From an uncultured Bacilli bacterium (GTDB taxonomy: Bacteria > Bacillota_I > Bacilli_A > RF39 > UBA660): DNA of 54,179 bases. The translations under genes and the position numbers were made by a program. Where the stretch lies: contig CANQTT010000002.1 in assembly GCA_947626855.1 (NCBI GenBank), positions 1 to 54,179 of the forward strand, in the 5' to 3' direction. Below, piece by piece: positions 1-54,179 of the stretch (position 1 is its first letter; each line of letters starts with the position of its first letter). Below the pieces are notes generated by a model that was not told the DNA's origin, ran no database searches, and saw only the letters and a program-made list of their open reading frames with translations.

Positions 1-73
1 GACTGACATAATCAATCTCTAATATCCTTATTACCATAGATAGGTAACTTTACACAAAGTTTTTTACACTCTC

Positions 74-1309
74 TTATTGATTGATTTTTTTCTGATGACT
101 AGATTCTTTTCCAGAAACTGGTCCCATACTTCCAAAAGTTTCCCCTTCGATAACAGCTATCTCTTTTTGGATTTGTTGGACATATTCATCGTAAATTGTT
201 TTCCAATTTTTATATTCTAACTCAGAAGCAGAAAGTCTATACTCTTGATCTCTATGAGTAACGACAATCGAACCGGTCATTGTCTCTGCATAAATTTGGC
301 CACGAGATTGCTTTCCACTTAATGGGAAATTTTTATAAGAATGCAATTGTTTATCAAACGCAATTTCTAAATCATCAAGTTTGCATTCCGCAACTTCTTG
401 ATTTCCATACAATTGTGCTTTATTCTTTAATTCGCAAAAAATCATTAACTTTTCTTTTAATTTAGCCTTTTGATCAGAAGTCAACTTTTTATCACTTAAA
501 TAAGTATCAATCATCATCTCAAATATCTCAGTAATACCATGAGAGTCAAATTGTGGTCTATTATTAATAATTGTTAAAACCTTATCAAGTTCGTCAAAAG
601 AATGAAGTTGCCAATTTTTTAAACCATCTGTAATAAGTGTTCTTTGAACATGTAAAAGAGCAGACAAAGAATTATTCCTGTTAAAATTATTACTTTGGAT
701 AATAAAATTAGCCATTTCGTAAAAATTATATTCTGTTGCGAATTGATTATTCAAAAAGTGTTCAACAGGTTGATTATTTTGATTCATCTGACAATAAAGT
801 TTGGCCAATTGAATTTCTGAAAAATAGGTAGAACTAGTTCCTCTATCCATGATACCCATCGTTAAACATTCTGTCATTCCTTCATTTAAAACAGGAGAAT
901 CTGATGGCCTATAATTCAAACAATTTGTTTCATGCATTACTAAAAAATGAATAAATTCATGGCAGAAATTAGCACACATAAATTCAAAATTAGTACTACC
1001 AACTGGATACATTGTAATTGTTCTTTGTTCAGGAGAATAAGTTCCTGCTACACAATATGCACTTTCTCTATTTTGTTTATTTAATACAATAGATAATTGT
1101 TCTCTACTAGGTGTTAAAAGATATTTTTCAAAAAAAGAATGCCAATCTCTTACCTCTATTAAATGATTTTGTTGAAAATAACTATCCATTCGAAACATAA
1201 CTTCTTGGAAGACCGGTATCAACGAACGATCAATTTTTATTTTTTTTAAATTTTCTTTTGTCAAAAGTTCTAAAAAAGGACTTGAACTCATTTTTGACAT
1301 AAAACTCAC
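74..1309 (-). CDS. hypothetical cytoplasmic protein with a gluzincin-like zinc-protease signature
   Basis: 411-aa ORF. CHEFIHFLV contains HExxH, followed 21 residues later by NEGMTE, which resembles the thermolysin/M1-type HExxH...NEx spacing. No signal peptide or TM segment seen. Confidence 0.5.
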   Translation of the reverse strand: MSFMSKMSSSPFLELLTKENLKKIKIDRSLIPVFQEVMFRMDSYFQQNHLIEVRDWHSFFEKYLLTPSREQLSIVLNKQNRESAYCVAGTYSPEQRTITMYPVGSTNFEFMCANFCHEFIHFLVMHETNCLNYRPSDSPVLNEGMTECLTMGIMDRGTSSTYFSEIQLAKLYCQMNQNNQPVEHFLNNQFATEYNFYEMANFIIQSNNFNRNNSLSALLHVQRTLITDGLKNWQLHSFDELDKVLTIINNRPQFDSHGITEIFEMMIDTYLSDKKLTSDQKAKLKEKLMIFCELKNKAQLYGNQEVAECKLDDLEIAFDKQLHSYKNFPLSGKQSRGQIYAETMTGSIVVTHRDQEYRLSASELEYKNWKTIYDEYVQQIQKEIAVIEGETFGSMGPVSGKESSHQKKINQ

Positions 1310-1434
1310 CCCTCAGGTTGCTTATTATAACATACTTTTTCTTTTTGTCAAATTGAGACGAATAGAAATAAAAAGGATATTCCATCAAAAAAATAGTGAG
1401 GGAGATTTCTCACCAACACTATTTACTTCACCAA

Positions 1435-1599
1435 TTATTCATACATGATAAGAGCTGAAAAACAATAAATTTGTTCTTCAGCAAAAATACCAATAGCTAC
1501 TTGATATTTAATATCAATCACTTTTACATTTTCTATAAATTCATTAATAGCATTTTCTAAATCCTTTTCATGACTCTCATCAAAAACCTTCACTTTCAT
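1435..1599 (-). CDS. Cse60-like small sporulation protein (54 aa), absent from the ORF track
   Basis: Hand translation: MKVKVFDESHEKDLENAINEFIENVKVIDIKYQVAIGIFAEEQIYCFSALIMYE. ATG at 1599 is preceded by AAGGTGA; TAA at 1435-1437. The FDESHEKDLE ... IDIKY ... EEQIYCFSALI pattern matches my recollection of the Bacillus Cse60/YteV family. Confidence 0.5.
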   Translation of the reverse strand: MKVKVFDESHEKDLENAINEFIENVKVIDIKYQVAIGIFAEEQIYCFSALIMYE

Positions 1600-1647
1600 C
1601 GTATCACCTTATTTAGTATAAGAGAAGAAAGTTTTCTTTTTTGTCGA

Positions 1648-2901
1648 TTAAAATTTTTGTGTTCTTGTAGAAAATTTTTGTCTCAATCCCGGAGCATTTA
1701 CTACCTCTCTTGGATTAAAAGTACGAGAACTATAAGCACTCCATAAGAAGTAATCAATCATGTAATGACCTGTTGCAATTTGTAAATGAACATGTCCACC
1801 AGTGGAACAATGATCCCAGGTTTCAATACTTGGAACACCTCCACTTAAACCAATAACACTATCCTTTGTAACAATATCTCCTACTTTTACCTTAATAGAA
1901 GCCAAATGCATATATCCTGAAGTATACTTCTTTCCATTAACCGTATGGGCAATATATACCTGGTTTCCTCCGCAAGATAGTTTATTAAATACCGCTACTA
2001 CCCTTCCATTTGCAATTGGATAAACATTCGTGTTGTGAGGAACAGCAAAATCAAGTCCCGCATGTCCTTCTGTTACCTCTTTACCATTTAATACATAAGT
2101 CCTCATTCCATAATTACTAGAAACAGTACCAGAAATAACAGGTCTCCAAAAAGCAGTATCTGGTGGAAGTTGATCAGGATGTCTTGCTAAACAAGCAGCA
2201 TAATCCTCATTTTCATCACAACCATAATCTTTGTATGTTTTTTCATAATTGGCGATATTTTCACGAATCGCTTTTAATTCTGTTTCAATGTCTAAAGCTC
2301 CCTCTATCGTTGTATTTAAATCATTCTGTAATCGATTAATCGTTGATTCCAATTCTTTAGACTTATTATCTAATTCAATAATTTTACCAGATAATTCTTC
2401 CGTTTTTTCTTGATTTTGACGAATCAAAGACTCATATTCCTCAATGAGAGAATCATTATAATCACTTAATTGTTCCGCAATCGCAAAACGATAAATAAAA
2501 TCAGTAAAATCAGCTGCCATAAACACGTATTCTAAGTAGGCATCTTCCCCTGTTGCAGATATCTGATAATAACTAATAATATCTTTAATTTCTTCATTTT
2601 TAGATTCAATTTCCGTATTTAACTTATCAATTTCCTCTTTTAAAGCCTGAATATCTTCTTCTAGCTGCATCTTTTCTTTAGTAATCCGGTTAACTTCTTG
2701 ATTTGCTCGATCAATTTCAGCTTGCGTAGATTCTTGTTTGTCTTTATTTTCTTGATATCTTTGCTCAATAGCTGCTAATTCCTCACGAAGAGCTTTCAAG
2801 GATTTAGCCTCTGCCTCTGGTAAAAAATCAGGCAATAGAACTTGACTCGCTAAAAGACAAAAGGCAAGAACTACATAGCTAATTCTTTTAATAACTTTCA
2901 T
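1648..2901 (-). CDS. M23 family peptidoglycan metalloendopeptidase with N-terminal signal anchor and long coiled coil (EnvC-like architecture)
   Basis: Hydrophobic N-terminus, about 200 aa of heptad-rich E/K/L sequence, then M23 motifs HAGLDFAV ... GYMHL ... GGHVHLQI. Confidence 0.85.
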   Translation of the reverse strand: MKVIKRISYVVLAFCLLASQVLLPDFLPEAEAKSLKALREELAAIEQRYQENKDKQESTQAEIDRANQEVNRITKEKMQLEEDIQALKEEIDKLNTEIESKNEEIKDIISYYQISATGEDAYLEYVFMAADFTDFIYRFAIAEQLSDYNDSLIEEYESLIRQNQEKTEELSGKIIELDNKSKELESTINRLQNDLNTTIEGALDIETELKAIRENIANYEKTYKDYGCDENEDYAACLARHPDQLPPDTAFWRPVISGTVSSNYGMRTYVLNGKEVTEGHAGLDFAVPHNTNVYPIANGRVVAVFNKLSCGGNQVYIAHTVNGKKYTSGYMHLASIKVKVGDIVTKDSVIGLSGGVPSIETWDHCSTGGHVHLQIATGHYMIDYFLWSAYSSRTFNPREVVNAPGLRQKFSTRTQKF

Positions 2902-2908
2902 ACTTCAC

Positions 2909-3544
2909 CTACTCTTTCAATTCTTTACGAACTTGTTTATAATTTGGACAATATTTCGAAACCAAACTCCAAAAAGCTTGAGAATGATCAAAGTGTATAA
3001 TATGACTTAACTCATGAATAATGACATAATCTAATTTATCTAAGGAGTATTCAATCAAATGACTATTTAAAGTAATGGAATGGTTTTTCTTATTATAAAC
3101 ACCCCACCTAGTCTTCATCGAACGAATTTTTAAACTAGGGATTTTAATATCTTCATGAAACCGTTCACATTGCATTTGATAACGATCATGAAAAACTTTT
3201 AAAATCTCTTGATTGTACCATTTTTCTAAGGCTTTTTGACTAGGCGTATATATTTTTCCATCTTCTATCTCAATCTTATCCATGATAGACACTTCAATTA
3301 TATCATAAGAATGACCTAAATAAAAGAAACTCTTTTGCTTTTCTAATTGAGATAATTTTCGAGCTAACATTTTTTCTAAGGAATGATGATTTTCCTTCAA
3401 CATTCTTTCCACATCTTTTTTAGTGCTCCAACGAGAAGTACACACATAAATTTTTAAGTCATCTTTGATGCGAATATAAGAATTTTTATTATTTTTTTTC
3501 TCGATGACAACCTCATATTCTTCTTGATTGATTTGATACTTCAT
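2909..3544 (-). CDS. YgjP/DUF45-type (SprT-like) metal-dependent hydrolase
   Basis: C-terminal IIHELSHIIHFDHSQAFWSLV (HExxH followed by the H..FW motif typical of the YgjP family); 211 aa. Confidence 0.8.
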   Translation of the reverse strand: MKYQINQEEYEVVIEKKNNKNSYIRIKDDLKIYVCTSRWSTKKDVERMLKENHHSLEKMLARKLSQLEKQKSFFYLGHSYDIIEVSIMDKIEIEDGKIYTPSQKALEKWYNQEILKVFHDRYQMQCERFHEDIKIPSLKIRSMKTRWGVYNKKNHSITLNSHLIEYSLDKLDYVIIHELSHIIHFDHSQAFWSLVSKYCPNYKQVRKELKE

Positions 3545-3556
3545 GAAAACACCTAC

Positions 3557-4999
3557 TTATATCATGCGAAGGAATGCGAAGATTGCTATACTTACAAGGA
3601 ATAAAAGCAAAGCCAATCGCCAAATATAAGACAACCATTTTTGATAAGGAATTTTTAAATAACTTAAACCTGCTACCAATAATAAACTACTAGGAGCAAC
3701 CATACTCATAATTCCATGCCCTATTTGCATCATGAAAGTAGATACAAACAAATCCATTCCTTCATAAACATTACTTATAAATACACTAGCTAGAGACTGA
3801 AATTCTTGATAATTTCCTACAAAAAATCCATATAGAACACTTAAAAAGGCAGAGAATGGAATCGCTAATTTTGTAATATTCGTTTTAAAAAATCCTACTA
3901 TGGTTGTTAAAAAATTAGGATTTATAGCCGATGTATCTTTTAATAAAACTAAAGCAGTAGCTGCTAAAACTACATAACAAGCTGGCTTTAACATTCTTTT
4001 TATTCCCTTTTTGACACATTCTATCATATCGTCAAAAGTAAAAGCATACACAAATCCAATCATCGCACTTAAAATTAATAAAAGACCACCAAGAGTAAAT
4101 TCAGACCAATATCCAAATGGTTCCATCTTTCCAAAAAGGTTTTGAGCAATTGGATAATTTCCTACGGAGCTTGACATCAAATTTTCATAAACATCCGTTA
4201 CAGAAGTAGATTGGAAAACGTAATAAGCATTATAGCATCCCACTAAAAAGACGAAAAAGAAAATAGAGCATAAAAGAATAATTGGCAAATAACTCTTTTC
4301 CCTTTTTGGAATTTCTTCCTCTTCCTCTGTTTCCAAAGAAGGAACCTTTTTCATATATAAATAAATAAGGAAAATAAGGGCTACTACTAAAAATAAGAAA
4401 ATTTTAAAGCCGATATAGTTTTCTACTTTTAAAGAATACATTACATTATTAATACCAGCTACTTCACTGCCCAAAATAGAAACAGCATTTCCCACCATGC
4501 AAGATAAAAAAGTAGCGGCAAAACAAGTAATTCTAGAATAATCTAATTTTAATAAAATTGTGACAAAAAAAGGAATTAGAACAAAAGCAATGGCATTTAC
4601 ACCAATCAAAGAAGAAAATAGAAAAAAGAAAATAGCAGTTGCAAATAAAAAAGCAGTCTTTTTTTCTTTTACTTTCATTTGAATAGTATCTATTAACTTT
4701 CCATATGCTCCTGTTTTCTTTAAGACACTATAAAAAATACCAGTTGCAAATATCAGTAAAATCATTCCAGAATAGCTAAACGCTAACACCGAAGTGCCAT
4801 CTGTAAATAGTTGTAAAATTACCGAGTTACAGTTAAAAAAATGAAAAGGTGCTAAAGCAACATCAATTAACCCTAAAGGATTATACCCTGAATTGACAAA
4901 TTCCCCTTCAGTCAATAAACTAGAAGGAATGAGCCAACTTCCTAAAATTAAAACAAGAACCATAATAAAGATGGTTTTTAATAAAACATTTTTCTTCAT
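3557..4999 (-). CDS. polytopic membrane transporter, YfcC/anaerobic C4-dicarboxylate-carrier-like family
   Basis: More than 10 hydrophobic segments. Likely start is ATG at 4999 (MKKNVLLK...) preceded by GGTGA, rather than the longer ORF start at 5056. Confidence 0.55.
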   Translation of the reverse strand: MKKNVLLKTIFIMVLVLILGSWLIPSSLLTEGEFVNSGYNPLGLIDVALAPFHFFNCNSVILQLFTDGTSVLAFSYSGMILLIFATGIFYSVLKKTGAYGKLIDTIQMKVKEKKTAFLFATAIFFFLFSSLIGVNAIAFVLIPFFVTILLKLDYSRITCFAATFLSCMVGNAVSILGSEVAGINNVMYSLKVENYIGFKIFLFLVVALIFLIYLYMKKVPSLETEEEEEIPKREKSYLPIILLCSIFFFVFLVGCYNAYYVFQSTSVTDVYENLMSSSVGNYPIAQNLFGKMEPFGYWSEFTLGGLLLILSAMIGFVYAFTFDDMIECVKKGIKRMLKPACYVVLAATALVLLKDTSAINPNFLTTIVGFFKTNITKLAIPFSAFLSVLYGFFVGNYQEFQSLASVFISNVYEGMDLFVSTFMMQIGHGIMSMVAPSSLLLVAGLSYLKIPYQKWLSYIWRLALLLFLVSIAIFAFLRMI

Positions 5000-5085
5000 A
5001 CCATCACCATTATCATTATAGCAAAAAAAAACATTCTTTGATAACCAATGTATCAATTTTCACTATTTTTTTATTTTTTTTAACA

Positions 5086-5094
5086 TGTTATAAT
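5086..5094 (+). promoter_or_regulatory. extended -10 element (TGtTATAAT) upstream of the radical SAM gene
   Basis: aacaTGtTATAAT lies about 20 nt upstream of RBS AAGGAGG and ATG 5116. No good -35 seen. Confidence 0.35.
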
Positions 5095-5115
5095 AAAGAG
5101 ACATAAGGAGGAACT

Positions 5116-6066
5116 ATGAAAAATCCATTTCCATATTCTGATACGAATAAACGATATCACACCTTAGATTATTTCTATAAGCATAAATTTCATTCTAAAG
5201 TATGCAAAATATCCTTAAATGCAGGATTTACATGTCCTAATATTGACGGAACTGTAGGTTATGGAGGATGTATCTATTGCTCTTCCTCTGGCAGTGGTGA
5301 ATACGGTGGAAACAGTCAAGATAGCCTTCTCACACAATTCTCTAAAATTCGAGAAGTTATGAATCGAAAATGGCCTAATAGTAAATATATTGGATATTTT
5401 CAGGCTCATACGAATACTTATGCCCCACTTCCCATTTTAAAAGAAAAATATGAAACGATTTTACAATTAGAAGATGTTGTTGGGCTTGCTATCGCAACTA
5501 GACCGGATGCTATTTCGGAAGAATGCCTAGATTATCTAGAAGAATTATCCAAAAAGACTTATTTAACCGTAGAACTGGGGTTACAGACAATTCATGAAAA
5601 AACCTCCAAACTCATCAATCGTTGTCACTCTCTGGAATGTTTTGAGAGCATGGTAAAAAAATTAAGAGCCAAAAAAATTAATGTCGTTGTTCATATCATC
5701 GATGGACTTCCTTATGAAACAGAAGAGATGATGATAGAAACCGCAAAGTATTTAAATACGTTAGACATTCAGGGAATAAAGATTCACATGTTATCGATTC
5801 TAAAAAATACGGCCTTAGCGAATCTTTATGAACAAGAGAAATTCCCCATTTTAGCAAGAGATAAATATATTGAAATTGTTTGTAAACAATTAGAATATTT
5901 ACGATCAGAAATAGTCATTCATAGAATTACTGGAGATCCAAAATTAGATGATTTGATAGCTCCTTCCTGGTTAGATAAAAAAGTAACGATTTTAAATGAT
6001 ATCGACAAATATCTAGCTACCCATGATAGTTATCAGGGAAAATTGGTAAAAGAAAAAGAATCCTAA
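5116..6066 (+). CDS. TIGR01212-family radical SAM protein (YhcC-like)
   Basis: N-terminal CPNIDGTVGYGGCIYCS cluster plus the characteristic YFQAHTNTYA and RITGD motifs. Strong RBS AAGGAGG. One of only two plus-strand genes. Confidence 0.85.
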   Translation: MKNPFPYSDTNKRYHTLDYFYKHKFHSKVCKISLNAGFTCPNIDGTVGYGGCIYCSSSGSGEYGGNSQDSLLTQFSKIREVMNRKWPNSKYIGYFQAHTNTYAPLPILKEKYETILQLEDVVGLAIATRPDAISEECLDYLEELSKKTYLTVELGLQTIHEKTSKLINRCHSLECFESMVKKLRAKKINVVVHIIDGLPYETEEMMIETAKYLNTLDIQGIKIHMLSILKNTALANLYEQEKFPILARDKYIEIVCKQLEYLRSEIVIHRITGDPKLDDLIAPSWLDKKVTILNDIDKYLATHDSYQGKLVKEKES

Positions 6067-6836
6067 GATTCTTTTTTCGATTCTGAATAGGAATGACTAC
6101 ATACTAATTTTAAATCTTTTAAAATCCAATTTTCTGATGACTCTAAAAGCATGTGATTGCAGGATGGACAAAAAGTAGGATTGCCCTGTAATTTTTCTGA
6201 ACAATAAGAACACTTCCGGAAAATTTTCTTACGATGATGTTTGATAAAGATGAGCGTATAACAACTCTCATATCGAACTCGTGCTGATGTTAATCGAAAT
6301 GGTTCTTCCATTTTCTTCATGTATTTATCCTCTAACACAGATAAATTGATAACAGCCCTATCTTGATCTTTTGTTTGCTCAAATGACATGATTTGAATTT
6401 TTTTTAAATCAATATTTTTTCTAACAGATTGTCTTCCAGAATCCTCCAAGTGTTTCATTTGCTTTGAAAACTGTTCATATAATTCGATTCCTAATTGTTT
6501 CTGCAATTTCTCATATTCTAAATTCATGAAATTTGTCTGAATATCTCGATATAACAAAAACATATCTTTCGCAAATTCTCTTTCATCAAAATTTGCTGGA
6601 AAAGAAATGGTTTTCTCTTCATTTGGAGAGATTTCTTCTGATGGTGTCTCTTCCAAAGATGGAGATTCTTCTGGTTCTTCTATTTCTTCTTCCGTATCTT
6701 CTCTCCATAAAACAAGTAAAAGAACAGCAACAATAAAAATCAGAACAGAAAAAATCGCAGAAGGAATCAACAAAGACAAGAATGAAAGAACAAGAATTAT
6801 TATATTTAAAAGGATTTGTATCTTTCTTCTATCCAT
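6063..6836 (-). CDS. membrane-anchored protein with acidic linker, Tim44-like domain and C-terminal CxxC...CxxC zinc ribbon
   Basis: One or two TM helices, an EEEIEEPEESPSLEE linker, and CSYCSEKLQGNPTFCPSCN near the C-terminus. Start ATG 6836 is preceded by AGGTGG. The 3' end overlaps the convergent radical SAM gene by 4 nt. Confidence 0.5.
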   Translation of the reverse strand: MDRRKIQILLNIIILVLSFLSLLIPSAIFSVLIFIVAVLLLVLWREDTEEEIEEPEESPSLEETPSEEISPNEEKTISFPANFDEREFAKDMFLLYRDIQTNFMNLEYEKLQKQLGIELYEQFSKQMKHLEDSGRQSVRKNIDLKKIQIMSFEQTKDQDRAVINLSVLEDKYMKKMEEPFRLTSARVRYESCYTLIFIKHHRKKIFRKCSYCSEKLQGNPTFCPSCNHMLLESSENWILKDLKLVCSHSYSESKKES

Positions 6837-6870
6837 CTTTACCACCTATTATCATTGTATCACAAAACAA

Positions 6871-6900
6871 GAAAAAAGACATATGAATTGATATGTCTTT
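6871..6900 (-). terminator. rho-independent terminator after rpoC
   Basis: 10-bp stem AAAGACATAT/ATATGTCTTT (6875-6884 with 6891-6900), 6-nt loop, U-run on the minus strand. Overlaps the rpoC stop codon. Confidence 0.6.
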
Positions 6901-9900
6901 TATTCTACAAATTCTTGTTCCAAAGCCTCTAATGGCTCTTCTTTTAAATTATCAAGGGTTAAATCATATTCCGCTTGACGATATTTTTTAGCCCCTGTAC
7001 CAGCTGGAATCAATTTACCAAGAAGAACATTCTCTTTTAATCCTTGTAGATAATCTACTTTTCCATGAATAGCAGCATCTGTCAAGATACGAGTTGTTTC
7101 TTGGAAAGAAGCAGCTGATAGGAAGGAATCTGTTTCAAGAGATGCTTTCGTAATACCAAGCAATACTGGTACTCCTTTTGCAGGAATCTTACCTTCCAAA
7201 ATTAAATTTTGGTTCGTTTCTGTAAAGTTATTGTAATTTACCATCGTTCCAGGTAAGAAATAAGAATCTCCTGAATTAATAATCTTAATTTTAGAAATCA
7301 TACGTTTAGCCATAATTTCAACGTGCTTATCAGAAATATCAACACCTTGTGAACGGTAAACTTTCTGAATTTCTAACAAGATATATTGTTGTGTTGTAAT
7401 TGGGTCAGTTACTGCCAGTAATTCTTTCGGATTAATGGCTCCAAAAGTAATTCTTTCTCCGGCTTTAATATCTTGTCCCTTTTCAACACATAATTTAGCT
7501 CCATAATGAGTTGTATATTTCTTTGTCTCTACGTCATTCTTAACATAGACAACAAAATTTCCATTTCCTTCTTCTATTTCACTAATTACACCATTAATTT
7601 CTGAAATAGTAGCTTTTCCTTTCGGATTACGAGATTCAAATAATTCTTGAACACGAGGAAGACCTTGTGTAATATCATCTCCCGCAACTCCACCTGTATT
7701 GAAAGTACGCATTGTTAACTGAGTTCCTGGTTCACCAATAGATTGAGCAGCCATAATACCAACAGCTTCTCCCTCTTCAACAATTGTACCAGTTGCAAGA
7801 TTACGACCATAACACATTCTACAAACACCATGATCTTCTTTACAAGTAAGAACCGTACGAATTGGTACTTTTGTAATACCTGCTGCTATAATCTTATCTG
7901 CTAAATTCTCAGTGATATAAGTATTTCTTTCACAAATAGTTTCTTTTGTTTCTGGATGAATAACCTTTTTACTAGTATATCGTCCAACAATACGATCGTA
8001 TAAAGATTCAATTACCGTACCATCTTTTTCATTAATGAAAGCCTCTACTAAAACTCCGTTATCAGTACCACAATCTTCAGATTTTACAATGATATCCTGT
8101 GCAACATCTACTAAACGACGAGTTAAGTATCCTGCATCAGCTGTCTTCAATGCGGTATCAACGGCTCCTTTACGAGCACCATGGGTTGATAAGAAGAATT
8201 CACTAATGGTAACTCCATCACTGAAGGAAGAAACTACTGGGATTTCTTCAGATTTTCCATTTGGTTTACCGAATAATCCACGCATACCAACTAACTGCGT
8301 ATAAGAACCCATATCTCCACGAGCCTTAGAAGTCATCATAATACAGATTGGGTTTTCACTATCTTCTTTTACCATTTCTTCAAGTTCTTTTTGAACTTTA
8401 CCTTTAGCCTCTGTCCAAATAGCAATAACTTTTTGATATCTTTCATCTTCTGTAATCAAACCACGTTTAAATTGTTTATTAACCTGATCTACCATAGCTT
8501 GAGCTTCTTTTACAATTTCTCCCTTTTGACGAGATGGTTTAATATCACTAATAGCGATACTAATACCAGATAAGGTAGAATACTTAAAGCCTAAATCTTT
8601 TAATTTATCAAGCATAATAGAAGTTTCTGTCGTTTGATAACGTTTATAGATTTGAGCAATTAATTTGGTAAGAACACCTTTTGCAAAAGCTGGAACAAGT
8701 TCCATATTAGCAATCGCTTCTGGAATATTTGTACCTCTTTCTAATAAATATTTAGCAGGGGTAACTTTTTCAATATTTTCTGTTGTTCCATCATTGATAT
8801 ATTGGAACGTGTCTGGGAAGATTTCATTAAATAAAATTTTTCCAACAGTGGTTACCAAATACTTATCCATATAAGAATCTGGGAATAATTTATGTTTAAA
8901 AGCCCGAACTGGCACTGCAATTCTAGTATGAAGAGTAATCTCTCTTCTCTCATAAGACATTAAAGCCTCATCAGGACTCTTGAACACTCTTCCTTCACCT
9001 GGTAGTCCTGCTTTTTCAATGGTAATATAGTAATTTCCTAATACCATATCCTGTCCTGGTGTAACAATTGGCTTACCATCGGATGGTTTCAAAATGTTAT
9101 TAGCACCTAACATTAAAATTCTTGCTTCTGCTTGAGCTTCTTTCGTAATTGGTACATGCACAGCCATCTGATCTCCATCAAAATCGGCATTGAACGCTGT
9201 ACATACAAGTGGATGTAGACGGATACTTCTGCCATCAATTAATTTTGGTTCAAATGCTTGAATACCTAAACGGTGAAGAGTTGGAGCACGGTTTAACATA
9301 ACAGGGTGTTCCTTAATCTTTTCTTCTACGACATCCCAAACTCTTGGATCTTGATTTTCAATCATCTTCTTAGCAACTTTGATATTGCTAGCAATCTCTT
9401 TTTGAACCAATCCATTAATTACATGTGGCTTAAATAATTCAAGAGCCATTTCTTTTGGAATACCACATTCATACATTTTTAAGCTTGGTCCTACAACGAT
9501 TACAGAACGTCCAGAATAATCTACACGTTTTCCAAGTAAGTTTTGACGGAAACGTCCTTGCTTTCCCTTTAGCATACTGCTTAATGATTTTAAAGGTCTA
9601 TTACCAGCACCAGTAATATTCCGTCCTCTTCTTCCATTATCAAAAAGGGCATCTACTGCTTCTTGAAGCATACGTTTCTCATTTTGAATGATAATACTAG
9701 GGGCACCTAACTCCATTAATTTTTTAAGACGATTATTACGATTAATAACTCTTCTATATAAATCGTTCAAATCAGAGGTTGCAAATCTACCACCATCCAA
9801 TTGAATCATAGGTCGTAACTCTGGTGGAATAACAGGAAGAGCATCTAAAATCATCCATTCTGGTTTATTACCAGATTCTAGAAAAGCATCTAAAATATCT

Positions 9901-10535
9901 AAACGTTTGATCAAACGAATTCTCTTTTGAGAAGAAGAATCTTTAATCTGTTCAATTTCAGCTTTAATTTCATCTACTTCTTTTTGAAGATCAACGCCCA
10001 TTAATAATTCTTTAATTGCTTCTGCACCCATTCCTACACGGAAAGTATTTCCATATTTCTCATAGTAAGCACGGTATTCTTTATCACTAATTGTTTGCTT
10101 CTTTTCAAGAGGAGCTGGTCCTGGATCAAGCACAACATAAGATACAAAGTAAAGTACTTCTTCTAGATCTCTTGGGCTCATATCAAGAACCAATCCCATA
10201 CGAGATGGAACTCCCTTAAAGAACCAAATGTGAGACACAGGAGTAGCAAGTTCAATGTGTCCCATACGTTCCCTACGTACCTTAGAACGAGTAACTTCTA
10301 CCCCACATCTATCACAAATAATATTTTTATATCTTAATCTTTTGTATTTTCCACAAGAACATTCAAAATCCTTTGTTGGACCAAATATTTTTTCACAAAA
10401 TAATCCATCACGTTCTGGTTTTAAAGTACGATAGTTAATAGTTTCTGCTTTCTTTACTTCTCCATAAGACCAAGAACGAATTTTTTCAGGAGAAGCAATA
10501 CTAATTCTTAAACCTTCAAAACTATTTACATCCAT
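6900..10535 (-). CDS. rpoC: DNA-directed RNA polymerase subunit beta prime
   Basis: 1211 aa with the catalytic NADFDGDQM motif, zinc-binding cysteines and full-length similarity to Firmicutes RpoC. Start overlaps the rpoB stop (TAATG). Confidence 0.98.
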
Positions 10536-13500
10536 TATTGCTCATCCCCTTCCAAATTTTCTAATTCTTCTTCAGAGATATCGAAATCTTCATCTAAAGT
10601 TTCATCTTCAAACTCATCATCATCTTCATCGTCGTATTCGATTTCTTCTTCAATATCTTCAAATTCTTCTTCAGCAAAGTCATCCTGATAATCCTCAAAC
10701 ATTTCTTCTTTAGAATCTTCAGATACTAAACTAGATTCTACTTTATCAGATACCTCTTCATCGGTAGCATACATATCTTTATCGCTTTCCTCTAGTTCTT
10801 TTAAGTCTACAAATCTTCCATGTTCATTTAATACATTGATATCAAGTCCTAAAGCTTGGAATTCTTTAATAAGTACACGGAATGATTCTGGAATACCTGA
10901 TTTTGGAATTGGGGTTCCTTTGACTAAAGATTCATATACTTTTACACGACCAACAACATCATCAGATTTAATGGTCATCATTTCTTGAAGAACATGAGCC
11001 GCACCATAAGCATAAAGTGCCCATACTTCCATTTCTCCAAATCTCTGACCACCAAATTGAGCTTTTCCTCCAAGAGGTTGTTGAGTAACCATAGAATAAG
11101 GTCCAGTTGAACGAGCATGAAGTTTATCATCTACCATGTGGTGTAGCTTAATCATATACATAATACCTACACTAATACGATGATCAAATGGTTCTCCTGT
11201 ACGTCCATCATATAAAACCGTTTTTCCATCTTCATCTAAGTTAGCTTCTTTTAAAGCATCAATAATCTCATCACGAGTAGCACCACTAAATACTGGGGTT
11301 GCAACGTAGATTCCTAACTCTTTTGCTGCAATACCTAAGTGCATTTCCAAAATCTGTCCGATATTCATACGAGAAGGTACACCTAATGGGTTTAAAAGAA
11401 TATCAATAGGTTCCCCATCAGCTGTATATGGCATATCCTCACTTGGTAATATTAGAGAAATAACACCTTTATTACCATGACGTCCTGCCATCTTATCTCC
11501 TACTGTAATTTTACGTTTTTGAGCAATATATACACGAATAATTTTAGATACACCAGCTGGAAGCTCATCGGTATCCTCTTTGGTAAAAATCTTAATATCG
11601 TGAACAATTCCTCCACCACCATGTGGAACACGGAGAGAAGTATCACGAACTTCACGTGTCTTTTCACCAAATATAGCATGTAACAATTTTTCCTCAGAAG
11701 TAAGTTCAGCCATTCCTTTTGGGGTAACCTTACCAACTAAAATATCGTCATCACGAACTTCTGTTCCAATTGCAATAATACCATTTTCATCCAAGTTTTT
11801 ACGATTCTCTTCACTAACATTTGGGATATCTCTCGTAAACTCTTCTGGTCCTAACTTCGTATCACGACATTCAATTTGATAATCTTGAATATGGATAGAA
11901 GTATAAACATCATCACGAACTAATCTTTCATTTAAAATAACAGCATCCTCATAGTTATATCCATTAAAATTCATGAAAGCAACCCGAACATTTTTACCTA
12001 AAGCCATTTCTCCATGATCGGTACTAGGACCATCAGCAATTACTTGATCTTTTTTAACAGTATCCCCCACTCTTACAATAGGTACTTGATGGTAACACGT
12101 TCCAGCATTACTACGATCAAAACCATTTAAATAATAAGTATCCGTTCCACCTTTTGTCTTCACTAAGATTTTTCTAGCATCTACATAATCAACAATACCA
12201 TCTGCTTTGGAAATGATTACAGCACCACTATCACGAGCAGAAATAGCTTCAATACCAGTTCCTACAATAGGAGCTTCTGCCTTCAAAAGTGGGATAGCTT
12301 GACGTTGCATGTTAGATCCCATCAAAGCACGTTTACCATCATCGTGTTCTAGGAAAGGAATTCCTGCGGTTGTAATAGAAACAACCTGTTGACTAGATAC
12401 GTCCATATAATCAACATCTTTAGAATCGATAATGATATTATCGCCTCTATAACGTACTGGAACACGTTCCTCAGCAAATCTATCATCGTCTGTCAATTTT
12501 ACTGTAGCCTGTGAAATATGATAGTCTAATTCCTCATCCGCTGTCATATAAACAATTTCATCTGTTAATTTTCCATCAACAACCTTACGATAAGGTGTCA
12601 TGATGAAACCATATTCATTTACTTTGGCATAACTTGCTAAAGCCGTAATAAGTCCGATATTAGGTCCTTCTGGTGATTCAATTGGACAAAGTCTTCCGTA
12701 GTGAGATGGGTTAACGTCACGTACTTCCATTCCAGCTCTATCTCTTGATAAACCACCAGGTCCTAAAGAAGATAATCTTCTCTTATTTGCTAACTCAGCA
12801 ACTGGGTTTGTTTGATCCATGAATTGTGATAATTGGCTACTACCAAAGAATTCTTTAATAGCTGCCGTAAGAGGTCTAATATTGATAAGAGTTTTAGGCG
12901 TAACTTCCGCAATATCTTGAGTAGACATTCTATCACGAATTACTCTTTCAATACGACTGATTCCAACACGGAATTGGTTTTGTAAAAGTTCTCCTACTTG
13001 ACGAACACGTCTATTGGATAAATGGTCAATTTCATCAAAATTACCAATTCCATTATGTAAATTTAAATAATAAGAAATGGAAGCATAAACATCAGAAATT
13101 GTTAGTCTTTTAAGGTCTAAGGTCTGATCATTTCCAATGATAGGAATAACCTTATCTGGATTTGTTTTAGAGTAAACATGAACAATCTGAACTTTGTTAT
13201 AACTATCTAACTCTTCATTGATTAAAGCTTCTTTTACACCATATCCAGCCTCAAAGATAGGTTTTAATTTTTCCAATAAATCTTTGGTAACAATAGAACC
13301 TTCTTCAGCAATTACTTCTTTTCCAACTTGAATGGTTTCCGCTAATTTACATCCAAGTAATCTTTCTGTTACATTCAATTTTTTATTGAATTTATAACGA
13401 CCTACTTTTGCTAAATCATAACGGAAAGAATCAAAGAAACGAGAAATTAATTGGTTCTTTGCACTATCTAACGTAGAAGGCTCACCAGGTCTTAACTTCG

Positions 13501-14215
13501 AATGAATGTCAATTAAAGATTCATCGGTATTCTTATTCGCATCCTTTTCAATGGTACGCATAAGATAGTCGTCTTCTCCGAATAAATCATAAATATCAGC
13601 ATCATTCGATAAGCCTAATGCCCGTAAAAGTGTGGTAATAGGTACTTTACGAGTTCGATCAATACGAACATAAATTACATCTCTGGCATCTGTTTCATAT
13701 TCCAACCAAGTACCACGTGTTGGAATAATTTGCGAAGTGATAATTGTTTTTCCATTTTTCTTATCGACATCTTTTCCATAGTAAGCACTAGGAGAACGCA
13801 CTAATTGGGAAACAATAACACGCTCTGCACCATTAATGACAAATGTTCCGCTCTCTGTCATGATAGGCATATCTCCCAAATAAATTTCTTGTTCTTTTAC
13901 TTCTCCTGTTTCATGATTGAATAATCTTGCTTGCACTTTTAATGGTGCCGCATAAGTTGCATAACGGTCTTTACAACCTTTAATGGAATATCTTGGCTCT
14001 TCAAATGAGTATTCTCCAAACTCCAACGTCAAATTACCAGTAAAACTCTCTACTGGGAAGATATCTTCAAATACCTCATTGATTCCCTCTGTCATAAACC
14101 AATCATATGACTTTTTCTGAATCTCTAACAAGTTGTTTAATTCTATTGCATTTTTTGTTTTTGCATAACTTCTTCTTTCTCGGTAGTCACCGAATTTTTT
14201 AACTGTATAAGCCAC
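10535..14215 (-). CDS. rpoB: DNA-directed RNA polymerase subunit beta, with a long poly-acidic C-terminal tail
   Basis: Canonical RpoB motifs throughout. Probable start is GTG at 14215 ([19 protein letters not shown]) preceded by GGGGTGA. The ORF-track start at 14281 adds 22 non-conserved residues. Confidence 0.96.
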
Positions 14216-14312
14216 TTGTTTCACCCCATAAACTAAATTTTCTAGAATGCACATATTAGGCAAAATAATACATGCCGCCAATTTATAATTTTAACAAACA
14301 TATAACAAATTG

Positions 14313-14897
14313 TCAATGCGTTTTGCAAGCAATCACGTAAAAACCTTTGTTTTTTTGTAAGATTTTTACCTGATAATAATCTTGCATATCCCGAAATACC
14401 GATTTTGCTCCTTGGTCCTTATGAATGACAAAGATTAACTCGCCCCCAGGCTTTAAATATTCTTTCGCCTGAATTAGAATTTCATATAATATCTTTTTTC
14501 CTACTCTAATAGGCGGATTGGTAATGATATAATCATACTTTCCAACAACATTTTGATAAAGATTGCTTTCAAAAATGGAGACACGAACTTGATTTACAAG
14601 TGCATTCTTATTTGCCAATCGAAGTGCCCTCACATTTGTATCTATCATGTCTACCTCTAAGCCATGTGTAGCTAAGTAAATGCCGATAGGACCATATCCA
14701 CATCCAAAATCTAATACTCTGCCAGAAAGAGAATTAACATCTATGCTTTCTAAAAGTGTTCTCGTTCCAAAATCAAGACCATTTTTAGAAAACACATTGT
14801 TATCCGTCCAAAAGGTAAAAAGCTTACCACCAATCATTGCTTTTGTTACTCTCTCTTCCCTTTTAACGGAATCATCATCGAGAAAATAATGTGCCAT
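14313..14897 (-). CDS. class I SAM-dependent methyltransferase, RsmC/YbxB-like
   Basis: SAM-binding VLDFGCGYGPIG and ITNPPIRVGK motifs. Same position (between rplL and rpoB) as B. subtilis ybxB. Confidence 0.8.
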   Translation of the reverse strand: MAHYFLDDDSVKREERVTKAMIGGKLFTFWTDNNVFSKNGLDFGTRTLLESIDVNSLSGRVLDFGCGYGPIGIYLATHGLEVDMIDTNVRALRLANKNALVNQVRVSIFESNLYQNVVGKYDYIITNPPIRVGKKILYEILIQAKEYLKPGGELIFVIHKDQGAKSVFRDMQDYYQVKILQKNKGFYVIACKTH

Positions 14898-14920
14898 AAT
14901 CTCTCCCTATTCTACTACTT

Positions 14921-14960
14921 AAAAAAACGGTGAAAGCCCATGCCGAAAAACGACATAGGC
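14921..14960 (-). terminator. possible partial terminator/attenuator downstream of rplL
   Basis: On the minus strand, a GCCTATG/CATGGGC stem (7 bp including one G-U pair) with an 11-nt loop, followed by TTTCACCGTTTTTTT. Confidence 0.35.
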
Positions 14961-14980
14961 TAAACATCTTCTTATACATA

Positions 14981-15355
14981 TTACTTTAATTCAATGGTAG
15001 CTCCAGCTTCTTCAAACTTAGCTTTCATTTCTTGAGCTTCAGAAGCAGCAACTTTTTCTTTTACAACTCCACCGTTATCAGCGATAGCTTTAGATTCTCC
15101 TAAACCTAAACCAGTTACTTCTTTAATTAACTTGATAACTTGGATTTTATTAGCTCCAGCCTCAGCTAAAACTACATCAAATGATGAAGGTCCTTCATCA
15201 GCTGGTGCAGCAGCTCCTGCTGCTGGTGCTGCAACTGCTACTGCAGATGGATCAACACCAAACTCCTCTTTCATTAAATCTACTACTTCTTTAATCTCTA
15301 AAAGAGTCATTTCTTTTAAAGAATCAATAATCTCTTGTGCACTTAATTTTGCCAT
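14981..15355 (-). CDS. rplL: 50S ribosomal protein L7/L12
   Basis: 124 aa; Ala-rich hinge [15 protein letters not shown] and conserved C-terminal domain EAGATIELK. Confidence 0.97.
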
Positions 15356-15383
15356 TTTCTTTCCTCCTTTAATTATATTTATT

Positions 15384-15878
15384 TTATTTTTCTTCTAAAT
15401 TTTTAGCATGTAAATCTAAGCAAATTGCGAAATCTCTTGCAATACCCATTAAACCGCCAGCAAACATAGTAAGTAATCCTTCTCTTGATGGAATAGTAGC
15501 TAATTTCTTTAACGTAGCTAAGTCTGTAATTTCACCATCAACAATTCCCAATTTCATCTCTAAATTTGGATGCTTTTCAGCAAACTTTGCAACAGCTTTA
15601 ATTGGTTCTACAACATCGCTACCGAAAGCAACAACTTTTGGACCATTTAATTCTGATGTTAAATCAATATTTAGAGAAGTTAGGGCACGATTTACTAAGG
15701 TATTCTTATAAATTTTTAGTTCAGAATTACTCTCTCTTAAAGCTCTTCTTAGTTCTGTTGTCTCAGCAACGGTTAAACCATGATTTTCAAGAAAGATAAA
15801 AGAACTAGAATTCTTTACATTTTGAATAATCTCATCAATAGTAGCTTGCTTTTGATCTAATATTTTTTGATTTGCCAT
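15384..15878 (-). CDS. rplJ: 50S ribosomal protein L10
   Basis: 164 aa, typical L10 sequence, immediately upstream of rplL. Confidence 0.95.
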
Positions 15879-16045
15879 ATTACACCTCCTTGTCCTCTGT
15901 GTAATACCGTTAAAAAAGTCCCCACTACCGTAGGGACTTTGAGTTCTTAATCAAATTAAGTTCCTCGGTAGGATAATTAAGGATATACCCCCTACTGTCT
16001 ACGGTACTATCTGCTCATGCAAATTATTATAACATAGTTTATAAA
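15879..16045 (-). promoter_or_regulatory. rplJ leader region with terminator-like attenuator hairpin (L10-leader-type regulation)
   Basis: 178-nt untranslated gap between rplA and rplJ. An 8-bp stem AAAGTCCC/GGGACTTT (15915-15922 with 15933-15940) runs into a U-tract on the minus strand about 30 nt before the rplJ start. Firmicutes regulate rplJL through an L10(L12)4-binding leader. Confidence 0.45.
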
Positions 16046-16056
16046 GATTGTAAATA

Positions 16057-16752
16057 TTAACTTTCAAAGCTATTCGTATCAACTTTGATACCAGGACCCA
16101 TCGTTGTAGAAATACTTACATTTTTAATATATTTTCCCTTAACTGCAGATGGTTTTGTCTTGATGATTAAGGAAATAAATGCATCTAAATTGCCTAGTAA
16201 TTTTTCACTATCAAAAGAAACTTTTCCAATAGAAACAGCTACATTTCCAAAACTATCTGTACGATATTCAACACGTCCTTTTTTAACGTCTTCTACAGCT
16301 CTTTTGGTATCCATCGTAACAGTTCCTGTCTTAGGGTTTGGCATTAAGCCACGAGGTCCTAAAACACGACCAATCTTTCCTAATTGAGGCATCATATCTG
16401 GAGTAGCAATAATCGTATCAAAATCGAACCAGTTTTCTTTTTCGATTTTTTCAATCATATCAGTATCTCCAACATAATCAGCTCCAGCTTCCTTTGCTTG
16501 GCTAGCTTGTTCTCCTTTGGCAAGTACTAAAACTTTCTTTACTTTACCAATACCATATGGTAAAACAGTAGCTCCCCTCAACTGTTGATCAGCCTTTTTC
16601 GTATCTAAATTTAAACGTAATACTAATTCTACTGTTTCATCAAACTTTGCTGTACTAGTTTCTTTTACTAATTGAACTGCTTCTTCTTTTGAATAAGCCT
16701 TACCCTTTTCAACTTTTGATGCAGCTTCTACATATTTTTTTCCTTTTTTCAT
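16057..16752 (-). CDS. rplA: 50S ribosomal protein L1
   Basis: 231 aa, canonical L1 sequence. Confidence 0.97.
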
Positions 16753-16837
16753 TTTTTAACCTCCTTGTGTGGTAGTAATGGAAAATGTGGAATGCGGATT
16801 TTCCTCCCACATAGGACTCCCTATGTTTTTACTTAAA

Positions 16838-17260
16838 TTATTCTTCGACAGAAACGCCCATATTTTTAGCCGTTCCTTCAACAATCTTAATAGCCTCTTC
16901 AATGGTATAGCAATTAAGATCTGGTAATTTAATTTCAGCAATTTCTCTTACTTGTGCTTTGGTTAATTTTCCAACAATCTCTTTGCTTCCTTTAGTAGAG
17001 CCTTTCTTAACATTTCCAACTTTCTTAATTAAAAAAGCAGTTGGTGGAGTTTTAATAACAAAGCTGAATGTTCTATCTTCAAAGATAGAAATTTCAACTG
17101 GTAAAATATCTCCCATCTTATCTTTTGTCGCATCATTATATTTGGTGCAGAACTCTTGTAAATTAATTCCGGCAGGTCCTAAAACTGTTCCAACTGGTGG
17201 AGCAGGCGTAGCTTTTCCTGCTGGAATTTGTAGTTTAATCTTCTTAACTAATTGTGCCAC
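16838..17260 (-). CDS. rplK: 50S ribosomal protein L11
   Basis: KLQIPAGKATPAPPVGTVLGPAGIN motif. Preferred start is GTG at 17260, 8 nt after AGGAGG. The ORF-track start at 17269 lies inside the RBS. Confidence 0.95.
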   Translation of the reverse strand: MAQLVKKIKLQIPAGKATPAPPVGTVLGPAGINLQEFCTKYNDATKDKMGDILPVEISIFEDRTFSFVIKTPPTAFLIKKVGNVKKGSTKGSKEIVGKLTKAQVREIAEIKLPDLNCYTIEEAIKIVEGTAKNMGVSVEE

Positions 17261-17393
17261 GAAAAACACCTCCTATTATTTTTTCGCCGTGGTTCAAATG
17301 AATCCGCTATTAACAAATCTCCCACTAAAATCTATATGAAAAGCCATATAGCCCTTTCATAATAACATAAAAATAAATTTTTGTAAACATTTT

Positions 17394-17930
17394 TTAATTG
17401 GATTTCTCTATTTCGGTAAATTCTACCTCTACAATGGTTTCTTGTCCGAATAAATCCAAAGCTACTTCTAACTTTTGTTCTGCTAAATCAATCTTTTTCA
17501 CTTTACCATACATATTGGCAAAAGCACCACTGATAACGCGGACCATGTCACCCTCTTTAATCTCATTACCAATATCTAGTCTACTCATACCCATATTACC
17601 TAAAATTTTATCTACTTCTTGTGGAGTCAATGGGAATGGTTTAGCTCCTTTTCCGGAAGAACCGATGAATCCTGTAACCCCTGGCGTATTACGAACAATA
17701 AACCAAGCTTCATCTGTCATAATCATTTCCACTAAAATATATCCTGGAAACATTTTAGTTACTTTTTCTTTCTCAACACCATCTTTTATTTCAATCGTTT
17801 TTTGTTCAGGAACGACTACTCGAAAGATATAATCTTCCATTCCCATGGTGCTGGCACGCATCTCCAATTTTTCTTTTACCTTATTCTCATGTCCAGAATA
17901 GGTATTGACTACATACCATTCTTTTTCCAT
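17394..17930 (-). CDS. nusG: transcription termination/antitermination factor NusG
   Basis: 178 aa; WYVVNTYSGHENKV N-terminus and C-terminal KOW region. Confidence 0.95.
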   Translation of the reverse strand: MEKEWYVVNTYSGHENKVKEKLEMRASTMGMEDYIFRVVVPEQKTIEIKDGVEKEKVTKMFPGYILVEMIMTDEAWFIVRNTPGVTGFIGSSGKGAKPFPLTPQEVDKILGNMGMSRLDIGNEIKEGDMVRVISGAFANMYGKVKKIDLAEQKLEVALDLFGQETIVEVEFTEIEKSN

Positions 17931-17932
17931 AA

Positions 17933-18112
17933 CTAAAACACCTTCATAATCGCACTAAGAATAGCATCGCTTCCCACAAAAAAGAGAGCAAACAAAACGA
18001 TAAGAGAAATCGTTGCCGTAGAATATTTAACCATTTCTTTGCGATTAGGCCATCTAACCTTTTTCATTTCATTTTTTACACTAATAAAGAATCGTGCAAT
18101 ACTTTTCATCAT
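17933..18112 (-). CDS. secE: preprotein translocase subunit SecE (59 aa), absent from the ORF track
   Basis: Hand translation: MMKSIARFFISVKNEMKKVRWPNRKEMVKYSTATISLIVLFALFFVGSDAILSAIMKVF. Conserved E..KV.WP motif and a single TM. Stop is 2 nt before the nusG ATG. Confidence 0.85.
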   Translation of the reverse strand: MMKSIARFFISVKNEMKKVRWPNRKEMVKYSTATISLIVLFALFFVGSDAILSAIMKVF

Positions 18113-18170
18113 TCATCAAAATCCTTTCCGTTTTTATTTCAAAATAAAAACACCTTTTCGTGTTACCAAT

Positions 18171-18199
18171 AATGTACCATAAAGTTTTGTTATTGTCAA
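18171..18199 (-). promoter_or_regulatory. sigma-A-type promoter for secE-nusG-rplKA
   Basis: Minus strand TTGACA (18199-18194), 17-nt spacer, then TGgTACATT extended -10 (18176-18171). Confidence 0.45.
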
Positions 18200-18230
18200 C
18201 AAAATGATAGCAAACAAAAAGATATTATCA

Positions 18231-19133
18231 CTAATACCTTTTTAAGAATAATCCTTTGGCCTCGTCATCAAAAGAAATTGGTAATTCTCCTCGAAAGCCG
18301 TCTTTAAACGCTCCACTAGTATCATGTATATCCCAGTAGCCATCGCCAGAACCAGGAACCACTTGAGGAACTGTAATCATACAAGTTCTGCAGGAAACAG
18401 AACTTGAATCCAAAGAAGGAAGACATGGGGTTGCATAAATTTTATATCTATGAATTCCTGGTATTAAATAAACTGATCTCATTTTCACGGTTCCATCCTT
18501 TTTTTCAGGCAAATATTCCGTAGTTCCTTCTTCTACTCTAACTAAGAATTCGACATTAAAATCATCACCCATTTTCGCAAGTGATTCTCTTTTTATCATT
18601 TCCGTTGCGAGTAAATTAGAAGCTTTCACTCCAAGAAAGCCCTTATCAAAATGATAATATTGATTCTTTGAAATCAACGATGTCTCTAGGCATCTGCTTT
18701 GATAAACCCTATCATTTACAATAGGTGGATTATCTTGCGAATAAGCATAATAATAATGAAAATCGAAAACTGGCTCGCCAAGAAACGTAGTACTCTGAGC
18801 CATTGGAAATAAAAAATCTGGACTAAGTGTTGTTCCTAAATAAATATGTTCTGGTAATATATCCAAAGAAGCAGGCACTAAATCGAGTTTATGCATTACT
18901 TTTCTGAATCTTCTATAATCCGTAAGTGGAATTTTCACAAATGCTTCATTACTCTTAGCTAAAATTGTAAAACATCTTTTCTTCATAGTATCATCATAAT
19001 AATGAAGCAAAAAAAAGGAACGATTTCCTGCCGAAAAAGAATATAGTTTTGTTGGATAAATAATATGGGTTCCACCATCAAATAATTTATTATGACCATC
19101 ATAAGACGGATATTCCATTAAAATTTTTTTCAT
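18231..19133 (-). CDS. hypothetical protein (300 aa), no recognisable family
   Basis: Long ORF without signal peptide or TM. No motif I can assign. Sits inside the otherwise conserved sigH-secE interval. Confidence 0.55.
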   Translation of the reverse strand: MKKILMEYPSYDGHNKLFDGGTHIIYPTKLYSFSAGNRSFFLLHYYDDTMKKRCFTILAKSNEAFVKIPLTDYRRFRKVMHKLDLVPASLDILPEHIYLGTTLSPDFLFPMAQSTTFLGEPVFDFHYYYAYSQDNPPIVNDRVYQSRCLETSLISKNQYYHFDKGFLGVKASNLLATEMIKRESLAKMGDDFNVEFLVRVEEGTTEYLPEKKDGTVKMRSVYLIPGIHRYKIYATPCLPSLDSSSVSCRTCMITVPQVVPGSGDGYWDIHDTSGAFKDGFRGELPISFDDEAKGLFLKRY

Positions 19134-19194
19134 AAAATAAATCCCCTTTTTCTATCGGGTAGATATCTTACCAAAAGAATTAAAAAAAGTCAAA

Positions 19195-19947
19195 TTATTG
19201 CAATTTTGACTTTTGAATATGATAAATCACTTTTAGTTTTAATCGCAGAGGGCTAAATTTAGAAAGATAATATGAACATTTCATCAAGAAACCAGGAATA
19301 ATCACTAATTTTCTTTGAAACATCTTCTTCACAGTATAGTGAGCTACATACTCACTACTTAAGCTAGACATTTTAAATTCTACTTTAGCTACTTTGTTGA
19401 ATTCCGTATTGACTGGTCCAGGACAAAGGCAACCAATATATACTTTACTATGTTCTTTTCTTAGTTCCTCATAAATAGCCATCGTAAGAGCATACACGTA
19501 ATTTTTAGTGGCATAGTAAGTGGCCATTAAAGGTCCCGGCTGAAATGCTGCAGAAGAGGCAACATTTAATATATATCCTTTATTTTTATTTTTAAAATCT
19601 TTGAGAAAACATTTCGTAAGAGTATGAACGGCTTTGATATTTAAGTCAATCATATCCATTTCTCGATCAAGCTTAGTTTCCGTGAATTCCCCGGCTAACC
19701 CAAAACCAGCATTATTGATTACAACATCTATATCCTCGTCTTTTACTTGTTCATATAATTTAACACAATTAAAAGTACTTCCCAAATCTAAAGGAATAAT
19801 TTCTACCTTGGTTTTTAAACTTTTAGAAAGTTCCTGTAATCTTGTTTTTCTTCTTGCAACCAAAATCAAATCATATCCTAGATTACTAAATTCTACAGCA
19901 AGCTGTGCCCCAATTCCAGAAGAAGCACCAGTTATTAGAGCCTTCAT
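19195..19947 (-). CDS. SDR-family short-chain dehydrogenase/reductase
   Basis: MKALITGASSGIG (TGxxxGxG), NNAG, and the catalytic YxxxK context (YYATKNYV). Start ATG 19947 is preceded by AGGTGA. Confidence 0.85.
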   Translation of the reverse strand: MKALITGASSGIGAQLAVEFSNLGYDLILVARRKTRLQELSKSLKTKVEIIPLDLGSTFNCVKLYEQVKDEDIDVVINNAGFGLAGEFTETKLDREMDMIDLNIKAVHTLTKCFLKDFKNKNKGYILNVASSAAFQPGPLMATYYATKNYVYALTMAIYEELRKEHSKVYIGCLCPGPVNTEFNKVAKVEFKMSSLSSEYVAHYTVKKMFQRKLVIIPGFLMKCSYYLSKFSPLRLKLKVIYHIQKSKLQ

Positions 19948-20004
19948 AGTATCACCTAGTTTTATTATATAGAAATAAAGTTGGGAATGCAAGTAAATTA
20001 CACT

Positions 20005-20613
20005 TTAGTTTTCTGAATTTTGAATGGTTTCTTTCACTTTTGCTTTGACCCTTTGAATAGCATTATCAATCTGCTTTTTATCCTTATCTAGTAAATTGGC
20101 AATTTCTCGATAAGTAAAATAATTAAGCATCAAATCAAATACTTGAGTCTCAAAATCCGTAAGTCTTTCTCTAATCTTTTCAATGAGTTCCTCTGTTACT
20201 TCTGTATCCATGAGAATCTCTTCTGGATTAGCACTACTATCTTTCAAAATTTTATCAAAAGAAATATCTTCTTCCCCATCAATCGATATCGATTCATTTA
20301 AAGCCCTGTGTTTTAATCTCTTAGCGGCAACAATAGTACTAACTAACCGTCTTTCAATACACGTTTTAGCGTAGGTATAAAAGGTGATATCCTTTTGTTC
20401 ATTAAAATAATCAATTGCATGATTTAATCCAATTAATCCCTCTTGAATTAAATCACTTTTTTCTAATCCAATATAAGAACAGGATTTCAACATCCTAGAA
20501 ACAATAGAAGAAATTAATGGCTCATATTTCTTAAGTAAAATGTTTCTAGCTTCTTCATCAGAGTCATAAACATAGGAAATAAGTTCATAGTCATTATAAT
20601 CCTGATAATTCAT
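20005..20613 (-). CDS. sigH: sigma-70 family sigma factor, SigH (Spo0H)-like
   Basis: Region 2 DLIQEGLIGL, AAKRLKHRALNES (compare B. subtilis SigH TRQKHIPLN), and a region 4 HTH. Conserved position downstream of mrnC-rlmB. Confidence 0.75.
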   Translation of the reverse strand: MNYQDYNDYELISYVYDSDEEARNILLKKYEPLISSIVSRMLKSCSYIGLEKSDLIQEGLIGLNHAIDYFNEQKDITFYTYAKTCIERRLVSTIVAAKRLKHRALNESISIDGEEDISFDKILKDSSANPEEILMDTEVTEELIEKIRERLTDFETQVFDLMLNYFTYREIANLLDKDKKQIDNAIQRVKAKVKETIQNSEN

Positions 20614-20614
20614 G

Positions 20615-21322
20615 TTACCCCCTTCTCGATTTCAAAGCCTCAAAAATAATGATAGCGGTTGCAACAGAGGCATTTAAACTGTTTACCTCACCCTGCATAG
20701 GAATGCTTGCAATAAAATCACAATTCTCTTCTACTAATCGACTCATTCCTTTTCCTTCATTACCACAAACAATCGCTGTTTTGCCACGATAATCCAATGT
20801 GGTATAATCCGTTCCCAGCATATCGGTACCAAAAATCCAAAAACCTCTCTTTTTAAGTTCTTTTATAGTATTTACTAAATTGGTTACTTTTACGATTTTT
20901 ACTTTTTCCGTCGTCCCAACACTTGTTTTTACAACGGTACTATTTACTTCTACACTTCGATCATTTGGAATAATGATACCATCTACTCCTGCTGCCTCAC
21001 ACGTACGAATAATGGCTCCAAAATTGTGTGGATCCTCAAGATGATCTAAGATTACCAGAAAAGGATTTTCACTCTTTAAAACATCTTCTAAAGAAGCATA
21101 GTGATAATCTTCCACTTCTAAAATAATTCCTTGATGTAGGCCGTCTACTTTTCGATCTAAGTCTCTTTTGGATAAGTACTCTATCTGAACCTTTTTCTGT
21201 TGTAATCTACTGATTATTTTTTGGTCACGAAATTCTTTATCAAGAAAGGCCTTAATAATCTTATGGTTACTATCTAAACTTGCTAAAGCTACATTTTTAC
21301 CGAATACATACATAACTTTCAT
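20615..21322 (-). CDS. rlmB: TrmH/SpoU-family 23S rRNA 2'-O-ribose methyltransferase (RlmB/YacO-like)
   Basis: SpoU motifs LDHLEDPHNFGAIIRT, GNEGKGMS and SLNASVA. Synteny matches B. subtilis yacO. Confidence 0.85.
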   Translation of the reverse strand: MKVMYVFGKNVALASLDSNHKIIKAFLDKEFRDQKIISRLQQKKVQIEYLSKRDLDRKVDGLHQGIILEVEDYHYASLEDVLKSENPFLVILDHLEDPHNFGAIIRTCEAAGVDGIIIPNDRSVEVNSTVVKTSVGTTEKVKIVKVTNLVNTIKELKKRGFWIFGTDMLGTDYTTLDYRGKTAIVCGNEGKGMSRLVEENCDFIASIPMQGEVNSLNASVATAIIIFEALKSRRG

Positions 21323-21701
21323 CCTCTCCCACTTGAATGATAAAATTCATAATTTCATGAACTCTTTCCCTTTTTTCTTCTAAAAATAAATAGCCGATTA
21401 AAGCCTCCAGCCCTGTTGCTTTATGATAAGTAGAAGCATCCGTATTCTTTGGACTCGCATGACTTTTATGATTACGAGCACGGTAAACGATTTCTAGCTC
21501 TTCTTCCGTTAAAATATGATTTTCTATTAACCAATCTAAATAGTGAGATTGCCCTTTTGCACTGACATAACGAATCGCTTTTTGCTGTAATTCATTTACT
21601 TTCTCAATTCCCTGTAAAAATAAATATTTTCGAATAAAAATCTCATAGACACTATCTCCTACATAGGCAAGAGCTAAAACATTTCTAAATTTATGATCCA
21701 T
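21297..21701 (-). CDS. mrnC: mini-ribonuclease 3
   Basis: LAYVGDSVYEIFIRKYL signature; 134 aa; upstream of rlmB as in Bacillus. Confidence 0.85.
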   Translation of the reverse strand: MDHKFRNVLALAYVGDSVYEIFIRKYLFLQGIEKVNELQQKAIRYVSAKGQSHYLDWLIENHILTEEELEIVYRARNHKSHASPKNTDASTYHKATGLEALIGYLFLEEKRERVHEIMNFIIQVGEDESYVCIR

Positions 21702-21775
21702 ATCCCACCAACTTCACTAAAATTATAACATCTCAAAAATAAAAAGAAAACAAAAAAGGCTTGTTTTCACTAAAT

Positions 21776-32300: not shown

Positions 32301-33620
32301 GATAACTTCTTTATTATTCTCAATATCTGTTACAACAATAGTTCCATCTAGGAAAGCATTATCAACATCTTCTAATTGGAAATTAAAAGTATTTTCCTCA
32401 TCATTGACATCAAACATATCCACATAAGGCTTCTCTTTTAAAATCTCCTTAACAATAGAAAGTGTTGTATTTACTTCCCGATTGTTTGCTAAAAGAACCT
32501 TGGTAATCTTAAATTCATGAACACCTGGTTTTGTAGGAGTATTTAAAGTCACGCTATACGTATTATTTTGATAAGTAACTGGATAATATTCTCCATCTAT
32601 TTCTATTTTTTGAATGGTTTCATTTAGTGTTACTTCCGCTTTAAACTCAAAAGTAATTTCGCCCTTCTTTACGAAAATACCACTTGGATTTTTTTCACTT
32701 AGAGCAACTTTATAATCTACTTCTTTTGTTGTATGTTCTGTACTACCAGCTGCATCTTGAATATCTACCTTACCATCATTATTGATATCATAATCTGTTT
32801 CGTTTTTCTTTTCTTCTGTTTTCGTTCCTTGCATGTCAATAAGGTATTTAATAATTTCTTCGGCATCTTCATACGTATTTTTTCCGTCTTTATTAACATC
32901 CTTTTTCTTATCGTTAGAAACCACTAAAAAGCTAGCAACCGCTACACAAACAACCGTGGCTCCCACTAATATTATAATAAGAATCTTATTCCCCTTTTTC
33001 GTAGCCAAAAGATAAAGAACACCTAACGCAAGAACTCCACCTACTAGGAAAAGTCCCATCACAATTGGCTTATTGGTAGAAACTTTGACCGGTTCTTCTT
33101 CTTGCTCTTCTATTTTATTTTCTGAATTACTAGGAGCAATCTCTCCATCTAAAGCATCCCTAGTAACCAAAAGCCTTGTCGTCGTTTTTTCAAATTCAAC
33201 AACACTATCTGCATCAGAAGAAGAAATATTGGTAAGAGCGATATTGGTATAACCGACATTGGCATCCTTTTTTACACGCAAATGAATTTGAAAGAGATTT
33301 TCATCGATCTCTCCTGATTTATTCATAACCCCAAATTTATGATTTTCTGGATTATAAAGAACACTGATATTAGGATTTTCTGCCTCGAAATCAGTATCAT
33401 CAAGAATTTCAAATACATTTTGATCATAACTAAAAGTAGCTGTCAAAGCATATAATTTCATACTTTTTGGCAACTTCGCCGTTACTAAAATCTCATCGCC
33501 TACTTCTAATTCCTTCTTATTAATCTCCAAAAGAATTTGTTCTTTTGCCGAAACTCCTACTGGCAATAGTAAGAGTACTAATAAAAATAATAAAATTTTT
33601 TGAGAAAAAATCTTTTTCAT
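26379..33620 (-). CDS. giant (2413 aa) surface protein: signal peptide, cohesin-like domain, TM hairpin, dockerin-like repeats, about 10 Ig-like repeats, ZmpA/B/C (M26)-like metalloprotease
   Basis: Signal peptide ...GVSA/KE. aa 185-234 form two hydrophobic helices. aa 241-291: DVNKDGKNTYEDAEEIIKYL and DINNDGKVDIQDAA (dockerin EF-hand pair). FTGTLNGNGYKIKNLNKPLF ... VENIRFENVVL (Zmp-type region). HTWSHESAHNID HExxH at 27519-27533. Confidence 0.85.
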   Translation of the reverse strand: MKKIFSQKILLFLLVLLLLPVGVSAKEQILLEINKKELEVGDEILVTAKLPKSMKLYALTATFSYDQNVFEILDDTDFEAENPNISVLYNPENHKFGVMNKSGEIDENLFQIHLRVKKDANVGYTNIALTNISSSDADSVVEFEKTTTRLLVTRDALDGEIAPSNSENKIEEQEEEPVKVSTNKPIVMGLFLVGGVLALGVLYLLATKKGNKILIIILVGATVVCVAVASFLVVSNDKKKDVNKDGKNTYEDAEEIIKYLIDMQGTKTEEKKNETDYDINNDGKVDIQDAAGSTEHTTKEVDYKVALSEKNPSGIFVKKGEITFEFKAEVTLNETIQKIEIDGEYYPVTYQNNTYSVTLNTPTKPGVHEFKITKVLLANNREVNTTLSIVKEILKEKPYVDMFDVNDEENTFNFQLEDVDNAFLDGTIVVTDIENNKEVINEKIKKENHFHYDFEKETTYTVEVYADYDLDSGELEEQTGIDNFHEEELIYDHHFMINSDYDFKISDVTITDVVEKDSAPVITFKSTNKENYPVSYIVVGDKEYDVTAIREDSSYEVVLTGLNTSTYGKYYLDIDSVVLDNLKKFEREKDYQQNSLTYNVLKHAPIVDNIEIINQEEEKQVLVSYQVHDDDHTMKKLTAVLVDSTDKVLDSQEISREGTFTLSYKGNSDGRYRVKFLSDYNLGTDRHDYVGMNVGEESILTQMDIYVEASTVTTPFPVKGQPKYTITYKVFVSDNFKKDHDYNELAGVTINGLNYDGNKQSGEYTSAISFTVPSESGVLDLQVDRVKLRKETYQGNSHAFFSVTPHITQIDVLKDKPTIENLEILEEDYDKGTVTFKFTVTTDKGGLEEGEVVLGEQKYPIQSGENEVTFTEVPTDEALELNFYGTYDLDTNTLKDVDDSKNSYTHELLTTVPYGLYEDSLYQEIALTEIEAISKNEDSYFEKKEDITLRFSAHLPADLDFDIAKVIINNKEYPVEKLEDEFYVTVDGYTTSGIKKIEIEEIVLSSGKKVKLTTPITVSVEVLKDAVTIEDFNYELEENNIRLDLSVKDLDSSLVGGAKEGITIAILDEDNHVIDTLPYSDEILLPLQKDILRYYINVYATYDLDISKTDNVHYHSKELLLEENISLDKNSIELKDILDVTLYTEKDGKTIPVEEVEVNTILEHQNDYFLTLTMNQMPTVYAKIKKILTDNNRLVFILDYEYVTQEKAKEKQDIRIDFGEIKNGIVRNEARPETLESFIERVKNNPDGEFTLTHDFDASTISEDTAALIDVDFTGTLNGNGYKIKNLNKPLFNTVNGGTVENIRFENVVLPSNNAKGTIANKAINATIRKVLIDGFTKTGAEGTSGTLFGEALNDTVIEECGITNFTINTAWMTQTIGGVVGYLKDSTIRNTYIVGKMDASWNFVSTFVGNAQGNSTLEGNYSKVNYHNGYATHTCGFACGTTSLVVKDNIDLNTLSGSIPYKFVSSFKESTNNYYLVNNGDSYQAQTGVKLLEQAQVDRSLFEKANFKEEIWNLKNVSYDMTPTLNIEKVSKINVKEVGDAYDENKETLYSNLLRLMPFYDSMKIVESAANIPEDHLLAQQEILHIIPVDASGNVVTYLTTENPKKIQKIRIVFKNNQMLEYSVRYDGIYDMVASYRISDLKIDYTFNHYVIDSNSQLANNLTNYLASLTYEDNLDKLTVTADSRIYREFYYDVTQKELKEFVLKYLSNSNYTNTSNNEAINDYIEKEIKQDQKLEKILYVYNYFRRFYDVEINGMKLYDLVLFSLTGFNEKMTPYDIALEFLSNDQNFKTSETNTAYTRTLSKYTGLDKITDFLAYLVEVFTDQTPSEWYASQFKGYLVELNVEGRPDIQYTLWDHVSSKDTNTGVAWYNYVLPIATLPENAAYVISTPVQFIIGSQRTYMVNPEDPVQREKFVKKVQSYAVRMKDYYATTAKLITEAKFFNDIHTVQIDKRYAYDENGNLIFQNPETTQEPFHKNFNEVIGQFAYNDYNAATANGAYVIWRVEGVMDGNLLPEEGQTYEYTYHTWSHESAHNIDARLFLKNNGRRFDAGGEDYADSNLMQSFGDGDIVMNLSRHFEKDSKISSNLDITRIDSLPEIWDFYQKLFDTVYILDYLEGQAFLQLSPEEQARLVVQASYPNEKMYEIDDKPYYRNYMTTVYHTIDKDTIQAMNLKTMDDLTKNRLVMYPTVIYSTYIDNRYGGENIYKVRWYQPHNDYGRPDSYSIKWFAYEMLGYAGYEKGYIEYFSNIHSERKTFAKVDSNGDYLYDKNGNKQTTTVDYKTDLMALQTITNDDTMTFDKYKKMRFDEVQDKLEYINILSVDEVYQEFLQALQEDAETVRKAEETAWKQYPGEDKDSENNRNKIISNARKFEKSTEVRRKYFYELKNKTNDFLDSVYNNEKTQTVTVFTEETE

Positions 33621-33692
33621 ATCTAACCTTCACCACACCTATTCAATCCCTTAAAAAGCTTCTATTTTCTCCGCATGTTCGTATTCTAATAC

Positions 33693-33721
33693 ATTTTGGT
33701 TCTATTTTCAATAGTTTTTTT
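33693..33721 (-). promoter_or_regulatory. sigma-A-type promoter upstream of the giant gene
   Basis: Minus strand TTGAAA (33721-33716), 17 nt, TAGAAT (33698-33693), about 70 nt upstream of the ATG. Confidence 0.4.
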
Positions 33722-33818
33722 TCAAATTTATGATTTTTTGGGGGAATTTCTAACCTTTCTACTATCTTCTTCATTGTATCATAAACAAGAAAGAAAATCT
33801 AGAATTCTTCTATTCCAT

Positions 33819-33853
33819 AAAAAAAGTCATATTTTTGTTTTATGACTTTTTTA
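33819..33853 (-). terminator. rho-independent terminator after the 533-aa gene
   Basis: AGTCATA/TATGACT core stem extended by A/T pairs, followed by a U-run on the minus strand. Overlaps the stop codon. Confidence 0.55.
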
Positions 33854-35452
33854 TTGAGAAGCTCTTTTTACCTTGGCCTTATTTCGTTCATACTGACTGT
33901 CTAAATCTTTTTGCATGATTTGAACTTCTTCTTTTTTTGCCTGAAGACGAGATTTTAAGGATTGAATTTGATTCTCTACTTCTTTATATTGAGGAATAAC
34001 AGAGGAATAGGCTTGAAAACGAGCCTTAAATTCTTCTTCAAAACCATCTAATTGATATAAAGAATCATCAATTAAGTTTTCTGTTGTTCTAACAGCATCT
34101 TTACTATTTAAAATTTCTCGTTCAACACTCTGATAGCGATAAGTTACCTCCGTTGTTTGAACAAATTCAGGATTTAAGCTTTCCCGTAACCGACGAATAC
34201 CATTATTGATTAAATGCGTTCCTAACATAATTCCAAATACATGTCTACCACTAAAAGGAACGGTCATAATCCCTGCGGCAATTCTTAAGAAAGAACCAAA
34301 AAGACGTTCTGTGTGATAAACAGTTCTCGTCACTAATTCTACATTGGTAGAAAATTGATTTAACTGCTGTTCTAAATCTTTCATAATTTGAGCTTGTTCA
34401 CGAGCTTCTTTTGCGATATCCTTTTCGACATCATCTAGATACATAACTCCAGATTTATTTTTTTCAAAGGCTTCATCTCTCTCTTGGATTTCTTCTTTCT
34501 TTTCCACAACATCTTCAGCGACACTAATGTTTCTTCTTTCTTCTATCAAAACATCATCAATTTGATCGATTTCTTCTTTACAAGCATCTACCAATAGTTC
34601 TAATTCCTCAAAAGAAGCTTTATCGTGATAATCCTCAATAGCAGACATCATCTCAATACTATCCAAAATCTCGTATTCTTCAAAATCATATTTTTCTTTC
34701 ACAACATCGTATTGAGCTTTTAAATTAGTAACCTTTTGATTGACTGCATCATATTTTTCATCTAATGCTTCGATTTCTTCTTGCGTCTTACTTTCAGGAA
34801 TGGCCTCTTCAATTTCTACTAAATCCTCTTTTATCTCGCCAATTAATTCCTTACTTTCTTCTATAAAATCGGAAAGTTCTGTTAATATTACTTCTTCATC
34901 ATCAACTTTTTCGATTTCTTCTTCCACATCAACTACTTCTGATTCTGGATACTCAGCAATCGCAGGATACTGTTGTAAAACCTCATAATAATCATAATGG
35001 TCAAAATCGAAAACCTCAGTCGTAATATCAATCTCTTCCATTTTCTCACTCATGTCGTGAAGATCCGTCACAGAAGGTTCTGATTCCTTTTCTACTTCTT
35101 GGGCCTTTTGTTCTACCTCTTTTATCTTTGTTTCAAAGGAAGGAGTAAAAGGAATCACTGGTTCTTCATAAGAAATAGATACTGGGATATCTTCTGCCGT
35201 AGAAACGGTATTCCCCTCGGCAGGAGGTGTATTAAATACTTCCTCAACAACCTCTTTATCCTCTTCCTCTAAAGTAGTTACATCAGAGGCAAGATCAAAA
35301 TCTTGAATAGACTGTAAATAGACCTTTTGAGCAGGCTTCTCTTCTTTCTTATAACCCCGTTTCTTTTTTTCCGCTAATTTATATCGTCTTCGATACATCA
35401 TACTAATGAGTCTATCATTAATAGATCCTTTCGCACCTCTTCCTCCGTTCAT
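33851..35452 (-). CDS. hypothetical acidic coiled-coil protein with a membrane hairpin near the C-terminus
   Basis: 533 aa. Basic N-terminus (RRRYKLAEKKKRGYKK), about 300 aa very rich in E/D, a hydrophobic hairpin LFGSFLRIAAGIMTVPFSGRHVFGIMLGTHLI, then a coiled-coil tail. Confidence 0.55.
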   Translation of the reverse strand: MNGGRGAKGSINDRLISMMYRRRYKLAEKKKRGYKKEEKPAQKVYLQSIQDFDLASDVTTLEEEDKEVVEEVFNTPPAEGNTVSTAEDIPVSISYEEPVIPFTPSFETKIKEVEQKAQEVEKESEPSVTDLHDMSEKMEEIDITTEVFDFDHYDYYEVLQQYPAIAEYPESEVVDVEEEIEKVDDEEVILTELSDFIEESKELIGEIKEDLVEIEEAIPESKTQEEIEALDEKYDAVNQKVTNLKAQYDVVKEKYDFEEYEILDSIEMMSAIEDYHDKASFEELELLVDACKEEIDQIDDVLIEERRNISVAEDVVEKKEEIQERDEAFEKNKSGVMYLDDVEKDIAKEAREQAQIMKDLEQQLNQFSTNVELVTRTVYHTERLFGSFLRIAAGIMTVPFSGRHVFGIMLGTHLINNGIRRLRESLNPEFVQTTEVTYRYQSVEREILNSKDAVRTTENLIDDSLYQLDGFEEEFKARFQAYSSVIPQYKEVENQIQSLKSRLQAKKEEVQIMQKDLDSQYERNKAKVKRASQ

Positions 35453-35503
35453 AAAATCACCTAGTCCATTATATCATAAAAAAAGAATGTTAGAAAAACA
35501 TTC

Positions 35504-36046
35504 TCACTTCAAGATTCCAAAACGATTAAAAGGATACAATCTAAGAGAGGTAGTTCCCTCTATCTGCGATTTAGAAATTAAGCCCACTCGGTAATCTCGA
35601 CTATCAGAGGAATTTTGACGATTATCTCCCATAACAAAATAATATCCTTTAGGAATAAATACTCTATCAAAATCATCCGTAATACAAGAAGTTACAAAGT
35701 CTTCTACTTCTTCATCATTAATATATAACTTACAATTCTGATAAGAAATAGACTCTTCTGGTAAGCCAATTACTCTTTTAATAATTTTCGTACCATTCAC
35801 ATTTACAACAACGATATCAAAGCGGTGATAAGAACGATCCAATTTATTTAAAATCAGAATCTCTCCTCCCTTTAAATAAGGATACATAGAAGAACCATTT
35901 ACTTTTACCGGAGTTACTATAAAGGTCCTGATAAAAACAACGACTAAAATAATTACTACATAAGGAATTGCTTCTTTAAGAATTTTAAAAATTCTTGTTT
36001 GTTCCCCATATTTTTCTATCTTATCTTCTTTCATATAATCACCCAT
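35504..36046 (-). CDS. lepB: signal peptidase I
   Basis: NGSSMYP (catalytic Ser), KRVIGLPEE (Lys box), GDNRQNSSDSR. The start could be the second ATG at 36034. Confidence 0.88.
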   Translation of the reverse strand: MGDYMKEDKIEKYGEQTRIFKILKEAIPYVVIILVVVFIRTFIVTPVKVNGSSMYPYLKGGEILILNKLDRSYHRFDIVVVNVNGTKIIKRVIGLPEESISYQNCKLYINDEEVEDFVTSCITDDFDRVFIPKGYYFVMGDNRQNSSDSRDYRVGLISKSQIEGTTSLRLYPFNRFGILK

Positions 36047-36074
36047 TAATAAAATAAGGCTTAATGTCTAAGCC

Positions 36075-36428
36075 TTATACTCTTTCTTTAATCTTTGGTG
36101 TCTTCTTTAATTTTCTGATATGATTTAGTTTAGCACGTCTAACTTTACCTTTTCTAACTACTACAATTTTATCAATAGTTGGAGAATGCACAGGTAATGT
36201 TTTCTCTACACCTACATTTCCAGACATTTTTCGAACTGTAAAAGTTCTACTTACACCAGATCCCTTAATAGCCATAACAAGACCCTCGAATGCCTGAATT
36301 CTAATTTTCTTATTACCTTTAGAATCAACATCTTCAATCTTTAAATCAACACGAACAGTATCACCAACTTGAAAATCAGGAAGATCTGTTCTCATTTGAC
36401 TTTTTGTTATTTTTTCTACTAAATTCAC
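36075..36428 (-). CDS. rplS: 50S ribosomal protein L19
   Basis: 117 aa, canonical L19 (FQVGDTVRV ... RIQAFEG). GTG start at 36428 after AAGGAG. Confidence 0.95.
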
Positions 36429-36492
36429 AATGTCACGCTCCTTTATCTAAACTATGATCATAGAATCCATCCAGCGGATCACGTCGCTATTC

Positions 36493-36521
36493 ATTTTAAC
36501 ACAGTTTTCTTTTATTTACAA
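36493..36521 (-). promoter_or_regulatory. sigma-A-type promoter for rplS, with a short structured leader (possible L19 leader) downstream
   Basis: Minus strand TTGTAA (36521-36516), 17 nt, TGtTAAAAT (-10 at 36498-36493). The roughly 60-nt leader contains GAUCCGCUGGAUGGAUUC. Confidence 0.4.
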
Positions 36522-36576
36522 GTATTTTGAAAGATTTTACGAGAAAAACAACATTTCCAAGTTTCTTCAAAAACAG

Positions 36577-38640
36577 TTAAGCCTTCCATTCTAATCGTTT
36601 TACTTTAGCAGATTCTACTGTTCCAGTATCTTCTAACAATGCGTTTTTTAAAGAAGAAGTACCTTTTTTATCTGTTAATTCAAATTTACAATTATCTTCT
36701 ACAGTATCTGCATCTAATACAAGACGTCCATATTTTCCAGGATTCATTAAGATTTCCCATCTCGCATTCAAGGTAGAGGTTTCTATAATACTTTTTAAGG
36801 CTCTAGCCCCTGTCTTTAATTGGAATGCTTTCTCCACTACTCTATCTAGGTAACTTTCCGTCCAACAGAGAGTAACCCCTAATTTTTCCATTTTTCTTTG
36901 TTCCGCTAATAAAGCACTACAACTAGAATACAAAAGGATCTGCTTTAAACTAGTAGGCGTTGGTTCCTCTAGAGAAACAATTGTCGCAAATCGTCCCATA
37001 ATTTCATCTGGCATATTGCCATAGTGAATAAAGTCTTCTGCTTCTAGAGATAAATAAGTAGGTTCCTCCTGTTGGGAAAAACTACTAGTAAACCCAATTC
37101 TATGTGAGCGAGAAGTCAAGTTATCCTTCTTTTTCTCAGCAACAACCCTGGTAAAGGCACCGGTTGCAAAGATTGTTAAATGAGACGTATCAAATAAGAC
37201 AGTTGTTCCATTATATTTTACTTCATAGGTTGTACCTTGAATAAACGGTAGTAACATATTTAAAACACCCTTTCCCGAAATGTCACTGTCTTTTTCAGAT
37301 CCTTTTTTATCTAATTCATCAAAAACAACAATACTCTTCTGAGCAAGTTCTAGATTTCCTTTCGTTTTCGTAAGAAGTCTTACCAAATAATCCTCTAATT
37401 TTCTTCCTACATAGCCTTGAACGGTTAATTGGGTGGTATCGACAATTTCAATTGGGATATCCAAATATTTACTAATTGTCTCACAAATTAATGTTTTTCC
37501 ACTTCCTGTTGGTCCTACTAAAAGACAAGCAGTTCTCTCATCTGGCTTCTCCGATAATTGATTTGTAATGAGGGCAGAAATGACGATTTTTTTAGCTTCC
37601 TCCTGCCCGATGATAACTTGATCTAAATATTTTTTCATAGCTCTAGCATCGATGATAGTAGAAGTTGGATTGTCTGAAGAACTGTTGTTTCCTATTCTTG
37701 CATCTTGTACTAATTCATCATAGATGCGAGCAAAGTTTTGAAGATGAGAATTTTCCTTTTCAAAAAATCTTTCCATCTCCTCTTGAATACGATGAACATC
37801 ATTAAGTGCTAGAACGCACTCCAATGTATCCTGTAACGTAAGAAGATATTCCAAGAGGACATCTTCCTCTTTTCTATCTACATCGATAGAAACAAGAGAA
37901 CTAAAAACCAATTCTAAGGCTTCTTCTAAAGAACAAAGTAATTTAGATACCTCTAGGATACTAGTAGATGCTTTTATCCTTCTATTTATTTGTTGCAAAA
38001 AGGCAAGAAAACTTTTTCCTGAGAGTTTTGCGGTCGTTAAAACAGGAATATGATAGATTTCCTCACTTGTAACTCCTTGATAAAAGAGTTGAGAAACTTC
38101 TTCGCCACTTTGTAAAACCTCCGTAAGGGAAGTCCTTAATTGTTGTAAATCCTCAATCTGCAATAAATTTTCTAAATACTGTTTAGATAAAAAAACAGTA
38201 TCCTCACCATCTAAAGGTTCTTCTTTCCAAGAAGATTCTTGCCTACTATCAGTTGATCTTTCGTTTTGAAAGAGCTCTTGTATTCCATAAGACTTTAAAT
38301 AAATTTTAGCTTTTCCTTCCATATAAAAGCCTATATGAATTTGTTCTTGTATTCTATTAAAATATCTTTTACTAGCCTCACTTAAAGTCAATGATGGATA
38401 TTTTTCCTGTAATTGTTGCTCTGAAATGACAAAAGCAACACTTAATGAGCAATCCTCTATCAATGAAAGAATATTGTCAGTAAGACAATAGTGATTTCCT
38501 AATTCATCTTCAAAATATTGATTTTCATTTATTTTGCTAATTTTTCCTGATATGAAATAGCAAGGAAAGTGAAGACTCACATTCTTTTTTAATAAAATTC
38601 TACTCATCAATATTCCATAATATTTTTGTGTTTGTTCCAT
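36577..38640 (-). CDS. ClpX-like AAA+ ATPase with a non-canonical roughly 340-aa N-terminal domain
   Basis: Walker A GPTGSGKT, pore loop GYVG, Walker B VVFDELDK, IGF loop (HRIGFTSS), sensor-2 GARALKSIIE. No C4 zinc-binding N-domain. Confidence 0.75.
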   Translation of the reverse strand: MEQTQKYYGILMSRILLKKNVSLHFPCYFISGKISKINENQYFEDELGNHYCLTDNILSLIEDCSLSVAFVISEQQLQEKYPSLTLSEASKRYFNRIQEQIHIGFYMEGKAKIYLKSYGIQELFQNERSTDSRQESSWKEEPLDGEDTVFLSKQYLENLLQIEDLQQLRTSLTEVLQSGEEVSQLFYQGVTSEEIYHIPVLTTAKLSGKSFLAFLQQINRRIKASTSILEVSKLLCSLEEALELVFSSLVSIDVDRKEEDVLLEYLLTLQDTLECVLALNDVHRIQEEMERFFEKENSHLQNFARIYDELVQDARIGNNSSSDNPTSTIIDARAMKKYLDQVIIGQEEAKKIVISALITNQLSEKPDERTACLLVGPTGSGKTLICETISKYLDIPIEIVDTTQLTVQGYVGRKLEDYLVRLLTKTKGNLELAQKSIVVFDELDKKGSEKDSDISGKGVLNMLLPFIQGTTYEVKYNGTTVLFDTSHLTIFATGAFTRVVAEKKKDNLTSRSHRIGFTSSFSQQEEPTYLSLEAEDFIHYGNMPDEIMGRFATIVSLEEPTPTSLKQILLYSSCSALLAEQRKMEKLGVTLCWTESYLDRVVEKAFQLKTGARALKSIIETSTLNARWEILMNPGKYGRLVLDADTVEDNCKFELTDKKGTSSLKNALLEDTGTVESAKVKRLEWKA

Positions 38641-38675
38641 AAATCCCCCTAAACAAAAAAAGCTTGTGTTTTTTC

Positions 38676-39350
38676 TTAAAACACATTTTGGCTTTTTATG
38701 CTCTTTTTAAAACGATAAAGTTTCGCTGGCTTTTTTCCTTCAAACTTACCAGTGCGATTCGTATCTTCAATTAAATTTAAGCTAAGTAATTTCTTTCGAA
38801 AATTTCTACGATCAAATTTTCGATTTAAGATAGCTTCATACGTCTTTTGAATTTCTGGTAAAGTGAACTCATGAGGGAAAAGAGCCTTCAAAATATCGGT
38901 ACTAACAATTTTACTTTGTAAATATACCAAAGCTTCTTTTAAAATTTCCTCATGATCAAAACCTAAACCTGGAATTTTATCAATGGGAAACCAATCCGCA
39001 TTACTAGTGTTCGTCGTTTCTCTAATGATTTTAACGCGTTTATAATCAATGACACCAATATAGGCAACAGCTATCATTCTCATAACAGGTGAACGATCTA
39101 CTTTTCCAAAAGTATGAAATTGTTCAATCTCGATATTTTCAATTCCAGATTTTTCTAAAATTTCCCTTCTGGCTCCTGCTTCTAAATCTTCATTATTGTA
39201 TAACGCTCCACCCGTTAAAATCCAATCTCCCTTATAGGGTTCATTTTTTCTTTTTACTAAGAGAACTTTGGTTACTCCCTGTTCTACCGTAAAAATAGCT
39301 GTTATAACATGAATCCCTTGATTTTTATATAATGCGTTACTTTTTCTCAT
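38676..39350 (-). CDS. Nudix-domain protein with C-terminal winged-helix domain (NrtR-like regulator)
   Basis: Nudix box GGALYNNEDLEAGARREILEKSGI, with REILEK in place of RExxEE (degenerate). C-terminal FTLPEIQKTYEAILNRKFDRRNFRKKL is typical of the NrtR DNA-binding domain. Confidence 0.65.
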   Translation of the reverse strand: MRKSNALYKNQGIHVITAIFTVEQGVTKVLLVKRKNEPYKGDWILTGGALYNNEDLEAGARREILEKSGIENIEIEQFHTFGKVDRSPVMRMIAVAYIGVIDYKRVKIIRETTNTSNADWFPIDKIPGLGFDHEEILKEALVYLQSKIVSTDILKALFPHEFTLPEIQKTYEAILNRKFDRRNFRKKLLSLNLIEDTNRTGKFEGKKPAKLYRFKKSIKSQNVF

Positions 39351-39363
39351 TTTTTAACATCCC

Positions 39364-39807
39364 CTAGCGGTTGGCTATTTTCTCTTTTACCATTCTACTA
39401 ACCGTAGACATATCCGCTTTTCCACGAAGTTTTGGCGTAATAATTCCCATTACTTTTCCCATATCAGAAGGAGCTTTCGCATCTACTTCGATAATAGCAT
39501 CCATCACAATTTTTTCTACTTCTTCTTCTCCTAATTGTTCAGGCATATAAGTATTTAAAATATCAATTTCTGCTTGTGTCTGTTCTACTAAGTCCTGACG
39601 ATTTCCTTTTTCAAATTCAGCAATAGATTCTTTACGAGTTTTAATCTGTTTAGCAAGAAGAGTAATCATCTCTTCATCATTTAATGCATGCTTCTTACTG
39701 ATTTCTTCTAATTGCATAGCTCCCTTCACCATTCTTAAAACAGATAATTTTTCTTTTTCCTTCTCTTTCATAGCAGTCATCAAATCTTTTAAAATTTTTT
39801 CTCTCAT
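39364..39807 (-). CDS. yqeY: GatB/YqeY domain protein
   Basis: 147 aa; MKEKEKEKLSVLRMVKGAMQ ... typical YqeY. Follows rpsU as in Bacillus. Confidence 0.85.
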   Translation of the reverse strand: MREKILKDLMTAMKEKEKEKLSVLRMVKGAMQLEEISKKHALNDEEMITLLAKQIKTRKESIAEFEKGNRQDLVEQTQAEIDILNTYMPEQLGEEEVEKIVMDAIIEVDAKAPSDMGKVMGIITPKLRGKADMSTVSRMVKEKIANR

Positions 39808-39833
39808 ATTTTCCTCCTAATATCTAATAAATA

Positions 39834-39855
39834 AGGAGCTTTTTATAAAGCTCCT
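39834..39855 (-). terminator. hairpin/weak terminator between rpsU and yqeY
   Basis: AGGAGCTTT/AAAGCTCCT 9-bp stem, 4-nt loop, followed by TTATTTATT on the minus strand. Confidence 0.45.
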
Positions 39856-39862
39856 CGTCGTT

Positions 39863-40057
39863 TTAATAATTGCTTCTTTCTCTTTTTCGTGTATTTTTAA
39901 TACCTTCATTTTTCTTTTCTCTTCTTCGAACTCCAGGTTTTTTATAACCATCTTGACGTTCGCGAGCTTTTTTAAGGAGGCCATCTCTAGCATTTTTTTG
40001 TTTCATTGTGCGTAATGCACTTTCCACGTTCCCATTTCTAACTACTACCTTTGACAT
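39863..40057 (-). CDS. rpsU: 30S ribosomal protein S21
   Basis: MSKVVVRNGNVESALRTMKQK... Start ATG 40057 lies 5 nt after AGGAGGGG. Confidence 0.93.
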   Translation of the reverse strand: MSKVVVRNGNVESALRTMKQKNARDGLLKKARERQDGYKKPGVRRREKKNEGIKNTRKRERSNY

Positions 40058-40086
40058 TGATTCCCCTCCTTTCACAAGCTAAATGT

Positions 40087-40115
40087 ATTATAGCACCATT
40101 CCTTTTGGTTTTCAA
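40087..40115 (-). promoter_or_regulatory. sigma-A promoter for rpsU-yqeY
   Basis: Minus strand TTGAAA (40115-40110), 17 nt, TGcTATAAT (-10 at 40092-40087). Confidence 0.55.
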
Positions 40116-40180
40116 CAAAAAAAGGCAGTTTTTCGTAAAAAAAAGACGTATTTTGATGATTTTTCGACCATTTAGAACGG

Positions 40181-40215
40181 AAAAAAGGAAATATCTAACC
40201 AATCCAGATATTTCC
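40181..40215 (-). terminator. rho-independent terminator closing the bacteriocin operon
   Basis: Perfect 10-bp stem GGAAATATCT/AGATATTTCC (40206-40215 with 40187-40196), 9-nt loop, U6 (40181-40186). Overlaps the stop of the 53-aa ORF. Confidence 0.65.
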
Positions 40216-40356
40216 TGAAAAACAATAACGAATAATAGTTCCTACATATCTTCCTGCTTCTAAAAAAAGAATTCCTAACATCATACACAGGATAAGAATT
40301 AAAAAATATTTCAATATATTGGGCAAAAGAAGTTTGACTTCTATTCTACGGAACAT
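40195..40356 (-). CDS. 53-aa hydrophobic peptide, candidate bacteriocin immunity protein (absent from the ORF track)
   Basis: Hand translation: MFRRIEVKLLLPNILKYFLILILCMMLGILFLEAGRYVGTIIRYCFSGNIWIG. One clear TM helix. Starts inside the last codons of the preceding peptide gene. Weak RBS. Confidence 0.4.
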   Translation of the reverse strand: MFRRIEVKLLLPNILKYFLILILCMMLGILFLEAGRYVGTIIRYCFSGNIWIG

Positions 40357-40511
40357 ACATTTCCGGAGGCTAATCGTCTTATGACAGTTCCTAAACTTCT
40401 ACCGATATCTAAAAAAGCATTAACCCCTCTAACAATAGCGGTAATAAAAGAGGCACTGATATCTGTTCCTCCTTGAATTGATTTTAATTCCTCATCTTCT
40501 AATGTTCTCAT
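40341..40511 (-). CDS. double-glycine-leader peptide 2 (56 aa), class II bacteriocin precursor candidate (absent from the ORF track)
   Basis: Hand translation: MRTLEDEELKSIQGG/TDISASFITAIVRGVNAFLDIGRSLGTVIRRLASGNVCSVE. RBS AGGAGA lies 5 nt upstream. Leader fits the LS..EL..I.GG consensus. Confidence 0.7.
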   Translation of the reverse strand: MRTLEDEELKSIQGGTDISASFITAIVRGVNAFLDIGRSLGTVIRRLASGNVCSVE

Positions 40512-40519
40512 CGATTCTC

Positions 40520-40660
40520 CTAGTTACATTTCAGCGGTCTTACTATGCCATCTAAAACACCGATGAAAAAGGCCACTCCCATGGTAATTAAAGCCGCTAC
40601 TCCTATGGAGATTCCCCCTCCTTTCACTTGTTTCATTTCTTCTTCTTTTAATTCTCTCAT
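40520..40660 (-). CDS. double-glycine-leader peptide 1 (46 aa), class II bacteriocin precursor candidate (absent from the ORF track)
   Basis: Hand translation: MRELKEEEMKQVKGG/GISIGVAALITMGVAFFIGVLDGIVRPLKCN. The ATG overlaps the TGA of the upstream accessory gene (ATGA). Confidence 0.75.
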   Translation of the reverse strand: MRELKEEEMKQVKGGGISIGVAALITMGVAFFIGVLDGIVRPLKCN

Positions 40661-41097
40661 AACCTCAGTCCTTTCTTTATTTTCTCTATTAGTCGTTGAA
40701 ATATTGTTTTCTTATCTTTTAAAAAGGATAATTGAAATTGATGATTTTCAATCTGCCATTCTTTTGGTAAAGAAACTACCATTCTTACTTCCCAAAGGAT
40801 TGTTTTTCCATTTTCATAAGTCATGGGAGTAATTTTAGTTACTCGATATTCATAGGAATTTTGCTCTATTTTCAAATTTTGATTAGAAAGTTGAAAGAAA
40901 GTTTGATCTACAAAAACTACTACTTCTCCTTCTTGATAATATCCTTCATAAAATACTCTTTTCTCTACTTTGTAAGAAACCGCTAATAAGAGGAAGAAGA
41001 CGAAAAAAAGGATTTGTAAAAGGAAAAATGAATTTTGATAGAAAGAAGGATTATACGTTAAGATATTATAAGGTTGTTGAAATATTGGTTCTTTCAT
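40657..41097 (-). CDS. 146-aa single-pass membrane protein, candidate bacteriocin export accessory protein
   Basis: One TM (FFLLQILFFVFFLLLAV) followed by a roughly 100-aa beta-rich domain. Overlaps the ABC transporter 3' end by 32 nt and is translationally coupled to peptide 1. Confidence 0.5.
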   Translation of the reverse strand: MKEPIFQQPYNILTYNPSFYQNSFFLLQILFFVFFLLLAVSYKVEKRVFYEGYYQEGEVVVFVDQTFFQLSNQNLKIEQNSYEYRVTKITPMTYENGKTILWEVRMVVSLPKEWQIENHQFQLSFLKDKKTIFQRLIEKIKKGLRL

Positions 41098-43174
41098 TTT
41101 TTCTTTTTACATTCTCACGAAGAAATCCTTTCTCAATTCTAATTTTTCTATCAAATAAATCTAGATTAGCTTCTCGATGAGAAATGACAACAATGGTTTT
41201 ATCAGAATATTTTTGAAAGATCTGCTTTAAAATCTTTCTTTCCAAGGAAACATCTAGCTGATTTAAGCCTTCATCCACAATCAGAATCTGAAATGGTCTT
41301 AACAAAGTTCTAGCTAAAATAACTCTTTGTCTTTCCCCACCTGATAAATTTACACCATTTTCCTCTATTAATTGTAAGTAACCTAGATTTTCTTTTTGAG
41401 CGATTTCTTCGACCTCACAAATATTGGTAATCTCTTTCAACTGTTTTTCCTCCCATTTACTGGATAAAGTAATATTCTCCATCAAACTTCCCGTATAGAG
41501 ACTTTCATTTTGATGAATATAACAAATTTCTCCCAAATTCTTATAATCATTAATATCATAGTCGTTTATCCGGATCATTCCTCTTGGAACATCATAATAA
41601 CCTTTTAACAATTTAAAAAGAGTACTTTTTCCACTCCCACTACTTCCTAATACCAATACTTTCTCCCCAAACGCAATAGATAACGTAATGGCGTGTAAAA
41701 CCTCTTTTTCTGGACGGTAGGAATACGATAAATTGTCAAAAACAATCGTTCCATTAGAAAGTTTTGGCAAAAATCCTTTTTGGGATTTTTCCCTATCAAA
41801 AACAGAGATTCTTTCTAATGTTTTTTTAGCTTGTTTCGTATCTTTATCTAAATCGATTAACTCCCGAACAGGCATAAAAAAATAAGAAGATAGATTTTGA
41901 ATAGTGAGTAAAGATCCAAAGGTCAACTCCCCTTTTTTCACAAATAGGCATCCTACCAAAAGTAATAGTAACGTACTGAATTCTTCACACAATTGTTTAC
42001 TATAATTTTCTAGGCTTAACAGATTTTTTAACCGATGAAATCCATTCAAAAAAGAAACCTTTTGAGTTGCCCATTTTTCTTGATGATAACTTTCTAAGGA
42101 AATTCCTTTGATTGTTTCAAAAGAGCGTAGACATTCCACTTCCGTATTCATCAACGAAGAAGCCTCTAGTTGACACTCACGAATCTTCTCATCTAATGGT
42201 CGTTCGAATAGTTTTAAAAGAAAAAGTTCTAAAAAGAAAAATAACATTAACAAAATAGAAATTTCAGACTGCAGAAGATAAAGACAGAAAAAGGAGATAA
42301 GCATTAGAGGAATATCAATGATAAGGACAATAATCCATTTAGAAATAGCTACCTTTACATCTTCTAAAGACTGAATTCTAGATAATATATCCCCAGTGGA
42401 ATGATTATGATAATAATGATAGGAAAGTGATAAAACTTTATGAAAAGTATCTAAAGAAAGAAGAAGATCCATTTTCTTTTCTAACCATAAAAAAAGTCTA
42501 TTACGAAAAAATTCTCCTGTCAGTTTCAGAAAAGTAAAACCGGCAAACAAAAGAAAAAGGAAAAGAAAGAAAGATTCTTCTTGATCTACTTGCAATTGCT
42601 TTAACATAATTTCCCCATAAAAAGAAGTTCCTATTGCATACAGTAAAATGAAAATAGAAAAAAAGAAGATCTGCCATAAGATTTTTTTATTGGGAGAAAG
42701 GAATTGCTTTAAGCTAGTCCATTTTATTTTTTCTTCCGAAAATTGGAGTAAAGGTTTCAGTGGGTATAAAAGGATTAATGTTTCACTATAGATAGTTTTA
42801 AAGAGGTCAAACTTGATTTTTAAAATTTTATTGGCAGGATCAGCTACCAGCAATTCCCCTTTTCTAGGATTCATTTCATAGATAACCACGAAATGGGAAT
42901 ACGATTGATTCAAAGTAACATGAGCAATACAGGGAAGTAATAGTTCTCCTTCTGTTAACTTTTCAAAAGAACAATGCACTCCTTTTGCTGAAAAGCCGAC
43001 ATGCCTCATCCCCTCTACCATATCATAGGCATTTGTCCCATTCTTATCAGCATGGAATAATTCTTTTATTTTTTCAAGGCTCATGTATCCTCCGTAATAT
43101 CTTAAAATCATAGCAAAGCAAGCAACACCACAATCTTTTAATTCCTCTTGTTCAATGAAAGGATACTTTTTCGT
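41066..43174 (-). CDS. peptidase-containing ABC transporter (C39 peptidase + 6-TM + ATPase; bacteriocin exporter) with a non-canonical or mutated start codon
   Basis: C39 triad context DCGVACFAMILRYYG, HFVVIYE, VADPA. Walker A GSSGSGKST, signature LSGGERQR, Walker B ILIVDE. The first ATG (43111) lies after the catalytic Cys. ACG at 43174-43172 sits 7 nt after AGGAGG. Confidence 0.8.
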   Translation of the reverse strand, partial: TKKYPFIEQEELKDCGVACFAMILRYYGGYMSLEKIKELFHADKNGTNAYDMVEGMRHVGFSAKGVHCSFEKLTEGELLLPCIAHVTLNQSYSHFVVIYEMNPRKGELLVADPANKILKIKFDLFKTIYSETLILLYPLKPLLQFSEEKIKWTSLKQFLSPNKKILWQIFFFSIFILLYAIGTSFYGEIMLKQLQVDQEESFFLFLFLLFAGFTFLKLTGEFFRNRLFLWLEKKMDLLLSLDTFHKVLSLSYHYYHNHSTGDILSRIQSLEDVKVAISKWIIVLIIDIPLMLISFFCLYLLQSEISILLMLFFFLELFLLKLFERPLDEKIRECQLEASSLMNTEVECLRSFETIKGISLESYHQEKWATQKVSFLNGFHRLKNLLSLENYSKQLCEEFSTLLLLLVGCLFVKKGELTFGSLLTIQNLSSYFFMPVRELIDLDKDTKQAKKTLERISVFDREKSQKGFLPKLSNGTIVFDNLSYSYRPEKEVLHAITLSIAFGEKVLVLGSSGSGKSTLFKLLKGYYDVPRGMIRINDYDINDYKNLGEICYIHQNESLYTGSLMENITLSSKWEEKQLKEITNICEVEEIAQKENLGYLQLIEENGVNLSGGERQRVILARTLLRPFQILIVDEGLNQLDVSLERKILKQIFQKYSDKTIVVISHREANLDLFDRKIRIEKGFLRENVKRKNERTNISTTL

Positions 43175-43241
43175 TTTATCACCTCCTACTATATCCTTAG
43201 TGAAGAGAAAACGAATTCCTTTTTTTCAAAAAAAAAGATTC

Positions 43242-45404
43242 TTAAAAAGAATCTCTAATACTCATAATTCCCATCTCATAATAGGAATTATAGTCTCTTT
43301 CTTGCTTTTTCTGATAATGGTAAATATAAGTAAGTCCTTCTTTCTCCTCCACTGGGAAGTGATTGGAAAACTTGTCAACCAAGAACGCTTTTGAAGAAGA
43401 AATTCCGTATTTCGTAAGGAGACGATATTTACTAATCATAGCTTCTATTCTACCGGAACCAATGATTTCTAAGTAAGGATGTTCTTGATATCGATTTTGA
43501 TATGCTCTTATAATGTTTTCTATTTGGTGATCAGAAAGTTCATAGGATAAAGTAACTTTTCTTACCCCTAAGCAATGAAGAAGAGCAACACTATAAGAAT
43601 TTACAACATTGAAAGAAAAATCACTGGTTGTTCCAGAATAGCAATAAATACTTCCTAGTTCACCAACTAATAAACGTTCAGAATGCGGTTTTAAGTGTTC
43701 TTGGACACGAGGCAATTTTAAAACCTTGCGAGGATCTGAAATTTTTTCGTATAAAGAGGAATCCATATAAATCTCTTGATACTCTTTCTTTTTTATTTTC
43801 TCGTATTCTTCTTGCGTTGTCACATAGACCGTTTTTTCTCTAACAATAGGAAAATGAGGAACTTTTCGATTATAGTTAGACTTTCCATAATCCAACGTAT
43901 AGAGACGCTTTTCAGAAATCTTTTCAACTACACTTCTTCTTAATTCATTCATTTTCTGAACAGGAATAAAAATATTTTCATCCATATCCCAGTTTATGGT
44001 CTGAATTTGATAAACGGTTCCACCTAACTTCATGAGTTGATTTTGAATTTTATCTTTGGAAAGCGGAGCTTTTTGACTTGCCTCTACTACATAATCACTC
44101 TCTGCTACCACACAGTTTATTCCATCTGAAGCTTGAAGACTACATTTTTCACCAATACGTGCTGAAAAAGTAAAAGTAAGATTTACCTTTCTAGGCTCGG
44201 ATTGAATTTCTTGTTGCAACCTTTCCAATTGTTTCCAATCCGTTGTTTTTACGACAACACTTCCAATTGCCACAGGATCTTGGTAAGGGATACGAACAAT
44301 ATCCCCTTTTCTAGCACTAGGTACTTTCTTTTTTCCTAAATAGATAACATCAATCTCTTTTCCCGTATCTTCTTTTCCCAAAATGCGAATGCCATCTCTT
44401 ACAGTTAAGCTTTGACTAAGTTTGATATCAACACTAGAGGTATTCTTGGAAACAACTGTTCCGATAGGAATTCCCATGTGATTAGGTCGATATTCATTGG
44501 TAAATTGAGAATTTTCTTCATGAAATAAAAAGCCTTTGGTAAAGCCCCTATGAAAAATCTTTTTCATCTCTTGTAGTTCTTCTTCCGTAACAACAATCTT
44601 TCCATATAAGCAATAAGAATCGATTGCTTTTCGATAAAGAGAAGTTATCAAATAGACATACTCAGGTCTTTTCATTCTTCCTTCTATCTTCAAACTATCA
44701 ATACCACCATCTATCAATTGTGGAAGATATTCTAAAGTATTTAAATCTTTCGCACTGAGAAGATATTTTTCTTTATTTCGAATCGTTCCCTCTACTTCTA
44801 ATTGATAAGGTTGTCTACAACATTGTGCACAAGTTCCTCTATTTCCACTCCGACCGCCAATTAAACTACTCATTAAGCATTGGCCAGAATAAGAAATACA
44901 AAGGGCCCCATGAACAAATATTTCTATTTCAAGAGAAGTCTGTTGTTTTATTTCACGTACTAACTCTATAGGCGTTTCACGTGCTAAAACTACCCGCTTA
45001 ATGCCTAAGTCCTCTAGTAATTTTACTCCTTCTAAATTATGGATATGCATCTGGGTAGAGGCATGAAGTTCTAACCGAGGATAGCGTTGATGAAGAAGAT
45101 CCATCATGCCAATATCTTGAATGATTAAGGCATCTACAGAAATCGTTGTTAAAAACTCAATATAAGAAAGAAAATTTTTTACCTCTGCTTCATAGATTAA
45201 AGTATTTACCGTTACATATACTTTTACGCCATAGAGATGTGCTAAAGCAACAGCTTCCTTTAATTCATCATTGGTAAAATTAGCCGCATAACTTCTAGCA
45301 CCATATAAATTTCCAGACAAATAAACCGCATCACAACCACCTTGAATAGCTGCTTTAAGACTTTCCATACTACCAGCGGGAGATAATAATTCTGGCTTTT
45401 TCAT
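43242..45404 (-). CDS. U32-family peptidase (long, duplicated form)
   Basis: MKKPELLSPAGSMESLKAAIQGGCDAVYLSG N-terminus, and ISYSGQCLMSS ... GRSGNRGTCAQCCR, the U32 signature. Confidence 0.85.
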   Translation of the reverse strand: MKKPELLSPAGSMESLKAAIQGGCDAVYLSGNLYGARSYAANFTNDELKEAVALAHLYGVKVYVTVNTLIYEAEVKNFLSYIEFLTTISVDALIIQDIGMMDLLHQRYPRLELHASTQMHIHNLEGVKLLEDLGIKRVVLARETPIELVREIKQQTSLEIEIFVHGALCISYSGQCLMSSLIGGRSGNRGTCAQCCRQPYQLEVEGTIRNKEKYLLSAKDLNTLEYLPQLIDGGIDSLKIEGRMKRPEYVYLITSLYRKAIDSYCLYGKIVVTEEELQEMKKIFHRGFTKGFLFHEENSQFTNEYRPNHMGIPIGTVVSKNTSSVDIKLSQSLTVRDGIRILGKEDTGKEIDVIYLGKKKVPSARKGDIVRIPYQDPVAIGSVVVKTTDWKQLERLQQEIQSEPRKVNLTFTFSARIGEKCSLQASDGINCVVAESDYVVEASQKAPLSKDKIQNQLMKLGGTVYQIQTINWDMDENIFIPVQKMNELRRSVVEKISEKRLYTLDYGKSNYNRKVPHFPIVREKTVYVTTQEEYEKIKKKEYQEIYMDSSLYEKISDPRKVLKLPRVQEHLKPHSERLLVGELGSIYCYSGTTSDFSFNVVNSYSVALLHCLGVRKVTLSYELSDHQIENIIRAYQNRYQEHPYLEIIGSGRIEAMISKYRLLTKYGISSSKAFLVDKFSNHFPVEEKEGLTYIYHYQKKQERDYNSYYEMGIMSIRDSF

Positions 45405-45454
45405 AATATCACCAGCTTTATTATATAGAAAAAAAAGATTTTTGAAAATAAATT

Positions 45455-46279
45455 TTAATCTTCTTTCAAATGATTTGACAAAGAAGTTATTTCATAGCCA
45501 CGAGATTCTATATAAGCAATAATAGTGGACAATTCCTTCTCTAATTGAGGAGTTCCTTCATAGACTAATAAAGCACCAGGTAATAATTTTTCTTTCGTCG
45601 TTTGAAGTGGCTTTTTATCAATCACTTCCCCTGTTGTAATCGTATGATAGCCATAACTTTTACAAAGTGATAAAAAAGTAGGATTTTCTGTTTCGTTGTA
45701 ACAAGTCATAGGAGTTTGTTCATAAGTAATTAATTTTTGACGCATAGAAACAAAATCTGGTTCCGTACTTTCAGGAATTAAAATTTCATCTCCCATTAAA
45801 ATCACTTGTTCAAGTTCTTCAGAATAATTTTGAAAATCATAGTTTTGCATCACAAAGGATGCGGGATAATTACCTAGTATCGTTAAAAGATTCTCTAACT
45901 TATCTTCATGAACGATAAAAATAAGACTGGCCATTCTCTTTTTAGAATTTCCTTTGATAATATATTTATCTAAATGATCATCTAGATTGTCATCAGGTTT
46001 CTTACTGTCATAAACAAAATAATTCGGATCATAAGCTCCAATTTTTTTCATCGCTTGATAACTCTCTTCTATATTTACTGTTTTAGACGGAAGACCAGGA
46101 ATAATGTAGGAATCTTGAATGCTTACATTTTCAGCAGGAAATTGATATTCTTCTTGATGTTGTTTAATTTGAATCATAATATCATCTACTTCTTGAACAA
46201 CCATAGAGGCCTTATCCGTTAAAAAGAAGCTAAAACAAACTAAACTAATAATCCCAAAATATTCAAAAATCTTTTTCAT
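45455..46279 (-). CDS. membrane-anchored protein, possibly a divergent polysaccharide-deacetylase (NodB-like) homologue
   Basis: N-terminal anchor. IIPGLPSKTVNIEESYQAM and C-terminal IIAYIESRGYEITSLSNHL resemble PdaB/YlxY-type proteins, but the catalytic Asp/His motifs are not evident. Confidence 0.4.
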   Translation of the reverse strand: MKKIFEYFGIISLVCFSFFLTDKASMVVQEVDDIMIQIKQHQEEYQFPAENVSIQDSYIIPGLPSKTVNIEESYQAMKKIGAYDPNYFVYDSKKPDDNLDDHLDKYIIKGNSKKRMASLIFIVHEDKLENLLTILGNYPASFVMQNYDFQNYSEELEQVILMGDEILIPESTEPDFVSMRQKLITYEQTPMTCYNETENPTFLSLCKSYGYHTITTGEVIDKKPLQTTKEKLLPGALLVYEGTPQLEKELSTIIAYIESRGYEITSLSNHLKED

Positions 46280-46342
46280 AAACCACCTATTTGATTATAT
46301 GAAAAAAAGAATCTTTAATTTCCAATTAGAAAGATATTTATC

Positions 46343-46369
46343 ACCAAAAAATATTTTTTACATATTTTA
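46343..46369 (+). promoter_or_regulatory. sigma-K-like sporulation promoter match upstream of the Gly/Tyr-rich gene
   Basis: AC (46343-46344), 16 nt, CATAtttTA (46361-46369), against the B. subtilis sigma-K consensus AC-N16/17-CATA---TA. A chance match is possible in AT-rich DNA. Confidence 0.25.
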
Positions 46370-46383
46370 TCAATGAAAGGAAA

Positions 46384-46638
46384 ATGTCTATGTTTGATTT
46401 CAATAAAAATATGTATATGACAAATCGCGAAGTACCGGTTTCCTATACAAATTCTGATTTTCAAAATGAAAGAGTAGGATTTTTAGGTCCTTTCTTATTA
46501 GGGGGAATTACAGGAGGATTAGTAGCACCATTTTTCTACGGTGGAGGATATGGTGGCGGTTATGGATACAATCAACCATACTATACCAATAATTACTATT
46601 ATCCACCCTATTCTTACTACAACTATCGTCCTTATTAA
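46384..46638 (+). CDS. small Gly/Tyr/Pro/Asn-rich protein with a glycine-zipper hydrophobic segment
   Basis: 84 aa: ...VGFLGPFLLGGITGGLVAPFFYGGGYGGGYGYNQPYYTNNYYYPPYSYYNYRPY. RBS AAAGGAAA. The start may be the ATG at 46390. Plus strand, unlike its neighbours. Confidence 0.55.
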   Translation: MSMFDFNKNMYMTNREVPVSYTNSDFQNERVGFLGPFLLGGITGGLVAPFFYGGGYGGGYGYNQPYYTNNYYYPPYSYYNYRPY

Positions 46639-46707
46639 GGAAGAAGAAAAAAATTTTGCTTTGGATAATTTCAAGATAAAAAAGAGGCTCTTTCAAAAAG
46701 AACCTTT

Positions 46708-47796
46708 TCATTTTTTATTTTGAAGATCGATTATCACATATTCAGAAATCGTTCCTGTTTTAAATTGAATAGCCCAATCTCCAATTCCAGAGCTTACTAA
46801 AAAAGTTGTATTTTTTCTTTTTTGTAAACCATAATCATTGTCATTGATACCTAGTAAAACACTTAACTGACCAATTGGAAAGAATTGACCACCATGCGTA
46901 TGTCCGGATAGTACTAAATCCATCCCTGAACTGGCTTCTGCTTCATAATCTGTTGGCTCATGATCTAAAACAATTGTATATTTTTCAGAAGGAATAGATT
47001 GCATAAGTTCTTCCGCCTTTAACCGATCTTTCGTTTGGGCATCTTGTCGTCCTAATAAAACGATTTTATCAGAAAGTTCAACACTTTGATCCTCCAAAAT
47101 AACAACATGATTTTTAAGCAACTCTTCCCTTAACCGTTCATTGTCATAGCTTCGATATTGAAAATATCCTTTATCATGGTTACCATAAACAAAATAAACA
47201 CCATACTTTGTTTTTAACTTTCCTAAACCAAGACATCCTTTTTCCATATCTGTCAACGAAGTATCATCATCGACAAAGTCTCCCGTAACCACTACAATAT
47301 CTGGATTCGTACGGTTGATTTCTTCCATATAGGCAATAAAATCATCACCGTCCATAGTAGCACCAATATGACTATCTGTGATTTGGACAATTCGGAAGTT
47401 TTCAACACCAATATCTTTTGTAGCTTCTATTTTATAAGAAGTAGCCACTACATGATGTGCTAAAAAATAGCCATGGCCTAAATAAAGAAGCGTTACTACT
47501 AAAGAAAAAAGAAAGCTTATACTCTTATCTATTTTTTTTCTTGTAATTTTTTGTAGGACAAAAAGAAGGAAATCTCCTAACCATAGAAAGAGAAGAAAGA
47601 AAAGAAAAATAATAATTGCGTTGACCATATTTTTATATAGAAAGAGTATGAAAAGGAAAAAAGGAAAAACCGTAAATAACCAAGACATTCTTTTTCTTTC
47701 TATCCGATTAAAAGGAAAACTATTGTGAAGACGAATCACTAAATATCCCGTTAATCCTAAAAATAGAGAAAGAAGTAGAAGAAGAAAAGCAATCAC
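46708..47796 (-). CDS. membrane-bound metallophosphoesterase (YkuE-like)
   Basis: N-terminal TM helices, then QITDSHIG, VTGDFVDD, GNHD, GHTHGG motifs. GTG start after AGGTGA. Confidence 0.85.
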   Translation of the reverse strand: MIAFLLLLLSLFLGLTGYLVIRLHNSFPFNRIERKRMSWLFTVFPFFLFILFLYKNMVNAIIIFLFFLLFLWLGDFLLFVLQKITRKKIDKSISFLFSLVVTLLYLGHGYFLAHHVVATSYKIEATKDIGVENFRIVQITDSHIGATMDGDDFIAYMEEINRTNPDIVVVTGDFVDDDTSLTDMEKGCLGLGKLKTKYGVYFVYGNHDKGYFQYRSYDNERLREELLKNHVVILEDQSVELSDKIVLLGRQDAQTKDRLKAEELMQSIPSEKYTIVLDHEPTDYEAEASSGMDLVLSGHTHGGQFFPIGQLSVLLGINDNDYGLQKRKNTTFLVSSGIGDWAIQFKTGTISEYVIIDLQNKK

Positions 47797-47832
47797 ACTA
47801 TCACCTGAATTTCTTATATTTTTTTAAATATT

Positions 47833-49218
47833 TTAATATCCTTCTAAGCCGTTCACAACAACAGAAATATTAGGGTCATTTTCCTCATCCATCAAAAAGC
47901 TTATCAGAGAAGCACCGATGAAGCTTCCATCATACTTATCTCCTCTTTCCCATTCCTTGACTTTACCAGCAAATGTTTTTTCATAGTAATCCTTACTCAT
48001 CTTAGCGGTCACTGTTATCATATCATGAGTAATCTCTCCATTTTCGTCTTCATAGACCGAAGAAGAAATCGCCAAAACAATAGCTTCGTCAGGATGATCA
48101 TTCAAATATTTCTGCGTTTCTTGGGCAATATTTTTTACCTCCAAAATATATTCTTCGTATTCAGAAGGAGGAATAGAAGCATCTTCCAAAACGACTTGTG
48201 TTTCTAGAAAATAATTATCGGCAAGTTCATCTATTCTTTTATAAGCATCATAAAGTGGATAGGCATCTACAAAAACATACAAAATTTGAGAAGTATCTTC
48301 CTCAAATAAATTCTCAGTACTCAAAAAGCGATGATAAATAGCAATTTGATCCGCAAAATTTCTCATATCAATTGAAATCGTTTCTCCTGCTATTTCAACA
48401 ACAATAAATGCTTCTGAGAAAAAGAATGGATAATTCTTACTACTATCAAAATTTTGAAGCACTTTAAGAACTCGATCCTCTATGGATGAATAATCGACAT
48501 CATCCATATCTACAGTCAAATCTTCATTAAAATATTCCTCATCATATAAATACTCCTGAGCAAAAGTATAATAAGCACTTTGACTAAGAATGGTTCTTAA
48601 GCTAGCATCGTTTGTAAATAAATCAGTAAACGAAATCTCATTTCCTGTATTTAAATCAAAATTAAGATAAACTGTTTTTTGATCAGATTTTTTGTTATAA
48701 CCGTTTTCTATTAACTCATTAATATCATATATACAATCTGCCGAAGAAGAGATTTCAATAGATAAAACATTAGCATAACTAGATTCAATGTAAGCCTCTA
48801 CGTCAATGTAATCAAATTCACCATCTTCGAGTCTCTCTTTATGAATAGAGGAATAAACAGTATCTTTTATCTTTTGATTGATACTTTTCTGAATGCTTTT
48901 ATCTTTCAATCCTTCTATTTCATAATAACGAATTTCAATGGGATAGCGATCAATAGATTCTATTTTGTCTAACTGTTTTTCTTCTTTTAAAATAAAATGT
49001 AAATCATTTAACTGATATTTTTCATCTAAGGATTTAATGCCTAATCCATCAGATTTTATTACTTCTTTTTTATCTTCTCCAACAGAAGGGTCATTCCCTT
49101 TTTCTACTACTTTATGATTTCCTTTATTTACTATTGTAACTGCTAAAAAAGTCAATCCGATGGAAACAAGAGCAAAAACTATTAAAAATAGAATACTTTT
49201 TTTATTTGACTGGGACAT
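47833..49218 (-). CDS. membrane-anchored extracytoplasmic protein, RsiV-like (DUF4163/DUF3298-type) domains suspected
   Basis: Start ATG 49218 (MSQSNKKSILFLIVFALVSIGL), single TM. YPIEIRYYEIEGLKDKSIQKSINQKIKDTVY resembles the DUF4163 pattern. Confidence 0.45.
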   Translation of the reverse strand: MSQSNKKSILFLIVFALVSIGLTFLAVTIVNKGNHKVVEKGNDPSVGEDKKEVIKSDGLGIKSLDEKYQLNDLHFILKEEKQLDKIESIDRYPIEIRYYEIEGLKDKSIQKSINQKIKDTVYSSIHKERLEDGEFDYIDVEAYIESSYANVLSIEISSSADCIYDINELIENGYNKKSDQKTVYLNFDLNTGNEISFTDLFTNDASLRTILSQSAYYTFAQEYLYDEEYFNEDLTVDMDDVDYSSIEDRVLKVLQNFDSSKNYPFFFSEAFIVVEIAGETISIDMRNFADQIAIYHRFLSTENLFEEDTSQILYVFVDAYPLYDAYKRIDELADNYFLETQVVLEDASIPPSEYEEYILEVKNIAQETQKYLNDHPDEAIVLAISSSVYEDENGEITHDMITVTAKMSKDYYEKTFAGKVKEWERGDKYDGSFIGASLISFLMDEENDPNISVVVNGLEGY

Positions 49219-50122
49219 AACCGGCTCCCTTCGCTGTCTCCTGACCTCTATCAGAGAGCATAGCATCTACTAATTTTCGAGTTTTGCTATCCTTTGGTTC
49301 ATCTTTTCGGATAACAATATAATAAGCTGTTTGAATAGGATAACTTCCATTTTGAATGGTTTCATTCGTTGGTTCCACTCCATTGATAGCCAATAGATGA
49401 ATGCCGTTTGCGACATCAGCATCAATGTTTTGAAACATAGTAGTAGCATAATAATAGTAAGAATAACCAATAGAATGAATACCATTGTCATAATCTGATA
49501 CTAAGTTAATAATTTCAGACATTAAATCAGCGATATCTTCCTTAATTGGTTCTTTCATTTTTAAACCTTTCATAACTAAAGATAACATCCCTGTTTGACT
49601 TCCAGAATTGACTGGTCTTTGAAAAGCACGAATAGAAGCATCCTCTCCTCCTACTTCTTTCCAATTTGTAATCTCCCCCGTATATATTTTTTGAACTTGT
49701 TCTAGAGTAAGAGATTTTACAGGATTTTGACTATTCACATAGAATACAAATCCCTCCTTAACAACTGGAATAACTTCTAACTCCACTCCTTTTTCTTTTG
49801 CAAGAGCAAGTTCTTCTTCACTTGGCTCTGTTACAAGAAGCAAATCTACTTCATCATTAATCAGTCTTACATATCCAGGGTGCGTATTCGTATAATCTAA
49901 TTCTTCCTCTGAAACATCTTCTTTCCCTGTGAATTCTTTTAGAAAGGCAGTAGCAAGTGGTTGCGTCGCCAAAGAAGCATCTACTTTAGGATATTCAGAA
50001 TAATCAAAGTGAATTTTCTCCTCTTCTTTCTTTTTTTCATTATCTTTGGTGAAGTAAAAAAAGCCTCCTACACAAACCAATAAAATGACAATCATACCTA
50101 TCGTTATCATTTTTTTATTCAT
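49202..50122 (-). CDS. PstS-family (PBP-like 2) substrate-binding protein, orphan
   Basis: N-terminal anchor, ASLATQPLATAF, NSGSQTGML, IGYSYYYY. No pstCAB genes adjacent. Confidence 0.7.
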   Translation of the reverse strand: MNKKMITIGMIVILLVCVGGFFYFTKDNEKKKEEEKIHFDYSEYPKVDASLATQPLATAFLKEFTGKEDVSEEELDYTNTHPGYVRLINDEVDLLLVTEPSEEELALAKEKGVELEVIPVVKEGFVFYVNSQNPVKSLTLEQVQKIYTGEITNWKEVGGEDASIRAFQRPVNSGSQTGMLSLVMKGLKMKEPIKEDIADLMSEIINLVSDYDNGIHSIGYSYYYYATTMFQNIDADVANGIHLLAINGVEPTNETIQNGSYPIQTAYYIVIRKDEPKDSKTRKLVDAMLSDRGQETAKGAGYVPVK

Positions 50123-50197
50123 ATATAAACTCCTCTCTACTAGGTATCCTAGTATCTACCTCATTATACCATAAAAAGAAAAAAGAGAAAAAAGAAT

Positions 50198-51316
50198 TTA
50201 GGAAGAAATTGGTAAGTCAATCGTAAACGTCATAAATTGATCACTTGTAACGGAAATAGTTCCGCCATGAAGTTCCACGATTTCTTTAGCAATCGCAAGT
50301 CCTAATCCATTTCCTCCTGTTTTCGTATTTCTAGAAGTATCTACGCGATAAAATTTATCAAAAATCTTTTGGATTTTTTCCTTGGAAAGTTTCTTAGCTG
50401 AATTACGGATAACGACATGAGCCATATTATCTTTTAGAAATGCCTTTAAAACAATCGTATGATCAGTACTATAATAAATCGCATTTTTTATTAAATTCGC
50501 AAAAACACGAACTAATTGTGAAGGATCTGCTTCCAGTTCGATACGCTCTGGAAGTGAAAGCTTTACCTCTTTTTGATTTTCTTTTAAAAGAGGATAAAAT
50601 TCATCGACAAGTTGTTCCAACATTAAGGATAAGTCAATGGTTTCTTTTTCCAAGACAATAGTCTCCGAATTAAATCTAGCAATCTCAAATAATTCATTGA
50701 TCAAATCCTCTAGACGATAAGATTTCTCTAGAGCAATTCCTATATATTTTTCTCTTTGGTTAGAAGGTAAGTCAGGAGATTCTTCTAATAAAGATAGATA
50801 TCCAATCATGGAGGTTAAAGGCGTTTTCAAATCATGAGCAAGATAGACAATTAAATCATTTTTACGGTTTTCTGATTCACGTGCTAAACGCTCATTTTTT
50901 TCTGATTCCATTTTTAAATGATTCATCTTTTGTTGGAGATCCCGTAATTCTGGTGGAAGTTCAATGTACTCTACCTCTTTATTTAATAAATCTTTAGAGG
51001 CTTCTGAAATAGAAAACATATAGTAAGAGATCTTCCGTAACAAACGGTAAACAAGATAAAGAAACCCAATTAACCAAAGGATAAAGAAAAAAATAGCACA
51101 TGTCTTTTTATCCAAAATGAAAAAACGAAACAGTTTTGTCAAAAACTGATAGAGAGAAAAAGATCTCACATACAGCCAATTGAAATCCATATTTAAAACG
51201 ACATGTTCTAGAAAATAAAAAATAGCACAGAGAAAAAGTGTCCATAGAATTAATTTTAAAAAGAAAAGATAAAACGTTTTACGAAAAAACCAATTTTTAG
51301 AAGATTCATTTTTCAA
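50198..51316 (-). CDS. two-component sensor histidine kinase (VanS/OmpR-partner class)
   Basis: Two N-terminal TM helices. H-box LAHDLKTPLTSMIGYLSLL, N-box NLIKNAIYYS, G-box GGNGLGLAIAKEIVELHGG. Overlaps the regulator gene by 11 nt. Confidence 0.9.
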   Translation of the reverse strand: MKNESSKNWFFRKTFYLFFLKLILWTLFLCAIFYFLEHVVLNMDFNWLYVRSFSLYQFLTKLFRFFILDKKTCAIFFFILWLIGFLYLVYRLLRKISYYMFSISEASKDLLNKEVEYIELPPELRDLQQKMNHLKMESEKNERLARESENRKNDLIVYLAHDLKTPLTSMIGYLSLLEESPDLPSNQREKYIGIALEKSYRLEDLINELFEIARFNSETIVLEKETIDLSLMLEQLVDEFYPLLKENQKEVKLSLPERIELEADPSQLVRVFANLIKNAIYYSTDHTIVLKAFLKDNMAHVVIRNSAKKLSKEKIQKIFDKFYRVDTSRNTKTGGNGLGLAIAKEIVELHGGTISVTSDQFMTFTIDLPISS

Positions 51317-51998
51317 TTTTATACCCTACTCCCCATACTGTTTGAATATATTTTTGATGACGGTTATTCGTATCCTTCATCTTTTCCCGTAAATGGCGAA
51401 TATGAACCATAACGGTATTATTATCTTTCTCGTAATACTTTTCTTTCCAAACATCAAAAAATAACTCATCTGTTCGAACTACTTTTCCCCTATTTTTGCA
51501 AAGAGTCCAAAGAATTTCAAATTCGATTGGTGTCAAATCAACCTTTTCATCATGAAAGAAGAATTCATGTGTCTCATAATTCATAACAATCTCTCGAAAA
51601 TCTATGATATTTTCATCTTCCTGATTCTGTTTATTATATTCTTTATAGCGGCGTAATTGAGCTTTGACTCGTGCTACTAATTCTAGTGGTTGAAAAGGTT
51701 TTGTAAGATAATCATCAGCCCCTAACATTAATCCTCGAATCTTATCCATTTCCTCTATCTTAGCAGTTACAAAGATAATTGGAAAAGAATACTTTTCACG
51801 GATTTTTTGGCAAAGAGAAAAACCATCAATATCAGGCATCATAACATCCAAAATCGCTAAATCAATAGATAGTGTATCTAAATCTTTTAATAAATCTTTC
51901 GCATGACTATATTTATAGACATGATAGGATTCATTTTGCAGATAGATTTCTATTAAATCGGCAATACTTGTCTCATCATCTATCACTAATATGTTCAT
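51306..51998 (-). CDS. OmpR/PhoB-family response regulator
   Basis: Receiver domain (DLAILDVMMPDIDG, KPF) and winged-helix output (TVWGVGYK). Confidence 0.92.
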   Translation of the reverse strand: MNILVIDDETSIADLIEIYLQNESYHVYKYSHAKDLLKDLDTLSIDLAILDVMMPDIDGFSLCQKIREKYSFPIIFVTAKIEEMDKIRGLMLGADDYLTKPFQPLELVARVKAQLRRYKEYNKQNQEDENIIDFREIVMNYETHEFFFHDEKVDLTPIEFEILWTLCKNRGKVVRTDELFFDVWKEKYYEKDNNTVMVHIRHLREKMKDTNNRHQKYIQTVWGVGYKIEK

Positions 51999-52037
51999 AG
52001 GACACCTTCTTTTCTAAAAACAGTATATCATAAATCA

Positions 52038-52850
52038 TTATGCTTTCGATACTTCCCATAAATTTTTAATTTGAGATTCCAATGTCTCATAATCCCACCA
52101 TTCTTGACTTCTTTTTCTACTGTTTGGATCATATACTTTTAATTTACCATCTTTTTCTCCCACTAGTATGATAAAATGACCGGTCGTTGTAAAATCGCCT
52201 GGTTTCATACTACAAATGACAACATGACCCTTGTTTAAAGCATCAAATACTTTTGATTCTGTCAAAGGAATTTCTTCACTTTGAAGTCCAAAATGTGTAG
52301 CACCTTCTAACATTAAATTCCAACTAGTTCCTGATCCCCTTACATAAAAATCGTTTTCTACTGCATATTGGGCAACCACATAAGGAGTTACTTTTTTATT
52401 TCCTGTTAAACCAATCACAGCCATAGATAATACGGTTGGACCACAACCATTTATCGCTAAGATAGTATCTCCATAAAAAGCATATCCCCAACGTTTATCC
52501 CACTGTAATAGAAAAGGAATTTCTCCTTCTTTTGCTTCCGTTACCTCCTCGCCGTAGACACGTCCTTTTTTGGTTGGATAATCGATGACGAAATCAATTG
52601 CTTCTTCCTCTGCCAATGCTAATTTTAATAATTCTTCAGGGTATTGTTCTGATTGCTTTACAATCTTACTAATTTTAGAATTTTTTTTACTTTCTTCTTC
52701 TAACTGCTTTAATAATCCATCTCTATTCTCTGTAGATTCATGGATTACGTAATTGGGCTGATAGGAATTCCAAATCCAAAAGATAGAAAAGAAACATAGG
52801 AGAAAAAGGCCAAGATAAATAAATTTTTTCTTCAATTTTCTTTTTTTCAT
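52038..52850 (-). CDS. membrane-anchored C39-like (papain-fold) cysteine peptidase domain protein
   Basis: N-terminal TM. NGCGPTVLSMAV (Cys), TTGHFIILVG (His), VYDPN (Asp). Confidence 0.65.
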   Translation of the reverse strand: MKKRKLKKKFIYLGLFLLCFFSIFWIWNSYQPNYVIHESTENRDGLLKQLEEESKKNSKISKIVKQSEQYPEELLKLALAEEEAIDFVIDYPTKKGRVYGEEVTEAKEGEIPFLLQWDKRWGYAFYGDTILAINGCGPTVLSMAVIGLTGNKKVTPYVVAQYAVENDFYVRGSGTSWNLMLEGATHFGLQSEEIPLTESKVFDALNKGHVVICSMKPGDFTTTGHFIILVGEKDGKLKVYDPNSRKRSQEWWDYETLESQIKNLWEVSKA

Positions 52851-52946
52851 AAAACTACTATCCTTTCTTTAGCAGTTCTATCATAGCAAAGAAAAAAAGG
52901 AGAAACTTTAAAGATTTCTTATAAAATTCTTAGGAATTTCTTAAGA

Positions 52947-52975
52947 TTAAAAAAATGGATTTTTTTAAATCCATT
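52947..52975 (-). terminator. rho-independent terminator after the MmcQ/YjbR-EVE gene
   Basis: AATGGATTT/AAATCCATT 9-bp stem, 4-nt loop, U-run on the minus strand. Confidence 0.55.
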
Positions 52976-54002
52976 ACAGTTTTTCCAATTGCATACTAGT
53001 CTTCTTCGATATTTTTCTAGGTCCTCTAATTGCTTTTATGCCTAATTCTTGCAATTTTGAAAAAGAAATTCGATTCTGTGGATAACTTTTTTCTAATCGC
53101 AGTTTCATCGCTTTACTCATAGAAATATTTTTATTTTTATATTCATAAGGAATGTTGACTTCTATCGCCAAACAGCGATAAAGAATAGAGGAATAAGGAA
53201 CGGCTACATAGATATGGACAATATCTCCAACCCGAACGTCACTGGATTGTTTCCAGAGAATTTCATCCTTTTGTTTAAAAGCCCCAATGATATCATAATA
53301 TTTAGGATTGGCAGGAACAATCCAAATTTCTTCTGAACACACTAATTGATAAGATTGATCGAGAAGCGAAAAAATTTCTTCATCAGAAATAGAATCATCT
53401 AAAATGACAGTTAACCAATTCTTTTTGTTCATGTGATATCCGGGATAAAATCCTTTTTGAAGAAGAAATTCTGGCATTTGTTCTTCTTCCACTTTGATAT
53501 CTAGAATCTCTACTTTACCACTCGTCTTATCAATTTTTGAACGATCTACATACATCATAATCCCATACCATTTTCCGTTTTTAGCATTACGAAAAACAGC
53601 TGAATCGGATACGTTTTCCCATAAAAATTCTGGTTCATTTCCATATTTTTTCATCAAATAATAGGCAATCCGATTCGCTTGTGGAGAGGAAAAATAACTT
53701 TCTATAAAACAATTTTGTTTTATCTCTTTTAAAATATCTTTATAAGCCTCTCGAACACTACTTACAAACTGGCCGATACTCTTTTCAAAACGAATCGCTG
53801 TGTATTCTTCCTCTGCTTGTAAATCAAATACTTTCCCAGATACTTCTCCTTTTGTGTCTACCCCTATTTGTGCTTCAAAAGCACCACCCAGGAATATTTT
53901 AGATAGAATATAACAATCCTTTTTCTTTTGAAATCCGTAACTTTCTAACTTTGAAAAATCAACAGTACTATTTTTAAAGATTTCTTTTTCGATATCCATC
54001 AT
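52974..54002 (-). CDS. three-module protein: unknown N-domain + MmcQ/YjbR domain + EVE/PUA-like domain
   Basis: YPGYHMNKKNWLTVILDD ... SYQLV (MmcQ/YjbR signature). C-terminal WIVPANPKYYDIIGAF ... VRVGDIVHIYV fits an EVE/ASCH-like pattern. Confidence 0.6.
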   Translation of the reverse strand: MMDIEKEIFKNSTVDFSKLESYGFQKKKDCYILSKIFLGGAFEAQIGVDTKGEVSGKVFDLQAEEEYTAIRFEKSIGQFVSSVREAYKDILKEIKQNCFIESYFSSPQANRIAYYLMKKYGNEPEFLWENVSDSAVFRNAKNGKWYGIMMYVDRSKIDKTSGKVEILDIKVEEEQMPEFLLQKGFYPGYHMNKKNWLTVILDDSISDEEIFSLLDQSYQLVCSEEIWIVPANPKYYDIIGAFKQKDEILWKQSSDVRVGDIVHIYVAVPYSSILYRCLAIEVNIPYEYKNKNISMSKAMKLRLEKSYPQNRISFSKLQELGIKAIRGPRKISKKTSMQLEKL

Positions 54003-54031
54003 TTTATCACCAACTTTCGCTAGTTACTTAA

Positions 54032-54060
54032 AGTTTATCAAACCTATTCTTCTTTTTCAA
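54032..54060 (-). promoter_or_regulatory. possible sigma-A promoter for the 52974..54002 gene
   Basis: Minus strand TTGAAA (54060-54055), 17 nt, TAAACT (54037-54032). Confidence 0.3.
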
Positions 54061-54145
54061 GGATTTTTCCCATTAAAAAAAAGACTGTCTATTTTTTTGA
54101 AATGAACTAGTCAACAAAAAGTAGACACAAAAAGAAAATTATATG

Positions 54146-54178
54146 AACCCTAATTCAGTTCTGTACTGAATTGGGGTT
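54146..54178. other. 14-bp inverted repeat at the window edge (possible terminator of a gene outside the window)
   Basis: AACCCTAATTCAGT-tctgt-ACTGAATTGGGGTT, with one G-U position. The window ends immediately after it, so the context cannot be resolved. Confidence 0.3.
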
Positions 54179-54179
54179 T

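Follow-up and report, generated by a model that had tools for sequence, protein, structure and literature searches.

A candidate class IIb-like two-peptide bacteriocin operon in an uncultured Bacilli bacterium

We asked whether two small, adjacent genes on a contig of an uncultured Bacilli bacterium encode the paired peptides of a bacteriocin, as a preliminary description of this DNA had proposed. The whole stretch of DNA analysed, 54,179 nucleotides long, is called the window below. We consider it probable (about 0.68), judging from the sequences, that the locus encodes both structural peptides of a new class IIb-like two-peptide bacteriocin family within a self-contained operon.

Operon layout and the two precursor peptides

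The operon comprises five genes on the minus strand, in the order C39-peptidase ABC exporter, accessory gene, pep1, pep2 and ORF3 (Table 1). Both peptide ORFs were found exactly where the preliminary description had placed them, at 40520-40660 and 40341-40511; the two share a strand, are 8 nt apart and fall between accessory gene and terminator. The claimed translational coupling of pep1 to the accessory gene was also present, as the pep1 ATG overlaps the TGA of that gene (ATGA, 40660-40657), and the start of pep2 is preceded by an AGGAG site 5 nt 5' of its ATG. The two genes had been called unannotated, which is correct for the 60-aa ORF track and incorrect for public metagenome contigs, where gene callers call both peptides. 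The hairpin at the operon end is located just upstream of rpsU, and beyond it, at 40115-40087, lies a strong promoter-like site for rpsU with 11/12 matches and a TG extension.

Table 1. Features of the operon and of the overlapping antisense frame (positions in the window)
Feature	Position	Strand	Remarks
Exporter (PCAT: C39 peptidase, ABC membrane domain and ATPase)	41066..43174	-	Frame read from ACG 43174-43172
Exporter ribosome-binding site AGGAGG	43182..43187	-	Direct sequence reading; motif GAGGAGGTGA kept at the same position in relatives
Accessory protein, 146 aa	40657..41097	-	32-nt overlap with the exporter 3' end
pep1 precursor, 46 aa	40520..40660	-	Leader 40616-40660; predicted 31-aa mature part 40523-40615
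pep2 precursor, 56 aa	40341..40511	-	Leader 40467-40511; predicted 41-aa mature part 40344-40466
ORF3, 53 aa, candidate immunity protein	40195..40356	-	16-nt overlap with the pep2 3' end
Intrinsic-terminator-like hairpin, operon end	40186..40216	-	13-bp stem, then T run
Antisense 95-aa ORF, judged spurious	40545..40832	+	From the ORF list; frame not conserved

The plus-strand ORF at 40545-40832, dismissed as spurious in the preliminary description, does exist, but in 72 related loci the length of the antisense frame over pep1 ranged between 28 and 140 codons, and the frame is therefore not conserved. We rejected it as a real gene, because its frame is unconserved, whereas the overlapping minus-strand genes show conservation and purifying selection. 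The preliminary description did not mention ORF3 and its likeness to pep2, the accessory protein as a 146-aa member of an unknown family, the ACG start of the exporter or the large conserved family.

The pep1 precursor consists of the leader MRELKEEEMKQVKGG followed by the predicted mature part GISIGVAALITMGVAFFIGVLDGIVRPLKCN, and the pep2 precursor consists of the leader MRTLEDEELKSIQGG followed by the predicted mature part TDISASFITAIVRGVNAFLDIGRSLGTVIRRLASGNVCSVE. As described previously, both leaders are 15 aa long, acidic and end in GG. Hydrophobic residues occupy positions -4 (V/I), -7 (M/L) and -12 (L) in both, and the leader columns are conserved in the pep1 and pep2 families. The leader model TIGR01847 gave 13.7 and 14.8 bits for the peptides, slightly below its cut-off of 15.7. 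The best PDB match of both peptide profiles was the leader of the PCAT1 substrate CtA; PDB profile searches with pep1 and pep2 returned no match outside the leaders.

Mature pep1 is very hydrophobic (GRAVY 1.47), and its predicted unmodified monoisotopic mass is 3143.76 Da. It contains the GxxxG motifs GISIG and GVLDG and exactly one Cys, in agreement with the preliminary description. The consensus of its family is ...AAGxTFxIGVIDG[YF]VRPL[KR]C[NR]; the motif G..[DS]G..[RN]P..C was present in 66/67 relatives and a single Cys in 64/67. G34xxxG38 was invariant in 8/8 close relatives, and G..[DS]G recurred in 66/67 of the wider set.

Mature pep2 is amphipathic, with a hydrophobic moment of up to 0.69. 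Its predicted unmodified monoisotopic mass is 4277.30 Da, and that of a disulfide-linked pair of pep1 and pep2 would be 7419.04 Da. Here too the GRSLG motif and exactly one Cys were found as described. G41 and C53 are invariant and G37 and R46 are nearly so; G37xxxG41 was invariant or nearly so in 81 sequences and lies within a predicted helix. The Cys was at most 5 residues from the C-terminus in 101/104 pep2 relatives, and it was the single Cys in 72/72. AlphaFold2 with a 77-sequence alignment modelled pep2 (pLDDT 82) as one continuous helix, residues 20-49, running through GRSLG. The conserved GxxxG motifs of the two peptides are oppositely charged (G-V-L-D-G in pep1 and G-R-S-L-G in pep2).

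The exporter start codon and the accessory protein

The preliminary description had placed a C39-peptidase ABC exporter immediately upstream, and Pfam searches identified it there, with Peptidase_C39 at 6e-23, ABC_membrane at 4e-22 and ABC_tran at 3e-22. With TIGR01193, the exporter scored 331 bits, under the 524-bit cut-off. When the frame was read from ACG, the peptidase motifs were intact, namely Gln (IEQEELKDC), Cys15 (CGVAC), His (SHFVV) and Asp (VADP), as were the Walker A, signature and Walker B motifs of the ATPase. This ACG stands at the position of the relatives' ATG, 7 nt past the ribosome-binding site, and the first in-frame ATG is at 43111. No in-frame ATG, GTG or TTG is present in this genome 5' of the codon for the catalytic Cys. 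Initiation at 43111 would therefore yield a dead peptidase and leave the peptides unprocessed.

The accessory protein was encoded between the exporter and pep1 in approximately 52 of 69 loci and was missing from approximately 17. It had no sequence match in Pfam, NCBIfam or PDB, including a PDB profile search. A single-sequence AlphaFold2 model (pLDDT 67) placed a transmembrane helix at residues 17-42 and strands at 48-125; that is, the predicted layout is an N-terminal transmembrane helix, a beta-rich outer domain and a C-terminal helix with a KIKKGLRL end. Foldseek searches with this model gave only non-significant matches, several of which were membrane-fusion-protein beta-barrel domains. 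We rejected assignment to the HlyD type (LcnD/ComB-like, approximately 450 aa), as the protein has 146 aa and no family match, and we do not claim kinship with HlyD.

Conservation of the family and of ORF3

The same gene order was found in 6 uncultured Bacilli genomes and in 80 metagenome contigs, the latter obtained with 13 closer pep2 sequences as the query and biased to pep2 genes with GRSLG[ST][AV]IRR, giving 86 independent loci. A pep1-like gene was located 5' of pep2 in 75/79 loci, and the exporter was upstream in 47/49. Exhaustive HMMER searching of 1.84 billion 50%-identity cluster representatives retrieved 105 relatives of pep2 at E<=1e-3 (best 1.9e-10); none of them was named, and a look-up of the clusters gave only 'hypothetical protein'. 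Two database proteins (P0052 and P0080) were read-through fusions of pep1 and pep2. When pep1, pep2 and the accessory protein were used as queries in word-indexed homology searches, hardly any sequence other than the proteins of the window was retrieved, and the family was visible only by the exhaustive HMMER scan and pattern-based locus scans. Its members came from human, rabbit and ruminant gut samples and from anaerobic digesters. The earlier statement that neither mature peptide is a named bacteriocin held in both homology searches and the literature. Searching the literature with the exact family motif strings yielded no paper; the supplements of a human-gut class II mining paper (PMC12648112) were outside the scope of this search.

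The pN/pS values were 0.23 for pep1, 0.31 for pep2 and 0.28 for ORF3, and the three genes are under purifying selection. Compared with a 99.4%-identical variant, 12/13 coding differences were synonymous. On these alignments, the conservation is far beyond chance. In diverged hosts, the cluster occupies a conserved chromosomal slot between rsmD and rpsU-yqeY. Identities ranged over 37-69% for the peptides, 39-66% for YqeY and 33-43% for the exporter; that is, divergence of the peptides does not outpace that of the housekeeping protein YqeY and is slower than that of their own exporter. The GC content of the locus is native, and its flat profile led us to reject a horizontal-transfer island. We also rejected the upstream U32 peptidase as a part of the system, as it is absent from the loci of relatives.

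An ORF3-like gene was found directly 3' of pep2 in 55/77 loci with an HMM and in at least 7 more by eye, and approximately 11/77 loci were without one. The N-terminus of ORF3 is basic, a single transmembrane helix is present, and the segment GRYVGTIIR... at the C-terminus resembles pep2; ORF3 is conserved, has no Pfam or NCBIfam match and sits at the usual position of the immunity gene in a class IIb operon. The motif G...G[TS]..R was present in 48/48 relatives and a C-terminal Cys in 38/48; ORF3 of this genome is without Cys at the usual position of the family. Alignment of mature pep2 with ORF3 by hhalign gave a probability of 94% and an E value of 1.2e-7 over 26 columns, against E values of 0.2-0.5 for controls. 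The pep2-like part comprises the last 26 residues of ORF3 and matches the C-terminal half of pep2, and most ORF3 members share the GxxxG-x11-Cys spacing of pep2. Short, single-transmembrane immunity proteins of 42-55 aa with the C-terminus outside are known from class IIb systems (PMC6957408). ORF3 is named here as a candidate immunity protein, and its C-terminal likeness to pep2 suggests immunity by competition.

The two-peptide reading, its alternatives and known systems

The class IIb-like reading of the preliminary description is supported by the adjacent GG-leader peptides, the dedicated C39-ABC exporter, the family-invariant GxxxG of each peptide and the downstream small membrane protein. 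Paired GxxxG peptides and a downstream small membrane protein are among the defining features of class IIb (PMC2850506). Adjacent paired genes, a GG leader in the range of 15-30 residues on both precursors, a C39-ABC transporter and GxxxG in both peptides were all found here, the catalytic Cys of the transporter being encoded only with translation from the ACG at 43174. Against a bacteriocin, the conserved rpsU-yqeY slot, the YqeY-like rate of the peptides and the native GC differ from the behaviour of many bacteriocin loci and also fit a physiological role. The mature peptides of this genome, with a net charge of approximately +1 each, are not as cationic as those of classical class IIb systems. 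The loci without an ORF3-like gene and the missing Cys of ORF3 in this genome likewise count against this reading.

We propose that the exporter peptidase would cut the precursors after GG15 and that the 31-aa hydrophobic pep1 and the 41-aa amphipathic, helical pep2 would then be exported. On a related target cell, the two helices may pack through their invariant, oppositely charged small-residue motifs. The resulting membrane-penetrating pair would cause leakage and, like other class IIb systems, would probably do so by docking to a membrane protein. The C-terminal Cys of each peptide may stabilise or activate the pair, an intermolecular disulfide being one option. ORF3 would protect the producer as a single-pass protein with its N-terminus inside, as predicted by the positive-inside rule, and with a copy of the GxxxG-to-Cys part of pep2 at the outer face; pep2 may then face competition from ORF3 for pep1 or the receptor. 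The small accessory protein may help export or immunity, and the ACG start may hold exporter levels low without inactivating the gene.

A more specific view, which we regard as speculative when all its parts are taken jointly, is that the family forms a distinct subclass with a covalent or thiol-dependent heterodimer, decoy immunity through ORF3, and core-genome upkeep with a tuned-down exporter. Here, the single invariant C-terminal Cys of each peptide, following a charge-complementary GxxxG pair, would make the active unit a heterodimer that is covalent or depends on thiols. Duplication of pep2 would have given rise to ORF3, which would act as a membrane-anchored decoy that captures pep1 before lethal pairing. 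The system would be a core-genome trait of a gut Bacilli lineage, in which recurrent weak starts (ACG, ATA, GTG and TTG) lower exporter output. Gut habitats are anaerobic and do not favour stable disulfides, which counts against disulfide pairing. A literature search for two-peptide bacteriocins with an intermolecular disulfide found nothing relevant.

We weighed the two-peptide bacteriocin against other explanations of the same genes. It appears unlikely that the exported pair is not a weapon and instead serves the whole lineage in physiology or signalling, such as in communication between cells, membrane homeostasis or self-recognition, with ORF3 as its membrane partner or receptor. The slot shared by diverged hosts, the divergence of the peptides at the level of YqeY and below that of the exporter, the native GC and the pN/pS values of 0.23-0.31 without a sign of diversifying selection would all suit such a role, as would a weak, sub-threshold match of ComC (PF03047) to the leader only (14.3 bits vs a 20.4 cut-off). 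However, none of the loci inspected had a LytTR/HPK10-type sensor within or next to the cluster, and the HPK10 kinase or LytTR regulator of ComC/BlpC-type pheromone systems was absent from the cluster and its flanks. The window contains a single two-component system, at 50198-51998 and 7-9 kb off, which is of the HisKA/OmpR type; we rejected it as a regulator of the cluster, because it is PhoR/PhoP-like and adjoins a PstS-like gene. In addition, a 31-aa transmembrane-like peptide and a 41-aa amphipathic helix greatly exceed typical pheromones in size and hydrophobicity, and paired GxxxG peptides with a downstream small membrane protein are the class IIb signature (PMC2850506). We consider it distinctly unlikely that the system is silent or crippled in this genome by an ATG-to-ACG mutation of the exporter, the peptides being made but neither processed nor exported. 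The ACG does replace an aligned ATG without another in-frame start codon before the catalytic Cys, and a simple scan found no sigma-70-like promoter 5' of the exporter. Nevertheless, the ACG is shared with the 99.4%-identical variant, in which 7/7 exporter differences are synonymous, one of them between the ACG and the first ATG, and in both ACG lineages the 21 codons that precede the first ATG have stayed open, with conservation of the encoded protein sequence (KDCGV[AS]C). A related locus (L010) has an independent ACG, its exporter being 72-77% identical to those of ATG-starting relatives and 43% identical to that of this genome; across relatives, ACG (twice), ATA (twice), GTG and TTG occur as weak variants at this position. 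The exporter gene therefore looks intact despite its ACG start, and we rejected a pseudogene in view of the synonymous exporter differences of the variant, the recurrent weak starts and the intact motifs.

It is quite improbable, in our estimate, that pep1 and pep2 are each a one-peptide (class IId) bacteriocin acting independently, with a common exporter and no obligate pairing. Several unrelated double-glycine peptides are common in class II loci, and mature pep1 and pep2 are indeed unrelated (hhalign E 0.21), both of which speak for independence. The 1:1 pairing in fixed order in 75/79 loci, the single candidate immunity gene for both peptides, and the presence in each of one invariant GxxxG, of opposite charge, and one invariant Cys speak against it; moreover, pep1 is in essence a transmembrane segment without charge, for which solubility or activity on its own is unlikely. 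An origin of the peptides as RiPP precursors, with the Cys as the site of a cross-link or modification by enzymes encoded elsewhere, seems highly improbable. The single, nearly invariant Cys of each peptide does call for an explanation, and lanthipeptide and radical-SAM RiPP leader models matched the leaders weakly and below threshold. However, a modification enzyme was absent from the five-gene cluster in more than 80 loci, in which the exporter is the only enzyme; the window has one radical-SAM gene only (5116-6066), which lies 35 kb off and has a general Radical_SAM_C architecture; and the single Cys is far from conserved Ser/Thr, so that a ring would be implausibly large.

If the two-peptide bacteriocin is active, it would represent a large, entirely uncharacterised family of at least 105 sequence clusters. 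Its hosts are hard-to-study, uncultured, low-GC Bacilli, a clade against which the family would supply narrow-spectrum antimicrobials. The sequence likeness of ORF3 and pep2 would offer a direct, mutable hypothesis and hence a tractable test for class IIb immunity, the mechanism of which is still unsettled. From the one conserved Cys in each peptide, a heterodimer that is redox-dependent or covalent is predicted, and the literature search found no class IIb example of this. Independent changes of the exporter start from ATG to ACG and from ATG to ATA would provide a clean natural case of non-canonical initiation for dosage control.

Compared with classical class IIb systems (lactococcin G, plantaricin EF/JK, enterocin 1071 and carnobacteriocin XY), the locus is alike in having two adjacent GG-leader peptides in one operon (PMC2850506, PMC6957408), GxxxG in both peptides, which are predicted to be helical, and a small membrane protein directly 3', represented there by CbnZ, BrcI and AbpIM of 42-55 aa. 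A C39-ABC exporter and an accessory gene within the operon are shared with lactococcin G. In contrast, the mature parts have no sequence similarity to classical peptides and one invariant C-terminal Cys each, the net charge is close to +1 per peptide, and the best score with the lactococcin G/enterocin 1071 models (NF038034 and NF038035) was 19.8 against a 37-bit cut-off. The accessory protein of approximately 146 aa belongs to an unknown family, whereas the classical one is HlyD-type with approximately 450 aa; the gene order is exporter-first, and the cluster is chromosomal and syntenic across the whole lineage.

Among curated families, the class IIb model of lactobin A/cerein 7B (TIGR03949) was passed by pep1 with 23.6 bits against a cut-off of 21.5; this match is limited to residues 3-30, covering the leader and the Gly/Ala-rich mature start and never the family-defining tail IGVIDGxVRPL[KR]C. 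All 8 close pep1 relatives also matched TIGR03949. Scores of relatives reached 29.5 bits, and the pep1 family straddles the cut-off, as some relatives gave 20.4 bits or no match. pep2 was under every curated family cut-off, its TIGR03949 match being leader-only at 12.5 bits. With Pfam PF10439 (Bacteriocin_IIc), pep1 scored 16.2 and pep2 19.9 bits, both below the gathering threshold of 27.1.

Gallocin A of Streptococcus gallolyticus (GllA1/GllA2/GIP) is likewise a two-peptide bacteriocin from the gut and has few charged residues. It needs its Cys residues for activity, and its immunity peptide resembles the toxin peptides, for which immunity by competition was proposed (PMC10100652). However, the gallocin A peptides are helical hairpins with two Cys each and an intramolecular disulfide, whereas the peptides of this locus have one Cys each and the model of pep2 is a single straight helix; the resemblance of ORF3 to pep2 is seen at the sequence level and in the C-terminal 26 residues only. 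The PCAT1/CtA system of Clostridium thermocellum, for which a structure has been solved, carries an unrelated cargo and has neither a small accessory protein nor paired peptides, whereas its exporter has the same domain architecture and its leader RELTDEELMEMTGG resembles the pep1 leader MRELKEEEMKQVKGG.

Organization of the operon and its peptide genes

The minus strand of 40200-40900 was read with an open reading frame (ORF) threshold of at least 20 aa, and the two adjacent small genes proposed in the preliminary description were borne out: pep1 (MRELKEEEMKQVKGG followed by GISIGVAALITMGVAFFIGVLDGIVRPLKCN) and pep2 (MRTLEDEELKSIQGG followed by TDISASFITAIVRGVNAFLDIGRSLGTVIRRLASGNVCSVE). Each peptide carries the acidic 15-aa leader ending in GG that had been described, with hydrophobic residues at -4, -7 and -12; this spacing is the leader pattern recognized by C39 peptidase domains. 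The GISIG, GVLDG and GRSLG motifs and the single Cys of each mature peptide were likewise found as claimed, as was the ATGA overlap, in which the stop codon of the upstream gene shares bases with the pep1 ATG. An AGGAG site lies 5 nt upstream of the pep2 ATG. The plus-strand ORF 40545-40832, already regarded as spurious in that description, is present; because the antisense open frame over pep1 spans 28 to 140 codons across 72 related loci, we judged it unconserved and spurious and rejected it as a real gene.

The peptides are genes 3 and 4 of a compact minus-strand operon, which also contains ORF3, a small membrane-protein gene absent from the preliminary description. The exporter is preceded by a U32 peptidase gene; downstream of the terminator, a strong promoter-like site is followed by rpsU, yqeY and an NrtR-type Nudix regulator gene. 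GC content is flat over the operon region (31-33%), and no RNA families or tRNAs were found near the operon.

Features of the peptide operon in the window
Feature	Position	Strand	Description
ABC exporter	41066-43174	minus	Peptidase_C39, ABC_membrane and ABC_tran domains
Accessory protein	40657-41097	minus	146 aa; overlaps the end of the exporter
pep1	40520-40660	minus	46 aa
pep2	40341-40511	minus	56 aa
ORF3	40195-40356	minus	53 aa; 16-nt overlap with the end of pep2; MFRRIEVKLLLPNILKYFLILILCMMLGILFLEAGRYVGTIIRYCFSGNIWIG
Terminator hairpin	40186-40216	minus	13-bp stem and T run

Several features were observed elsewhere in the window. A near-consensus promoter with a TG extension (40115-40087) precedes rpsU, which is listed at 39863-40075 (minus, GTG start, 70 aa); its relatives begin MSKV[IV]VRNG, corresponding to the ATG at 40057 (64 aa). 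At 52038-52850 (minus) is a free-standing protein of 270 aa that bears a Peptidase_C39_2 domain; its neighbors are a two-component system of the HisKA/OmpR type (50198-51998) and a binding protein resembling PstS (49202-50122). An 84-aa ORF (46384-46638, plus) has a C-terminal half that is extremely Gly/Tyr-rich (GGGYGGGYGYNQPYYTNNYYYPPYSYYNYRPY); the gene calls for the matching ENA contig include it (L001, 460-681). A 2413-aa secreted or anchored protein (26379-33620, minus) has a signal peptide, repeated domains and a HESAHN zinc-protease-like motif near its C-terminal third, and a 687-aa AAA+ protein (36577-38640, minus) joins a ClpX/ClpB-like ATPase module (AAA_2, ClpB_D2-small) to an N-terminal region of about 330 aa that lacks a family match. 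The sole Rfam match in the window is a ribosomal protein L10 leader (RF00557, 72.6 bits; 15903-16022, minus).

Related loci and constraint on the peptides

Several metagenome assemblies in ENA contain an identical locus, and both peptides are called as genes there. Word-indexed homology searches returned almost nothing except a 53%-identical pep1 relative, which follows an accessory gene of 145 aa on a short contig. A pattern scan of genomes with the pep1 alignment yielded six uncultured Bacilli genomes (rabbit, goat colon, UBA660); five have the order exporter-accessory-pep1-pep2-ORF3, followed directly or after about 1 kb by rpsU, and the sixth, from UBA660, has the cluster without the accessory gene. 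An exhaustive HMMER scan of 1.84 billion cluster representatives with pep2 found 105 matches at E<=1e-3, nearly all of them double-glycine peptides of 50-57 aa with ...GRSLGSAIRR...C; none of the ten clusters looked up had an informative name. Finally, the pattern GRSLG[ST][AV]IRR retrieved 80 metagenome loci, which were sorted with local HMMs and counted only where a locus had room to show the feature. A pep1-like gene lies immediately 5' of pep2 in 75/79 loci and an exporter lies upstream in 47/49; an accessory protein of about 130-155 aa is present in about 52/69, and an ORF3-like gene follows in 55/77 by HMM and in at least seven more by eye. A human-gut member, found on hundreds of contigs, carries this five-gene set flanked by rsmD and rpsU-yqeY. 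These flanks are common to many metagenome loci from diverged hosts, a stability of chromosomal slot that is unusual for a bacteriocin locus; the window differs in its upstream neighbor, the U32 peptidase gene.

The mature part of the pep1 consensus is GISIGIGLLIAAGITFLIGVIDGYVRPLKCN; 66 of 67 sequences share the motif G..[DS]G..[RN]P..C, and 64 of the 67 contain exactly one Cys. In the pep2 family (consensus LSISGTLINSLVRGINTILDLGRSLGTAIRRIGSGNLCPL), all 72 members have exactly one Cys, always in the last 5 residues, and in 101 of 104 database representatives a Cys lies no more than 5 residues from the end. Because mature-peptide identity to the window (37-69%) tracks that of YqeY (39-66%) and exceeds that of the exporter (33-43%), the peptides are judged to be constrained and not diversifying. 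The pN/pS values for pairs 80-99% identical were 0.23 (pep1), 0.31 (pep2) and 0.28 (ORF3); these pairs are not independent, although the direction is clear.

Mature pep1 (31 aa, GRAVY 1.47, net charge about +1) is in essence a predicted transmembrane segment that ends in a short polar stretch, RPLKCN. Mature pep2 (41 aa, net charge about +1) has a hydrophobic moment of up to 0.69, and its AlphaFold2 model (77-sequence alignment, pLDDT 82) shows a short leader helix, a single continuous helix 20-49 running through GRSLG and a disordered tail bearing the Cys. The invariant small-residue motifs are oppositely charged, with Asp in pep1 GVLDG and Arg in pep2 GRSLG. In two matches of about 101 aa (P0052 and P0080), a pep1-like precursor is fused by read-through to a pep2-like one; P0080 has GFLSG (Asp to Ser) with GRSFG, and the idea of Asp-Arg pairing is therefore not universal.

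Exporter start codon, ORF3 and accessory protein

The first canonical start of the exporter, the listed ATG at 43111, comes after the catalytic Cys. The open frame continues 5' of this ATG (...GGDKTKKYPFIEQEELKDCGVACFAM...) and contains an ACG codon at 43174 (43172-43174, minus), 7 nt after an AGGAGG site, exactly where relatives have ATG (e.g., GAGGAGGTGATAATATGAAAAAATATCC). Read from this ACG, the exporter keeps all its catalytic residues (oxyanion Gln, Cys15, the His of SHFVV and the Asp of VADP) and all its ATPase motifs (Walker A, signature and Walker B) intact. A silent locus, with the exporter crippled in this genome, is quite unlikely: a 99.4%-identical contig retains the ACG and differs in the exporter at seven sites, one of them between the ACG and the first ATG, and every one of these changes is synonymous. 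The L010 locus also has ACG, and its exporter is far closer to ATG-starting relatives (72-77% identity) than to that of the window (43%), indicating that the ACG start arose twice. The 21 codons ahead of the first ATG are conserved as protein in both ACG lineages. At the same position, 7 nt past GGAGGTG, two more unrelated lineages have ATA, eight loci GTG and one TTG (weak or non-canonical starts include those of L010, L029, L078 and L089). Weak or non-canonical initiation on the exporter gene thus looks to have evolved repeatedly, and we read these start codons as recurrent selection for weak initiation.

ORF3, which gene callers report on public contigs only as a 29-aa version, is a candidate immunity gene. 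Its relatives have a basic N-terminus, one transmembrane helix and a C-terminal G-x-x-x-G-[TS]-x-x-R, present in 48/48; the segment ends in Cys in 38/48. The window ORF3 has its Cys six residues past the motif, and those of L010 and L011 lack it. Profile-profile comparison (hhalign) of 72 mature pep2 with 48 ORF3 sequences aligned the last 26 columns of each (probability 94%, E 1.2e-7; E 1.9e-5 with small alignments), whereas the controls gave E 0.5 (pep1 vs ORF3) and 0.2 (pep1 vs pep2). The spacing from second Gly to Cys is 12 residues in both family consensuses. Judged from these profiles, the C-terminal 26 residues of ORF3 are homologous to the C-terminal half of pep2. Class IIb systems are known to include short immunity proteins that have one transmembrane segment and an external C-terminus (CbnZ, 42 aa; BrcI, EnkIaz and AbpIM, 52-55 aa; PMC6957408), and immunity by competition was proposed for gallocin A from the modeled likeness of its immunity peptide to the toxin peptides (PMC10100652).

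The accessory protein had no Pfam, NCBIfam or PDB-sequence match, and its gene is missing from about a quarter of related loci, indicating that some lineages can do without it. The model built from its sequence alone (pLDDT 67) consists of a transmembrane helix, a domain of beta structure and a terminal helix. All Foldseek matches of this model were non-significant; several were membrane-fusion-protein barrel domains (MexA, AcrA, CusB, BesA), and a "mini adaptor" role is a lead only.

Interpretation and comparison with known families

The operon is real, conserved and under selection, and the two double-glycine peptides that it encodes are predicted to be exported. The favored reading is that they represent a new family of class IIb-like two-peptide bacteriocins. 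The core-genome-like synteny and slow evolution of the peptides would also suit a pheromone or physiological role, which we consider unlikely given their size and hydrophobicity and the lack of a cognate sensor; the only two-component system in the window is of the HisKA/OmpR type, beside a PstS-like gene and 7-9 kb away. That the peptides are two independent one-peptide bacteriocins is decidedly improbable, as their pairing is strict and their motifs are complementary. Modified RiPP precursors are the least plausible and very improbable, because the conserved cluster contains no enzyme. Three features of the two-peptide bacteriocin candidate merit experiments: the single invariant Cys in each peptide, the homology of the immunity candidate to half of one of the peptides, and the small accessory protein, which lacks a family match. 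The recurring weak exporter start codons are a fourth point meriting follow-up.

The peptide motif strings did not occur in the searchable literature, and no paper was found on an intermolecular disulfide in a two-peptide bacteriocin. Among known families, pep1 scored above the NCBIfam TIGR03949 cut-off (23.6 vs 21.5 bits), and 8/8 close relatives matched this model; some members of the pep1 family fall under the cut-off. The match ends at residue 30 and never includes the signature tail of the family. All matches of pep2 were below every family cut-off and confined to the leader. PDB profile searches with the peptides likewise matched nothing but leaders, the best match being the PCAT1 substrate CtA. 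Class IIb bacteriocins are defined by sequence features together with synergy and membrane permeabilization (PMC2850506). Every sequence-testable feature was found here: the two genes are adjacent, both peptides have double-glycine leaders and GxxxG motifs, and the operon includes a dedicated exporter and a candidate immunity gene (PMC2850506). This supports the two-peptide bacteriocin interpretation of the preliminary description.
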